Below are positions 1 to 41,268 of a stretch of DNA of 41,268 nt, piece after piece. Position 1 is the first letter of the stretch. The number at the start of each line of letters is the position of its first letter. This stretch comes from Holophagae bacterium (lineage in GTDB: Bacteria; Acidobacteriota; Thermoanaerobaculia; Thermoanaerobaculales; Sulfomarinibacteraceae). The notes under the pieces were generated by a model that was not told the DNA's origin, did no database searches, and worked only from the letters and a program-made list of their open reading frames with translations. The stretch is taken from positions 1 to 41,268 of the forward strand of contig JAUXDC010000002.1 in NCBI GenBank assembly GCA_030618605.1. Reading direction: 5' to 3'. A program made the translations under genes and the position numbers.

Positions 1-1107
1 GAGAGTCTTCAGAAAACACCCCTTTACGATGAACACCTTGCCGCCGGAGGGCGGATGGTCCCCTTTGCCGGGTACTCGCTTCCGGTGCAATACACCTCGT
101 TGGCGGAGGAACACACGGCGGTCCGAACCAAGGCCGGTCTGTTCGACGTCTCCCACATGGGAGAGGTGTTCATCACCGGCCCAAAAGCATTCGATTTCGT
201 GCAGAACCTCTCGTGCAACGATCACTCGAAGCTGGCCGTCGGCCGGGCACAATACACCGGGCTGATGTACCCGCAAGGCACCTTCGTCGATGACATGTTG
301 GTGCACCGTATGAACGAGAGTGAATTTCTGCTGGTGGTCAATGCGGCCAACCGGCACAAGGACGTCGCCTACCTTCAGGACCTCGCAGAGGGCGCTGACG
401 GAGTCGTCGTCGAGGACCGTTCCGACCGGTGGGCCCAAATGGCTGTTCAGGGCCCGATCGCGATCGAGATTGTTCAGGCACTGACATCAACGGACCTGTC
501 CGGTATCCGCTACTACCGCTTCGTTTGGGGTGAGGTCGCCGGTCGGCGAGCTCTGATCGCCCGCACCGGTTATACCGGCGAGGACGGTTTTGAACTCTAC
601 ACCGCCCCAGAGGATGCTCCAACTGTATGGCAAGCTCTCCTGAAGGAGGGTGGTCCCAAGGGTCTGATACCCGCCGGTCTCGGCGCCCGCGACACGCTGC
701 GCTTTGAAGCGGGAATGTGCCTCTATGGTCACGAGATCGATGCCGAAACAACACCGCTGGAGGCGGGTCTGGGATGGATCGTAAAACTGGCCAAGGAAGA
801 TTTCATCGGGCGGGACATCCTTGAAGCCCAGATCGAGAACGGCACCGGCCGCCGGCTTGTCGGTTTCGAGATGATCGACCGGGGCATTGCACGACATGAT
901 CACGAGGTCTTCCTGGGTGAGACCGACGAAGATTCCGTCGGTTCGGTGACATCGGGTACACAATCACCAACCTTCGGCAAGGCCCTGGGCATGGCCTATC
1001 TGCCCACAGATCACACCGATATCGGCTCGGAATTTTTCATCCAGATTCGAAACCGGCGACTGCGCGCCCGAGTCATCAAATTACCCTTCTACTCACGGAA
1101 GAAATAG
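1..1107 (+). CDS. gcvT: Glycine cleavage system T protein (aminomethyltransferase), 5'-partial; the frame is open from nt 1
   Basis: Frame 1 translates from nt 1 as ESLQKTPLYDEHLAAGGRMVPFAGY..., a typical GcvT N-terminus, so the listed ORF 55..1107 starts at an internal Met. Family motifs LFDVSHMGE, ARTGYTGEDGFE and GARDTLRFEAGMCLYGHE are present. It is followed by gcvH-gcvPA-gcvPB. Confidence 0.95.
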   Translation, partial: ESLQKTPLYDEHLAAGGRMVPFAGYSLPVQYTSLAEEHTAVRTKAGLFDVSHMGEVFITGPKAFDFVQNLSCNDHSKLAVGRAQYTGLMYPQGTFVDDMLVHRMNESEFLLVVNAANRHKDVAYLQDLAEGADGVVVEDRSDRWAQMAVQGPIAIEIVQALTSTDLSGIRYYRFVWGEVAGRRALIARTGYTGEDGFELYTAPEDAPTVWQALLKEGGPKGLIPAGLGARDTLRFEAGMCLYGHEIDAETTPLEAGLGWIVKLAKEDFIGRDILEAQIENGTGRRLVGFEMIDRGIARHDHEVFLGETDEDSVGSVTSGTQSPTFGKALGMAYLPTDHTDIGSEFFIQIRNRRLRARVIKLPFYSRKK

Positions 1108-1145
1108 ACAGGGACAGCCCAGGCGGCTGATCACAAGGAGGCACC

Positions 1146-1529
1146 ATGTCCATTCCCCAAGACCTGCTCTACACCAAGAGCCACGAGTGGGTACGCGTCG
1201 AAGGCGACAGCGTAGTCATCGGCATCACTCACTATGCACAAGACCAGCTGGGCGAAGTGGTTTTCGTAGAACTCCCGGTCGTCGGCAATGCCGTCGAAGC
1301 CGGCGAGGAGATGGGAACCCTGGAATCTGTCAAGGCGGTTTCCGAAATGCTCGCACCCCTTTCGGGTGAGGTCGTCGAGGCCAACGAAGCCCTTGAGGAC
1401 AGCCCCGACCTAGTCAACCAGTCACCCTTCGACGAAGGCTGGCTGGTCAAAATCAAAGGGTCGATTGAAGGCATGGACCTGTTGGACCCTCAAAGCTACG
1501 CAGCACTGCTTGAGGCGGAGCAACACTGA
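1146..1529 (+). CDS. gcvH: Glycine cleavage system H protein (lipoyl carrier)
   Basis: 127 aa with SHEWVR...GITHYAQDQLGEVVFVELP and the lipoyl-lysine motif GTLESVKAVSE. AAGGAGG at 1135-1141 lies just upstream of the ATG. Confidence 0.95.
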   Translation: MSIPQDLLYTKSHEWVRVEGDSVVIGITHYAQDQLGEVVFVELPVVGNAVEAGEEMGTLESVKAVSEMLAPLSGEVVEANEALEDSPDLVNQSPFDEGWLVKIKGSIEGMDLLDPQSYAALLEAEQH

Positions 1530-2887
1530 TGCACCCGTGGATCGGCGCCGGTTCTGAGGATCGACAGGATCTTCTGCATGAGTTGGGCCTCGAGACGATC
1601 GATCAACTGTTCGCGCGCCTCCCGGAGAGCGTCTGCATTGACCACCTTGATCTTCCGCCGGCCCAGGACGAAATATCCCTTCGAAGAGCGTTCTTTGATC
1701 TGGGACTGAACACAACAACTGCGGCCAGGGAACCCAGCTTTTTTGGTGCGGGTGTTTATAACCACATCCGTCCCGCGGCCGTCGATGCCGTCCTTTCGCG
1801 CGCCGAGTTTTTCACCTCCTACACCCCCTACCAGCCCGAGATTTCCCAGGGCACGCTCCAGGCCCTGTTCGAATTCCAAACGCTGATGACACGCCTGACC
1901 TGCATGGAAGTCTCCAACGCCTCCCTCTACGACGGGGCGACCGCAGTGGTCGAAGCCGTACTCTTTGCCTTCCGGGTCCTGCGATTAAAAAGACCAAGAG
2001 TCGTCATCGCCGACACCGTGCACCCGATCTATCGATCAGTTCTGGACACCTACGCCGACCCCACCGGACTGGAGATCGTCACCGTGCCCGCCGGACCGGA
2101 TGGACGGTTGGACATCGAGGCTCTCGAGGCAGCCATCACCGACGATACCTGCTGTGTAGCCGTACAATCTCCCAATTTCCTCGGCGTTGTCGAAGACCTC
2201 CCGGTGGTCGCTCAGGCTGCCCATAGGGTCGGCGCCCTTGCGGTTCATGTCGTTACCGAGGCCCTGTCGATGGCACTCCTCAGGGCGGGCGGGCATTTCG
2301 CCTTCGACGTCGTCTGCGGTGAGGCCCAGTCTTTCGGCGTGGCGCCCGGATACGGCGGTCCTCATCTCGGTTTCTTCACCTGCAAGGAGAAGACCATCCG
2401 GCAGATGCCCGGCCGTCTGTGTGGCGAAACCGTCGACAGTGAGGGTAACCGAGCCTTCTGCCTGACTCTCTCAACCCGGGAACAGCACATTCGGCGCGCC
2501 AAGGCGACCTCCAACATCTGCACAAACCAGGGTTTGATGGCACTGGCCGCCACCGTGTGGTTGGAAGCCATCGGAGGCTCAGGACTGAGGCGTCTGGCAG
2601 AAGACAACCTCAGCCGCGCTCACGACCTGGCCCGCCGACTGGTTGACGAAGACACCGGTTGGCGGCTCGCCTTCCCCGATTCTCCCTTCTTCAACGAATT
2701 CCTGATCCAAGGGCCGATCGGCGGGACGGAAATCGCCCGCAAAGCCGCAGAGGCCGGCATTTTGGCCGGTATTCCCGTCGCACGCTGGAGCACCAGATGG
2801 CCGGACGGCCTGCTGATCGCCGTGACCGAACAAAACTCCAGCGCCGACCTCGATGCCCTGATTGAGACCCTGAGGGTTGCATCATGA
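1529..2887 (+). CDS. gcvPA: Glycine dehydrogenase (decarboxylating) subunit 1 (split P protein, N-terminal half)
   Basis: 452 aa. The ATG overlaps the gcvH stop (TGATG). Motifs FFGAGVYNH, SYTPYQPEISQGTLQALFEFQT and ATSNICTNQGL are present, and the operon context fits. Confidence 0.93.
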   Translation: MHPWIGAGSEDRQDLLHELGLETIDQLFARLPESVCIDHLDLPPAQDEISLRRAFFDLGLNTTTAAREPSFFGAGVYNHIRPAAVDAVLSRAEFFTSYTPYQPEISQGTLQALFEFQTLMTRLTCMEVSNASLYDGATAVVEAVLFAFRVLRLKRPRVVIADTVHPIYRSVLDTYADPTGLEIVTVPAGPDGRLDIEALEAAITDDTCCVAVQSPNFLGVVEDLPVVAQAAHRVGALAVHVVTEALSMALLRAGGHFAFDVVCGEAQSFGVAPGYGGPHLGFFTCKEKTIRQMPGRLCGETVDSEGNRAFCLTLSTREQHIRRAKATSNICTNQGLMALAATVWLEAIGGSGLRRLAEDNLSRAHDLARRLVDEDTGWRLAFPDSPFFNEFLIQGPIGGTEIARKAAEAGILAGIPVARWSTRWPDGLLIAVTEQNSSADLDALIETLRVAS

Positions 2888-4359
2888 AACGCCGAGCGCA
2901 CCGAGATGAACCGCTGTTTTTCGAACGCAACCCCAAGCGGCGAGGCCGGCAGGGAATCCTCCTACCGACATTCGACGGGCCTTCGACCCAACCGGCTTCC
3001 GTCCTGCCGGCAGAGGTCCTGCTGGACGACCGACCACTCTGGCCCGACATCAGCGAAATGGACCTCGTCACCCACTTCCACCGCCTGAGCCAACTCAACT
3101 ACGCGGTGGATGAGGGGCTCTACCCTCTTGGCTCGTGCACGATGAAGTACAACCCCCGCATCAACGAGGCCGTTGCCGGACTTTCCGCCTTCAACGCTGC
3201 CCACCCCCTGCAGCCCGATCATCAAGTCCAGGGCGTCCTGGAGGTGATGTGGGAACTCGAAGAGACCCTGAAGACCATCACCGGCATGCCCGGCGTCACC
3301 CTGCAGCCGGCGGCCGGCGCCCACGGAGAACTGGCCGGCATCCTGATGATCCGCAAGGCCCTGGAGGCCAGGGGCGAAAGCCGGGAAATCATCCTGGTTC
3401 CCGACTCCGCCCACGGCACCAATCCCGCTACTGCCGCCTTCGCCGGGTTCCGCGCCGTCGAAATCCCATCAGGGCCGGACGGCACCGTCGACTTGCAAGC
3501 CCTTGATACGGCCATGAATGAGAATGTCGCCGCCGTCATGCTGACCGTGCCCAATACCCTCGGCGTCTTCGAACACCGCATCGTTGAGATTGCCGAATTG
3601 GTGCACTCTCGAGGCGGCTTCGTCTACATGGACGGCGCAAACCTCAATGCCTTCGTCGGACGCGCCCTGCCCGGCCTGATGGGCGCAGATGCCATGCACA
3701 TCAATCTGCACAAGACCTTCTCGACACCACATGGCGGTGGTGGTCCCGGCGCCGGACCCGTGACGGTCTCCGAAGCACTGCTCCCCTACCTGCCGGTGCC
3801 TCGGGTCGTCAAGACAGACGACGGTTTCTCAATGCTGTGGTCCGGTGAGAACTCCATCGGCTCGCTGCGCGGCTTTTCAGGGTCCTTCCTGATCCTGCTC
3901 AGGGCCCTTGTCTACATGCGGGGCATGGGGGGCGACGGCCTGCGAGAGATGTCGGAAACCGGCGTGCTCTTCGCCAACATCATCAGGAAACGACTCGAAG
4001 GCGCCTATCATCTTCAATACGACACACCGACGATGCACGAGGTTGTTTTCGACGACTCAGAGCAGGTCAAAAACGGCGTTCACAACACCGACATTGCCAA
4101 GAGACTCCTGGACTACGGCTTCCATCCGCCGACCATGAGCTTCCCCCTGGTCGTGCACGGCGCCTTGATGATCGAACCCACCGAAAGTTTTGGCCCGGAG
4201 GAGATCGACGCCTTCTGCGAAGCCATGCTGGCCATCGCCAAGGAGGCCGAGGAGACACCGGATTTGGTGCGTGCGGCGCCCCACGAAACCCCGGTCAAAC
4301 GCATCGACGAGGTCCGGGCTGCCCGAAATTTGAAGGTGCGATTTGTAGACGAAGCCTGA
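2884..4359 (+). CDS. gcvPB: Glycine dehydrogenase (decarboxylating) subunit 2 (split P protein, PLP-binding half)
   Basis: 491 aa with a 4-nt overlap with gcvPA. The PLP-lysine region is HINLHKTFSTPHGGGGPG. GSCTMKYNP and IEPTES motifs are present. Confidence 0.93.
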   Translation: MKRRAHRDEPLFFERNPKRRGRQGILLPTFDGPSTQPASVLPAEVLLDDRPLWPDISEMDLVTHFHRLSQLNYAVDEGLYPLGSCTMKYNPRINEAVAGLSAFNAAHPLQPDHQVQGVLEVMWELEETLKTITGMPGVTLQPAAGAHGELAGILMIRKALEARGESREIILVPDSAHGTNPATAAFAGFRAVEIPSGPDGTVDLQALDTAMNENVAAVMLTVPNTLGVFEHRIVEIAELVHSRGGFVYMDGANLNAFVGRALPGLMGADAMHINLHKTFSTPHGGGGPGAGPVTVSEALLPYLPVPRVVKTDDGFSMLWSGENSIGSLRGFSGSFLILLRALVYMRGMGGDGLREMSETGVLFANIIRKRLEGAYHLQYDTPTMHEVVFDDSEQVKNGVHNTDIAKRLLDYGFHPPTMSFPLVVHGALMIEPTESFGPEEIDAFCEAMLAIAKEAEETPDLVRAAPHETPVKRIDEVRAARNLKVRFVDEA

Positions 4360-4363
4360 CCAG

Positions 4364-4384
4364 GCAATTCGTTTGACGAATTGC
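4364..4384. terminator. Perfect 9-bp hairpin (GCAATTCGT-ttg-ACGAATTGC) between the convergent stops of gcvPB (4359) and the secreted-protein gene (4389)
   Basis: The inverted repeat was read directly. It lies in a 29-nt convergent gap. There is no clear U-tract on either side. Confidence 0.55.
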
Positions 4385-4388
4385 TTGC

Positions 4389-5663
4389 CTACCAGGCCGT
4401 GGTGTCCCCACTCTCGAAGCCATCGGAAAAGATGAGGGACGTCCCGGCGCTCGGCGCCAGAACTGCTTCTTCAATAAATGACGGCGATCCTGGACGGAAG
4501 AGGCCAATCTGTGCGCCTCCGCTCTGGGGTGAGGCGTCTGCGTCAAACCAGAAGTTGTACATCGTGCCCCACCTGAGGGCATTTGCATTCTCGTCGGTGA
4601 AGAAGTCGTCGGTCGACCAAATGACCCGGCCTGCCCCGTTATCGACCGTGATCGTCCAATTCGTCGGATCGTAGGGCTCTCCCGAATGCGAGTCGACATC
4701 GTGAAACCCGGCATTGGTAATGACGGTATCCGCCGCGATCGGAACGGCGAATGACCCCGCACTGCGGTGAGAATTGAGGTTGAACAGGGCGTATTCGTAT
4801 CGCCAGGTTCCGTTTCCGTTGTCCGAGGCCTTGTACGCAAGGTAGAACACGCCCTCACCGCCCACCTCGACCTGTCGAACGGTCACATTTGGATCGACGG
4901 TATTCCAGGCGAAGATCGCAGGCATCCCCTCTATTGTCGAGTCCAAGGGAATCAGTTCGAGGTTCGCTGCCACACTGACCTCGCGGTAGGACGCGTTGTT
5001 AATGCTGTTACCGGCGCCCGCGTCATCTTGGGTTACGTACTGACCTTCGACAAAATAGACCGCCCCTGCATTGGAAGCAGGTGTCACATCGGCAGTGTCC
5101 ACAAGGAGCCGTCCGCTGAGAGTCGTATAGCTGCCACCGTCCGGCTCCGAATGCGGCATGGGATATTCACCGGTGAAAGCGTTGACCTCAGACCGCGGTC
5201 CAAGGCGACTCTGACTGCCGTTGAGCGATGCCCAGTAGGGATCCGAACAACCGACACCCAGTTGCGCTCCACCATTTGGGGGGCTGATGCATGTGTCACA
5301 GGCGTTGCCGTTGATCGACACAAAACCATGTTTGAGCCAGCTCTGCCCCAATTGCTCCAAGCGCCCATCCTTGAGGCGGTAGAGGTTTTGCGCAATGACC
5401 GGGTGTTCATTGTTGCTGCTGATCCATGCGACCGGGTCGTCCCCCCGATTGCAACTCTCCGTGCCGACCGAATAGGCTGAAGTGTCACCGGATGCACCCC
5501 ACCGGTAGGTGTCGAACAGATCAAACACAACAACGTCAGGACCAATAGCCCCCTCGACGTTCGTGGCATCCTCGGCAACTCCCTGGCCGGCGCAAACCAG
5601 GATCAGAGCCACTCCACAGAAGCCCCTGAAAAAGATACCCCGCACACCTTGTTTCGTCGTCAT
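4389..5663 (-). CDS. Secreted protein of unknown function with C-terminal tail ...LIFSDGFESGDTTAW
   Basis: The ORF track gives 4389..5687. GGAGG lies 9 nt before the third Met (nt 5663), giving MTTKQGVRGIFFRGFCGVALILVCAGQGVA|ED, a classical Sec signal peptide. It is Cys-containing and beta-rich, and I recognise no named family. It is the last gene of a 3-gene minus-strand operon. Confidence 0.8.
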   Translation of the reverse strand: MTTKQGVRGIFFRGFCGVALILVCAGQGVAEDATNVEGAIGPDVVVFDLFDTYRWGASGDTSAYSVGTESCNRGDDPVAWISSNNEHPVIAQNLYRLKDGRLEQLGQSWLKHGFVSINGNACDTCISPPNGGAQLGVGCSDPYWASLNGSQSRLGPRSEVNAFTGEYPMPHSEPDGGSYTTLSGRLLVDTADVTPASNAGAVYFVEGQYVTQDDAGAGNSINNASYREVSVAANLELIPLDSTIEGMPAIFAWNTVDPNVTVRQVEVGGEGVFYLAYKASDNGNGTWRYEYALFNLNSHRSAGSFAVPIAADTVITNAGFHDVDSHSGEPYDPTNWTITVDNGAGRVIWSTDDFFTDENANALRWGTMYNFWFDADASPQSGGAQIGLFRPGSPSFIEEAVLAPSAGTSLIFSDGFESGDTTAW

Positions 5664-5727
5664 CAACATCCGCCTCCACTTGAACATTTACTCAATTCTG
5701 CAATGTTCAACACCGCGACCGCCGGCT

Positions 5728-7473
5728 TCATTCCACCAGCACCGTGACCACCGATAGTCCGGCGAGATTCTCCCGGGCCTCGACGTGCTCCGGGTTGATC
5801 TCGAGAGCCTTTTTAAACGCGCCCTTCGCCTGATCTACATCCCCCTCCATCGCGCAAGCAACACCGAAGTTGTAATGGAGATCCGCATTCCCCGGGTGAC
5901 GAAGCAGTCCCCGCCGGAAGACCTCTCGAGCTCTGGAAACATCACCGACCGAACCTAAAAGCGAACCCAGGCTGATGAAGCCCTCCGACACCGCAGGGTC
6001 GAGCTCGACCGAACGGGCGAAGGCCATCACTGCTTCTCGAGGCCTCCCGACTCCGACCAACACTCGTCCGTGCAGCAGATGGACCTCGGAGGCCTTCGGC
6101 TGCACCTTGAGCGCCTGTTCGACTGATGCCAGCGCCACACCCGGCCGACCTTGAAGGAACGCAAACCATCCTGCTTTGAAATGGGACGTAGGATTGGAGA
6201 CCAGACTCCAATGCTGCCCCCACTCGGTGTGATCACTACCCCGTTCAACCAGTTCGGTCTCCTCCCGGGCGTCGAGGGTCCTCCAACCAAGATCCAGAGC
6301 CGCAGCGCGGAACCTAGCGGTCTCGGCGAAGACCATCTCACTCCTGACCTCGTGAAATCGGACCAGAGCACTGTGAACCCAGAGCCCCGCCGCCACCACC
6401 ATCACGAAAGCGAAAACCCAACCGGCTGAAGTCACGCGCCCATCTCGTTTGATCCGAGCGCCGCCGAACCTCAAATTTCGACGACCCGCCAACCGAATCG
6501 AGGTCAGGCTGAGGAATGCCAGGATTCCGCTCAGGCCCAGCGCCAAGAGAAAAGGAATCCGACCATAGAGGCCCCGAAAGGTAGCAAAGGCAAGTACGAA
6601 TGCTGAAGCCAGAAGAACTTCCTCAACCCAACTGACATTCCAGGGCCGACCCGCCGGTGGTCCCTCCACGCGAACCTTCGCTCCAAGCGCCGGCCGGCCC
6701 AGACCTAAAAACAGGGCATCATTGGGACAGGCCGCTACACAATCCATGCATTTCATGCATCCGGAGTCCCGGACCATCTGAAAGTCCCTGACTTCCTCGT
6801 GCACCCGGACATTGGAGGTACACGCGGCGGTGCATCGGGCACATTGGTTGCAGTCGTCGTTGACACGGACCCTCAAGGGCGCCAACCGGTCCGCCGCCCC
6901 GAAGAGCGCGCCATAGGGGCAGGCGTAAGTGCAAAAGCCCTTGGCGCCCAGGACGTACACGATGGCGAAACCGCAGACGGCAATGGTCAAGCCACCTACA
7001 ATCATCCCCGGCATCGAAGCCCAGAGGTTTGAGGTCGTCAAGGCCGTTGTCACCCGCGGGAAGACCCGTCCAACGCCCAGTCGATAGACGAAAGGCCACA
7101 CAAACATGTAGAAGAAGGCGATGACCGGAACCCACCTGAGAAGCCGAGAACGCAACGGCTTTGGGGTGATCCCAACCTTGATCAGCAACCACCGGCAAAG
7201 ATCCTGCATCGCGATGATGTGGCATCCCCAGCCGCAGAAAAAACGGCCGAACACTGCGGTGATCAGTGCCGCCCCCACCAGCAGGATCAGCCCAAGGTTG
7301 ACGACACCGTGTTTCGAGAACTCCATCGCCTCCGACGGCTCGAGACCGGCGATCGTTTTCCCCGAACTGAGCCAATGTGCGATATGAGCCAGGATAAGGA
7401 CGTGGACTCCGACCAGCACACCCGTGCGCCACCTCGAAGGTCTTTTCACGCGGAACTGGGGCGACCTTACCAC
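5728..7473 (-). CDS. Integral-membrane polyferredoxin (NapH/CcoG-like, 2x[4Fe-4S] motifs) with C-terminal TPR domain
   Basis: 581 aa with a GTG start. It has the motifs FFCGWGCH and CTYACPYG plus two ferredoxin motifs, CNQCARCTAAC and CMKCMDCVAACP. About 7 hydrophobic helices are present. The C-terminal ~170 aa are TPR-like (…ADLHYNFGVACAMEGDVDQAKGAFKKALEINPEH…). Confidence 0.85.
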   Translation of the reverse strand: MVRSPQFRVKRPSRWRTGVLVGVHVLILAHIAHWLSSGKTIAGLEPSEAMEFSKHGVVNLGLILLVGAALITAVFGRFFCGWGCHIIAMQDLCRWLLIKVGITPKPLRSRLLRWVPVIAFFYMFVWPFVYRLGVGRVFPRVTTALTTSNLWASMPGMIVGGLTIAVCGFAIVYVLGAKGFCTYACPYGALFGAADRLAPLRVRVNDDCNQCARCTAACTSNVRVHEEVRDFQMVRDSGCMKCMDCVAACPNDALFLGLGRPALGAKVRVEGPPAGRPWNVSWVEEVLLASAFVLAFATFRGLYGRIPFLLALGLSGILAFLSLTSIRLAGRRNLRFGGARIKRDGRVTSAGWVFAFVMVVAAGLWVHSALVRFHEVRSEMVFAETARFRAAALDLGWRTLDAREETELVERGSDHTEWGQHWSLVSNPTSHFKAGWFAFLQGRPGVALASVEQALKVQPKASEVHLLHGRVLVGVGRPREAVMAFARSVELDPAVSEGFISLGSLLGSVGDVSRAREVFRRGLLRHPGNADLHYNFGVACAMEGDVDQAKGAFKKALEINPEHVEARENLAGLSVVTVLVE

Positions 7474-8711
7474 CCCGATGTATTGCCGGACTCAAAGCCG
7501 TCAACGAAGATTGTCGAGGGACTTTCGAAGCGGGACACCGTGCCGCCAAACAGATCGGCCACGTAGACTTCTCCGTCCTCGTCCTCACCAAAAGAACTGA
7601 TGCCGAGGTTGGTGTCCGCCCATAAGACCGACGACCAGACGGCCCCAGGAGTCGCAAACCAGATCTCGCCGGTGCAGTATTCACCGTAAATGTACGTGCC
7701 GTCCAAACCGGCGATGCCGTGACCCCGATAGGCGTAGCCGCCGGTGACCGAGCACCGCCCGTTCAGGTGTTGGTACTCCAGAATCGGATCGACATAGGAA
7801 CCGGAACACCCGGCCGTGTTGTATTCGTGAGTTCCCTCGTAGCACCGCCAGCCGTAGTTCTCACCGCCTGGGCTTGAGGCCGGCTGGTGATCAATTTCTT
7901 CCCACATGTTTTGCCCAACGTCTCCGATGAACAGTTCCCCAGTACGACGGTCGAAACTGAAGCGCCACGGGTTGCGCATGCCGTAGGCCCAGATCTCGTC
8001 ACATGCGCTGCCGTCCCCGATGAAAGGGTTGTCTGAGGGAATCGAATAGTTGGCCTCGAGCCCGCACCCGGTGATCACTCCACGGCCCTTTCGGGTCGCG
8101 CCGTCAACGTCGATGCGCAACATCTTGCCCAGCAACTGCGTACGATCCTGGGCCCGGTTATTCGGGTCGCCGCCCGAGCCCCCATCTCCCATTCCGATGT
8201 AAAGGTAGCCATCCGGGCCGAAATGAATGTCCCCGCCGTTGTGGTTGGAAAAATCCTGGTCGATCTCCAGGATCACGGTTTCCGCCAAATCAGCGATGTC
8301 GGAATTACCGGCAGAAACACTGTAACGGGCGATCCGGGTGCGATCGTCGACACCGCTGGTTGCATCGAAATCATAGGTGTAATTGACGTAGAAAAACCCG
8401 TTGTTCGAATAGTCGGGATGAAACGCCAATCCCAACAGGCCACGTTCTCCACCGCTGAGGACAGCCGAGCTGATATTGAGAAACGGCGTCGGCAACATCG
8501 CGGAACCATCCCAGATTCGAATGACCCCCCCCTGCTCGACGATGAACAGGCGACCGCTGGCGTCACCGGCATGGCGAACGGCCACCGGCGAACTCAATCC
8601 GGAAATCAAGGGCGTCAGGACCAAATCGTCCGGGGGCACTGCCCCTACCGGTCCCGCACAACCAAGAAGAACCACAAGAAAAGATCCGACTGGAAATAGA
8701 CAACGCCACAT
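7467..8711 (-). CDS. PQQ-dependent sugar (glucose/sorbosone) dehydrogenase-family beta-propeller, secreted or lipoprotein; C-terminal tail ...TIFVDGFESGNTSGW
   Basis: Family motifs ERGLLGLAFHPDY, NHNGGDIHFGPDGYLYIGMGDGG, LLGKMLRIDV, AYGMRNPWRFSFD, IGDVGQNMWEEID and ENYGWR are present. The start is chosen at Met41 of the listed ORF (nt 8711): GGAG lies 6 nt upstream and it gives the signal peptide MWRCLFPVGSFLVVLLGCAG with a possible LLGC lipobox. The 7-nt overlap with the downstream polyferredoxin gene implies coupling. Confidence 0.88.
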   Translation of the reverse strand: MWRCLFPVGSFLVVLLGCAGPVGAVPPDDLVLTPLISGLSSPVAVRHAGDASGRLFIVEQGGVIRIWDGSAMLPTPFLNISSAVLSGGERGLLGLAFHPDYSNNGFFYVNYTYDFDATSGVDDRTRIARYSVSAGNSDIADLAETVILEIDQDFSNHNGGDIHFGPDGYLYIGMGDGGSGGDPNNRAQDRTQLLGKMLRIDVDGATRKGRGVITGCGLEANYSIPSDNPFIGDGSACDEIWAYGMRNPWRFSFDRRTGELFIGDVGQNMWEEIDHQPASSPGGENYGWRCYEGTHEYNTAGCSGSYVDPILEYQHLNGRCSVTGGYAYRGHGIAGLDGTYIYGEYCTGEIWFATPGAVWSSVLWADTNLGISSFGEDEDGEVYVADLFGGTVSRFESPSTIFVDGFESGNTSGW

Positions 8712-8793
8712 CACTGACTCCAAGGCAAAGAATTTTCGACATTCTATCACTCTCTCAAGTACGCAAATGACACCGGCCATCAAGAAATCCGCC

Positions 8794-8821
8794 TTCATCC
8801 TTCCTCCTTCCTCCTGTATCC
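8794..8821 (+). repeat. Degenerate heptamer tandem tract TTCATCC TTCCTCC TTCCTCC TGTATCC
   Basis: Read directly. It lies in the divergent intergenic region and ends 8 nt before the cysteine desulfurase ATG. It belongs to the same family as the tracts at 21617, 23221 and 24460. Confidence 0.8.
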
Positions 8822-8829
8822 TGCCCTGC

Positions 8830-10062
8830 ATGACCGAGACGATCTACCTCGACAACAACGCCACGACCCGGGTCGCTCCCGAGGTCCTCGATGCCATGAA
8901 GCCATTTCTGGATGAACTGTATTTCAACCCCTCGTCGGTCTATGAGGCGGCGAGAACACCGAGGGATGCCGTCTCAAAAGCGCGAAAGACGGTGGCCCAA
9001 TCGTTGGGCGCCCGGTCAGACGAGATCCTCTTCACCGGCTGTGCGACCGAGAGCAACAACACCGCAATCTTCGGCACGATTGCCGCCAACCCGGGCCGCA
9101 GACACATCATCACGACCGGGGTAGAACACCCTGCCGTCTTTGAGGTCGCCGGAGAACTCAGACGCCGCGGTTTTGAGGTAGACTTTGTCCCGGTCGACCG
9201 CTCGGGGCGCCTGGACATGGGCGCCTACGTCCGTGCCCTTCGGCCCGACACCCTGCTGGTTTCGGCGATGCACGCCAACAACGAGACTGGAGCGGTCTTT
9301 CCTGTCGCCGATATCGCCCGGATCGCCAAGGAGACCGACCCCTCGGTCGTTGTGCACACCGATGCAACGCAGACCGCCGGCAAACTTCCGTTGGACCTCC
9401 GGAACGACCTCAAACATATCGATCTCTTATCCTTGTCCGGACACAAACTGCACGCCCCCAAGGGCATCGGCGCCCTATTCGTCCGTCGCGGCACCCCCTG
9501 CCGGCCCTTCATGCTGGGCGGCCACCAGGAAGACGGCCGGAGGGCCGGGACCGAGAACGTCGCCTTCATCGTCGGCTTGGCCCGTGCGTTGGAGTTGGCC
9601 GGCGAGCACCACGAACAGGACGAACAGAGAATTCGTAGCCTCAGGGACCGTCTGGAAGCCGCACTGTCCAAGGCCATCCCCTACTCCGAGGTCAACGGCG
9701 GTGAGGTCAAACGCCTCTCGAACACCCTCAACCTGGCAATCCATTTCATCGAAGGCGAGGGCATGCTCTACCAGCTCTCGGCCGAGGGCATCTGCGCCTC
9801 GTCAGGCTCGGCCTGCACCTCGGGTTCGCTGGAACCCTCCCACGTCTTGCGCGCGATGTCGGTCCCCTTCACCGCCGTCCATGGGTCCATCCGTTTTTCA
9901 CTCTCGCGCTACACGACCGAAGCCGAGATTGACAGGGTCATCGAGGTCTTCCCGCCTATCGTCAACAACCTCAGACGTCTCTCTCCCTTCTGGGATGCAA
10001 AGACCAGCGCTCCGCGCCCAGAAGCCGAACCGCTGATGCATCAGACGGAAATGCCGGGATGA
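8830..10062 (+). CDS. Cysteine desulfurase, NifS/IscS family (PLP-dependent)
   Basis: The start is at MTETIYLDNNATTRV, a typical class-V aminotransferase N-terminus; the listed ORF 8476.. is an upstream extension. The PLP-lysine motif is SLSGHKLHAPKGIG and the catalytic Cys loop is SSGSACTSGSLEPSHVL. Confidence 0.92.
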   Translation: MTETIYLDNNATTRVAPEVLDAMKPFLDELYFNPSSVYEAARTPRDAVSKARKTVAQSLGARSDEILFTGCATESNNTAIFGTIAANPGRRHIITTGVEHPAVFEVAGELRRRGFEVDFVPVDRSGRLDMGAYVRALRPDTLLVSAMHANNETGAVFPVADIARIAKETDPSVVVHTDATQTAGKLPLDLRNDLKHIDLLSLSGHKLHAPKGIGALFVRRGTPCRPFMLGGHQEDGRRAGTENVAFIVGLARALELAGEHHEQDEQRIRSLRDRLEAALSKAIPYSEVNGGEVKRLSNTLNLAIHFIEGEGMLYQLSAEGICASSGSACTSGSLEPSHVLRAMSVPFTAVHGSIRFSLSRYTTEAEIDRVIEVFPPIVNNLRRLSPFWDAKTSAPRPEAEPLMHQTEMPG

Positions 10063-10086
10063 CAAAGCTGTCTCATGACAGCTTTG
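10063..10086 (+). terminator. Perfect 10-bp hairpin CAAAGCTGTC-tcat-GACAGCTTTG immediately after the cysteine desulfurase stop
   Basis: Read directly. It starts 1 nt after the TGA (10060-10062). No U-tract follows. Confidence 0.5.
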
Positions 10087-10088
10087 GG

Positions 10089-10117
10089 GTCGAAGAGTCG
10101 AAGAGTCGAAGAGGTCG
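10089..10117 (+). repeat. Octamer tandem repeat (GTCGAAGA)x3 plus a partial unit
   Basis: Read directly: gtcgaagagtcgaagagtcgaagaggtcg. Confidence 0.85.
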
Positions 10118-10196
10118 CTGCGGTCAGGCTCTCAGAGCGGAGGGAGGAATTTCATTACCGAGATTCGTCAGACGAGTTGAAGCTTTGGGTTCGCTC

Positions 10197-10213
10197 AACG
10201 CATGCGTTTTTTG
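10197..10213 (+). terminator. Weak candidate intrinsic terminator: palindrome AACGCATGCGTT followed by TTTTT
   Basis: Read directly. The usable stem is only 4-5 bp, so this is a weak call. Confidence 0.25.
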
Positions 10214-10403
10214 GGTGAGTTGTGGGATAACGCCTGTTCCATGCCTGCAATTGTGCCATGACCGCCAAACCAACAAGAACGAACAGCCCTCAGAATCGCG
10301 CTCAGCCCATCCCATTCGAGAGCCAATTTCTTCACTGACTTTCAGACCACAGAATAGCAGATTGGAAAACCCGCCACTTTGCAGCGACCCCTTCGACCCC
10401 GTC

Positions 10404-12593
10404 CTACAGCCGTCCCCGAAGGGTCAAGGTGAAGGAACGACCCGGCGCGAGAACCGCATCTTCATCGGCGGAACCCAGATAGGTTCGGTCGAAGAGGTTC
10501 CGGCCGAGTAGCTGAAGTTGGATTTTCTCGGAGAATGCCCATCCTATCGCGCCGTCCAGCACGGCATAGCCGGGAATAATCTGCTCTGAGGGACCCGGGT
10601 CGTCGTGGCGGGCGAAGGCCGCACCCCGGATCATCCACCTGAGACCCTCCGGCTTCGAGTCCCGCAGAACCAGGGATACCCCGGGAGCGGGGATGTCATC
10701 GACCGGAGAACCGTCGTCCCGAACCTCACCATCCAGCCACCATGCCCCGAGGTGCAACGACAGGGAATCGGACAACGACCTTGCCGCCTCGAGTTCGATG
10801 CCGCGGATTTCACCCTCGCCACGATTACGGAAGAAGTAGTCGTCATCGATTTTGTACCTCTCCACCATGTCCCTGATCCGGTAAAGGTATGCGGAGCCGC
10901 CCACATTCCAGGTGCCGGAGCGATAACGCAGCGCCAGGTCAAACTGATTGGCAGTCTCCGGGTCAAGGCCGGGGTTTCCCGTGATGAATCCTCGGCCGGT
11001 CTCTCCCCGGTAGTAGCGATCGGACAGCAGGGGATCCCGAAATCCGCGCGCCAGCTGAAGGGTCAATTCCAGGTTGTCGACAAGTTCAATTCCAGCTCCG
11101 ACATAACCTGAGACCGCTTCGTCCGAGGTCGAATGATCACCAAAATATCCACCTGAGTTTGATGTTCGAACCAAATCCAGGCGTAATCCACCGGAGAGCC
11201 GAACGGGTCCGAGGGATCCGTGGAGGGCAGCGAACAGGCCATAGTCCTGGTTCTCTGCATCTTTGATGGCCTTTTCGCTGAAGATCTCCTGCAACTGACC
11301 ATCCGGCCCGGCTTCAAACCCGGTATTGAGTGACTCGAGGCCATACCTCGAGGTGATGTTGGCCCCCAGGACCAAGCGGGACGAGCCCAGTGAACGCTCC
11401 ACCTCGAGCCGCATTTCCATATCGTTGGCACGCGTGTCCGACTGGGCCCGTTCGGTCGGTTGTGAACCGGGGTCCAGATCGTCCTTGTTCAAAACCAGTT
11501 GATAACGATCCCAGGCCACCGACACAGAGAGCCTCTTCCAGTCTCCAGACAACGGTTGTTCGAAGGCCAGGTTGAGCCGGTCAGAGTCCTCCAAAGGGTA
11601 AAAGCGCCGTTTGGTCTTCGACTCCGGGCTGGGCTTGCCGACATCCCGGGCCCTGTCGGAGCGCCATGACATACGAAGTACGCCTCGGCCGATCACACGC
11701 TGCCAGCCTGCCCGGATGCCCCACGTCTCCCATCGTGTATCAAAGACCTCACCCTCGGGACTGGAATAGTCCGAATAATCCCGAACGTGCGCGCCGAGGA
11801 GGAAGCCACCTCCAGCAAGGGGCATTTCGACATCTGCCGCGGCACCCCAGCCCGGCATGCCCTGGGCGCCCTCAAGGGCATAGCGCACTCCGATTCCATC
11901 GGGATAGGGCGAGGGCATCCGTGACCGTGCCCGGATGATCCCTCCAAAGGCATCCGATCCGTAGGCGACCGACCCCGGTCCTCGGATCACTTCGATCTCA
12001 CCAAGCGTATCCGGATCCAGGAAGGTTGCCGACGCGCCTGCACGACGTTCGGTAACGACACGGCCGTCATCGAGGAGGATCAACGTCCGGTGCTTGGGCA
12101 GGCCTCGCAGGCTGGGCACGACCGAACGTCCCTCTCCCCCCCTGCCGGCCCCGGGCACAGTTGCCATGACATCACTCAAGGAGGTGGGAACCCTTTGGTC
12201 GAGTTCCTCCCTGCCGAGAATGGTCGCCACAGCCGCCGGAGGCAGTTCGAGGTCCGAGATGACCGCGCTGACCACTTCGACCGTGCCCCCGATCGCCCCT
12301 ATGACCAGCGTCTGAGGCGGTTCCTCAGCCCACTCAACCAGCGTCATCGGCTTCAGGGCAACCCCGTCGGCACGCGCGACAATCAACACGACGGGCAAGT
12401 CCGGAGTTGGGTCGAGATCGACCAGACCCTGGCCATCGGCGATCCAACTGCCCGGAAGACCGACCACCGTTACGTGAGCGCCTGCCAGGGGCCTGCCGTT
12501 CGAACTGACAAGAACCAACTCGACGCCAAAGATCGAATGAACCATGCTGATCAGGAGTAATGAAAAAAAGACTGGGGTCAGGAACCTCTTCAA
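10404..12593 (-). CDS. TonB-dependent outer-membrane receptor with N-terminal carboxypeptidase-regulatory-like domain
   Basis: The plug region is LSDVMATVPGAG...SLRGLPKHRTLILLDDGRV...EIEVIRGPGSVAYGSDAFGGIIRA, followed by a long beta-barrel. The start is chosen at TTG 12593, with GGAGGA 3-4 nt upstream, giving the signal peptide MKRFLTPVFFSLLLISMVHSIFG. The listed 873-aa ORF (to 13025) runs through the riboswitch on the other strand. Confidence 0.85.
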   Translation of the reverse strand: MKRFLTPVFFSLLLISMVHSIFGVELVLVSSNGRPLAGAHVTVVGLPGSWIADGQGLVDLDPTPDLPVVLIVARADGVALKPMTLVEWAEEPPQTLVIGAIGGTVEVVSAVISDLELPPAAVATILGREELDQRVPTSLSDVMATVPGAGRGGEGRSVVPSLRGLPKHRTLILLDDGRVVTERRAGASATFLDPDTLGEIEVIRGPGSVAYGSDAFGGIIRARSRMPSPYPDGIGVRYALEGAQGMPGWGAAADVEMPLAGGGFLLGAHVRDYSDYSSPEGEVFDTRWETWGIRAGWQRVIGRGVLRMSWRSDRARDVGKPSPESKTKRRFYPLEDSDRLNLAFEQPLSGDWKRLSVSVAWDRYQLVLNKDDLDPGSQPTERAQSDTRANDMEMRLEVERSLGSSRLVLGANITSRYGLESLNTGFEAGPDGQLQEIFSEKAIKDAENQDYGLFAALHGSLGPVRLSGGLRLDLVRTSNSGGYFGDHSTSDEAVSGYVGAGIELVDNLELTLQLARGFRDPLLSDRYYRGETGRGFITGNPGLDPETANQFDLALRYRSGTWNVGGSAYLYRIRDMVERYKIDDDYFFRNRGEGEIRGIELEAARSLSDSLSLHLGAWWLDGEVRDDGSPVDDIPAPGVSLVLRDSKPEGLRWMIRGAAFARHDDPGPSEQIIPGYAVLDGAIGWAFSEKIQLQLLGRNLFDRTYLGSADEDAVLAPGRSFTLTLRGRL

Positions 12594-12629
12594 GAGTCCT
12601 CCGAACGCGAGACCATAGCACCGTAGTGG

Positions 12630-12674
12630 GCAATTCGTCGAACGAGGGCATGTGTAAGAGGTCGAACGAATTGC
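12630..12674. repeat. Inverted repeat GCAATTCG...CGAATTGC (29-nt spacer) containing the direct repeat GTCGAACGA
   Basis: Read directly. It lies about 37 nt upstream of the TBDR start on the minus strand. Its arms are nearly identical to the hairpin at 4364-4384 (shared ACGAATTGCTT(T)GCC). Confidence 0.6.
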
Positions 12675-12720
12675 TTTGCCCCTCTGGGACGGTGAAAGGT
12701 CAAACGAGGGCATGGATCCC

Positions 12721-12749
12721 TTGACCCGCCCTGTCCATCGCGCTACGGT
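12721..12749 (+). promoter_or_regulatory. Candidate sigma70-type promoter for the riboswitch/btuB-like transcript (TTGACC-17 nt-TACGGT)
   Basis: The -35 is at 12721-12726 and the -10 at 12744-12749, with 17-nt spacing. The predicted start site lies a few nt before riboswitch P1 (12763). This rests on sequence match only. Confidence 0.4.
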
Positions 12750-12762
12750 GTCATCGACATTT

Positions 12763-13021
12763 GGGATGGTCAAACCCGGAGACGGCGACAGCGGTGCAGA
12801 TGCGCGTCGAAGCGATGATTTCCGGGCAGGGGAAGCCGGTGAGAATCCGGCGCGGCCCCCGCCACTGTAACCGGAGACGATGGGTTCTAGGAAAGAATGG
12901 GGAAACCCGTTCCGACCAACCACTGGATGGCGTAAACCTCTGGGTTGGCCACTGGGAAGGTGAACCTCTCGGTGTCGTGTGAAAGTACGACAGATCCGGG
13001 AGCCAGGAGACCTACCATCCC
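12763..13021 (+). promoter_or_regulatory. Cobalamin (B12) riboswitch
   Basis: The conserved core GGGAAGCCGGTGAGAATCCGGCGCGGCCCCCGCCACTGTAA (about 12828-12870) is present, as are a second GCCACTGGGAAGG element (12948-12960) and the B12 box AGCCAGGAGACCTACC (13001-13016). A P1 candidate pairs GGGATGGT (12763-12770) with ACCATCCC (13014-13021). The element sits 25 nt upstream of the GTG of a BtuB-like receptor, whose SD is GGGAGG at 13033-13038. Confidence 0.9.
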
Positions 13022-13045
13022 CCAACCGAAACGGGAGGTTTCACC

Positions 13046-14893
13046 GTGTCTGTACGCCGTCTTTTTTCTGTTCCCTGTCTTCTCGCCCTTTACCTCGCTT
13101 TGGGGCTCCCCAGTATCTCAATCGCCCAGGATTCAACTTTCTCTTCCGAGATTACCGTCACGGCCACCGGCACGGAGGAGGGCCTCGAAGACGTCCCCCT
13201 TCCGATCACGGTGATCACCGAAGAGGAAATGGAAAACGCACAGACCGAATCGGTCGCCGATATCCTCAGGAGGGTTCCCGGCCTCAACGTCGTTCAATCC
13301 AGCGGACCAGGTTCGGTGACCTCGGTCTTTACCCGGGGTACCGAAAGCGACCACACTCTCGTGATGATCGACGGCGTCCGCCTCAATTCCCCGTATTTCG
13401 GGGGCTTCGATTTCTCTCAGCTTGCCACCGCCGGCCTGGGCCGTATCGAAGTAGCCCGGGGACCCTACTCTGCCCTCTGGGGCGCCGATGCCGTCGGCGG
13501 TGTGATCAATTTGATCCCCGGAACGGGCACCGACGGATTCCGCGGCACCCTGACCGGCGAATGGGGCGGAGGTTCATGGGAACGCTATGAAGGAGCTATC
13601 ACCTATGGATCAGAGGTTTTTGACCTGATGGCCTCCGGCCTTATGAGAGAGGGAGAGGGCGATCTGGACAACTCGGATTTCGACCTTCACCAGGGCCTGG
13701 TCAACGCCGGTCTGAAGTGGGGCGAGGGCAGCAGGATCTCTTTTCTCTACCACGAGGTCGATTCGGAACTGGGAATCCCCTTTTCGTCTCCCGGTACCAT
13801 GACTCCCTTGCGCCGCCAGGAAACCAACCAACGAACCCTGGCAATCCCCCTCAAATGGGCAATCTCGAATCGTTGGTCATTGGAAGCGACGGTTTCCACC
13901 GTTGAGCGAAAACTGGACTTCTCCGATCCCGACGACCCCTGGGGCTTCACCTGGTCTCACACCGAGACCGAGACCACGCAGGCCCGCCTGGCATCCCATC
14001 ACACCCTGGGAAATCACAGACTGTCCTGGGGCGCGGAATGGCGCGAGGACGAAGTGACCGACGGCTCGGTCTACGGCCCCAATCTGGAGGCGGCCAGCTA
14101 CGACATGACCTCGCTCTTCGCCCAGGACGTCTGGCGCATGGGCAACGCCGTGACCCTGGTATTCGGGGCCAGATGGGACGACACAGAACAATGGGGCTCA
14201 GAGATTTCCCCACGAGCCAATCTGGGATGGAGGGTGTCCGGCACCCTGGAACTCCAGGCCGGATATGGCGAGGCCTACCGCCAGCCATCGGTTGGTGAAC
14301 TCTTCTATCCCTTTTCCGGAAATGCCGACCTGCAGCCCGAAACCTCGGACAGCCTCGAAATCGGTCTGGTCTGGGGTGGGCAAAGCCAGACCTCACCGCG
14401 ACTGCACTTCAGCGCCTTCTCAACCGGCATCGACAATATGATCGTGTTTGACTACGTCAACTACTCCCTCCAGAACATCGGCCGGGCCGAGATCAACGGC
14501 TTCGAGGCAGCGTTAGACGTCGTCCACTCCGATGCGCTGAACTCTCACATGCAGATCACATGGTTGGATACCTCCGACGGTTTCGGCAACGAACTGCTCA
14601 GACGTCCCGAATGGAGCGGCGCCTACACTCTGTCCGGAACCTTCCTGTCCTGGCTCAAGGGCTATGGAACCGTCAGGTATGTCGGCCACCGCTTCGATAT
14701 CGATCCCCTGACCTTCGAGACAACACGAACAGACAATTTTATTACTGCCGACCTCGCGGTGGCCACTCAAATCTGGGACACCATCGAGTTGACCCTGCGA
14801 GCGACCAATCTGTTGGATGAGCACTACGAGGAGGTTCTCGGCTATCCCGCCCAGGGGCGCCGGATCATCGGTGGTGTTCGATTGGATTTTTGA
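13046..14893 (+). CDS. btuB: TonB-dependent receptor, BtuB-like (vitamin B12/cobalamin-type)
   Basis: 615 aa with a GTG start. It has a signal peptide ending ...SISIAQ, a TonB-box-like EITVTATG, the plug LRRVPGLNVVQSSGPGSVTSVFTRGTESDHTLVMIDGVRLN and ...RGPYSALWGADAVGGVINLI, and a C-terminal ...GGVRLDF. It is preceded by the cobalamin riboswitch. Confidence 0.88.
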   Translation: MSVRRLFSVPCLLALYLALGLPSISIAQDSTFSSEITVTATGTEEGLEDVPLPITVITEEEMENAQTESVADILRRVPGLNVVQSSGPGSVTSVFTRGTESDHTLVMIDGVRLNSPYFGGFDFSQLATAGLGRIEVARGPYSALWGADAVGGVINLIPGTGTDGFRGTLTGEWGGGSWERYEGAITYGSEVFDLMASGLMREGEGDLDNSDFDLHQGLVNAGLKWGEGSRISFLYHEVDSELGIPFSSPGTMTPLRRQETNQRTLAIPLKWAISNRWSLEATVSTVERKLDFSDPDDPWGFTWSHTETETTQARLASHHTLGNHRLSWGAEWREDEVTDGSVYGPNLEAASYDMTSLFAQDVWRMGNAVTLVFGARWDDTEQWGSEISPRANLGWRVSGTLELQAGYGEAYRQPSVGELFYPFSGNADLQPETSDSLEIGLVWGGQSQTSPRLHFSAFSTGIDNMIVFDYVNYSLQNIGRAEINGFEAALDVVHSDALNSHMQITWLDTSDGFGNELLRRPEWSGAYTLSGTFLSWLKGYGTVRYVGHRFDIDPLTFETTRTDNFITADLAVATQIWDTIELTLRATNLLDEHYEEVLGYPAQGRRIIGGVRLDF

Positions 14894-14951
14894 TGGTCGG
14901 CCTCGGGCGGGGATAACTCCCTCCCCTACAGGACCGCACCCTAAAGCGTAG

Positions 14952-14972
14952 GGGCGGGGTTTATCCCCGCCC
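14952..14972 (+). terminator. GC-rich hairpin GGGCGGGG-tttat-CCCCGCCC downstream of the btuB-like gene
   Basis: Read directly, 59 nt after the stop. The 5' arm sequence GGGCGGGG also occurs at 14905-14912. There is no U-tract. Confidence 0.45.
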
Positions 14973-15141
14973 GTTGCTGAAACAGACAAGGAATCTTGGG
15001 CAACCGGCTCGATTTCAGGGCTGGTCGCCTTCGGTTGTTTCAGAAATATTCCCAACTTCGTGTAACCCTTCCGATGTTCAGGACAAGAAATAACTGGAAA
15101 GGATGAAACCGGAAGAAAAAACTCTCGTATATGAGCAAGTG

Positions 15142-15170
15142 TTGCAATTTCGTAGAGACTGTGTTTCAAT
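15142..15170 (+). promoter_or_regulatory. Candidate sigma70-type promoter (TTGCAA-17 nt-TTCAAT) in an AT-rich island upstream of the Cys/Ala-repeat gene
   Basis: Sequence match only. The surrounding region (15060-15213) has markedly lower GC than the rest of the window. Confidence 0.3.
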
Positions 15171-15213
15171 AACAATGTGGACCGGAAGAAAAGAAAAAAG
15201 AAGGAGAAACCCC

Positions 15214-15750
15214 ATGAAAAAAACCCTGATCATCTGTGCTGTTGCCGTTCTGAGTCTTGGTGTCGCCGCTGGCGTTACCGCCCATTGCGGCAAAGAAGGC
15301 TGTGCAAAGAACAGTGAAACGACGAAGACGGCAGCTTCCGGTTGCGACAAGGCGGCGAAGACCAATGCCGAGGACGGATGCTGCCCCAAGGCCGCCGCAA
15401 AGGCCGCATACGACAAGAGCTATGAGGCGACCGGTTGTTCCAAGACCGCTCAGGCCTCAGCGAACGACGCCATGGCCAACTCTGCCTACAAAAACAGCTA
15501 CGCCAAAACCGGTTGTGCCAAAACCGCGACCAAGGCCGCGTACGGCGCCGTTCACGATGCCACCAGTTGCTCGAAATCCGCAACCGCAGCAGCAACCCAT
15601 GCCGCCAAGAAAGCCGCCTACGACTCGACCTACGCAGCAAAAGGCTGTTCCAAGTCCGCCGGCCACGCTGCTGACGAAGCGGCAAAGAGTGCTGAGGCCC
15701 TCTTGGCCTCCAACGCTGAAGCTACCGCGAACGACGCGGACGCTTCCTGA
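15214..15750 (+). CDS. Small secreted Ala/Cys-rich repeat protein (178 aa), unknown function
   Basis: AAGGAG at 15201-15206 lies 7 nt before the ATG. The signal peptide is MKKTLIICAVAVLSLGVAAGVTA. The mature part has 9 Cys, almost all in G-C-x-K contexts, and four ~25-aa repeats of the form AAYxxxYxxxGCxK(T/S)A. The listed 215-aa ORF is an upstream extension. Confidence 0.75.
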   Translation: MKKTLIICAVAVLSLGVAAGVTAHCGKEGCAKNSETTKTAASGCDKAAKTNAEDGCCPKAAAKAAYDKSYEATGCSKTAQASANDAMANSAYKNSYAKTGCAKTATKAAYGAVHDATSCSKSATAAATHAAKKAAYDSTYAAKGCSKSAGHAADEAAKSAEALLASNAEATANDADAS

Positions 15751-15764
15751 CATAGTCTCCTCCT

Positions 15765-15787
15765 GACCCGGGCATTGTGTCCGGGTC
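15765..15787 (+). terminator. Hairpin GACCCGG-9 nt-CCGGGTC after the Cys/Ala-repeat gene
   Basis: Read directly, 15 nt after the stop. It is followed by a C-run and then TTT. Confidence 0.45.
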
Positions 15788-15808
15788 CCCCCCCCCTTTC
15801 ACCGGCGG

Positions 15809-15832
15809 CGCCCGGGCTTCACGGCCCGGGCG
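15809..15832. terminator. Perfect 9-bp GC hairpin CGCCCGGGC-ttcacg-GCCCGGGCG
   Basis: Read directly, in a convergent intergenic region. Confidence 0.45.
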
Positions 15833-15881
15833 TTCGCCTGTGTGGCCATCATTGTCCGTGAAAAACAGAAACACAAATGAA

Positions 15882-15957
15882 CCACGAAAACACGAAGAAC
15901 ACAAAGCGGAAAGTACTTTAAACAAAAAATCCCTTCGTGCTCTTTGTGTCTTTGTGG
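15882..15957. repeat. Imperfect 25-nt inverted repeat (CCACGAAAACACGAAGAACACAAAG / CTTCGTGCTCTTTGTGTCTTTGTGG) in an A-rich island
   Basis: Read directly. 20/25 positions are complementary, plus 2 G-U. The right arm abuts the hydrolase stop codon (15959-15961). Confidence 0.7.
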
Positions 15958-15958
15958 T

Positions 15959-17431
15959 TTAACGGTCTTCTTTCTTTTCCTCGAATCCCAGAAACTGATC
16001 GATCATCGGGGGGATGATTTCGAAGAAGGGGTTGTAGCGGAGGCGCATCAAGAGGCTCAATGGGACAACCAGCGCACCTTTTTCACCCCGTGGATCGATG
16101 CGCCCCAGCGGGAAGGGATCTCGCCAAACCGGACCGACACCGTATATCGGATCGTCCGCAGGGAAGGGCAAGGCGACGTGGGAAAGGGAATACACCCCTC
16201 TAGGCCACTCCATTTTGAGGTGGTCAATTTCAGGATTTCCCGGCGGCGAGCCTGCCCTAACGGTTCGAAGTTCAATCGCGGAGGTCTCGGGAGACCGATT
16301 GGTGACGATCACGATGTCGAAGGACCGCGGCCCCCCTTTTCCGACTGCACCCAATACCCGGCTTGCCTCCGGTGTGAGAAAAGCCTCACTTTGAGCTTCA
16401 CGATCGACGTCAAAAAGTACCAACCGACTGCCATTGGCATCGAGGCGCAAAAAGAGGCGAGAAAGCGATGCTTCCGGGGGGACTGTGGCATCGACAACCG
16501 ACTGAAAACTGAGAACCGGCGGAAGCTGGTTCAAGCGACTCTCCCGCTGCAATCGCTGCAGCTTCCTCTCGAGGTCACTCGTCAAACGGTAGATTTCCTC
16601 CCCTGCCCGGAGGGGAAAGGAGTTGAATTTGAAAGGATCGTACTCGGGAAGGATATCTGTCCACGCCAGTTTCTCCAGCCCCGGAAGGGCACTGACCAGA
16701 CGCTGCCACCGGGCGAAGGCCGCGATGCGGCTGACGGCGAAAGCCGGAGAGAAAAACACAAGGCGCTGCGGCGCTGGAAGGTCCTCGTCACTCAGCGCAT
16801 CCAGGGTGTAATCCAGGGCCAGTGCCGCACCGTTTGAGTATCCCACCAGGATCAGGGGTTGGGACGGCCCCAGCCGATCTCGAACTGCCTGCGCCCCCAA
16901 CCGAACCGCAGCCCGCCAGTCCTCCATCCTGGAGGCAGTCAATCCTCCAGGGACTCCGCCATGGCCCGGCAACCGTAGTCCGACGCACACGACGCCTCGA
17001 CTCTGGAGATGCTCGGCGACGGCATGAAGACTATAGGGCGAATCCGAAAGGCCATGGAGAAGGAGGGCCCCTGCAACCACTCGTTCCGGCTCGAGGCTGT
17101 AGGTTCGATTCCAATTCCGGGGAAGGGTATCGGGGTTGGTCGGACTTGTGGGGTCCAACCGCGACAGCATCGGCCAAGTATCGACCTCATTTTTCAGGGT
17201 GCCGGCAATGTCATCAAAGAGACCGTCTTCGAGCGCCATGTATTCCCTGAGATCGCTGATGTCTCCTGATCGATCTGCAGTGAACTCGGCCTCAGGCTGC
17301 AATCGGTGCCACACCTCCAAGTTGGCCTGGTTCCTGGCCATCAGGATGTAGGGACCCATAGATCCCAGCACAATCCCGACCGCCAGGGCCGCCCCGATGA
17401 GCACCAGGATCTTCCAGGTTGTCCTGCTCAC
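15959..17431 (-). CDS. Membrane-anchored alpha/beta-fold hydrolase (lysophospholipase/esterase-like)
   Basis: 490 aa with the N-terminal TM helix WKILVLIGAALAVGIVLG. It has LLLHGLSDSPYS (oxyanion region) and the nucleophile elbow GYSNG. The 4-nt overlap with the upstream EcsC-like gene implies coupling. Confidence 0.8.
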   Translation of the reverse strand: MSRTTWKILVLIGAALAVGIVLGSMGPYILMARNQANLEVWHRLQPEAEFTADRSGDISDLREYMALEDGLFDDIAGTLKNEVDTWPMLSRLDPTSPTNPDTLPRNWNRTYSLEPERVVAGALLLHGLSDSPYSLHAVAEHLQSRGVVCVGLRLPGHGGVPGGLTASRMEDWRAAVRLGAQAVRDRLGPSQPLILVGYSNGAALALDYTLDALSDEDLPAPQRLVFFSPAFAVSRIAAFARWQRLVSALPGLEKLAWTDILPEYDPFKFNSFPLRAGEEIYRLTSDLERKLQRLQRESRLNQLPPVLSFQSVVDATVPPEASLSRLFLRLDANGSRLVLFDVDREAQSEAFLTPEASRVLGAVGKGGPRSFDIVIVTNRSPETSAIELRTVRAGSPPGNPEIDHLKMEWPRGVYSLSHVALPFPADDPIYGVGPVWRDPFPLGRIDPRGEKGALVVPLSLLMRLRYNPFFEIIPPMIDQFLGFEEKKEDR

Positions 17432-18300
17432 GAGCGAACCTCCTGCAGCGGGTTTTCTCCCCGAGCGATCCTGTCGTAGTGCTCGCGAATCACAGCCTCG
17501 CCGTAGGTCCGTTCCAGCCGACGGACGACAAAATGCCCTCGGGCCATCGACTGAAAATGCCGGGCAAAAGCAACGTTGACGGCAGCCCCACCGATGGCGC
17601 CGATGACCGGAACGCCCTGGGCGACGATCTTCTCGGCGACGACCGTATTGAACCTCGAAGCAATTCCGGCCACCAGACGGGCAATGACCGGCGCCCCCTT
17701 CTCGACGGTGGTCCGCCGCGAGAGATACCGGGCCGCTTCGTTGACGGCCTGCGCCAAGGCGGTTCGCACGGCAAAGTAGCCGCTTTCGGCCGCATCGTCA
17801 GCCGCCGTGCGTCCCCCGAGGGCGAAGACCTCCAAACAGGCCAGCCGGGTCTCAATACTCCGGAGATCTTCACCTTCGCTTCGGGCCACATCCGCCACCG
17901 AACGCAGGATGATCGTAGTGGTCATCGGCAGTTCGACCGCCAACGATGCCAGGCCGAAGGCGCCTCCTGCAGCCCCAGCAGCTCCGGCCGCAACTCTGTG
18001 AAACCGGTCACGGGCCTTCCCCCGTCGAGAAGTACTCAAGGTTGACAGGGCCAGACTCAGGGCGGCCCGCAGAGCACGACGAGTCGCGCCGTCGATCGTT
18101 GAGCTCGCACCTGCAGGCAACTTGTCGAGGACGATGTCGATAGGCTTGCCCAGCACATCGCTAAGCCTGGCAACCAGGCCGGGGTTCTCGAGCAATGCGA
18201 CCGCCCCTTGCAGGTCGTCCCAATCCTTCGAGCTCATCACCATCGGGGCCAGACCAGTTCCCTGACTTCCCTGCGGAACGCCTTCGCTGTCATTCATCAT
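17428..18300 (-). CDS. EcsC-family protein
   Basis: 290 aa. The C-terminal region ...KIVAQGVPVIGAIGGAAVNVAFARHFQSMARGHFVVRRL closely parallels the conserved EcsC segment KLIQGVPIISMAIGATANYQLTRKVTEFAHRFY of B. subtilis EcsC, as recalled from memory. Confidence 0.65.
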   Translation of the reverse strand: MMNDSEGVPQGSQGTGLAPMVMSSKDWDDLQGAVALLENPGLVARLSDVLGKPIDIVLDKLPAGASSTIDGATRRALRAALSLALSTLSTSRRGKARDRFHRVAAGAAGAAGGAFGLASLAVELPMTTTIILRSVADVARSEGEDLRSIETRLACLEVFALGGRTAADDAAESGYFAVRTALAQAVNEAARYLSRRTTVEKGAPVIARLVAGIASRFNTVVAEKIVAQGVPVIGAIGGAAVNVAFARHFQSMARGHFVVRRLERTYGEAVIREHYDRIARGENPLQEVRS

Positions 18301-18559
18301 CCTTCGCCTTTCGATCCTGACGAGATTTCCTGAATTTCCGTTGCAAATCTCTCATTCTTCGATCCGTAGCTGGAAACCGCAGCCGTAGCTTGTGGAGATA
18401 CCGTCGAGCCCAGTTATTTTCCCGTGACAAGACCCACAGCCCCAGGAGAATAAACAAAACCCCCTGCAGGATCGGGACGAATAAACCGATGATGCCCAAC
18501 ACCACCAGAAACCACCCGAGGACCAGGACAAAAATTCTGTTAATCGTCTCTTTCATCAC
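18290..18559 (-). CDS. Small two-helix membrane protein, YbaN/DUF454- or PGPGW-like
   Basis: 89 aa. RIFVLVLGWFLVVLGIIGLFVPILQGVLFILLGLWVLSRENNWARRYL resembles the E. coli YbaN N-terminus. It has a basic C-terminal tail and overlaps both neighbouring genes. Confidence 0.5.
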   Translation of the reverse strand: MMKETINRIFVLVLGWFLVVLGIIGLFVPILQGVLFILLGLWVLSRENNWARRYLHKLRLRFPATDRRMRDLQRKFRKSRQDRKAKDDE

Positions 18560-20646
18560 CCCACCAAAATCTCGAACTCGGTCTGATGGTACCGCGAAAG
18601 GGCCTCGGCGACGATCGGCAGTTGCCCGTTGTCGCTCAGGTCCCGAGCCACTGACCGCGCCCAGACCACGACGTCGTGATGAATAACGGGATCAGCGAAC
18701 CGAAAGTTCGACGGCCCCCACTGACGATTTCCTGCCAGTTCGCCCGGCCCGCGCATCTCCAGATCGGCCTCGGCCAGGGCAAAGCCGTCCGGCGTGTCGG
18801 CAAAGCGAGCCAGACGTTGTTTTGCCGCCTCCGAAGCTCCCTCCCCGACCATCACTACGCACCACGACTGCCTCATTCCCCGGCCCACACGTCCCCTCAG
18901 CTGGTGCAACTGGGAAAGTCCGAATCGCTCGGCACTCTCAATCACCATGACGGTGGCCTCCGGCACATCGATACCGACCTCGATCACCGTGGTTGCCAGG
19001 ATGACCTGGACCTCCCCCGAACGAAAGGCCTGTAAAACGGCGTCCCTGTCGCCTGAGTCCATGCGTCCGTGCAGAACCTCGACACGAAGATCCGGCAATG
19101 CACGACGCACTTCCTCTGCGTACTCGGTCACCGCCCTCGCATCCAGGGACTCTGAGGCCTCGATCAGAGGGTAGACGACAAAGATACGTCCTCCGTTTTC
19201 AACCTCAGAACAAAGAAATCGATAGAGTTTCTCCCGAGCCCCATCATCTCGGATCTCCGTCCGGACGGGGCGCCTCCCCGGCGGCATCTCGTCGATGACC
19301 GACAGATCCAGATCCCCGTAGAGGGTCAGGGCCAAGGAGCGAGGGATCGGCGTCGCAGTCATCACCAATAGATGGGGCGACACACCCTTGCCCATCAACG
19401 CCTGACGCTGGACCGTCCCGAACCGGTGCTGCTCGTCGATGACCACCAGACCGAGGTTCGCGAGGTCGACAGCGTCCTGAATCAAGGCATGGGTTCCAAC
19501 GACGAACGGACACGTAGCGTCCGCCAAGCCCGTCAGGATCTTCCGTCGCTGCGCGGTCCCCACCGACCCCGACAGCAACTCGGGTGTCCACGGCGTCTCC
19601 TGGAACAATCGCTCGAATCCGGCCCGATGCTGCTCGGCCAACAACTCGGTCGGCGCCATCATCAACACCTGGTGACCGTTCTCCAGGGCAATCAGCATCG
19701 CCATCGCTGCCACGACGGTCTTGCCGGACCCAACGTCACCCTGGAGCAATCGAGCCATCGCCGGTCCGGCCTCGAGGTCGGCAGCGATCTCCTTGAGCAC
19801 GCGCCGTTGAGCATTGGTCAGTTGGAAGGGCAACATCGAGACCGCCCGCCGCCTGATGGCGTCATTGACCACACATCGTGGACCCGGATCAACCCGCCTT
19901 TGCTCTCGCCGCTGGGCCAGGCCCAGCGAAAAGGCCAGGAGCTCGTCAAAAGCCAACCGAAGGTGAGCGGGGCTGCGCCGCCCGACGAGCATTTCCACTC
20001 CGCGTTCATCGATGTCCGGCGCCGGTCGGTGGAGACTCCGGAGGGCAGTCCTTAAATCCGGAAGGTCCAAACCCCGTGCTACGGCTTTGGGCAGCGGATC
20101 CTGGAGATTTTCCAGGGCCGCCAGGGCCGCACGGATCAGCCGCCGGAGGAAAGGGCCACCTATCGATCCCAGGGTTGGATAGACCGAAACCAGTGTGCCG
20201 ACCCATCGATCGCTGTCGTCCACAACTTCTACCTCGGGATTGATCATCTGCAACCCCCCCCGAGGTGCCGCCTTGGGAACACCAAACAGGACTATTGTCT
20301 CCGCCTGACTCAGCCGTTTTTCGATTCCCCTGGGATTGAACCAGATCACAGGCATTTGCCCTGTCGGATCCTCGAATACCGCCTCGAGGATGGTCAAACC
20401 TCTCCGACGAGCCCTCCGAGAAACCATACCCGTAACGCGCCCCCGGACGGCGATGGCCGATCCGTTTTCTTGGATCCCTTCGACAGAAACTATTCGGCGT
20501 CGATCCTCCCATCGCAGGGGAAGATGAAACAGCAGGTCACCAACGGTGTGAATCCCGACGGCTCCCAGTTGCCGGCTTCTTGCGTCACCGACTCCCTTAA
20601 GCCTGTCGACCGAATCTCCCGGCCTCAATCCACAATCATCAATCAT
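18556..20646 (-). CDS. recG: ATP-dependent DNA helicase RecG
   Basis: 696 aa with Walker A GDVGSGKTVVAAMA, DEQHRFG, and helicase C motifs (…LHGRM…, QLHQLRGRVGRG). An N-terminal wedge/OB region is present. Confidence 0.95.
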   Translation of the reverse strand: MIDDCGLRPGDSVDRLKGVGDARSRQLGAVGIHTVGDLLFHLPLRWEDRRRIVSVEGIQENGSAIAVRGRVTGMVSRRARRRGLTILEAVFEDPTGQMPVIWFNPRGIEKRLSQAETIVLFGVPKAAPRGGLQMINPEVEVVDDSDRWVGTLVSVYPTLGSIGGPFLRRLIRAALAALENLQDPLPKAVARGLDLPDLRTALRSLHRPAPDIDERGVEMLVGRRSPAHLRLAFDELLAFSLGLAQRREQRRVDPGPRCVVNDAIRRRAVSMLPFQLTNAQRRVLKEIAADLEAGPAMARLLQGDVGSGKTVVAAMAMLIALENGHQVLMMAPTELLAEQHRAGFERLFQETPWTPELLSGSVGTAQRRKILTGLADATCPFVVGTHALIQDAVDLANLGLVVIDEQHRFGTVQRQALMGKGVSPHLLVMTATPIPRSLALTLYGDLDLSVIDEMPPGRRPVRTEIRDDGAREKLYRFLCSEVENGGRIFVVYPLIEASESLDARAVTEYAEEVRRALPDLRVEVLHGRMDSGDRDAVLQAFRSGEVQVILATTVIEVGIDVPEATVMVIESAERFGLSQLHQLRGRVGRGMRQSWCVVMVGEGASEAAKQRLARFADTPDGFALAEADLEMRGPGELAGNRQWGPSNFRFADPVIHHDVVVWARSVARDLSDNGQLPIVAEALSRYHQTEFEILVG

Positions 20647-21455
20647 TCGGCAGCTGAGGGTTCGTCCATTTCAAAACGACATTGAGTCGTGCCGAAGACG
20701 ACGACATCGCCGACCTTGAGCGGGAAAGGACGTCCTGCGTTGAGACGCACGCCGTTGACGAAAGTCCCGTTCATCGCCGCAACATCCTCGACAACCGAGT
20801 AGGAGCCGTCCTCTTCTCGTAATACTCGAGCATGGCGCCTGGAAATCGATCTCTTGGTATCCACCTGCGTTAGGTCGACGTCCGGGTGGATCCCCGTCAC
20901 CGGGTCAATCCGGCCCACCGTCGTCTCCCGTTGATCGGCGAGCGGGAAGATGGTTCCCGTGCCAACCTCGACCAGCCGGGCAGTCGGATCGAGCGCCGCC
21001 TTGGGACCGTCGGTCAATCCGGACTCCTCCAGATCAACCGAGTGGCCCAGTGCGTCCTCGAGCAAACGTGTTGTCTGTCGCAACCGGACCACCAGTTTTC
21101 GCATCATGCGTACGGCGATCTCGGGGTTGTGGCGCAGGATAAAGGAAAAAGCGCTTTGGTCGATCATCACCGCTTCGACGTCAGTCTTGGCAACGGCCGC
21201 AGCGGTCCGGGGCGTCTCTTCCTCCAGCATGCACATCTCGCCGAAGAAATCACCCTTCCCCAGTACCGCGAGTACCCGTTCCTCGGCACCCATCATCTTT
21301 CGGATCTCTACCTCACCGCTTTCGATCACGTACATCGCCAGGCCGAGGTCTCCTTCCCCGAAAATACGACTATTCTGAGGAAACCGGGTCCTCATCGGTT
21401 CCAGCGAATCGTGCGTCATATTTTGGCCGGCCGTCGTCCTGAATTTTGCCATCAT
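20643..21455 (-). CDS. Cyclic-nucleotide-binding (cNMP) domain plus FHA domain protein
   Basis: The start is chosen at MMAKFR (ATG 21455, GGGAG upstream), giving 270 aa. The cNMP domain is ...IFGEGDLGLAMYVIESGEVEI...GKGDFFGEMCML...RTAAAVA. The C-terminal FHA is TVGRIDP...ISRRHARVLREEDGSYSVVEDVAAMNGTFVNG. The listed 379-aa ORF extends into rnpB. Confidence 0.85.
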   Translation of the reverse strand: MMAKFRTTAGQNMTHDSLEPMRTRFPQNSRIFGEGDLGLAMYVIESGEVEIRKMMGAEERVLAVLGKGDFFGEMCMLEEETPRTAAAVAKTDVEAVMIDQSAFSFILRHNPEIAVRMMRKLVVRLRQTTRLLEDALGHSVDLEESGLTDGPKAALDPTARLVEVGTGTIFPLADQRETTVGRIDPVTGIHPDVDLTQVDTKRSISRRHARVLREEDGSYSVVEDVAAMNGTFVNGVRLNAGRPFPLKVGDVVVFGTTQCRFEMDEPSAAE

Positions 21456-21522
21456 GTCACTCCCTGATTCACGACCTCGTAAGTCTTCTAATATCAATGC
21501 TTTCAAGCACCCTATCATACCA

Positions 21523-21548
21523 GGGCTCTTGATTTGGGTCAAGAGCCC
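21523..21548 (-). terminator. Perfect 10-bp hairpin GGGCTCTTGA-6 nt-TCAAGAGCCC about 150 nt downstream of rnpB
   Basis: Read directly. It lies between the rnpB 3' end and the AT-rich putative promoter region of the cNMP/FHA-recG operon. Confidence 0.45.
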
Positions 21549-21616
21549 GTCGCGCTCCAAACCGGTTCGCCCGGACTCAATGACTTGAAGATCTCGGGCA
21601 TCGGCTGACAATACAT

Positions 21617-21663
21617 GATGAAGGCGGAAGGATGAAGGATAAAGGCGGAAGGATGAAAGATGG
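21617..21663 (+). repeat. Heptamer tandem tract GATGAAG GCGGAAG GATGAAG GATAAAG GCGGAAG GATGAAA GATGG (21-nt super-period)
   Basis: Read directly. It belongs to the GAAGGAT family. Confidence 0.85.
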
Positions 21664-21697
21664 AACCGGTCCCCCTGTTCCCTGCTCCTTAGAAAAC

Positions 21698-22082
<385 letters not shown>

Positions 22083-22096
22083 AGGGGAAGCATAAC

Positions 22097-23128
22097 CTAT
22101 TCTTTCAACCCCAGCTTCTTGAGCTTCTTGAACAACCCGGCCCGACTGACACCCAGACGTCTTGCCGCCTCACTCTGATTACCACCACATGCGTCGAGAA
22201 CGCCGGAGATAAACCACCGCTCAAAGTGGTCTCGGCCCTTGGCCAACGGCATCAGCAGCACCGCCTCAAGATCCAAGAAACCTACCGTGCCGGACGAGGG
22301 CGGCGCGGAACGGCGATCCACCCCGCCGACAATACGTCCTTCCCCACACGACGCCAGCACTGCCGCCAATGAGGCGACCAGAGCTCGAATGTCTCCGACT
22401 GCCGGAGCCGAACCACCATACCGAACGACCAGGCAGTGGCCGCCATCGACCGGCGCCACCAGAAAATCTTCATTGACCTCATGGAACCGTTTGATCCGCG
22501 TCGACTGGCGACCGCCGACATTGGCATTTCTTACAAGAGCCAACAGAGCCTCGCTGTTGGTCATCAGCGGGCCGAGGTCGCCTGCGCTCGAGACGACGGA
22601 AATACGCTCGTCGTCATCGCAGAACAACAAAAGAGACGCCTTCAATCCTAATGCCCGGCCGGCCCATCCGAGAGGTTCAGCAATAGCACAGTGCAACACG
22701 GCGTTTCCGGTTATTTCGAGCAACTCCACCAACTCCTCGACCGAAATCTGTATCCGGCGCTCGATTGTGTTGCTGTTGCTGCCCGACGATGCAGATTCTT
22801 GGTCACCACTGTCCACCGAAAATTCGTCAGAACCAGGTTCGACAATAATCAGCCGAGCGGAGGAAAGACTCAAGAGGTCTCCAGCACGAAACGCGGCCTC
22901 CTCAGACCTGTTTCCGTTAATGAACGATCCGTTCTTGCTCTTGAGATCTGTGAGATGAAACGTCCCGCCGCTGACCCTGAGAATGGCGTGATGGCGCGAT
23001 ACGTCTTGCTGATCGATGACGATGTCGTTATCGTCCCTGGCACCCAAGCGATAGCTTCGCCCATCCTCGAGCTCAAACCGCTGCTCGTCACCTTCTGGAT
23101 CAAAATGAATCAGAACGAAACCGCTCAT
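22097..23128 (-). CDS. FHA-domain transcriptional regulator with central GAF-like region and C-terminal Fis-type HTH
   Basis: 343 aa, with GGAGGAG upstream. The N-terminal FHA is YRLGARDDNDIVIDQQDVSRHHAILRVSGGTFHLTDLKSKNGSFING. The C-terminus GGNQSEAARRLGVSRAGLFKKLKKLGL is HTH_8/Fis type. There is no AAA+ sigma54 module. Confidence 0.82.
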   Translation of the reverse strand: MSGFVLIHFDPEGDEQRFELEDGRSYRLGARDDNDIVIDQQDVSRHHAILRVSGGTFHLTDLKSKNGSFINGNRSEEAAFRAGDLLSLSSARLIIVEPGSDEFSVDSGDQESASSGSNSNTIERRIQISVEELVELLEITGNAVLHCAIAEPLGWAGRALGLKASLLLFCDDDERISVVSSAGDLGPLMTNSEALLALVRNANVGGRQSTRIKRFHEVNEDFLVAPVDGGHCLVVRYGGSAPAVGDIRALVASLAAVLASCGEGRIVGGVDRRSAPPSSGTVGFLDLEAVLLMPLAKGRDHFERWFISGVLDACGGNQSEAARRLGVSRAGLFKKLKKLGLKE

Positions 23129-23220
23129 CGAAACTCCTCCAGTCGTCTACACCAACCGACAATAGCGCTGAACCCAACGAGATTGCCTCTTGAAGATTCT
23201 ACGACAGTTGAGGGGAAGCT

Positions 23221-23247
23221 TCATCCTTCATCCTTCAGCCTTCCGCC
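23221..23247 (-). repeat. Heptamer tract (minus-strand reading GCGGAAG GCTGAAG GATGAAG GATGA) overlapping the last codons of the MFS gene
   Basis: Read directly. It contains the exact reverse complement (23223-23236) of the 14-mer GAAGGATGAAGGAT at 21627-21640. Confidence 0.85.
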
Positions 23248-24429
23248 CCCCCTCTCAGTCGGAATTCTGATCTGCAGGCACACGAAAAAGCCAACGACGG
23301 CTATTGCGCCCGCCAGCAGGAAGACCCACCGAAAACCGTAGGTCACCCAGATCCACCCAGAGAGGATCGGCAGGGTCATCGCCACTGCATGGTCGATCGT
23401 GATGCCCATCGAAATCGTGGGTGTGATTTCGGACGGATCGTCGACGATCTTCTTCAAATAGGTGGTTCGCGCAACCCGCAGGGCAAACAAGACACTGTCG
23501 AAGATATAGGCGCCGTACAGGGCGTAGAGATCCCACGGCGCAGCCAAAAGGTCTGAAGCGAACGCATAGGTCAGACAGACCCCGAGCAGCAACAACTCAT
23601 CGACGGACAACACAACCCTTTCGCCCAGCCAATCAATGACATCGCCCAACAGCGGTCGCACGATGACACCGATCGTGGCGGCAATGAAGTAGAGGAGGGC
23701 GATGGTGGCGACGGGAACGCCATGATTCTCCACCAGAACCCAGACCCCAAAGGCCAGAAAAATCTGCTTCCGAACGCCGAATAGCGCGGATATCGCATAA
23801 AAGATGCCGTATTTCTTCTTGAACACCAAGCGCCGAGACCGAGGCTCAGCCTGCCCCACTGTCAATCTCAGATAGAACATGCCCGCCGCCAGCGCCGAGC
23901 AGGCCGCCAAGGCGTAAAACAGATCAAAACGGTCGCCAACCACCTGCGCCAACCAGAAGACCGTACCAACCCCGACGATCGTGCCCAGATTCCGGGCGCC
24001 TCCGAACTGCCCCAGACGTTTGCCCTCCTGCCCTCCTCGGGCCAATCGCAAACCGATCGGGCCCTCAACGGCGAAGATAATGTGGTCACCCATCGACCAG
24101 ATCAGGATGAATACGACCAACGGCACGGTAGAGGGAGCGAGAAAACCCAACCCAAACGCTCCCACGGCGGTCAAGACCATCGCCATCGCCGCCATCCGTG
24201 TCTCCCTCATCACGGTCAGGAGACCCCCGACGACCAACATGATGAAGAAACCGGGCAATTCTCGCGGAAACTCCAACCAACCCCGAGCCTCGGCGCCGAG
24301 GTGATGAACTTCAGCCAGGTAGTTGTTCAACGTCGCCAGAAAGATTCCCGAGGCGGCGCCGAAAAATACCGTGGCGCCCAGAGCGCGCTTGAGATCAGGA
24401 GACGCGGAACGAAATCTACCAAATGCCAT
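23221..24429 (-). CDS. MFS-type transporter
   Basis: 402 aa with about 12 hydrophobic helices and a typical MFS layout with a basic loop between helices 2 and 3. The substrate is not inferable. Confidence 0.8.
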   Translation of the reverse strand: MAFGRFRSASPDLKRALGATVFFGAASGIFLATLNNYLAEVHHLGAEARGWLEFPRELPGFFIMLVVGGLLTVMRETRMAAMAMVLTAVGAFGLGFLAPSTVPLVVFILIWSMGDHIIFAVEGPIGLRLARGGQEGKRLGQFGGARNLGTIVGVGTVFWLAQVVGDRFDLFYALAACSALAAGMFYLRLTVGQAEPRSRRLVFKKKYGIFYAISALFGVRKQIFLAFGVWVLVENHGVPVATIALLYFIAATIGVIVRPLLGDVIDWLGERVVLSVDELLLLGVCLTYAFASDLLAAPWDLYALYGAYIFDSVLFALRVARTTYLKKIVDDPSEITPTISMGITIDHAVAMTLPILSGWIWVTYGFRWVFLLAGAIAVVGFFVCLQIRIPTERGGGRLKDEG

Positions 24430-24459
24430 GACAGGTCAGTGTAACGGAGAACGCCGTTC

Positions 24460-24515
24460 ATCCTTCACACTACACAATTCACACTTCACACTTCACCCTT
24501 CATCCTTCATCCTTT
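24460..24515 (+). repeat. Eight consecutive degenerate heptamers ATCCTTC ACACTAC ACAATTC ACACTTC ACACTTC ACCCTTC ATCCTTC ATCCTTT
   Basis: Read directly. It occupies half of the 113-nt divergent intergenic region between the MFS gene (start 24429) and the M29 aminopeptidase gene (start 24543). Confidence 0.85.
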
Positions 24516-24542
24516 ACAATACCCTCCGCCGCTTCTGCGGCT

Positions 24543-25748
24543 ATGGAGGACGACATGAAGACTGCCACAATTTCCCAAGCAGACCTCGAAACCTGGGCCG
24601 GCTTCCTGCTGGACCATTCGTTGGGCGGCATCACATCGGCTGATCGGGTCATGATCAAGGGTGAACGAATCTGCTGGCCGTTGATGGAGGTCCTTGAGCG
24701 ACGAGTGATTGAGAGCGGCGCCACGCCGGACGTGTTGTTGGTGCCGCCGAATAATGACCGCGGGCGAGTGTGGTCGTCAACGATGGGCCGTTCCGGAAAT
24801 CCTGAGCAGATCGCAGCGGTTCCCGCGTGGCTCAAGGATCGGTACGAGAACATGACCAAATACGTCGAAATCCTGGGCGCCGAGGACCCGACGCAGTACA
24901 TGGGCCTGACACCCGACCAACTCGGAAACCTCGCGGGGGCTGACCGCCGATTTGGCGACATCAGGCTCTCAAAGTCCTGGGTCATTACGTTGTTCCCCAC
25001 AGAGGGCATGGCCAAGACCGAAGGCATGGACCTCGATGACTACGCGGATTTCATCGTTCGCGCCTCGACTGCCGATCCTATGCCGCTCAAGTCTGCCGAG
25101 GAAAAGCTGGCGCCGCTATTCGACGCCGGGCGCTCGGTCACCATCGTGACCCAACACCCGATTGACAACCGCGAATTGGTGCTCGAATTGGACATCACCC
25201 CTTCCCGCGGCGTGATGTCGTTCGGCCTCAGGAATTTCCCCGACGGTGAGGTCTTCACCTCTCCGGACGCCTCCAAAACCACCGGCGAGATCTTCGTCGA
25301 CCTGCCGATCAACTCTGGTGGCAACGACATCGAGGGCATCTTCCTTCGCTTCGAGCACGGTCGAATCGTCGAATACAAGGCCGAAACAGGCCACGAGCAC
25401 CTGGCGGCCATCATCGAGACCGATGACGGGTCCCACCGCCTGGGCGAAGTGGCGCTGGGCATGAATCCAGGACTGGACAAAGTCCTAAAACATCCTTTGT
25501 TCGTCGAAAAAGTCGGCGGAACCCTCCATGTCGCCATCGGAGCGAGTTACGAGGACTGTTACGTTACCGATGCCTCGTCGGACGAAGGCCGGCAACGGTT
25601 GATCGAGTTGGAAAAAGCCGGCATTCTCAACCGCTCGGCACAACACGTGGATATCGTGACCGATTTCAGGCCGGGAGGCTGTGGGCGATCAGTCCACATT
25701 GACGACCGTCGCATGGTCATTCGTAACGGGTACTGGACACCCGAGTGA
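24543..25748 (+). CDS. Aminopeptidase, peptidase family M29 (AmpS/PepS-like)
   Basis: 401 aa with NFPDGEVFTSP, GEVALGMNPG, GGTLHVAIGASY and QHVDIV motifs typical of M29 thermophilic metalloaminopeptidases. An alternative start is ATG 24555. Confidence 0.85.
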   Translation: MEDDMKTATISQADLETWAGFLLDHSLGGITSADRVMIKGERICWPLMEVLERRVIESGATPDVLLVPPNNDRGRVWSSTMGRSGNPEQIAAVPAWLKDRYENMTKYVEILGAEDPTQYMGLTPDQLGNLAGADRRFGDIRLSKSWVITLFPTEGMAKTEGMDLDDYADFIVRASTADPMPLKSAEEKLAPLFDAGRSVTIVTQHPIDNRELVLELDITPSRGVMSFGLRNFPDGEVFTSPDASKTTGEIFVDLPINSGGNDIEGIFLRFEHGRIVEYKAETGHEHLAAIIETDDGSHRLGEVALGMNPGLDKVLKHPLFVEKVGGTLHVAIGASYEDCYVTDASSDEGRQRLIELEKAGILNRSAQHVDIVTDFRPGGCGRSVHIDDRRMVIRNGYWTPE

Positions 25749-25819
25749 CAGCACCCGTACCTTGAGTGTGCAGGGCGTTGAATCAGCGCCTCAGTTGATC
25801 GAAGGAGAACGAGAAAGAA

Positions 25820-26956
25820 ATGAGTGACGAAAACCACAACACCGGGGAACTCCGCCCAATCGAGGAAATCACCCCGCCGACCATATACAAAGAGCTCAAC
25901 CGGGGCGTCCTGGGTCAGAGCACCGCACTGCGATACGTCTCGGTGGCAATCTTCAAACACACGACGGGAAAGGTCCCCGGGAATATCCTGTTGATCGGAA
26001 ACTCCGGCACGGGCAAGACGACAATCATGAACAACATCCAGCGCCTCTACCATGACGTGCCGGAATACGACTCCTTTCGAGCGATGACCATCATCAACGC
26101 AAACCTTCTGGTCGACTCCGAACGGATGGAGTTCCAGCCCAGCCGCCTGATGGCCGCCGTCGAGCAGCGTGCTCGAGCACTGACTGGAGAAAAACCCACC
26201 CCCGAAGCCCTGAAGGCCGCCATGGAAAGGGCAACGATCTGTATCGACGAGATTGACAAGATGTCGTCTGTAGTCGCCGGCAAACCCAACGCTATCGGCG
26301 TGGTGCTGCAGCAGGGTCTGCTGACCCTGATGGAGGGCGAGATGGTCGCCCACACCACCTACGTCTGGGTCGACGGCGAAGAGGTGCAGATGGTCCTCTC
26401 GATCGATACCCGCCACATGATGTTCATCTGCGGCGGCGCTTTCGAAACCCTGTACGACCAGGTGTACCTTCGGGTCGCCAATCCCTCCAGCGGCGAGAAG
26501 ATGAAGAGCCAGGCTATTCACACCGCCGACGGACAGGTCCGAATCGAGACCAGGTTTTCTCTCACTGACTTCCTCAAGCCCGAAGACCTCTTTGAGTACG
26601 GCATGGTGCCCCAGTTCATGGCGCGGTTTGACAACGTCGTACTGCTGAGGGACCTGGACACACCGATCCTCAAGGAGATTCTTCTCAAGTCGGTTGACTC
26701 ACCATTTCGTCGATCCAAGAATTTTTTCGAAGTCCTGGGTATCAACCTGGAGATCGATGACCTCGCGGCGGCTCTGATCGCGGAATCCGCCGAAAAGAAC
26801 ATTCGTACAGGCGCCCGCGCACTGCGGACGATTTTCGGGAAGATCATCAACAGGCTGGAGTTTGACCCATGGTCTCACCAGGGTATCGAAGAACTGGCCG
26901 ACGGAGGCCACCGGCTCCTTATCACTCCCGATATGGTGCGTCGGATTACCGGCTAA
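25820..26956 (+). CDS. ClpX-clade AAA+ ATPase lacking the N-terminal zinc-binding domain, pore-1 GYVG and IGF loop
   Basis: 378 aa with Walker A GNSGTGKT, Walker B ICIDEIDK, LQQGLLTLMEG, MFICGGAF, FMARFD (Arg-finger region) and sensor-2 GARALR. These are collinear with E. coli ClpX as recalled from memory. Confidence 0.8.
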   Translation: MSDENHNTGELRPIEEITPPTIYKELNRGVLGQSTALRYVSVAIFKHTTGKVPGNILLIGNSGTGKTTIMNNIQRLYHDVPEYDSFRAMTIINANLLVDSERMEFQPSRLMAAVEQRARALTGEKPTPEALKAAMERATICIDEIDKMSSVVAGKPNAIGVVLQQGLLTLMEGEMVAHTTYVWVDGEEVQMVLSIDTRHMMFICGGAFETLYDQVYLRVANPSSGEKMKSQAIHTADGQVRIETRFSLTDFLKPEDLFEYGMVPQFMARFDNVVLLRDLDTPILKEILLKSVDSPFRRSKNFFEVLGINLEIDDLAAALIAESAEKNIRTGARALRTIFGKIINRLEFDPWSHQGIEELADGGHRLLITPDMVRRITG

Positions 26957-26957
26957 C

Positions 26958-26986
26958 TTTACTTCCCCGGGGGGGATGTGTAGAAT
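26958..26986 (+). promoter_or_regulatory. Candidate sigma70-type promoter (TTTACT-17 nt-TAGAAT) for the RRM-protein gene
   Basis: Sequence match only. It starts 2 nt after the ClpX-like stop and would give a ~125-nt leader containing two hairpins (26991-27013 and 27026-27042). Confidence 0.4.
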
Positions 26987-27116
26987 TCCGCGCAACGGTT
27001 ACGCATCGTTGCGGGACCTACGGACGGTGGGCGGATCCCACCACAAGCCCGTCACCTTTTTCAAGGAAGGCGGGAGCGAGCCGGCAGAATTCCAAAGCCG
27101 GGAAGTGAGAGTTGAG

Positions 27117-27395
27117 ATGTCGAAGAAATTGTTTGTAGGGAATTTGAGTTGGGGCGTCGATCGTGACAGCCTGTACCAGGCTTTCGAGTCGTTTGGGGAG
27201 ATCGAGGATGCCCGCGTTATCACTGATCGCGACACCGGCCGGTCCCGTGGCTTTGGCTTTGTCACCTTTGTCGAAGATGAAGCCGGCACAAAGGCCATGG
27301 AAGAGATGAACGGGAAAGATATCGATGGTCGTCCCCTTCGGGTCAACGAGGCCATGGAACGCCAAGAGCGAGCCCCTCGCCGCGACAGCTGGTAA
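27117..27395 (+). CDS. RNA-binding protein, single RRM domain (Rbp-type)
   Basis: 92 aa with RNP-2 LFVGNL and RNP-1 RGFGFVTF. The listed ORF 26862.. is an upstream extension. Confidence 0.92.
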   Translation: MSKKLFVGNLSWGVDRDSLYQAFESFGEIEDARVITDRDTGRSRGFGFVTFVEDEAGTKAMEEMNGKDIDGRPLRVNEAMERQERAPRRDSW

Positions 27396-27416
27396 GAGGA
27401 GACAACAACAGTCATC

Positions 27417-27449
27417 ACGCCCCCTCCGAGGAGGGGGCGTTGATTTATT
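27417..27449 (+). terminator. Rho-independent terminator ACGCCCCCTC-cgag-GAGGGGGCGT followed by TGATTTATT
   Basis: A perfect 10-bp GC-rich stem, a 4-nt loop and a T-rich tail lie 22 nt after the RRM-gene stop. Confidence 0.85.
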
Positions 27450-27493
27450 GAGAGCTATCAGTTCAAGACAAACCCCAGAATCGAGTAGAAGCG

Positions 27494-28108
27494 TTGCACC
27501 CAGACATGCCTCCTGACCCTGAATCCCTGAGTTCGCGAACGGCGGGACTGATTCTTGCGGGGGGAGCAGGGCGCCGGTTCGGGGAGCCCAAGGCCTTCGC
27601 TCACCTTCCTAACGGCCGAACCTTCCTGGATGCCTGTGCCGAGGTTATGTTCCGAGGTGGACTGGCACCTCTTGCCGCCACCCTACCTCCGGACGTCACC
27701 GGGACAATACCCACTTGTGTACAACCCCTCCGACTCCCCACGGCCGACCTGGACATGTTTGCCTCCATTAAAATTGGGCTCCAGCACCTGGTCAAGGACC
27801 TGAGCTGGCGCCGACTCATCCTCCTCCCGGTTGATCATCCGCTAATTAACGCCGCCACGATCACGACTCTGGCGGCCCAGGACCACCCGGCTGCAATCCC
27901 AACCCTTGATGGACGGCACGGACACCCCATCATGATCATGCGATCCATCGCTGAGGCCGTTGCCGAGGGGCGCCTCCCCGGACCAACACTCAGGGAGATC
28001 CTTCGGGCCGCGCCCGCCCACGATGTTCCGGTGGACGACAGCGGTATTCGGGCCAACTGCAACACTCCACAAACACTGAAGGAAGCGTGGAGTGCTCTCA
28101 ATGGATGA
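27494..28108 (+). CDS. MobA/MocA-like nucleotidyltransferase (molybdenum cofactor nucleotidylyltransferase family)
   Basis: 204 aa. It has GLILAGGAGRRFGEPKAF (NTP_transf_3 P-loop-like motif) and LLPVDHPL. The start is TTG 27494 or ATG 27506. Confidence 0.7.
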   Translation: MHPDMPPDPESLSSRTAGLILAGGAGRRFGEPKAFAHLPNGRTFLDACAEVMFRGGLAPLAATLPPDVTGTIPTCVQPLRLPTADLDMFASIKIGLQHLVKDLSWRRLILLPVDHPLINAATITTLAAQDHPAAIPTLDGRHGHPIMIMRSIAEAVAEGRLPGPTLREILRAAPAHDVPVDDSGIRANCNTPQTLKEAWSALNG

Positions 28109-28331
28109 CGGCCAAATCGGCACATCCCAAACCCCGGGTGAGGGAGGCGTCTCAGCCGGAAATCCTGCACTGCGCACTGGACCCATTCTCTTGGATGCAC
28201 GTAACCAACGTAGTTCGAATCTTTTAAAGACACACCGACACCAGTTTCACTTGCCTGGTGACGGACCTCTTTGGCAACACCGGATCCGCCGCCAAATCTG
28301 GCAGGATTATTGCTGGATAACCGAAGGTTGA

Positions 28332-29273
28332 ATGCGCAGAGACCGCAACATCTTCCATTGGGCGCTGATCGCCTCCCTCCTCCTTCACCTGGTTGTGATT
28401 TTTATGATTGTGCCTGGGGTCGGGAACATCTGGCCCCAGGCTGTGGAACCCGTCGTGCAGATTCAGCAACCTGAAACGGAATCCCAGCCGCTGCAGTTTG
28501 AGTTCGTCGACCTCGCCGAAGACCGAGAAGAGGAACCGGAAGACCCCGAAAAGGCCCTGCTTTCGGACATGGACCGTCGTGCCCATGGGGGCGAGGGAGA
28601 GGCTTCAACGAGCCCTTCATCCCAGGGAAATACCCCTCAGCTGGTCCAGGCCGACGGCGGCCAGACCTTCAACGCGGGTGCACCGCCCCAGCAGGCGGGC
28701 CCTCCTGCTGAGGTTCCACAGCCTCAAGAGGAACAACCGGATCAACAGCAAATGGAGCCTCAAACCGAGGTCGTACCGCAGCCCGAGGGCGCCGGAGAGG
28801 TCGACGAAGTGGTCCCCACACCCCGTGCCCAGACACCGAGGATTCGACTACCGCCTCCAGGCGTTTGGGCCCTGCCTCCCGATATCGGCGGCATCAGAGA
28901 GAACCCGGACCGCCGTGGCGGCGGCGTTGATACCGGAGGTTTGAGTTTCGACACCCAGTGGTATGACTGGGGACCCTACGCCAAGATGATGCTGGCCAAG
29001 ATTCGCCGAAATTGGGACATCCCGGCTATTGCGCGAATGGGCGTTACGGGCGCGGTGCGTATCCGGTTTTTCATCGAACGCGACGGCACCGTCACCGGCC
29101 TCCAGATCACCGACGAAAGCGGCAAACCACCTATGGATTTCGCCGCCCGCGATGCCATCCTCGACTCCTCGGCTTTCAGACCCCTGCCTGCCGATCTTTT
29201 AGGCGTCACCCGAGAGGGCGTCACCATTACATTTTTCTACAATAGGAGACCGCCTGAGCGAGGCGGTCGATAA
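28332..29273 (+). CDS. tonB: TonB-family energy transducer
   Basis: 313 aa with the N-terminal anchor WALIASLLLHLVVIFMIV, a long P/E/Q-rich linker and the C-terminal TonB domain (...GVTGAVRIRFFIERDGTVTGLQITDESGKPPMDFAARDAI...). It is followed by exbB-exbD. Confidence 0.85.
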   Translation: MRRDRNIFHWALIASLLLHLVVIFMIVPGVGNIWPQAVEPVVQIQQPETESQPLQFEFVDLAEDREEEPEDPEKALLSDMDRRAHGGEGEASTSPSSQGNTPQLVQADGGQTFNAGAPPQQAGPPAEVPQPQEEQPDQQQMEPQTEVVPQPEGAGEVDEVVPTPRAQTPRIRLPPPGVWALPPDIGGIRENPDRRGGGVDTGGLSFDTQWYDWGPYAKMMLAKIRRNWDIPAIARMGVTGAVRIRFFIERDGTVTGLQITDESGKPPMDFAARDAILDSSAFRPLPADLLGVTREGVTITFFYNRRPPERGGR

Positions 29274-29284
29274 CGGGAGTACTC

Positions 29285-29926
29285 ATGACTCATATTCTCA
29301 GCATCCTCTCTTCCGGCGGGCTCGTGATGATCCCCCTTGGCCTGCTATCACTGGTTGCAATGGCCATCGTCATCGAGCGTTTCTGGATGCTTCGTGCATC
29401 CAGATACATGCAGCCGACGACGGTGGCAACCCTCAACGAACTCTTGGCGGGAGGACAATTCAAGCAGGCCGTCGACTACTGCCGACGAAATCCAGGGCCC
29501 TATGCCGATCTGGTCGCCACCCTGGTCGAAAACCGCCCCGCTCCTTATGACGAACTCAAACAGATCATGGAAGACACCGCACGCCACCGGCTCCATAATC
29601 TCCAGCGGGGACTGGCTGCCTTGGGCACAATCGTCGCGGGGGCCCCACTCCTGGGGCTTTTGGGAACCGTTGTCGGCATGATCAAGATCTTCGCCGTCGT
29701 GGCCACGGCCGGGTCCCAGGTCACCGAAGCTCTGTCTCTTGGCATTTCGGAGGCCCTGGTCACAACCGCCAGCGGTCTGATCATCGCCATTCCGGCCCTT
29801 TTTGCTCACAGCTTCCTCGAGGCCCGCGCCGGCGCCATCATCTCGGAGATGGAGATCCGGCTGATCGACCTGCTCCACTTCGTGCGACGTTCCGATAAAG
29901 AGAGTGACGACGAGGCCGCGGCGTGA
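29285..29926 (+). CDS. exbB: MotA/TolQ/ExbB proton-channel protein
   Basis: 213 aa with three TM helices and LAALGTIVAGAPLLGLLGTVVGMI plus EALVTTASGLIIAIPA motifs. Confidence 0.9.
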   Translation: MTHILSILSSGGLVMIPLGLLSLVAMAIVIERFWMLRASRYMQPTTVATLNELLAGGQFKQAVDYCRRNPGPYADLVATLVENRPAPYDELKQIMEDTARHRLHNLQRGLAALGTIVAGAPLLGLLGTVVGMIKIFAVVATAGSQVTEALSLGISEALVTTASGLIIAIPALFAHSFLEARAGAIISEMEIRLIDLLHFVRRSDKESDDEAAA

Positions 29927-30342
29927 AACTGCTGAACCTCAAACCGCGTCGCCCCGAGATCCAGATGTCGCCGTTGATCGACGTCATTTTTCTGCTGCTG
30001 ATCTTCTACGCCGTGACGACCCAATTCGTCACCGATCAACGGCTCAAGCTGGATCTCCCCGATGCCAAGACCGCCGAGGAAGTCGGCAGGACTCGGGAAG
30101 AGCGTCCCCCCATCGTCAAGATCGCCCGGGACGGAAGTATCTGGATCGATGACATCGAAATCTCGGAAGAAGACCTCGAGGCGCAGCTCACCGAACTGGT
30201 CCAGAGCCGCCCCGAGCAGACCGTCATCCTCAAGGGCGACGAGGGCGCCGATTACGGCGTCGTGGTTCATGTCCTCGACATCGCTCGGTCGGTTGGCGCC
30301 AAAAGCATCCAGATGTCGGCAGATAAGCCGCCGAAGGAGTAG
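29923..30342 (+). CDS. exbD: ExbD/TolR biopolymer transport protein
   Basis: 139 aa with MSPLIDVIFLLLIFY and ...ILKGDEGADYGVVVHVLDIARSVG. It overlaps exbB by 4 nt. Confidence 0.9.
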   Translation: MKLLNLKPRRPEIQMSPLIDVIFLLLIFYAVTTQFVTDQRLKLDLPDAKTAEEVGRTREERPPIVKIARDGSIWIDDIEISEEDLEAQLTELVQSRPEQTVILKGDEGADYGVVVHVLDIARSVGAKSIQMSADKPPKE

Positions 30343-30358
30343 CTCGGCGAAGCCGAGC
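30342..30358 (+). terminator. Short hairpin GCTCGGC-gaa-GCCGAGC at the exbD stop
   Basis: Read directly: a 7-bp stem with no U-tract. Confidence 0.35.
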
Positions 30359-30368
30359 GGCCCCGCCA

Positions 30369-30394
30369 AGAGCTGTTAGCCGTTAGCTTTTAGC
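30369..30394 (+). repeat. Heptamer tract AGAGC TGTTAGC CGTTAGC TTTTAGC (left arm of an inverted pair)
   Basis: Read directly. 21/26 nt are complementary to 30489-30514. Confidence 0.8.
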
Positions 30395-30488
30395 CCGAGC
30401 AGCAAGTGAGGCGATTCAAGAGCTGAATAACCTCGTTGAAACTGGCGACCCGGAAGATCAAACTGGGAACTGATGGGTGTTGCAAATA

Positions 30489-30514
30489 GCTAACCGCTAA
30501 AAGCTAAAAGCTCT
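30489..30514 (+). repeat. Heptamer tract GCTAACC GCTAAAA GCTAAAA GCTCT (right arm of the inverted pair)
   Basis: Read directly. It abuts the stop codon (30515-30517) of the 592-aa minus-strand gene. Confidence 0.8.
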
Positions 30515-32293
30515 CTAAAGCGGCGCAACACCGCCCGAGGACTGATGCTCCAACCACAGGCCGGAAAAGACGTTGAGAAACCGGAAGTGGGAGCGATAGA
30601 CCTGTTCCAACAGTTCAGTGTCCCCCTGAAAGAGCATGTCGTCGATAAACCACCGGAAACGCCGGTCCACCTCTCTGGCCCTCTCGAGGCTCTGAGCCGA
30701 CTGTTCCAGGACTTCCAGGACCTTGTCGGCATGGCCGGCGTCCCTGAGTCGACCGATTTCCGACAGTTCCTCTTCCATCTTGACTCGTAATGCGGCCGAA
30801 GTCAGAAAGAACGCCTGCAACTCCCAGGGCAGGGTTCCGATCTGGCCCCTCATTTCCATCATCTTTCGATAGGTGGCCGCCTCCCATGCTTCCAACTTGA
30901 GGTGGAGGAGTTCCTTTGCGCTCGATGCCTGATCGATACCGTGTTCCCAACTGACCAATTCCAGGCCGAAGAGAATCTTGTGGAGAGAGGTCGCCAGTAA
31001 TGCATCGGACGGCAAGAGGTCGATCAAACTGGGTTCGTCCTCCATCGGCCCCAACCCTTCAATCTCATCAGGCTCTTCCTCAATCGCCTGAGGAGGACCG
31101 AAAGGGCCGAGTTCCGACGTCACCCCCCCGGGGGTTGCAACCGATGCCCTTTCAGGCTCAACAACCGGCTCCGAGGTCGGCTCGGGATCGAGAAACACCT
31201 CCGGAGGGGCCTCGGTCACCGGAGGGCTGATCACCTCGATCTCATCCTGAGCGTCACCGAGTATTGCCGCCGGCTCTTCACCGGCCGCCGCCGGTTTTGC
31301 CTGGGGCGCCCTGCGAGGCTCAAAGGAATCAAGCACCGTCTGCATTGATTCCCTGAGGGCTGCAATGTCTTCTTTCTTGACGTTGTTGTCACGCCTCTTG
31401 GCGTCAAAAGTCTCGCGAGACGTTCGGAAGATCTCAAGCTGTCGTCTCAACTCCTCGTGCGCCACGCCTGGATTGCGCTCGAGGTATCTCTCGATCTCGA
31501 ACACCTTGTTGGTATCCTCGAGGATCTTGGCCTCTTCCTCGAGATAGAGCGCCAGAAACTGGTTTTTTAATTCGATGTTGGTCTCAACGATTTCGATCAA
31601 CAAAGTAGGGTACAGCCCGACCTTTCCCAGTCTTTCCTTGAGTTCTCGATATCGATCGATGACACGGGAATGCAGCAGGCCCTGGAAGTCCGGAATTGCC
31701 TGAACCTCCTCGCGCAGGTCTTTGATCAATCCGATCAGTGTGCGTTCCTCACCAGGGGTCGGCGCCGGAACAGCAGCAATCTCAGCCAGTCGTTCGAAGC
31801 TGGTCCGCAACTCAACCCGATCCCGCAACCTATCCGGTCCACCGTCCGAAGAACTCCCGGCCAATCTGGTCAACAAGATATCCAGCTTGTCAAAGTTGTC
31901 CCGACTCGGGGTCGGTTCCATAATATAGAACTTGACCAGGGCGAAGAGGATCTTCTCATCCTGATTCTTCAGGTGATCAAAAAACTTTCGCAGTAACGAG
32001 GGCGAAAACTCCGCTTCCAATTTTGAGAGTTCGTGGTGGATGCGATCCAGCTCCCGATCGAGTTTTTCAAATTCCTGGATTATGGAGGCTTCGGCATCGG
32101 TCCCTACGCCAACCTTGGGCAACAATGCCTGCACATCGCGGTACAGAGCCTGAAAATCGAAGTCGTACGGCAGGGTTCCCCGCCCCTGGTGCTTGTACAC
32201 ACCACCAAGGAACTGGTAGAACGTCCAGAGCGATCTGAACCGATCAGAGAGGCCGGTATATCGCAAACTCAATTCGGTGCCCCGACTTTCCAT
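30515..32293 (-). CDS. Hypothetical protein, 592 aa, largely helical with a central acidic/Pro-rich linker; no recognisable family
   Basis: It is a long ORF with coding-like composition. The start is chosen at ATG 32293 (MESRGTEL...); the listed TTG at 32323 would come within about 20 nt of the divergent hpt start. I recognised no catalytic or binding motif. Confidence 0.7.
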   Translation of the reverse strand: MESRGTELSLRYTGLSDRFRSLWTFYQFLGGVYKHQGRGTLPYDFDFQALYRDVQALLPKVGVGTDAEASIIQEFEKLDRELDRIHHELSKLEAEFSPSLLRKFFDHLKNQDEKILFALVKFYIMEPTPSRDNFDKLDILLTRLAGSSSDGGPDRLRDRVELRTSFERLAEIAAVPAPTPGEERTLIGLIKDLREEVQAIPDFQGLLHSRVIDRYRELKERLGKVGLYPTLLIEIVETNIELKNQFLALYLEEEAKILEDTNKVFEIERYLERNPGVAHEELRRQLEIFRTSRETFDAKRRDNNVKKEDIAALRESMQTVLDSFEPRRAPQAKPAAAGEEPAAILGDAQDEIEVISPPVTEAPPEVFLDPEPTSEPVVEPERASVATPGGVTSELGPFGPPQAIEEEPDEIEGLGPMEDEPSLIDLLPSDALLATSLHKILFGLELVSWEHGIDQASSAKELLHLKLEAWEAATYRKMMEMRGQIGTLPWELQAFFLTSAALRVKMEEELSEIGRLRDAGHADKVLEVLEQSAQSLERAREVDRRFRWFIDDMLFQGDTELLEQVYRSHFRFLNVFSGLWLEHQSSGGVAPL

Positions 32294-32345
32294 GTATCGA
32301 GAAGGATACACTGAGCAGGGCAACAGGACAAATCAGGAGGTCTCA

Positions 32346-32867
32346 ATGCTGGGCAGAGTCGTCATCAGCCAGGAAGAAATTGCCGAAATGGTCGATCGAA
32401 TAGCCGCCGAGATCAGTGCGGAAATCGAAGGTCGATCTCCGGTTTTTATCGGTGTCCTCAAAGGATGCGTCTTTTTTTTCACCGATCTGGTTCAACGAAT
32501 CAAGAAGCCGCTGGAGGTTGACTTCATCCAGGTCTCTTCCTACGGGGCCGGGACCACCTCGTCCGGAACCGTCGTCCTTGTCAAAGACATCACCGCAGAC
32601 GTCAGGGACCGGGACGTTTACCTGGTCGAGGACATCATCGATACGGGCATCACCCTCAACGATGTCGCCGCAATGATCCGAGCCCGCCATCCCCGGTCCG
32701 TTCGGATCGTCAGTCTGCTGTCCAAACCCTCCCGGCGAAAGGTAGATGTCGATGTTGCCCACCTGGGTACGGAAATCGAGGACGTCTTCGTCGTGGGCTA
32801 CGGACTCGATTATGCCGAGGAATACCGAAATCTACCTCAGATTTACGAGTTGATCCCTGAGGGTTAA
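32346..32867 (+). CDS. hpt: Hypoxanthine(-guanine) phosphoribosyltransferase
   Basis: 173 aa, with AGGAGG at 32335-32340. The PRPP-binding motif is VYLVEDIIDTGITL, and FVVGYGLDYAEEYRNLP is present. Confidence 0.93.
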   Translation: MLGRVVISQEEIAEMVDRIAAEISAEIEGRSPVFIGVLKGCVFFFTDLVQRIKKPLEVDFIQVSSYGAGTTSSGTVVLVKDITADVRDRDVYLVEDIIDTGITLNDVAAMIRARHPRSVRIVSLLSKPSRRKVDVDVAHLGTEIEDVFVVGYGLDYAEEYRNLPQIYELIPEG

Positions 32868-32899
32868 CCTAAGGCAATTGAACCGCCACGGGCCCGGAT

Positions 32900-32927
32900 A
32901 GTTTCCAGTTTCCAGTTTCCAGTTTCG
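32900..32927 (+). repeat. Heptamer tandem repeat (AGTTTCC)x3 plus AGTTTCG
   Basis: Read directly, in the intergenic region between hpt and the YqeB-like gene. Confidence 0.9.
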
Positions 32928-32990
32928 GACTGTTCCCTTCCCGTTCCGGCTGTGCCGGGTTATCATACCGCCGCATCGGGAGGGTATCGC

Positions 32991-33866
32991 ATGGATCCGA
33001 GTCGCTATCGAATCTTGATACGGGGTGGAGGCGAGTTGGCCTCGGCCACGGCTCACCATCTGTTCCGGGAAGGTTTTACCAGGATTCTGATCCTCGAACG
33101 GCGTTTCCCTAAGGCTGTCCGCAGGTCAGTGTGCTTTTCGGAGGCAATTCTGGACGGACACGCCACGGTTGACGGCGTCACAGTTGTTCACGTCCGGACC
33201 CTGGAAGGGGTTGAGGAGGCGCATCGGAAGGGCACGATAGGGATCATGGCGGCCAATTTGGAGAAAGTTATCGAGCAGTGGCGGCCCGACGTGTTTATCG
33301 AAGCTACGATGCTCAGGCAGAACTGGGGATTGCAGCGCTCGATGGCGCCCGTCGTCATCGCGCTGGGCCCGGGATATACGGCGGGAAAAGACTGCCACGC
33401 GGTCGTCGACACGGTCAGGGGCCCAGGGGTCGGGTCAGTCCTCGAGGATACCGGTGAAAATCTGGAGAGCCGACCTCCCGCAGATATCATGGGTTTTACG
33501 GACGAGCGTTCGCTCAAGGCTGTTCGCGACGGCATCTTTTTCACACAACTCAAGATCGGAGACGAAGTGGAACGTGGCGAGCGGGTCGGAACGGTCGTAT
33601 CTGTCTTCGGCATCGAAGATTATCGACGTGGGGTTCCGATTGATGCCTCCTACACCGTCACCGCCAGAATCGGCGGCGTGATCCGAGGCCTGTTGAGAGA
33701 CGGGGTGCCAGTCAAGAAGGGCGACCGCATCGGTGACGTCGACCCCCGGGGTTTCACCGATGACCTCGACCATCTGTCGGACAAATCCAGACGCGTCGCC
33801 GAGGGCGTCCACGAGGCTCTGGTCGATATGGCCCACCACCTTTCACCAGTTACCTCACCCCGGTAA
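32991..33866 (+). CDS. YqeB/EF2563-family protein (selenium-dependent molybdenum hydroxylase maturation family), tentative
   Basis: 291 aa from ATG 32991, with GGGAGGG 6-7 nt upstream. The N-terminus ILIRGGGELASATAHHLFREGFTRILILERRFPKAVRRSVCFSEAILDG matches my recollection of the Rossmann-like start of this family. No search was run. Confidence 0.5.
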   Translation: MDPSRYRILIRGGGELASATAHHLFREGFTRILILERRFPKAVRRSVCFSEAILDGHATVDGVTVVHVRTLEGVEEAHRKGTIGIMAANLEKVIEQWRPDVFIEATMLRQNWGLQRSMAPVVIALGPGYTAGKDCHAVVDTVRGPGVGSVLEDTGENLESRPPADIMGFTDERSLKAVRDGIFFTQLKIGDEVERGERVGTVVSVFGIEDYRRGVPIDASYTVTARIGGVIRGLLRDGVPVKKGDRIGDVDPRGFTDDLDHLSDKSRRVAEGVHEALVDMAHHLSPVTSPR

Positions 33867-33873
33867 ATGATTT

Positions 33874-33901
33874 GAAGGGGTGAGGGGTTAGGGGTCAGGA
33901 G
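33874..33901 (+). repeat. G-rich heptamer tract GAAGGGG TGAGGGG TTAGGGG TCAGGAG
   Basis: Read directly. GGGGTGAGG (33877-33885) pairs with CCTCACCCC (33853-33861) across the YqeB-like stop codon. Confidence 0.85.
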
Positions 33902-33999
33902 ATGCGGGACGGCAAACTCGGACGCGGAGCCCCTCAGTCCATCGGGCCCAGATAATGGCACCTGGATGTCTCCGTACCGCACGAAGGATCGCATGGAAA

Positions 34000-34869
34000 A
34001 TGCGCCCTCCGGCTCTGGCGCTCGGCGGCGGAGGCACACGTGGTTTCGCCCATATTGGTGTCCTCCAGGAATTGGATCGACACTCGCTCCCCATCCGTTC
34101 AATAACCGGTACCAGCATGGGTGCCATCGTTGGAGCTATGTACGCATGTCTGGGTTCCGGCGACGCGGTGAGAGAAAAGTGGCGTGAGGCCCTCGCCCGT
34201 GACCTCCTCCCAAGTCCGCCACAATCTTCCCGTTCTCGCAGCACTGAAGTGCAGGAACACCCTCTCCTGCAGGCCGCCCGCCGGTTTCGGAATCGACTGG
34301 TCGTTTCCTTTGCCCTCCACCAGCCATCGATGCTGGAAGGCACGTCGATCGCCGAGGCCGTTGAGTTTCTCCTGCCGGACGTCCAAATCGAAGATCTTCC
34401 CATCCGGTTTTCGGCCGTCGCCGTCGACCTTGATACTGGGGAGAGCGTCACTCTCGACGCCGGTCCCTTGAGGACTGCAGTCAAAGCCTCCGGGGCCATT
34501 CCAGGAGTCCTCCCCGCCGTCGAAATCGACGGCCGCCAACTGGTGGACGGTGGAGTGGTTTCGGAAATCCCCGTCCGCGAGGCACACGGGGCGTACCGAC
34601 CTGTCTTTGCAGTCGATGTATCGATGGACCTCGGCAAGCGATCCGACAGCGACATCGCGCTGAACACGATGATGAGAACCCAAACGATGACTGCCGCCAT
34701 TGTCAGGCAGGACCAGCTCCGTGGCGCCCGTTGGGTCCTGAAACCTGAAGTCGGCCACGCAACCTGGTCCGACTGGGACCTCTTCGAGGAGATGGTGGAA
34801 ACCGGCGCAGAGGCAATGCGGGCGTGGTTGGGGATACTCGATGCTCGATACTCGATACTCGATATTTGA
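34000..34869 (+). CDS. Patatin-like phospholipase (RssA-like)
   Basis: It has the oxyanion motif LGGGGTRG, the nucleophile elbow GTSMG and the catalytic Asp motif LVDGGV. The start is chosen at ATG 34000 (GAAGGA 11 nt upstream; MRPPALALGGGG...). The listed start at 33955 is also possible. Confidence 0.88.
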   Translation: MRPPALALGGGGTRGFAHIGVLQELDRHSLPIRSITGTSMGAIVGAMYACLGSGDAVREKWREALARDLLPSPPQSSRSRSTEVQEHPLLQAARRFRNRLVVSFALHQPSMLEGTSIAEAVEFLLPDVQIEDLPIRFSAVAVDLDTGESVTLDAGPLRTAVKASGAIPGVLPAVEIDGRQLVDGGVVSEIPVREAHGAYRPVFAVDVSMDLGKRSDSDIALNTMMRTQTMTAAIVRQDQLRGARWVLKPEVGHATWSDWDLFEEMVETGAEAMRAWLGILDARYSILDI

Positions 34870-34882
34870 TACTTGATCCTGT
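34834..34882 (+). repeat. Seven degenerate heptamers ATACTCG ATGCTCG ATACTCG ATACTCG ATATTTG ATACTTG ATCCTGT
   Basis: Read directly. The tract encodes the last 11 codons of the patatin ORF (…ILDARYSILDI*) and continues 13 nt past its stop, ending 36 nt before the giant ORF. Confidence 0.9.
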
Positions 34883-34918
34883 AAGAGTCGCAGGGGGCAT
34901 ACCGCTGCGGCCCCTGGA

Positions 34919-37900
34919 ATGACACCCTATAATCAATCCGTGACGATCAGACGAACCATCCTGTTGGTCCTCGGGATCATCGCGGCCCTCGTGGTTGCAG
35001 GCATTGCCATCCTGCACCTCTCGTCGTTCCAACGCGGCGTTGCGGAGCGAGTGACGACAGCAATCGAATCGAAGACGTGTCTCTCAGTTGATTTTCAGTC
35101 TTTTGACTATCGCCTGTGGCCCGCAACTCTTGAAGTCCGGGGCATCAGCATTTCGGATCCTCTAGGCCGGTCGCTGACAATTGAGGCCGTCGACGCTTCC
35201 TGGGCGTGGTCCCAGTTGATCGGCGGCACGCCTCGGATTCACCACTTGGCTCTCGAAGGACTCAATGCGGACGCCTTCGCCTTGCCGATGCCCTGTCCCA
35301 ACGATGACGACGGAGGCCCGGAGGCGGGCCCATGGAACGCCCTGGCCATTGACGATCTGACCATCAGCCGAGCCAGGGTCTCTGGGGAGAGTCCCGATTT
35401 GGCATTCTCCTGGACGGGCCTCGAGGCCCAGGCGATGTTGGTCGATCAAAAACTCGGTCTTCGATTGACTGCCGACAGTCTCCATCTTGATCGAAAAGAA
35501 AGGAATCTATTTGTCGGCCCCCTCGAACTCGAACTCCAGGGCTCGGCGAAGTCCATCGAGCTGAGAACCCTGAAAATTTCCAACGGACCCATTCAATGCG
35601 AAGCGACCGGGTCGGCCGCCGGCAACGGTCGGGAGGCGACGGCTCATGTTTCGGCAACGGTGGGCCTCTCAGAGGTCCTCCATTGGTGGGATCCCTCCCT
35701 TGCAGCCCTCGTCAATCCGGAGGGCCCCCTTGGTGTGGTCGCAGATATCGGCTGGAAAGCGGATTCCGGCCTTCGGGCCACAGCACGACTCGACGGCCGG
35801 CCCATCGGCCTGGCCGGTTACACATTCAGCCGGCTGGAGGCAACATATTTGAATGGCCGCCTGACCGCTGAGGCCGCCGATCCCTCATGGGGTCTGGTCA
35901 AGGTGGAATCGGCTGCCGATGGCTTTCTCGAAGTCAACGCCGTGTTGGATGGTGCGATACCCGCACCGGCCCTCAGGCTGGCGCATATCGAGTTACCGGA
36001 GGGCATTCCTGCAGACGGAGAGATTTCAGGAGATCTCCACGTCCGATTCCCTCTTCCGCTCCAGATCGACCGGATGACGGGCTTGGCCGACCTCGAGGCC
36101 CAATGGAAAGGCGGCAGTGCCCACCTCAAGGGAAGCGCGGACCACGGGATTGTGATCGACCGGGCAGACGTCGATATCTTCGGAGCCACCGCTGAGGCGT
36201 CAGGGACCGTCTCCTTCGACGGAAATATCAAACTGACGGGCACGGTCACGGTCCCGGAACCCGGAGAAACCATAGCCCACCTGTCGACTCTCCTCCCTGA
36301 AGTCGGGAACCCGGCCGTCGGTGGAGGTCCGTTGATTGCCGGCGTGACTCTATCGGGCACCGCGGCGGCACCGAGGATTGATGCCGAGATCCACTGGGAC
36401 TCACCCGAGATCCAGGGTCACCAGCTCGAAAACGCCTTCGCCACCTTTCAGGGCACTGCCGATGACATCGACTGGACCACGATGCTCGAAGCCGATAGTG
36501 TTCGGCTCAATGCCCAAGGCAGGGCCTCAATCCGATCCGCCACGGCGGCGGGAGATTGGCAGTTGCAGGCTCCGGACCTCGGCGCCCTCCAGCACACCAT
36601 CGTCATGGCCGATCAATCGGAGATTGCCGGATCGATCACCGGTAACGGCAACTTCAGCGTCGACACGACCGGCTGGCGGGCTTCTGCTCTCCTTGAGGGC
36701 CACGAGATCCAGGCCCAAGGCGTCACCATCCCCCATCTGATGCTTGAAGCCGAGGCAGACCCCAACTGCGTCTCAATCGACACCCTTGCGGCCGAGGTCC
36801 TCGGGGGACACATCGAGGGCTCAGGAACCGTGTGTCCCGCCGGTCTCGACGGCGAGGTCAAGGCGACAATGCAATGGTCCAGCCTGGACCCCTCTCAGAT
36901 TCTCGACACCCTTCCCGAGGCCGCACGGGGACTGATCAGCGGCCGGTTCGACATCAAAGGCCCACTCTCAGACCCGGCCGGGTCAGCCCTGCTCTCATGG
37001 GAAACGACAACCGATGAAGCTCCGCTGGAAAGAGCCGGTGTTCAGGCTCACCTCGAGCACGGCTTGATTACGGTAGTCTCCGACCGGCTCGAGAGCATTT
37101 CCGGGCCCTTGACCCTGCGAGCCGATCTGCCGATGGGCAATGTCCCCAGACCTGGGGGACTCTTTCCGACTGCCCCATCCGGACCGTGGCGGGTCACTCT
37201 CAGCGGCCATGACCTCGCGCTGGCACCCCTCCTCGCCCATTTCGATCGAGAGGATCTCAAACCGGCCGGCAGCTGCGATCTGGACCTCCGGACCTCATGG
37301 TTCCCCGATCGGGGCGGCCTTCCCGAGATCCACCTGGAACTGACCAATTTCGAGATGGCGATTGCCGAGCGCCGAATGAGAGCTCAATCACCCATCCGGT
37401 TGGTTCTTGACGACCGCGGGATCGTCTCTGCCGATATCAATCTCGAGGGTGACCTCAGTCAGTTCGTCGGCAGCGGCTCGTACAATCTGAAAACTGAAGA
37501 AATCGACGCCTCGATCGAAGGATTGTTGGATCCGGACCTGGCTCTTCTCTCTCCCGTTCCCATGACGATTCACCGACCCATGACAATCGAGGGCCGGATC
37601 GAGGGCCCTGCAGGATCCTGGGTCGGAAACCTTCATCTGGACCACGAAGGCGGATCGATCGAGATGCGCGATCCCCCGCTGGAAATCACCGATGCCTCGC
37701 TCGAGGCACGCTGGAGCAACAGAGGTCTGGAAATCACCGAGGGTTCGGCAAACGTCAACCGGGGGTTTGTCACCTTGGGCGGTGCCTGGGATCCGAAAAG
37801 CGGCCAGGGCATCATTGCCGAACTGTTAGACGTGACTACCCTCCTTCCAGGAGGCATCGTCACGCGCTGGGACGGCGTCATCGCCCTGGAACCCGCGTCT

Positions 37901-40822
37901 GACCGCCTGATGGTGATTGTCGGCAATCTGGACCTGAAGTACGGGATATGGGACTACCCTTTTGACCTGGGAGCCGCCTTTCGAGGCGGGGGCGATGAGG
38001 CCGTCCCCGGCGCCGACGACATCACCCACCGTATCGGACTGGATGTGGAGGTTCGCGGCGGCGGCGGCGTCACGGTCGACAACAATCTGGGACAATTCGG
38101 GGTTCGCTGGAATACGCTGGAAATCGGCGGTACCGTCGCCAAACCCAGGATCATCGGAGACCTCAACCTTCTTCCCGGCGGCGTGCTGATGGCCGCCGGC
38201 CAACCGATCAAGATTCGAAGAGGTCTGGTTCAATTCACCGGCGACCCTCTGACCGACCCCGTACTTGAGGTAATACCGGAAGACCGGGGCGGCACGATGT
38301 CCGGGGACCTCGATGCCTCGGGGAGCGCATCACAACAGCAAGCGTCCAATCTGGCTGCCGCGGGTCTGGCTTCCGGCCTCGGAGCCGTCTTCGGCCTGGA
38401 GAACACCACGATCAGGCCCGAAGAAATCGCCATGGAGACCGATGAAGACACCAGCACCGACTTCTCGATCGGCCAACAACTGACACATAATACCGCCCTG
38501 TTCTTGACGACCGATTTACGGAACAGCCAGAAGCGTACGACGCTGCTCCAACTGTGGCGCCTCCCCTCTTTTCCCGGTTTGACCTTTCAGGCCCTGACCC
38601 GGACCGACCCGGGCGAAGCAGACGTCAAACTGCTGCAACGATTCAGCTGGGGAGGCACCCAGGCCACAGACGATCAACCCCAATTGCACAAGGTGTCCCT
38701 CGAGGGGGAGTGGCCGCGGTCAAAACGGAAACTCCGGAAGGCAACCGGCCTGGTTCGTGACCAACCCTGGGACCCGTTCTTTCTTTTCCTCGGAGACATC
38801 CGGCTGGAAAAGAAACTCACTGAAGAAGGGTGGCCGGAGGCACGGGTCGACAGCCGGGTCGAAGGCACTCCCGAACGCCCCATCGCGGTCTTTAGCTGCT
38901 CTGCCGGCCGACACGTTGAGTTCATCTTCGAGGGCGACTCGATTGGCAAGAGTCTCCGATCGAGTCTGCGGCCGCTCTACCGTTTCCCCCCATTTGAGCG
39001 AACTGCCCTGGCCGAAATGGAACGTCTGGCCACACGACACCTGTGGGCCGCAGGATACCCTGATGCCACAGTCAACATTATCTCGGATGGAGAGGGTCAG
39101 GTAACGGTCTCTGCAGAAAAAGGCCCGGAGACCACCCTGCACGGCCCCTTTCTCGAGGGAGTGCCTGATGCCGCCGCTCCCTCTCTGATGGCGCTGCTCA
39201 GCCAGTCGACCGAGTTGACCGAGATCTCCAAGGATCCCACTCGGGCCGAGCGGGTCGTTCGGCGAACCCTTGCGACCGCCGGATATCGGGACGTGCGCTC
39301 AGTCGAGAGCTGGACCGAACCCACAGTCGACGGCGCCGTCGAGGTCCACCTCCGGGTCGATCCCGGGCAGCAGGCCAGGGCCGTTCGCGTGGATCTTGTC
39401 GGCGGCGACCCCCTGGGACTGACCGATGCAGAGGACTTTGCCATCCGACCGGATATGATCCTGGACCGCGGAACAATCGGCACAGCGGTCGCCTCGCTCC
39501 GAAGATCCTACCGGGAACAAGGCTTCACCGGGGTTCGGGTCCGATCCCAGATTTATGAATACGACGACCAGCAGTGGGCCGTCCTCTTGACTCTCGACCC
39601 CGGGGAAACCTCCATCATCGACCGGGTTGAGATTTCCGGGAGGAGACATCTCAGCGAGAAGTCCCTTCTCAAGGACCTCCCAATTCAACCCGGCGAGTTG
39701 TTTCTGTTGGACGATTTGGACGACAGCATCGCCCGTCTGGCTACCTTCGAACCGGTCGAACGCGTGACGGCAACGACCCGGCCCGACGGCGATCGGGTGG
39801 TCGTCGACCTCGATATTATCGAGAAGGCACGCTGGACTGGGGAGGTCGGCGGCGGTTGGAACTCCGACCGTGGGGCCACCGCGCGTGTGGGCATCAACGA
39901 CAACAATCTTTTCGGACGGGGCTTCCGCCTGGGTCTTCGGGGCCGGATGGAGCAGGACTTCCTCCAGGGCCGCATCATGCTGGCGCTGCCCCCCCTGCCT
40001 GGTGGACGTTTTTCGGCCAGCCTCAACGCCAGCTATACCGAGGACGTGCTCCCGGCGGAATTCGAGAGCGACATCGTCATCAACGAGAACATCCGCGCCG
40101 CCGCCATAGAGGGGCACTACCAGCTCAAACCCGGCCTCTGGACCCGCGGCTACTACCGATTCACCCGAACACGAACCTTCGAGAAGGACTCAACCGATCC
40201 CTACCCCTTGGACATCACCATCGATCTTGCGGTGCTCGGCGGGCAGATTGTTGTCGATCGACTGGACAATCCCTTCGACCCGCGCCAAGGCTTCTACACC
40301 GCCCTCGACCTCAGCTGGGCCGGAGAAGCAATCGGTTCGGACAAGGAAAACATCCGGAGCCTCCTGACGGGTTCCCTCGCCATGGAACCTCGCAACGGTT
40401 GGACCTGGTTTCAGAGTCTCCGTCTGGGCGCCGCCAAACCGCTCAACGGCGTATTGGATAGCCAGTCCCGTTTCTTCGCCGGCGGCTCCGCATCGATCCG
40501 CGGCTTCAAGCTGGACAGCGTGGGTCCGACCGAAACCCTGGGCGGCATCACTATCTATGCTGGCGGCGAGGCGCTCTTCGTCCTCAACGAGGAACTGCGC
40601 TTCCCACTGTGGCAGAGTCTAAGGGGCGCAGTCTTCGTCGATACCGGACAGGTGTGGAAGACCTGGTCGGACGCCGATTTTGACCTCTCCGTCGGCGCCG
40701 GCATCGGTCTGCGATGGAGCACTCCGGTCGGGCCCTTGTGGGTCGACGCCGCGTGGCCCGTCGCCAACCCCGGGGAGAACTCCGGGGCGAGGTACAGCTT
40801 TGGGATTGGCCGGACGTTTTAG
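34919..40822 (+). CDS. tamB: Giant envelope protein: TamB/AsmA-like module (N-terminal anchor plus DUF490-type C-terminus) fused in frame to a POTRA repeats plus Omp85 (TamA/BamA-like) beta-barrel
   Basis: It is an uninterrupted 1,967-aa ORF. The N-terminal anchor is ILLVLGIIAALVVAGIAILHL. The TamB-type C-terminal region is ...GVTVDNNLGQFGVRWNTLEIGGTVAKPRIIGDLNLLPGGVLMAAGQPIKIRRGLVQFTGDPLTDPVLEV... through ...LLQLWRLPSFPGLTFQALTRTDPGEADVKLLQRFSW (aa 1244). The linker GGTQATDDQPQ follows. POTRA-like units come next (…IIDRVEISGRRHLSEKSLLKDLPIQPGELF…). The Omp85 barrel carries FFAGGSASIRGF, GAGIGLRWSTPVGPLWVDAAWPV and the terminal GIGRTF. Confidence 0.85.
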   Translation: MTPYNQSVTIRRTILLVLGIIAALVVAGIAILHLSSFQRGVAERVTTAIESKTCLSVDFQSFDYRLWPATLEVRGISISDPLGRSLTIEAVDASWAWSQLIGGTPRIHHLALEGLNADAFALPMPCPNDDDGGPEAGPWNALAIDDLTISRARVSGESPDLAFSWTGLEAQAMLVDQKLGLRLTADSLHLDRKERNLFVGPLELELQGSAKSIELRTLKISNGPIQCEATGSAAGNGREATAHVSATVGLSEVLHWWDPSLAALVNPEGPLGVVADIGWKADSGLRATARLDGRPIGLAGYTFSRLEATYLNGRLTAEAADPSWGLVKVESAADGFLEVNAVLDGAIPAPALRLAHIELPEGIPADGEISGDLHVRFPLPLQIDRMTGLADLEAQWKGGSAHLKGSADHGIVIDRADVDIFGATAEASGTVSFDGNIKLTGTVTVPEPGETIAHLSTLLPEVGNPAVGGGPLIAGVTLSGTAAAPRIDAEIHWDSPEIQGHQLENAFATFQGTADDIDWTTMLEADSVRLNAQGRASIRSATAAGDWQLQAPDLGALQHTIVMADQSEIAGSITGNGNFSVDTTGWRASALLEGHEIQAQGVTIPHLMLEAEADPNCVSIDTLAAEVLGGHIEGSGTVCPAGLDGEVKATMQWSSLDPSQILDTLPEAARGLISGRFDIKGPLSDPAGSALLSWETTTDEAPLERAGVQAHLEHGLITVVSDRLESISGPLTLRADLPMGNVPRPGGLFPTAPSGPWRVTLSGHDLALAPLLAHFDREDLKPAGSCDLDLRTSWFPDRGGLPEIHLELTNFEMAIAERRMRAQSPIRLVLDDRGIVSADINLEGDLSQFVGSGSYNLKTEEIDASIEGLLDPDLALLSPVPMTIHRPMTIEGRIEGPAGSWVGNLHLDHEGGSIEMRDPPLEITDASLEARWSNRGLEITEGSANVNRGFVTLGGAWDPKSGQGIIAELLDVTTLLPGGIVTRWDGVIALEPASDRLMVIVGNLDLKYGIWDYPFDLGAAFRGGGDEAVPGADDITHRIGLDVEVRGGGGVTVDNNLGQFGVRWNTLEIGGTVAKPRIIGDLNLLPGGVLMAAGQPIKIRRGLVQFTGDPLTDPVLEVIPEDRGGTMSGDLDASGSASQQQASNLAAAGLASGLGAVFGLENTTIRPEEIAMETDEDTSTDFSIGQQLTHNTALFLTTDLRNSQKRTTLLQLWRLPSFPGLTFQALTRTDPGEADVKLLQRFSWGGTQATDDQPQLHKVSLEGEWPRSKRKLRKATGLVRDQPWDPFFLFLGDIRLEKKLTEEGWPEARVDSRVEGTPERPIAVFSCSAGRHVEFIFEGDSIGKSLRSSLRPLYRFPPFERTALAEMERLATRHLWAAGYPDATVNIISDGEGQVTVSAEKGPETTLHGPFLEGVPDAAAPSLMALLSQSTELTEISKDPTRAERVVRRTLATAGYRDVRSVESWTEPTVDGAVEVHLRVDPGQQARAVRVDLVGGDPLGLTDAEDFAIRPDMILDRGTIGTAVASLRRSYREQGFTGVRVRSQIYEYDDQQWAVLLTLDPGETSIIDRVEISGRRHLSEKSLLKDLPIQPGELFLLDDLDDSIARLATFEPVERVTATTRPDGDRVVVDLDIIEKARWTGEVGGGWNSDRGATARVGINDNNLFGRGFRLGLRGRMEQDFLQGRIMLALPPLPGGRFSASLNASYTEDVLPAEFESDIVINENIRAAAIEGHYQLKPGLWTRGYYRFTRTRTFEKDSTDPYPLDITIDLAVLGGQIVVDRLDNPFDPRQGFYTALDLSWAGEAIGSDKENIRSLLTGSLAMEPRNGWTWFQSLRLGAAKPLNGVLDSQSRFFAGGSASIRGFKLDSVGPTETLGGITIYAGGEALFVLNEELRFPLWQSLRGAVFVDTGQVWKTWSDADFDLSVGAGIGLRWSTPVGPLWVDAAWPVANPGENSGARYSFGIGRTF

Positions 40823-40823
40823 G

Positions 40824-40844
40824 GCAAATTGTCGGACAATTTGC
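40824..40844. terminator. Perfect 21-nt palindrome GCAAATTGTC-g-GACAATTTGC starting 2 nt after the giant-ORF stop
   Basis: Read directly. It is AT-rich relative to its surroundings and could be a terminator hairpin or an operator-like site. Confidence 0.45.
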
Positions 40845-41125
40845 ATAGGGGTTGAAGGGTGATCTGACCTTCAAGAGTTCGACCCGGCAGGCGCGCTCAT
40901 TCCAGTGGCACGTTCGGGGTCAGTCGGGCAGCACCCGGGCAGCCAACGCTGGCGCCCGCACCCGAGAGCGCCCAAACCCTCCAATCGGGGCGTGCCTGGT
41001 GCGGCTTTCTTCACCGGGCAGCCCCCCCAATTGAGCCGTCGATGCGAAGAAGGCCGACACCTGGCAACCCTCGGCGAGCGCCTCGGTGATCGAGTCTCGG
41101 CTGGAGTCGTAGGCCGCCGAGGTCT

Positions 41126-41180
41126 TTTCCCGGAGGGGCGGCTCCCTTCCCGATTCCTGAAATATCGCCCCTCCGGGAAA
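41126..41180. repeat. 15-bp perfect inverted repeat TTTCCCGGAGGGGCG ... CGCCCCTCCGGGAAA with a 25-nt loop
   Basis: Read directly, in the unassigned region 40845-41268. Confidence 0.7.
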
Positions 41181-41268
41181 TGCACCGAGCGGGGGCGCGA
41201 AGCGGCCCCGAAGGCCGGGGATTGGGGACAGCGTCAGCGACAGGTTCAGGAGGCAGCGACGGCGTCAG

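Follow-up and report, generated by a model that had tools for sequence, protein, structure and literature searches.

Two secreted proteins encoded in one operon here end in the same short tail, and between their genes lies a third that encodes a membrane polyferredoxin with a TPR domain. Is the tail a docking peptide for that TPR domain, as the first-pass annotation of the locus proposed, or does it have a wider use? The genes lie in a 41,268-nucleotide stretch of DNA from a Holophagae bacterium, which we refer to as the window.

The three genes and their products

The genes are co-directional on the minus strand, and we refer to them in order as GSDH, PF-TPR and P3; the corresponding ORFs listed for the window are 7467-8831, 5728-7473 and 4389-5687. 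The longest form of the first ORF begins at 8831; its likely start, supported by homologs, is the Met at 8711 (MWRCLF...). For P3, homologs support the start at 5663 (MTTKQ...), the upstream ATG at 5687 being an alternative that they do not conserve. GSDH and PF-TPR overlap by 7 nt (7467-7473), just as first annotated, whereas the 40-nt gap given there between PF-TPR and P3 holds only for the 5687 start and becomes 64 nt with the conserved one.

The GSDH protein (7467-8711, minus strand) matches PF07995 over residues 80-394 (143.2 bits against a gathering cut-off of 25 bits, E 1.5e-41), while its match to TIGR03606 falls below the cut-off (77.6 vs 434 bits). Orthologs at loci L007, L210 and L211 have an equivalent Met start and the same tail. 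A Sec signal peptide, MWRCLFPVGSFLVVLLGCAGPVGA, is predicted by eye and by a heuristic at 8640-8711, with cleavage before VPP, and the protein ends in STIFVDGFESGNTSGW, its C-terminal tail being TIFVDGFESGNTSGW (7470-7514), followed by a TAA stop at 7467-7469. From these matches we assign the first gene to the exported GSDH-family beta-propellers of quinoprotein (PQQ) type. It resembles the soluble quinoprotein glucose/sorbosone dehydrogenases (PF07995; E. coli YliI/Asd type) in its domain match and in being exported, but differs from them in its C-terminal tag and in being operonic with P3, to which it is fused in Planctomycetota. The LLGC within the signal peptide could alternatively be read as a lipobox; the L211 ortholog (MKRCLVLCGLVSIVLFGPVKPGVA, followed by LPPDD) has no Cys at that position.

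P3 (4389-5663, minus strand) is predicted to be a secreted all-beta protein of 424 residues, and although it has more than 4500 homologs, it matches no Pfam or NCBIfam model. The AF2 model (pLDDT 87) consists of two beta-sandwich domains, for which the best Foldseek TM-score was about 0.2; P3 has no sequence relative in the PDB and no recognizable cofactor motif. Its Sec signal peptide, MTTKQGVRGIFFRGFCGVALILVCAGQGVA, predicted in the same way at 5574-5663 with cleavage before ED, coincides with a region of pLDDT below 50 (residues 1-28). The protein ends in SLIFSDGFESGDTTAW, of which LIFSDGFESGDTTAW (4392-4436) is the tail, and a TAG stop follows at 4389-4391. The pLDDT of the tail is about 52, and in the model it is not packed against the body of P3.

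PF-TPR (5728-7473, minus strand, GTG start) is a 581-residue protein with Pfam matches to Fer4_5, Fer4_9 and many TPR families, and its more than 3695 homologs carry source names such as "polyferredoxin/TPR" or "tetratricopeptide repeat protein". The AF2 model (pLDDT 90.6) has 7 TM helices and, C-terminal to them, 12 TPR helices. The membrane and Fe-S core (residues 1-371, 6361-7473), delimited by hydropathy, the positive-inside rule and AF2 secondary structure, contains TM1-4 at about residues 12-37, 60-75, 112-134 and 156-175 and TM5-7 at about residues 282-299, 308-330 and 349-371, along with a CX3CH motif (C80-C84-H85), a CX3CP motif (C181-C185-P186) and a cytoplasmic di-cluster domain (residues 179-258). 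Within the latter are the motifs CNQCARCTAAC (CxxCxxCxxxC, C208-C218, 6820-6852) and CMKCMDCVAACP (CxxCxxCxxxCP, C239-P250, 6724-6759); in 61 homologs the cysteines of the first are invariant, as is the second. The TPR domain (residues 386-581, about 12 helices, 5731-6318) is delineated by Pfam, AF2 and Foldseek, which matched it to consensus TPR, OGT, MamA and YrrB. Net loop charges across the 61 homologs alternate over the 7 TM helices (+6.0/-1.2/+5.4/-1.5/+4.0/0/+6.4/0), and on the basis of this pattern and the 7 TM helices of the AF2 model, with topology parity, we predict that the TPR domain faces the periplasm and the Fe-S clusters the cytoplasm. The first-pass annotation had described a NapH/CcoG-like polyferredoxin with two Fe-S motifs and a periplasmic C-terminal TPR domain; the Fer4 and TPR matches agree with that description, as does the topology at the level of prediction.

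A NapH protein has, by definition, four TM helices, a pair of CX3CP motifs and, at its C-terminal end, two cytoplasmic [4Fe-4S] motifs. PF-TPR shares with NapH/MauN/NosH and NosR the TM core, the CX3C(P/H) motifs near cytoplasmic loops, the two CxxCxxCxxxC(P) clusters and the genomic link with periplasmic redox enzymes, but unlike NapH it has three extra TM helices, a periplasmic TPR domain, a first motif of CX3CH form and no NapG-like partner; it stays far below the cut-offs of the NapH/MauN family TIGR02163 (72.3 bits vs 213) or the NapH equivalog NF007013 (69.7 bits vs 234). Precedent for a periplasmic C-terminal domain on such an Fe-S membrane core is provided by the cupric reductase CcoG/FixG (of which YccM is a short form), which likewise has two [4Fe-4S] clusters (PMC7558416). 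We nevertheless do not classify PF-TPR as CcoG/FixG: the added domain is Ig-like there and TPR here, no CcoG model is among the NCBIfam matches listed for PF-TPR, no genomic link to a cbb3 oxidase was seen, and the window contains no cco genes that would give a ccoGHIS context.

Distribution of the C-terminal tail

Both secreted proteins end in IFxDGFESGxTxxW, a likeness that the first-pass annotation had picked out and that is conserved in homologs; when all six frames of the 41 kb window were scanned, GFE[ST]G occurred in long ORFs at these two C-termini only. The tail consensus is [IL]F.DGFESGDTSAWS.TVP-COOH, with a core of [IL]-F-x-D-G-F-E-S-G-D-T-x-x-W that most lineages continue as S-x-[TV]-x-P-COOH. 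Between the core and the terminus there are 0, 1, 3 or 5 residues, the number varying with lineage. The four tail-bearing families of the window's own sub-lineage all stop early, at W, W+1 or W+3, a common behavior that fits a single shared reader of the tag. Of the 120 best P3 homologs, about 89 have the tail 0-6 residues from the C-terminus; in distant homologs it is replaced by dockerin-like ...GCP or by ...CP tails.

Use of the tail extends far beyond P3 and GSDH. Metagenomes were scanned with the DNA pattern DGFExGxxxxWxxxxP plus a stop codon, which captures the P-ending form only, and yielded at least 120 loci; among the 120 listed there are 129 tail-ending ORFs, and with the tail removed, BLAST groups the 90 full-length ones into 60 clusters. 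A P-COOH end is present in 86 full-length ORFs. Positions left free by the pattern are strongly conserved (F at -17 in 76/86, S at -11 in 61/86, T at -8 in 66/86 and S at -4 in 72/86), and 67 of the 90 begin with a signal-peptide-like hydrophobic stretch. Their Pfam matches include Beta_helix, LVIVD, Trypsin_2, FG-GAP, lactonase propellers, M14, S8 and C10 peptidases, Cu-oxidase (multicopper oxidase) and LRR, and their NCBIfam matches include the choice-of-anchor Q, B and J families, myxosortase- and rhombosortase-dependent M36 families and a MYXO-CTERM family, with no single NCBIfam model common to more than 6 of 74 tail proteins. Small secreted proteins end in one or two tandem tail units of 21-25 residues. 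Tail-bearing neighbors near P3 loci include an MtrC-like multiheme cytochrome, an S8 subtilase, a 497-residue protein and a 1530-residue FG-GAP protein; besides P3 and GSDH, there are 4 unrelated tail ORFs in the 320 kb of Acidobacteriota-type (tail-type) loci and 0 in 886 kb of Planctomycetota-type loci. We found no Pfam model, NCBIfam model or paper that covers the DGFESG tail. Its conservation is far beyond chance, and together these patterns identify it as a widespread C-terminal tag, not described before, that Acidobacteriota carry on many secreted proteins of unrelated families.

The gene module around P3

The arrangement of the three genes is itself conserved. PF-TPR followed by P3 is found at about 16 genome loci, syntenic across Acidobacteriota, and in all three of the PF homologs that were picked only for their long contigs. 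The complete three-gene operon with both tails recurs at L007, L210 and L211, and nine ORFs from Planctomycetota are P3-GSDH fusions. At L035 and L058, neighboring GSDH and P3 genes carry the same dockerin-like tail, and at L001 a 10-heme LVIVD cytochrome is encoded upstream of PF. Synteny and the P3-GSDH fusions argue that the three genes are functionally linked, which upholds the operon partnership suggested at first. By the same comparisons, PF-TPR and its tagged neighbors make up a conserved gene module, a separate matter from the tail.

P3 would be the hub of this extracytoplasmic module: it is almost always encoded directly after the 7-TM polyferredoxin, and it repeatedly adjoins or is fused with a GSDH-type PQQ beta-propeller, or adjoins multiheme cytochromes. 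We infer a redox or cofactor-maintenance module, a role that for P3 is suggested by its neighbors only. By analogy with NosR, NapH and CcoG, the polyferredoxin would couple the membrane or cytoplasmic electron pool to periplasmic partners, although its Fe-S clusters are predicted to be cytoplasmic, which leaves no obvious direct electron path to those partners. The TPR domain would scaffold P3 in the periplasm through a surface that need not bind the tail, and the module's proteins may be in physical contact.

Readings of the tail

On balance, we read the tail as a general sorting or anchoring tag, and the operon as the separate conserved module with P3 at its hub. The tail would be an autonomous C-terminal element of about 15-20 residues, carried by many unrelated Sec-exported proteins of Thermoanaerobaculia/Holophagae-type Acidobacteriota, and it would mark a common extracytoplasmic destination or retention and be read by a single partner that all of them share. 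The two operon proteins would then have the tail in common because they go to the same destination rather than because it is a private code for the TPR domain. On homologs in other lineages, the slot that it fills is taken by GC-type dockerin-like, Cys-Pro, PEP-CTERM or MYXO-CTERM ends. No cognate sorting enzyme, receptor or intramembrane protease for the tail was identified, and the only recurrent neighbor in the 120 tail loci listed is an ECF sigma/Ser-Thr kinase-TPR pair.

Known C-terminal sorting signals have a tripartite design of motif, TM segment and basic cluster (bioRxiv 10.1101/2023.06.07.544157). The tail resembles those of the LPXTG/sortase, PEP-CTERM/exosortase, GlyGly-CTERM/rhombosortase and MYXO-CTERM/myxosortase systems in being a short signature at the extreme C-terminus of unrelated Sec-exported proteins, in occurring on the same "choice-of-anchor" host families, and in marking several genes per genome region. 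In contrast to all of them, it has no hydrophobic TM segment, only 5-8 mostly polar residues at most following the Trp, and no Arg/Lys cluster, being net acidic (D, E, D) and ending W-S-x-T-V-P. That the TM helix and basic tail are absent had been pointed out in the first-pass annotation, and the sequence agrees; any sorting mechanism would consequently be unlike that of every characterized tripartite signal. The dockerin-like tails of Planctomycetota surface proteins, which we take to be the GC-type dockerin-like modules of NCBIfam, are comparable in their acidity, in the lack of a TM helix and in where they sit on homologs of P3 and GSDH. However, they are about 40-60 residues long, with DxDxDG-type loops and terminal Cys residues, and show no sequence similarity to the 15-20-residue DGFESG tail.

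The motif also occurs at other positions. Among the top matches to a profile of the tail, the motif is internal in 238 of 305 instances and N-terminal in 39, and a search of 1.84 billion proteins gave giant proteins as the best matches; these have 2-8 copies of the motif, which opens each repeat of about 220-290 residues (...F.DGFESGDLSAWS..TDGGDLSVS...). In P0241, it stands at position 1 of a weak PF14099 Polysacc_lyase match that is below the cut-off (E 5.6e-5, 23.6 bits vs 29.9), and P0263 has one internal-type domain and, after it, another copy of the motif at the terminus. Since a larger internal domain has the motif as its first strand, the tail could act by strand pairing rather than sorting: it would be the orphan first beta-strand of a jelly-roll (ConA- or polysaccharide-lyase-like) domain, either adding itself as a strand to domains of this kind on other surface proteins or left over from a domain that was lost. 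We consider this unlikely. Some 60 unrelated families have the tail at one fixed length with a conserved ...WS.TVP-COOH end, and tandem 21-25-residue units occur with no intervening domain, neither of which a remnant would show; we identified no acceptor domain that lacks its first strand.

The docking reading, in which the tail would bind the periplasmic TPR domain of PF and so recruit P3 and GSDH to a transmembrane Fe-S conduit, has several observations in its favor. Besides the predicted periplasmic location of the TPR domain and the loosely modeled P3 tail, in Acidobacteriota a tail-bearing P3 and PF-TPR are nearly always next to each other, and no PF homolog itself carries the motif. Moreover, TPR positions W436, Y534-N535 and R567-E-N-L570 are kept in 12 of 12 PFs beside tail-type P3, and of 8 PFs beside other-tailed P3, 7 have these positions degraded or a repeat deleted, but this contrast is confounded by phylogeny (core identity 53-61% vs 42-49% in the two groups). 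A TPR domain paired with a conserved C-terminal peptide, predicted to be in the same compartment, also recalls Hop with the EEVD of Hsp70/90 and PEX5 with PTS1. In those systems, however, the terminal residues and carboxylate are recognized, whereas the DGFESG core lies at a variable distance from the free carboxylate and is also found on proteins with no TPR neighbor. None of the 120 metagenome tail loci listed has a PF-TPR or P3 homolog, although these loci are short (mean about 5 kb), so that a PF-TPR could be encoded elsewhere in the same genomes. Tail-bearing P3 or GSDH occurs with no PF within about 5-10 kb at L006/L012, L052 and L092; conversely, PF retains its TPR domain beside P3 proteins with dockerin-like or CP tails at L046, L056, L071, L031 and L078. 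The frequent internal and N-terminal copies, which the original proposal had itself named as evidence against it, count in the same direction. Given some 60 unrelated tail-bearing families, docking to this particular TPR domain seems decidedly improbable.

It is very unlikely that the tail is instead a general ligand of periplasmic TPRs, including those of ECF-sigma-associated Ser/Thr kinase sensors, by which tagged proteins would be sensed or docked: ECF sigma (PF07638) and Ser/Thr kinase-TM-TPR pairs do adjoin tail genes (e.g. L102, L135, L192), with 9 kinase ORFs in 638 kb of tail loci vs 3 in 1.39 Mb of P3 loci, and the PF-TPR/P3 pairing would be a second context that joins a periplasmic TPR with a tagged protein, but these very few counts have a background rate that is not taxon-matched, a locus of about 5 kb centered on a tail gene makes adjacency almost a given, kinase/ECF modules are expanded in these phyla, and the kinase TPRs (TPR_10/TPR_12 type) are unlike those of PF.

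The reading of the tail as a general sorting or anchoring tag can be taken further, although we do so tentatively: the tail may represent an undescribed class of sorting or anchoring signal that has no membrane span and is carried by dozens of secreted proteins per genome in Acidobacteriota of Thermoanaerobaculia/Holophagae type, and PF-TPR, P3 and GSDH may form a separate, new redox system found in two phyla. If so, a periplasmic TPR domain would be one candidate for the receptor of the tail, and a beta-sandwich domain that takes up the tail as one of its strands another.

The operon and its genomic surroundings

In the region, the ORF listing gives three co-directional ORFs, all on the minus strand. 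The first encodes a predicted secreted glucose/sorbosone dehydrogenase-family protein (GSDH), a bona fide PF07995 member (143 bits), whose longest ORF spans 7467-8831 and whose homolog-supported start is the Met at 8711. The second (5728-7473) encodes PF-TPR, a 581-aa membrane polyferredoxin (PF) with a C-terminal TPR domain; its matches are to Fer4_5, Fer4_9 and numerous TPR families, with NapH/MauN well below cut-off. The third encodes P3, a predicted secreted all-beta protein without a Pfam or NCBIfam match (ORF 4389-5687; 424 aa from the conserved start at 5663). The first-pass annotation had GSDH and PF overlapping by 7 nt, which is correct, and a gap of 40 nt between PF and P3, which holds only if P3 is read from an upstream ATG that is not conserved; measured to the conserved start, PF and P3 lie 64 nt apart. 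GSDH ends in ...STIFVDGFESGNTSGW and P3 in ...SLIFSDGFESGDTTAW, and when the 41 kb window was scanned in all six frames, GFE[ST]G appeared in long ORFs at these two C-termini only. The tail noticed at the ends of both outer proteins is confirmed.

Gene content around the operon is locally variable: in the window P3 abuts gcvPB directly (4360-4390), whereas in a relative (locus L210, 4501-6725) a toxin-antitoxin pair (PIN/PhdYeFM) and a tail-bearing gene of 497 aa are inserted between the two. L211, from an organism closely related to that of the window, has PqqD-like, radical SAM/SPASM and transglutaminase-like genes clustered just upstream of its GSDH-PF-P3 operon (924-3515), a RiPP-type arrangement absent from the window. 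Elsewhere in the window (34919-40822, plus strand), one 1967-aa ORF carries a C-terminal POTRA domain and Omp85 barrel, and its N-terminus has a weak, sub-cut-off match to the YhdP family (PF13116, 28.6 versus 46 bits); if the N-terminal region is TamB/AsmA-like, as it may be, a single polypeptide would here combine TamB-type and TamA-type parts.

Predicted architecture of PF-TPR and P3

Both ferredoxin motifs reported for the middle protein are present (C208-C218 and C239-P250), with cysteines invariant in 61 homologs. Hydropathy gives PF seven TM segments, and the net loop charges in 61 homologs are +6.0, -1.2, +5.4, -1.5, +4.0 (the Fe-S loop), 0 (a 3-residue hairpin), +6.4 and 0 (the first 40 residues past TM7). 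The AF2 model (pLDDT 90.6) has helices at 12-37, 60-75, 112-134 and 156-175, the Fe-S domain at 179-258, and further helices at 282-299, 308-330 and 349-384, followed by twelve TPR-type helices to residue 580. PF resembles NapH and CcoG in design, although it falls below the NapH cut-offs, and the membrane orientation of NapH is known, with the N-terminus and the Fe-S domain cytoplasmic. Given the same placement in PF, the TPR domain is predicted to be periplasmic, as the first-pass annotation had it; hydropathy, loop charges and the AF2 model all support this. CcoG provides a precedent for a periplasmic C-terminal add-on on such a core (PMC7558416), although its add-on domain differs from that of PF. 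A Foldseek search with the PF model returned TPR proteins only and found no relative of the membrane core.

For P3, the AF2 model (pLDDT 87) consists of two beta-sandwich domains with the tail unpacked, and the family has conserved His, Asp, Tyr and Cys positions. A P3 profile found no relative among PDB sequences; Foldseek gave partial matches to Ig-like PDB entries (SdrG, AP-2 mu) with a best TM-score of ~0.2, which we did not take as homology. An LPMO-like function was ruled out, there being no His1 at the mature N-terminus.

A conserved module with P3 as its putative hub

P3 has >4500 relatives in the databases, mostly from Acidobacteriota MAGs (Thermoanaerobaculales, Holophagae, Thermoanaerobaculia). 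In 89 of the best 120, D[GD]FE lies at most 20 residues from the end, and among these tail-bearing homologs 51 end exactly five residues past the Trp, usually as ...WSxxxP, with 15 ending at the Trp and 15 one residue later. The nearest relatives of the window P3 (at least 69% identity) all terminate at the Trp. Distant homologs, mainly from Planctomycetota, carry other C-terminal modules in the tail's place (dockerin-like ...DLLxLLxAWGPCP tails, ...CP tails and others), and this swapping is a "choice of anchor" pattern. P3 homologs of Polarisedimenticolaceae/Mor1-type Acidobacteriota (L031, L071, L072, L078; protein P0118) end in ...YYLVRA.N.CP...G...G..CP-COOH, and the PF-TPR proteins neighbouring them are missing one TPR repeat (~residues 522-549 of the window protein).

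Context look-ups from P3 found PF-TPR directly upstream in L001/L002 and L003, and in about 16 Acidobacteriota loci among 80 genome loci PF-TPR precedes a tandem array of one to three P3 paralogs, all of them tailed. P3 homologs also lie downstream of all three PF homologs that were picked solely for long contigs, and the GSDH-PF-P3 operon recurs in L007, L210 and L211. P3-GSDH fusions account for nine ORFs in Planctomycetota-type loci, with the P3 domain at ~residues 220-650; in L056 a PF-TPR gene comes after one such fusion, and in L035 and L058 separate neighbouring GSDH and P3 genes share the same dockerin-like tail. The proposed linkage of the three genes is thus borne out by synteny, operon recurrence and fusion, and these observations, together with the shared dockerin-like tails, identify P3 as the hub of a conserved module of the envelope that also comprises PF-TPR and GSDH.

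The module also has variants. Often a single PF-TPR is followed by P3 paralogs in tandem, two or three in number and individually tailed (L020, L021, L022, L052, L086, L208 and L209), and in L022 the tails are extended by a further ~12 residues (...WSGIISSRPAGQATR). Upstream of PF-TPR/P3 in L001 (5008-8205, plus strand), GSDH is replaced by a 1065-aa multiheme cytochrome with ten CxxCH motifs and LVIVD repeats, and in L009 a tail-bearing MtrC-like cytochrome adjoins the P3 locus. Small genes with faint YHS-domain or CusF-like matches occur near P3 or PF (L004 9315-9809, L006 12545-13051, L208 16175-16618), a possible hint, since CcoG is a cupric reductase, that the module may have a copper connection.

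The shared tail: a general tag or, less probably, a docking peptide

A tail profile searched against 1.84 billion representative proteins matched 489 at E <=1e-3. The best 150 of these are mostly giant proteins with 2-8 motif copies, in which the motif begins each ~220-290 aa repeat; in protein P0241 it sits at position 1 of a weak, sub-cut-off PF14099 match (E 5.6e-5, 23.6 versus 29.9 bits). A separate class comprises small secreted proteins whose C-terminus is one or two tandem 21-25 aa units. When a tail-only profile was padded to 40 aa, the matches were ORFs of 24-70 aa, mostly fragments, and were uninformative on host families.

On metagenome contigs, a DNA pattern encoding DGFExGxxxxWxxxxP and an immediate stop occurs at no fewer than 120 loci, a sample of the P-ending variant alone on short, taxon-unlabelled contigs, with ORFs here, as in the other loci compared, taken as the longest ORFs. 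Among the loci listed, 129 ORFs end in the tail; the 90 that are full-length form 60 clusters after tail removal, and pattern-free positions are strongly conserved (consensus [IL]F.DGFESGDTSAWS.TVP-COOH). By a heuristic, 67 of these 90 have a signal-peptide-like N-terminal hydrophobic stretch. The hosts in the loci listed are exoproteins of typical kinds: their Pfam matches include beta-helix, LVIVD, trypsin-like and FG-GAP proteins, lactonase-type propellers, M14, S8 and C10 peptidases, multicopper oxidase and LRR proteins, and their NCBIfam matches include choice-of-anchor Q/B/J families, sortase-dependent M36 peptidase families and one MYXO-CTERM family. Near P3, unrelated tail-bearing ORFs number 4 in 320 kb of tail-type loci versus 0 in 886 kb of Planctomycetota-type loci. 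Within the sub-lineage to which the window belongs, tails are also shortened in a protein of 497 aa, which ends three residues past the Trp, and in a 1530-aa FG-GAP protein, which ends one residue past it; such shortening in four unrelated families of one lineage is what one reader common to all of them would lead one to expect.

Judged from these sequence patterns, the most probable reading of the shared tail is a new type of C-terminal tag, lineage-wide and without a TM helix, which would act in sorting or anchoring and be recognised by a single shared reader. The first-pass annotation had instead proposed that the tail may be a docking peptide for the TPR domain of PF, which we regard as a minority possibility. 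PF-TPR and tail-bearing P3 are very tightly paired, and the TPR signature positions W436, Y534-N535 and R567-E-N-L570 are kept in 12 of 12 PFs beside tail-type P3, whereas 7 of 8 PFs beside other-tail P3 show degradation at these positions or a deletion of one repeat, a contrast confounded by phylogenetic distance (core identity 53-61% versus 42-49%). However, the tag is general, with ~60 host clusters and not one PF-TPR or P3 homolog in the 120 loci listed, two of which have a tail-bearing GSDH homolog without PF. Tailed P3 or GSDH also occurs without a nearby PF (L006/L012, L052, L092), the TPR domain is kept in PFs beside P3 with other tails (L046, L056, L071, L031, L078), and the spacing between the tail core and the free carboxylate varies. 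With a general tag and a motif that is so often internal or N-terminal (among 305 instances in the best 150 of 489 matches, 238 are internal, 39 N-terminal just past the signal peptide and 28 C-terminal), the motif distribution goes against the docking model by the standard that the first-pass annotation itself set, although docking is physically possible for P3 itself. The finding is real and beyond coincidence, but shaped differently from what was first proposed.

Three other candidates were rejected: an outer-membrane-protein beta-signal (terminal aromatic), because most tails run beyond the Trp and are borne by proteins with soluble domains; a T9SS C-terminal domain, which measures ~70-100 aa against 15-20 aa for the tail, with no T9SS model prominent among the NCBIfam matches; and stop-codon read-through past the tail, because TGA, TAG and TAA all occur there in a normal mix and the next in-frame stop lies a median of 34 codons further on.

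ECF sigma factor (PF07638) and Ser/Thr kinase-TM-TPR gene pairs recur beside tail-bearing secreted-protein genes (L102, 289-891 and 898-3939; L135, 1032-1613 and 1657-4437; L192, 6691-7215 and 3958-6687; also L107, L110, L132, L165 and L189). Kinase ORFs number 9 in the 638 kb of tail loci listed versus 3 in 1.39 Mb of P3 loci, a taxon-unmatched background, and we treat this adjacency only as a lead.

C-terminal tags fix the destination of bacterial surface and secreted proteins, and in every well-studied class, to our knowledge, the tag includes a TM helix and is served by its own processing enzyme, either intramembrane or membrane-anchored. The known small sorting domains at C-termini are tripartite, combining a signature motif with a TM helix and a basic cluster (bioRxiv 10.1101/2023.06.07.544157). 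The tail shares with these its C-terminal location and its many unrelated hosts but, as initially observed, has neither the TM helix nor the basic cluster. The multiheme cytochrome of the Thermoanaerobaculia-like contig L001 has its own C-terminal hydrophobic segment and finishes in RRLR, an anchor in the classical tripartite style and not a DGFESG tail. Nothing in Pfam at E <=0.01 covers the tail in the window proteins, no NCBIfam model is common to more than 6 of 74 tail proteins tested, and full-text literature searches on motif strings returned nothing relevant.

The tight PF-TPR/P3 pairing, the thousands of members per family and the PQQ-type propeller fusions make PF-TPR/P3(/GSDH) a large, uncharacterised envelope module of which the window operon is a member, and a concrete target for finding the function of CcoG/NapH-like polyferredoxins with periplasmic add-ons. 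An acidic tag this short that lacks a TM helix and is carried by dozens of families would imply a different recognition mechanism and, in a phylum that is poorly cultured but environmentally abundant, would offer an immediate handle for exoproteome prediction.

Follow-up and report, generated by a model that had tools for sequence, protein, structure and literature searches.

A conserved Acidobacteriota gene family that joins TamB and an Omp85 barrel in a single reading frame

[quoted passage not shown] The contig of a Holophagae bacterium (NCBI GenBank assembly GCA_030618605.1, contig JAUXDC010000002.1) raises the question whether both partners can also be made as one protein. The window analyzed here comprises positions 1 to 41,268 of the forward strand of this contig (41,268 nucleotides). 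Based on the sequence alone, an initial annotation had read one of its open reading frames (ORFs) as a TamB-like protein that runs through a short linker into POTRA repeats and an Omp85 barrel. Here, we ask whether this ORF is a genuine gene, what its two halves are, how widely it is distributed and how its product may work.

The ORF is indeed continuous over 1,967 codons, as ORF listing and translation confirm. It begins with ATG and is far longer than any other ORF nearby. All motifs that had been quoted for its product, including the GGTQATDDQPQ linker, were found at the positions given for them, and the features are collected in Table 1. Scans for promoters and terminators in its surroundings gave no usable signal. 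A patatin gene lies directly upstream and was rejected as a functional partner, as it adjoins the fusion in no related locus.

Table 1. Features of the TamB-Omp85 fusion gene, in window coordinates
Feature	Residues (aa)	Position (nt)	Strand	Basis
Whole TamB-Omp85 fusion gene		34919..40822	+	1,967 codons + stop (ORF listing, translation)
N-terminal transmembrane signal-anchor	13-33	34955..35017	+	Hydropathy peak, AF2 helix
Beta-rich TamB-like body	55-1244	35081..38650	+	Two AF2 models, weak Pfam AsmA/YhdP
DUF490-homologous region	900-1246	37616..38656	+	Family DUF490 profile; Pfam TamB aa 1028-1118
Last TamB strand (...VKLLQRFSW)	1233-1244	38615..38650	+	AF2; resembles outer-membrane-protein beta-signal
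Linker GGTQATDDQPQ	1245-1255	38651..38683	+	Coordinates checked
Five POTRA domains	1258-1635	38690..39823	+	AF2, Foldseek, Pfam
16-strand Omp85 barrel	1639-1967	39833..40819	+	Pfam Omp85, AF2
Barrel strand beta1	1639-1648	39833-39862	+	
Loop-6 SIRGF motif, within FFAGGSASIRGF	1852-1863	40472-40507	+	
Terminal GIGRTF	1962-1967	40802-40819	+	

Such an ORF could be an assembly or sequencing artefact, in which a frameshift or the loss of a stop codon has merged adjacent tamB and Omp85 genes in the contig. Relatives do carry unfused tamB-bamA pairs in the identical order, and read-through artefacts are known in long-read assemblies, e.g. P0121 and the frameshifted L019. P0121, in which a frameshift lets an unfused pair be read as one ORF, still has the signal peptide at its junction, whereas no hydrophobic signal-peptide-like segment is present at the junction of the fusion protein or of 154 of 159 relatives. 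In homologues that are 65-90% identical to the fusion protein, the junction is in frame and has accumulated substitutions only, without indels, and third-position GC is even across it (0.67-0.78). Moreover, the 261 independent full-length fusions, 20-90% identical to the protein of this contig, stem from numerous assemblies made on various sequencing platforms. We give an artefact practically no credence: the ORF is a real gene with the domain order that had been described.

The N-terminal half had been recognized as TamB-like, with an anchor, a beta body and a DUF490-type end, a reading supported by Pfam, family profiles and AlphaFold2 (AF2). The 19-residue hydropathy peaks at 3.18 from residue 14, a helix is predicted by AF2 for aa 9-32, and a comparable N-terminal hydrophobic segment occurs in 145 of 159 family members. 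The protein thereby has the inner-membrane N-terminal signal-anchor used to define TamB (Heinz et al. 2015). Two AF2 models (pLDDT 86.5 and 80.3) show near-unbroken beta strands, which over aa 55-1130 (pLDDT 80-86) form the long continuous beta-rich body, predicted to be periplasmic, of a TamB protein, and Pfam AsmA and YhdP match weakly over the N-terminus. When the N-terminal model was submitted to Foldseek, all matches were generic beta-belt or barrel proteins, including lipid-binding beta-belt proteins such as ApoB100, because full-length TamB is absent from the PDB.

For the DUF490-type end, the single sequence falls just short, with a Pfam TamB (PF04357) match at aa 1028-1118 of 22.3 bits against a cut-off of 22.4, and a single-sequence phmmer search of aa 901-1260 against the PDB gave no TamB match. 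The family profiles, on the other hand, make the TamB call firm: E. coli TamB (chain 9xdc_B) is hit by the whole-family profile with an E-value of 1e-43 and by a profile restricted to the DUF490 region with 4e-19. The DUF490 homology is thus detectable by profiles only. The NCBIfam TamB equivalog NF047952 scores 14.5 bits (cut-off 825), and the DUF490 region does not end in a free C-terminal strand, as 723 residues follow W1244. The last TamB strand, an AF2 strand at model residues 434-445, is conserved in 52 homologues.

The second half had been described as POTRA repeats followed by an Omp85 barrel, which Pfam and AF2 bear out; there are five POTRA domains, and this half is BamA-like rather than TamA-like. 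The POTRA pattern β-α-α-β-β (strand-helix-helix-strand-strand) is repeated five times in the AF2 secondary structure, about 800 columns are aligned by Foldseek to full-length E. coli BamA, and Pfam POTRA matches aa 1567-1633 (E-value 9e-12, 46 bits). Downstream of these domains, AF2 predicts 16 barrel strands, and Pfam Omp85 (PF01103) covers aa 1663-1967 (E-value 3.7e-37, 129 bits against a cut-off of 24). The loop-6 motif (V/I)RG(F/Y) is present as SIRGF and the C-terminal aromatic beta-signal as ...GIGRTF, with F as the last residue in 260 of 261 family members. The cleavable signal peptide that marks Omp85 proteins before POTRA1 is absent. The AF2 models have a pTM of 0.50-0.56, so the relative placement of the domains is uncertain, while the topology itself, one polypeptide running from anchor through TamB body and linker to POTRA domains and Omp85 barrel, is supported by Pfam, profiles, AF2 and Foldseek alike.

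Among the NCBIfam models, BamA is the best match of the Omp85 part. The fusion protein shares the five POTRA domains of the BamA model TIGR03303 and scores 169-173 bits (cut-off 297). The TamA model NF047950 gives 100-105 bits (cut-off 625; five POTRA domains instead of three) and the TamL model 77-83 bits for the fused barrel (cut-off 400). Judged by these profiles, the Omp85 part is a diverged paralogue that is BamA-like rather than TamA-like. Could it then be the only BamA of the organism, an essential insertase that TamB would tie to the inner membrane? The five POTRA domains, the alignment along the entire E. coli BamA and the best NCBIfam match agree with this idea, as does the lack of a stand-alone BamA on fusion-bearing contigs, which carries little weight given that the search reached only close relatives that have short words in common with the query. 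The idea is nevertheless improbable. Stand-alone Thermoanaerobaculia BamA proteins reach 317-379 bits on TIGR03303, against at most 173 bits here, and many stand-alone proteins from Thermoanaerobaculia carry the label BamA. Acidobacteria with two BamA-type genes, one of them tamB-linked, have been described (Heinz et al. 2015, PMC4494059), and the first copy of the barrel could hardly be inserted by the barrel itself.

A survey of related genomes for the fused architecture, as had been proposed, recovered it in hundreds of Acidobacteriota sequences. The fusion is therefore no isolated case but part of a large and conserved family. The 261 distinct full-length fusions (1,803-2,471 aa) share an identical order of parts and are labeled Thermoanaerobaculia, Holophagales, Vicinamibacterales and other Acidobacteriota. 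Pfam TamB, POTRA and Omp85 domains were found together in 53 homologues, nearly all of 1,900-2,470 aa; full-length homologues are 65-81% identical to the protein of this contig, and the partial P0002 (1,760 aa) is 90% identical. Of 1.84 billion proteins, grouped into clusters at 50% identity, nearly all of the best 150 representatives measure approximately 1,850-2,280 aa, and each matches in a single stretch across the junction. A genome scan with a 6-sequence alignment as query detected complete fused ORFs in 10 GTDB genomes. The 'Polyangiaceae' label of one locus (L015) is doubtful, as its best retrieved matches (P0293 and P0274) are those of L013, an Acidobacteriota MAG. Database names of the fusion proteins are generic (TamB-domain protein, BamA or TamA), and no mention of a TamB-Omp85 fusion was found in the searchable literature. 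The fusion thus appears to be undescribed, consistent with the earlier remark that no described example was known.

The gene order had been noted as reversed compared to tamA-tamB. This is correct, but not special to the fusion: unfused tamB-bamA pairs of related Acidobacteriota (L021, L058, L028, L084 and L088) have the same order, which Heinz et al. (2015) also reported for spirochaetes (PMC4494059). In a neighbor-joining tree, the fused barrels are sister to the stand-alone BamA proteins of the unfused pairs, with which they share the phylum. Unfused pairs of Acidobacteriota and spirochaetes (PMC4494059; Borrelia TamB-BamA, PMC5582053) resemble the fusion in having tamB upstream and a BamA-like partner. 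They differ in that the genes are separate and that their BamA, of approximately 920-970 aa, has a signal peptide and scores above the TIGR03303 cut-off. The occurrence of same-order pairs in relatives suggests that the fusion arose from adjacent tamB and bamA genes when a stop codon and the signal peptide of the barrel were lost. Such an evolutionary snapshot, from adjacent genes to a fused gene, complements the model for the origin of TAM of Heinz et al. 2015 (PMC4494059).

With E. coli TamA-TamB (cryo-EM structures 9xdc/9xdd and 23sp), the fusion shares the inner-membrane signal-anchor, the periplasm-spanning beta-taco body with DUF490 and the Omp85 partner. The E. coli module consists of two polypeptides, encoded tamA then tamB, whereas the fusion is one polypeptide in the order TamB-then-Omp85. 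Three POTRA domains and a signal peptide of its own are found in TamA, whereas the fusion has five POTRA domains and no internal signal peptide; the C-terminus is free in E. coli TamB but not in the fusion. Partner or passenger domains upstream of POTRA and barrel are known from PlpD (patatin-Omp85) and WD40-like Omp85 proteins (Heinz and Lithgow 2014, PMC4104836), but these are fully exported with cleavable signal peptides, and none is inner-membrane-anchored or envelope-spanning. A TamB-family bridge with a lineage-specific Omp85 partner also occurs in Bacteroidota TamL-TamB (PMC12045153) and chloroplast TIC236-TOC75, but as separate proteins in both, TamL being a lipoprotein.

The initial annotation had assumed, as background, that the TamB C-terminus docks on TamA POTRA1, a view outdated by the 2026 structures. 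In these, the last TamB strand (beta6) and TamA beta1 form a hybrid barrel in E. coli, and the POTRA domains touch the body of TamB together with its coupling loop (PMC12800296, PMC13119328). The corresponding contact was sought by covariation in an alignment of 239 family members (effective sequence number approximately 177). Raw top DCA pairs were noisy and inter-domain pairs were not enriched; the informative readout was strand-register averaging only, which was checked on the barrel's own hairpins and recovered these known pairings with z 3.4-5.6. For the last TamB strand, the antiparallel register against beta1 comes first among 325-375 registers, with z 5.5-5.9; reciprocally, this strand is also the best partner of beta1. 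When the alignment is split into two random halves, the register takes rank 2 in one and rank 1 in the other, and it keeps rank 1 when the clade of this contig's protein is omitted. Covariation, as indirect rather than structural evidence, thus indicates that the last TamB strand pairs with Omp85 beta1 in the Acidobacteriota fusion family as it does in the hybrid barrel of E. coli TamAB (PMC12800296, PMC13119328).

We consider it likely that the fusion is a covalent, single-chain TAM. In the proposed mechanism, the TamB-like beta body of approximately 1,200 residues would cross the periplasm as a bridge-like conduit, probably for lipids, which the DUF490 end would hand over at the outer membrane. 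The last TamB strand would lie antiparallel to beta1 of its own barrel type to give a hybrid barrel, after which the chain would leave the membrane on the periplasmic side, run through 14 residues to POTRA1 and return over the five POTRA domains to beta1. If this pairing takes place within a single molecule, as we presume, the POTRA arm forms a closed loop. The C-terminal barrel would be inserted by a separate BAM complex through its terminal F beta-signal, and the mature protein would probably remain uncleaved.

The spacer between the last TamB strand and the first POTRA1 strand counts 14 residues in this fusion protein; among 52 family members its sequence varies and its length is 14-24 residues. 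With 14 residues, the linker may be short for the distance from barrel rim to POTRA1. A polar, sequence-variable and probably exposed linker would suit a polyprotein that is exported whole and that a periplasmic protease later cleaves at the linker into separate TamB and Omp85 subunits. This seems a poor bet, however, as no conserved cleavage motif was seen in the linker of 52 homologues, the confinement to 14-24 residues better fits a structural tether than a disposable spacer, and no such precedent is known among Omp85 or AsmA-like proteins.

Covariation is blind to the difference between intra- and intermolecular pairing and would be equally compatible with a last TamB strand that docks at beta1 of another molecule, so that dimers or chains form instead of a closed loop. 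That the 14-residue linker may not reach the distance from POTRA1 to the rim past five POTRA domains would speak for such docking. We deem it unlikely, since TamA and TamB of E. coli associate 1:1 (PMC12800296), the narrow range of linker lengths points to a fixed distance inside the molecule, and the covalent tether, by raising the local concentration, strongly favors pairing within the molecule. A further elaboration, likewise rather unlikely, holds that a permanent lock within the molecule keeps the TamB bridge at the lateral gate of its own barrel, with the five POTRA domains as a closed loop, and that the barrel is a dedicated, constitutively open lipid exit port and not a protein insertase. 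In a stronger form of this reading, the fusion would be the sole BamA-type protein of the cell and insertion of outer membrane proteins would be tied to the inner membrane.

As a single-chain TAM that is uncleaved, as we presume, the fusion would make the association 1:1 and effectively permanent in these bacteria. A natural module of this kind, kept across the whole phylum Acidobacteriota, bears on the debate on how TamB and Omp85 engage, and it would be a ready-made stoichiometric construct for cryo-EM and complementation. Insofar as the contact of the last strand with beta1 is read correctly from covariation, a free TamB C-terminus would be dispensable for it, and the fusion predicts a geometry in which POTRA1 lies at most 14-24 residues from the barrel rim.

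The initial annotation had described a continuous ORF of 1,967 codons that encodes a TamB-like body, POTRA domains and an Omp85 barrel in a single chain. This ORF was recovered from ATG to stop, all quoted motifs lie where they had been placed, and third-position GC is uniform over the gene (0.67-0.78). Pfam gave clear matches for Omp85 and POTRA, while the TamB match fell slightly below its cut-off. The top NCBIfam match of the protein was BamA (TIGR03303; 169 bits vs a cut-off of 297), with TamA (100 bits) and TamL (77 bits) each far under its cut-off; the fused barrel part scored 173 bits on TIGR03303. With a profile built from 52 family members, E values were 1e-43 for E. coli TamB (9xdc_B, matched over residues 719-1244 of 1259), 7e-80 for BamA and 6e-58 for TamA. 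The claimed DUF490 homology of the TamB end held up in a DUF490-only family profile, which matched TamB at E 4e-19. The TamB assignment, weak from the single sequence, can be regarded as firm with profiles.

Coordinates of the fusion gene, its motifs and domains (in the window), and of gene features in related loci (L-numbers)
Feature	Position	Strand	Remark
Fusion ORF	34919..40822	+	ATG start, 1,967 codons + stop
Linker GGTQATDDQPQ	aa 1245-1255, nt 38651-38683	+	motif position check
FFAGGSASIRGF	aa 1852-1863	+	motif position check
GIGRTF	C-terminal end of fusion protein	+	motif position check
AsmA, YhdP	aa 14-170	+	Pfam, weak matches
TamB	aa 1028-1118	+	Pfam, 22.3 bits (cut-off 22.4)
POTRA	aa 1567-1633	+	Pfam, E 9e-12
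Omp85	aa 1663-1967	+	Pfam, E 3.7e-37
L083 TPR gene	12905-13513	-	downstream of fusion gene
L085 TPR gene	11047-11685	-	downstream of fusion gene
L086 TPR gene	9940-10560	-	downstream of fusion gene
L084 tamB-bamA	4027-10772		1,317-aa tamB, 20-nt gap, 923-aa bamA
L088 tamB-bamA	2168-8754		genes overlap by 4 nt

Two pieces, aa 1-1000 (pLDDT 86.5) and aa 800-1967 (pLDDT 80.3), were modeled in AlphaFold2 from the family alignment; at a pTM of 0.50-0.56, the models are silent on relative domain placement. The first is predicted to comprise two helices, the earlier one at aa 9-32, followed by unbroken beta strands. The second opens with further beta strands, followed by a low-confidence helix (~aa 1133-1152), five terminal TamB strands ending at W1244, five POTRA domains of β-α-α-β-β pattern and a 16-strand barrel. 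Foldseek aligned ~800 columns of this second model with the complete E. coli BamA (E 5e-38); TamA was matched as well (TM-score 0.72 on target). The Omp85 part, annotated initially as POTRA repeats and a barrel, is better described as BamA-like with five POTRA domains.

The survey of relatives that had been proposed recovered the fusion and revealed a large family. In a word-indexed search across 5.8 billion proteins, 53 relatives were retrieved; almost all measure 1,900-2,470 aa and have TamB, POTRA and Omp85 Pfam domains, and they include five full-length proteins at 65-81% identity and one partial at 90%. An exhaustive phmmer search with aa 800-1967 was performed against 1.84 billion representatives clustered at 50% identity; its best 150 hits were nearly all ~1,850-2,280 aa long, and one continuous match crossed the junction in each. 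Another 165 came from a third search that used a Holophagales member as seed. Full-length chains in which the barrel follows DUF490 made up 261 of the 423 fetched proteins (1,803-2,471 aa, median 2,081), with a POTRA region mostly of 400-480 aa and a terminal F in all but one (260/261). Ten complete fused ORFs, flanked by stop codons on both sides, were read straight from GTDB genome contigs. The fusion is no artefact, and its observation is confirmed. Its bearers are labeled Thermoanaerobaculales (91% identical over the compared part), 'Holophagae' (83%), Thermoanaerobaculia, Thermoanaerobaculum sp., Holophagales, Vicinamibacterales or unclassified Acidobacteriota. The label 'Polyangiaceae' of one locus (L015) is doubtful because its best-matching proteins are the same as those of an Acidobacteriota MAG (L013). 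Judged by these labels, the source of the window is most likely an acidobacterium of Thermoanaerobaculales type. Database names are generic: 'translocation/assembly module TamB domain-containing protein' or 'BamA' at NCBI, and 'TamA', 'BamA' or 'YaeT' at IMG.

All 52 aligned members have the same junction layout: a last TamB strand that resembles a beta-signal, a polar spacer of variable sequence (14-24 residues from this strand to the first POTRA1 strand) and POTRA1. A strong N-terminal membrane helix is present in 145 of 159 family members, and a hydrophobic signal-peptide-like segment is absent from the junction in 154. Frameshift artefacts do occur in long-read assemblies. In the related protein P0121 (798,694-bp contig), a frameshift joins an unfused tamB-bamA pair into one reading frame, with the BamA signal peptide still inside; this false 'fusion' is a useful control. 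In locus L019, a true fusion (7001-10143) is interrupted by a frameshift within its Omp85 part.

In E. coli, the last TamB strand (residues 1251-1259) forms a hybrid barrel with TamA beta1, and by disulfide pairs the C-terminus of TamB was located to the periplasmic rim (PMC12800296; PMC13119328, both 2026). This is the relevant known contact, rather than the docking on TamA POTRA1 given in the initial annotation. Mean-field DCA was performed on 239 fusion proteins (effective sequence number 177; columns aa 1176-1249 and aa 1636-1967). Individual pairs gave a noisy list. A better measure was the mean coupling score over every antiparallel register of a strand, which, as a control, found the neighboring barrel strands b3-b4, b5-b6, b6-b7, b7-b8, b9-b8, b12-b13 and b14-b15 (z 3.4-5.6). 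The last TamB strand (aa 1233-1244) paired best with beta1 (aa 1639-1650), residue 1639 facing W1244 (z 5.5-5.9, rank 1 of 325-375 registers), and beta1 in turn paired best with the last TamB strand. All 12 residue pairs along this register were positive. When the proteins were split at random into two halves, its ranks were 2 and 1 (z 3.6 in both), and without the window's own clade it ranked 1 (z 5.5); parallel registers gave z <= 2.9. This covariation argues that the hybrid-barrel contact is conserved in the fusion family. As a second-best partner, beta1 (aa 1639-1648, nt 39833-39862) had the loop-6 region aa 1859-1868 (nt ~40493-40522; z 3.9), which overlaps the SIRGF motif. Signals for beta1-beta16 and beta1-beta2 were not seen in this low-power scan; together with the loop-6 partner, their absence would be consistent with a barrel whose seam is mostly open.

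The last TamB strand could also pair with beta1 of another molecule, as covariation is blind to within- versus between-molecule pairing. The chain exits the membrane at the periplasmic rim beside the start of beta1; POTRA1 starts 14-24 residues further on, and beta1 is where POTRA5 ends. Intramolecular pairing would therefore require the five POTRA domains to make a closed loop. Export would proceed via Sec using the signal-anchor, a separate BAM complex would insert the barrel using the terminal F, and the mature protein would stay uncleaved. Homology to TamB and other AsmA-like proteins suggests that lipid is transported along the beta body.

Related Acidobacteriota (L084, L088, L021, L058 and L028) have tamB and bamA as an unfused pair, likewise with tamB first. 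The BamA proteins encoded downstream (~920-970 aa) carry signal peptides, with TIGR03303 scores of 317-379 bits. The order differs in L087 (bamA, a surA-like gene, tamB), and stand-alone BamA proteins are common in MAGs labeled Thermoanaerobaculia. In a crude neighbor-joining tree of the barrel domain, which carries no support values, the fused barrels group almost entirely in one clade, with the stand-alone acidobacterial BamA proteins as its sister. The simplest history is a tamB-bamA pair, or a copy of it, from which the stop codon and the signal peptide of BamA were lost, after which the barrel diverged. According to Heinz et al. (2015; PMC4494059), a second BamA in Acidobacteria is linked to TamB and has additional POTRA domains; they proposed that TamA arose from it and make no mention of a fusion. 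Consistent with the initial statement that no example had been described, searchable full text, including TAM evolution, reviews and TamL, yielded no description of a TamB/Omp85/BamA fusion; subscription journals are mostly outside this scope, and a prior mention is possible. The initial interpretation is supported. The fusion is a variant of the known translocation and assembly module (TAM) system; to specialists it provides a TAM that occurs naturally as a single chain, as well as a concrete structural prediction.

Upstream, 49 nt separate the fusion gene from a patatin-like phospholipase gene (33955-34869, +; Pfam E 1.8e-34). A lipase by a lipid bridge is suggestive, but tblastn gave no match in any related locus, the close relative L004 included, and the gene was discounted as a component of the system. 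Just 5' of the start codon, the intergenic stretch 34851-34880 holds a short repeat, CTCGATACTCGATATTTGATACTTGATCC, with GATACT/GATA units; a sigma-70-like promoter was not found there. Three sizeable nearby ORFs have no Pfam match: 33888-34925 (-; 345 aa), probably spurious and overlapping with the patatin gene, 30515-32323 (-; 602 aa) and 32952-33866 (+; 304 aa). Directly downstream of the fusion gene, many relatives carry a gene for a ~200-aa TPR protein with a hydrophobic N-terminal leader, pointing towards the fusion gene; besides those in the table, similar matches occur in L005, L006, L007, L009, L010, L011, L016, L017 and L019, and none in the window's 446 nt after the fusion gene. This protein may be an accessory factor, perhaps BamD-like. 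Elsewhere in the window, a TonB C-terminal domain protein adjoins an ExbB/MotA-type channel protein (28332-29926, +), and two TonB-dependent receptors are divergently oriented (10404-13025, -; 13046-14893, +), which shows a diderm envelope with active outer-membrane transport.
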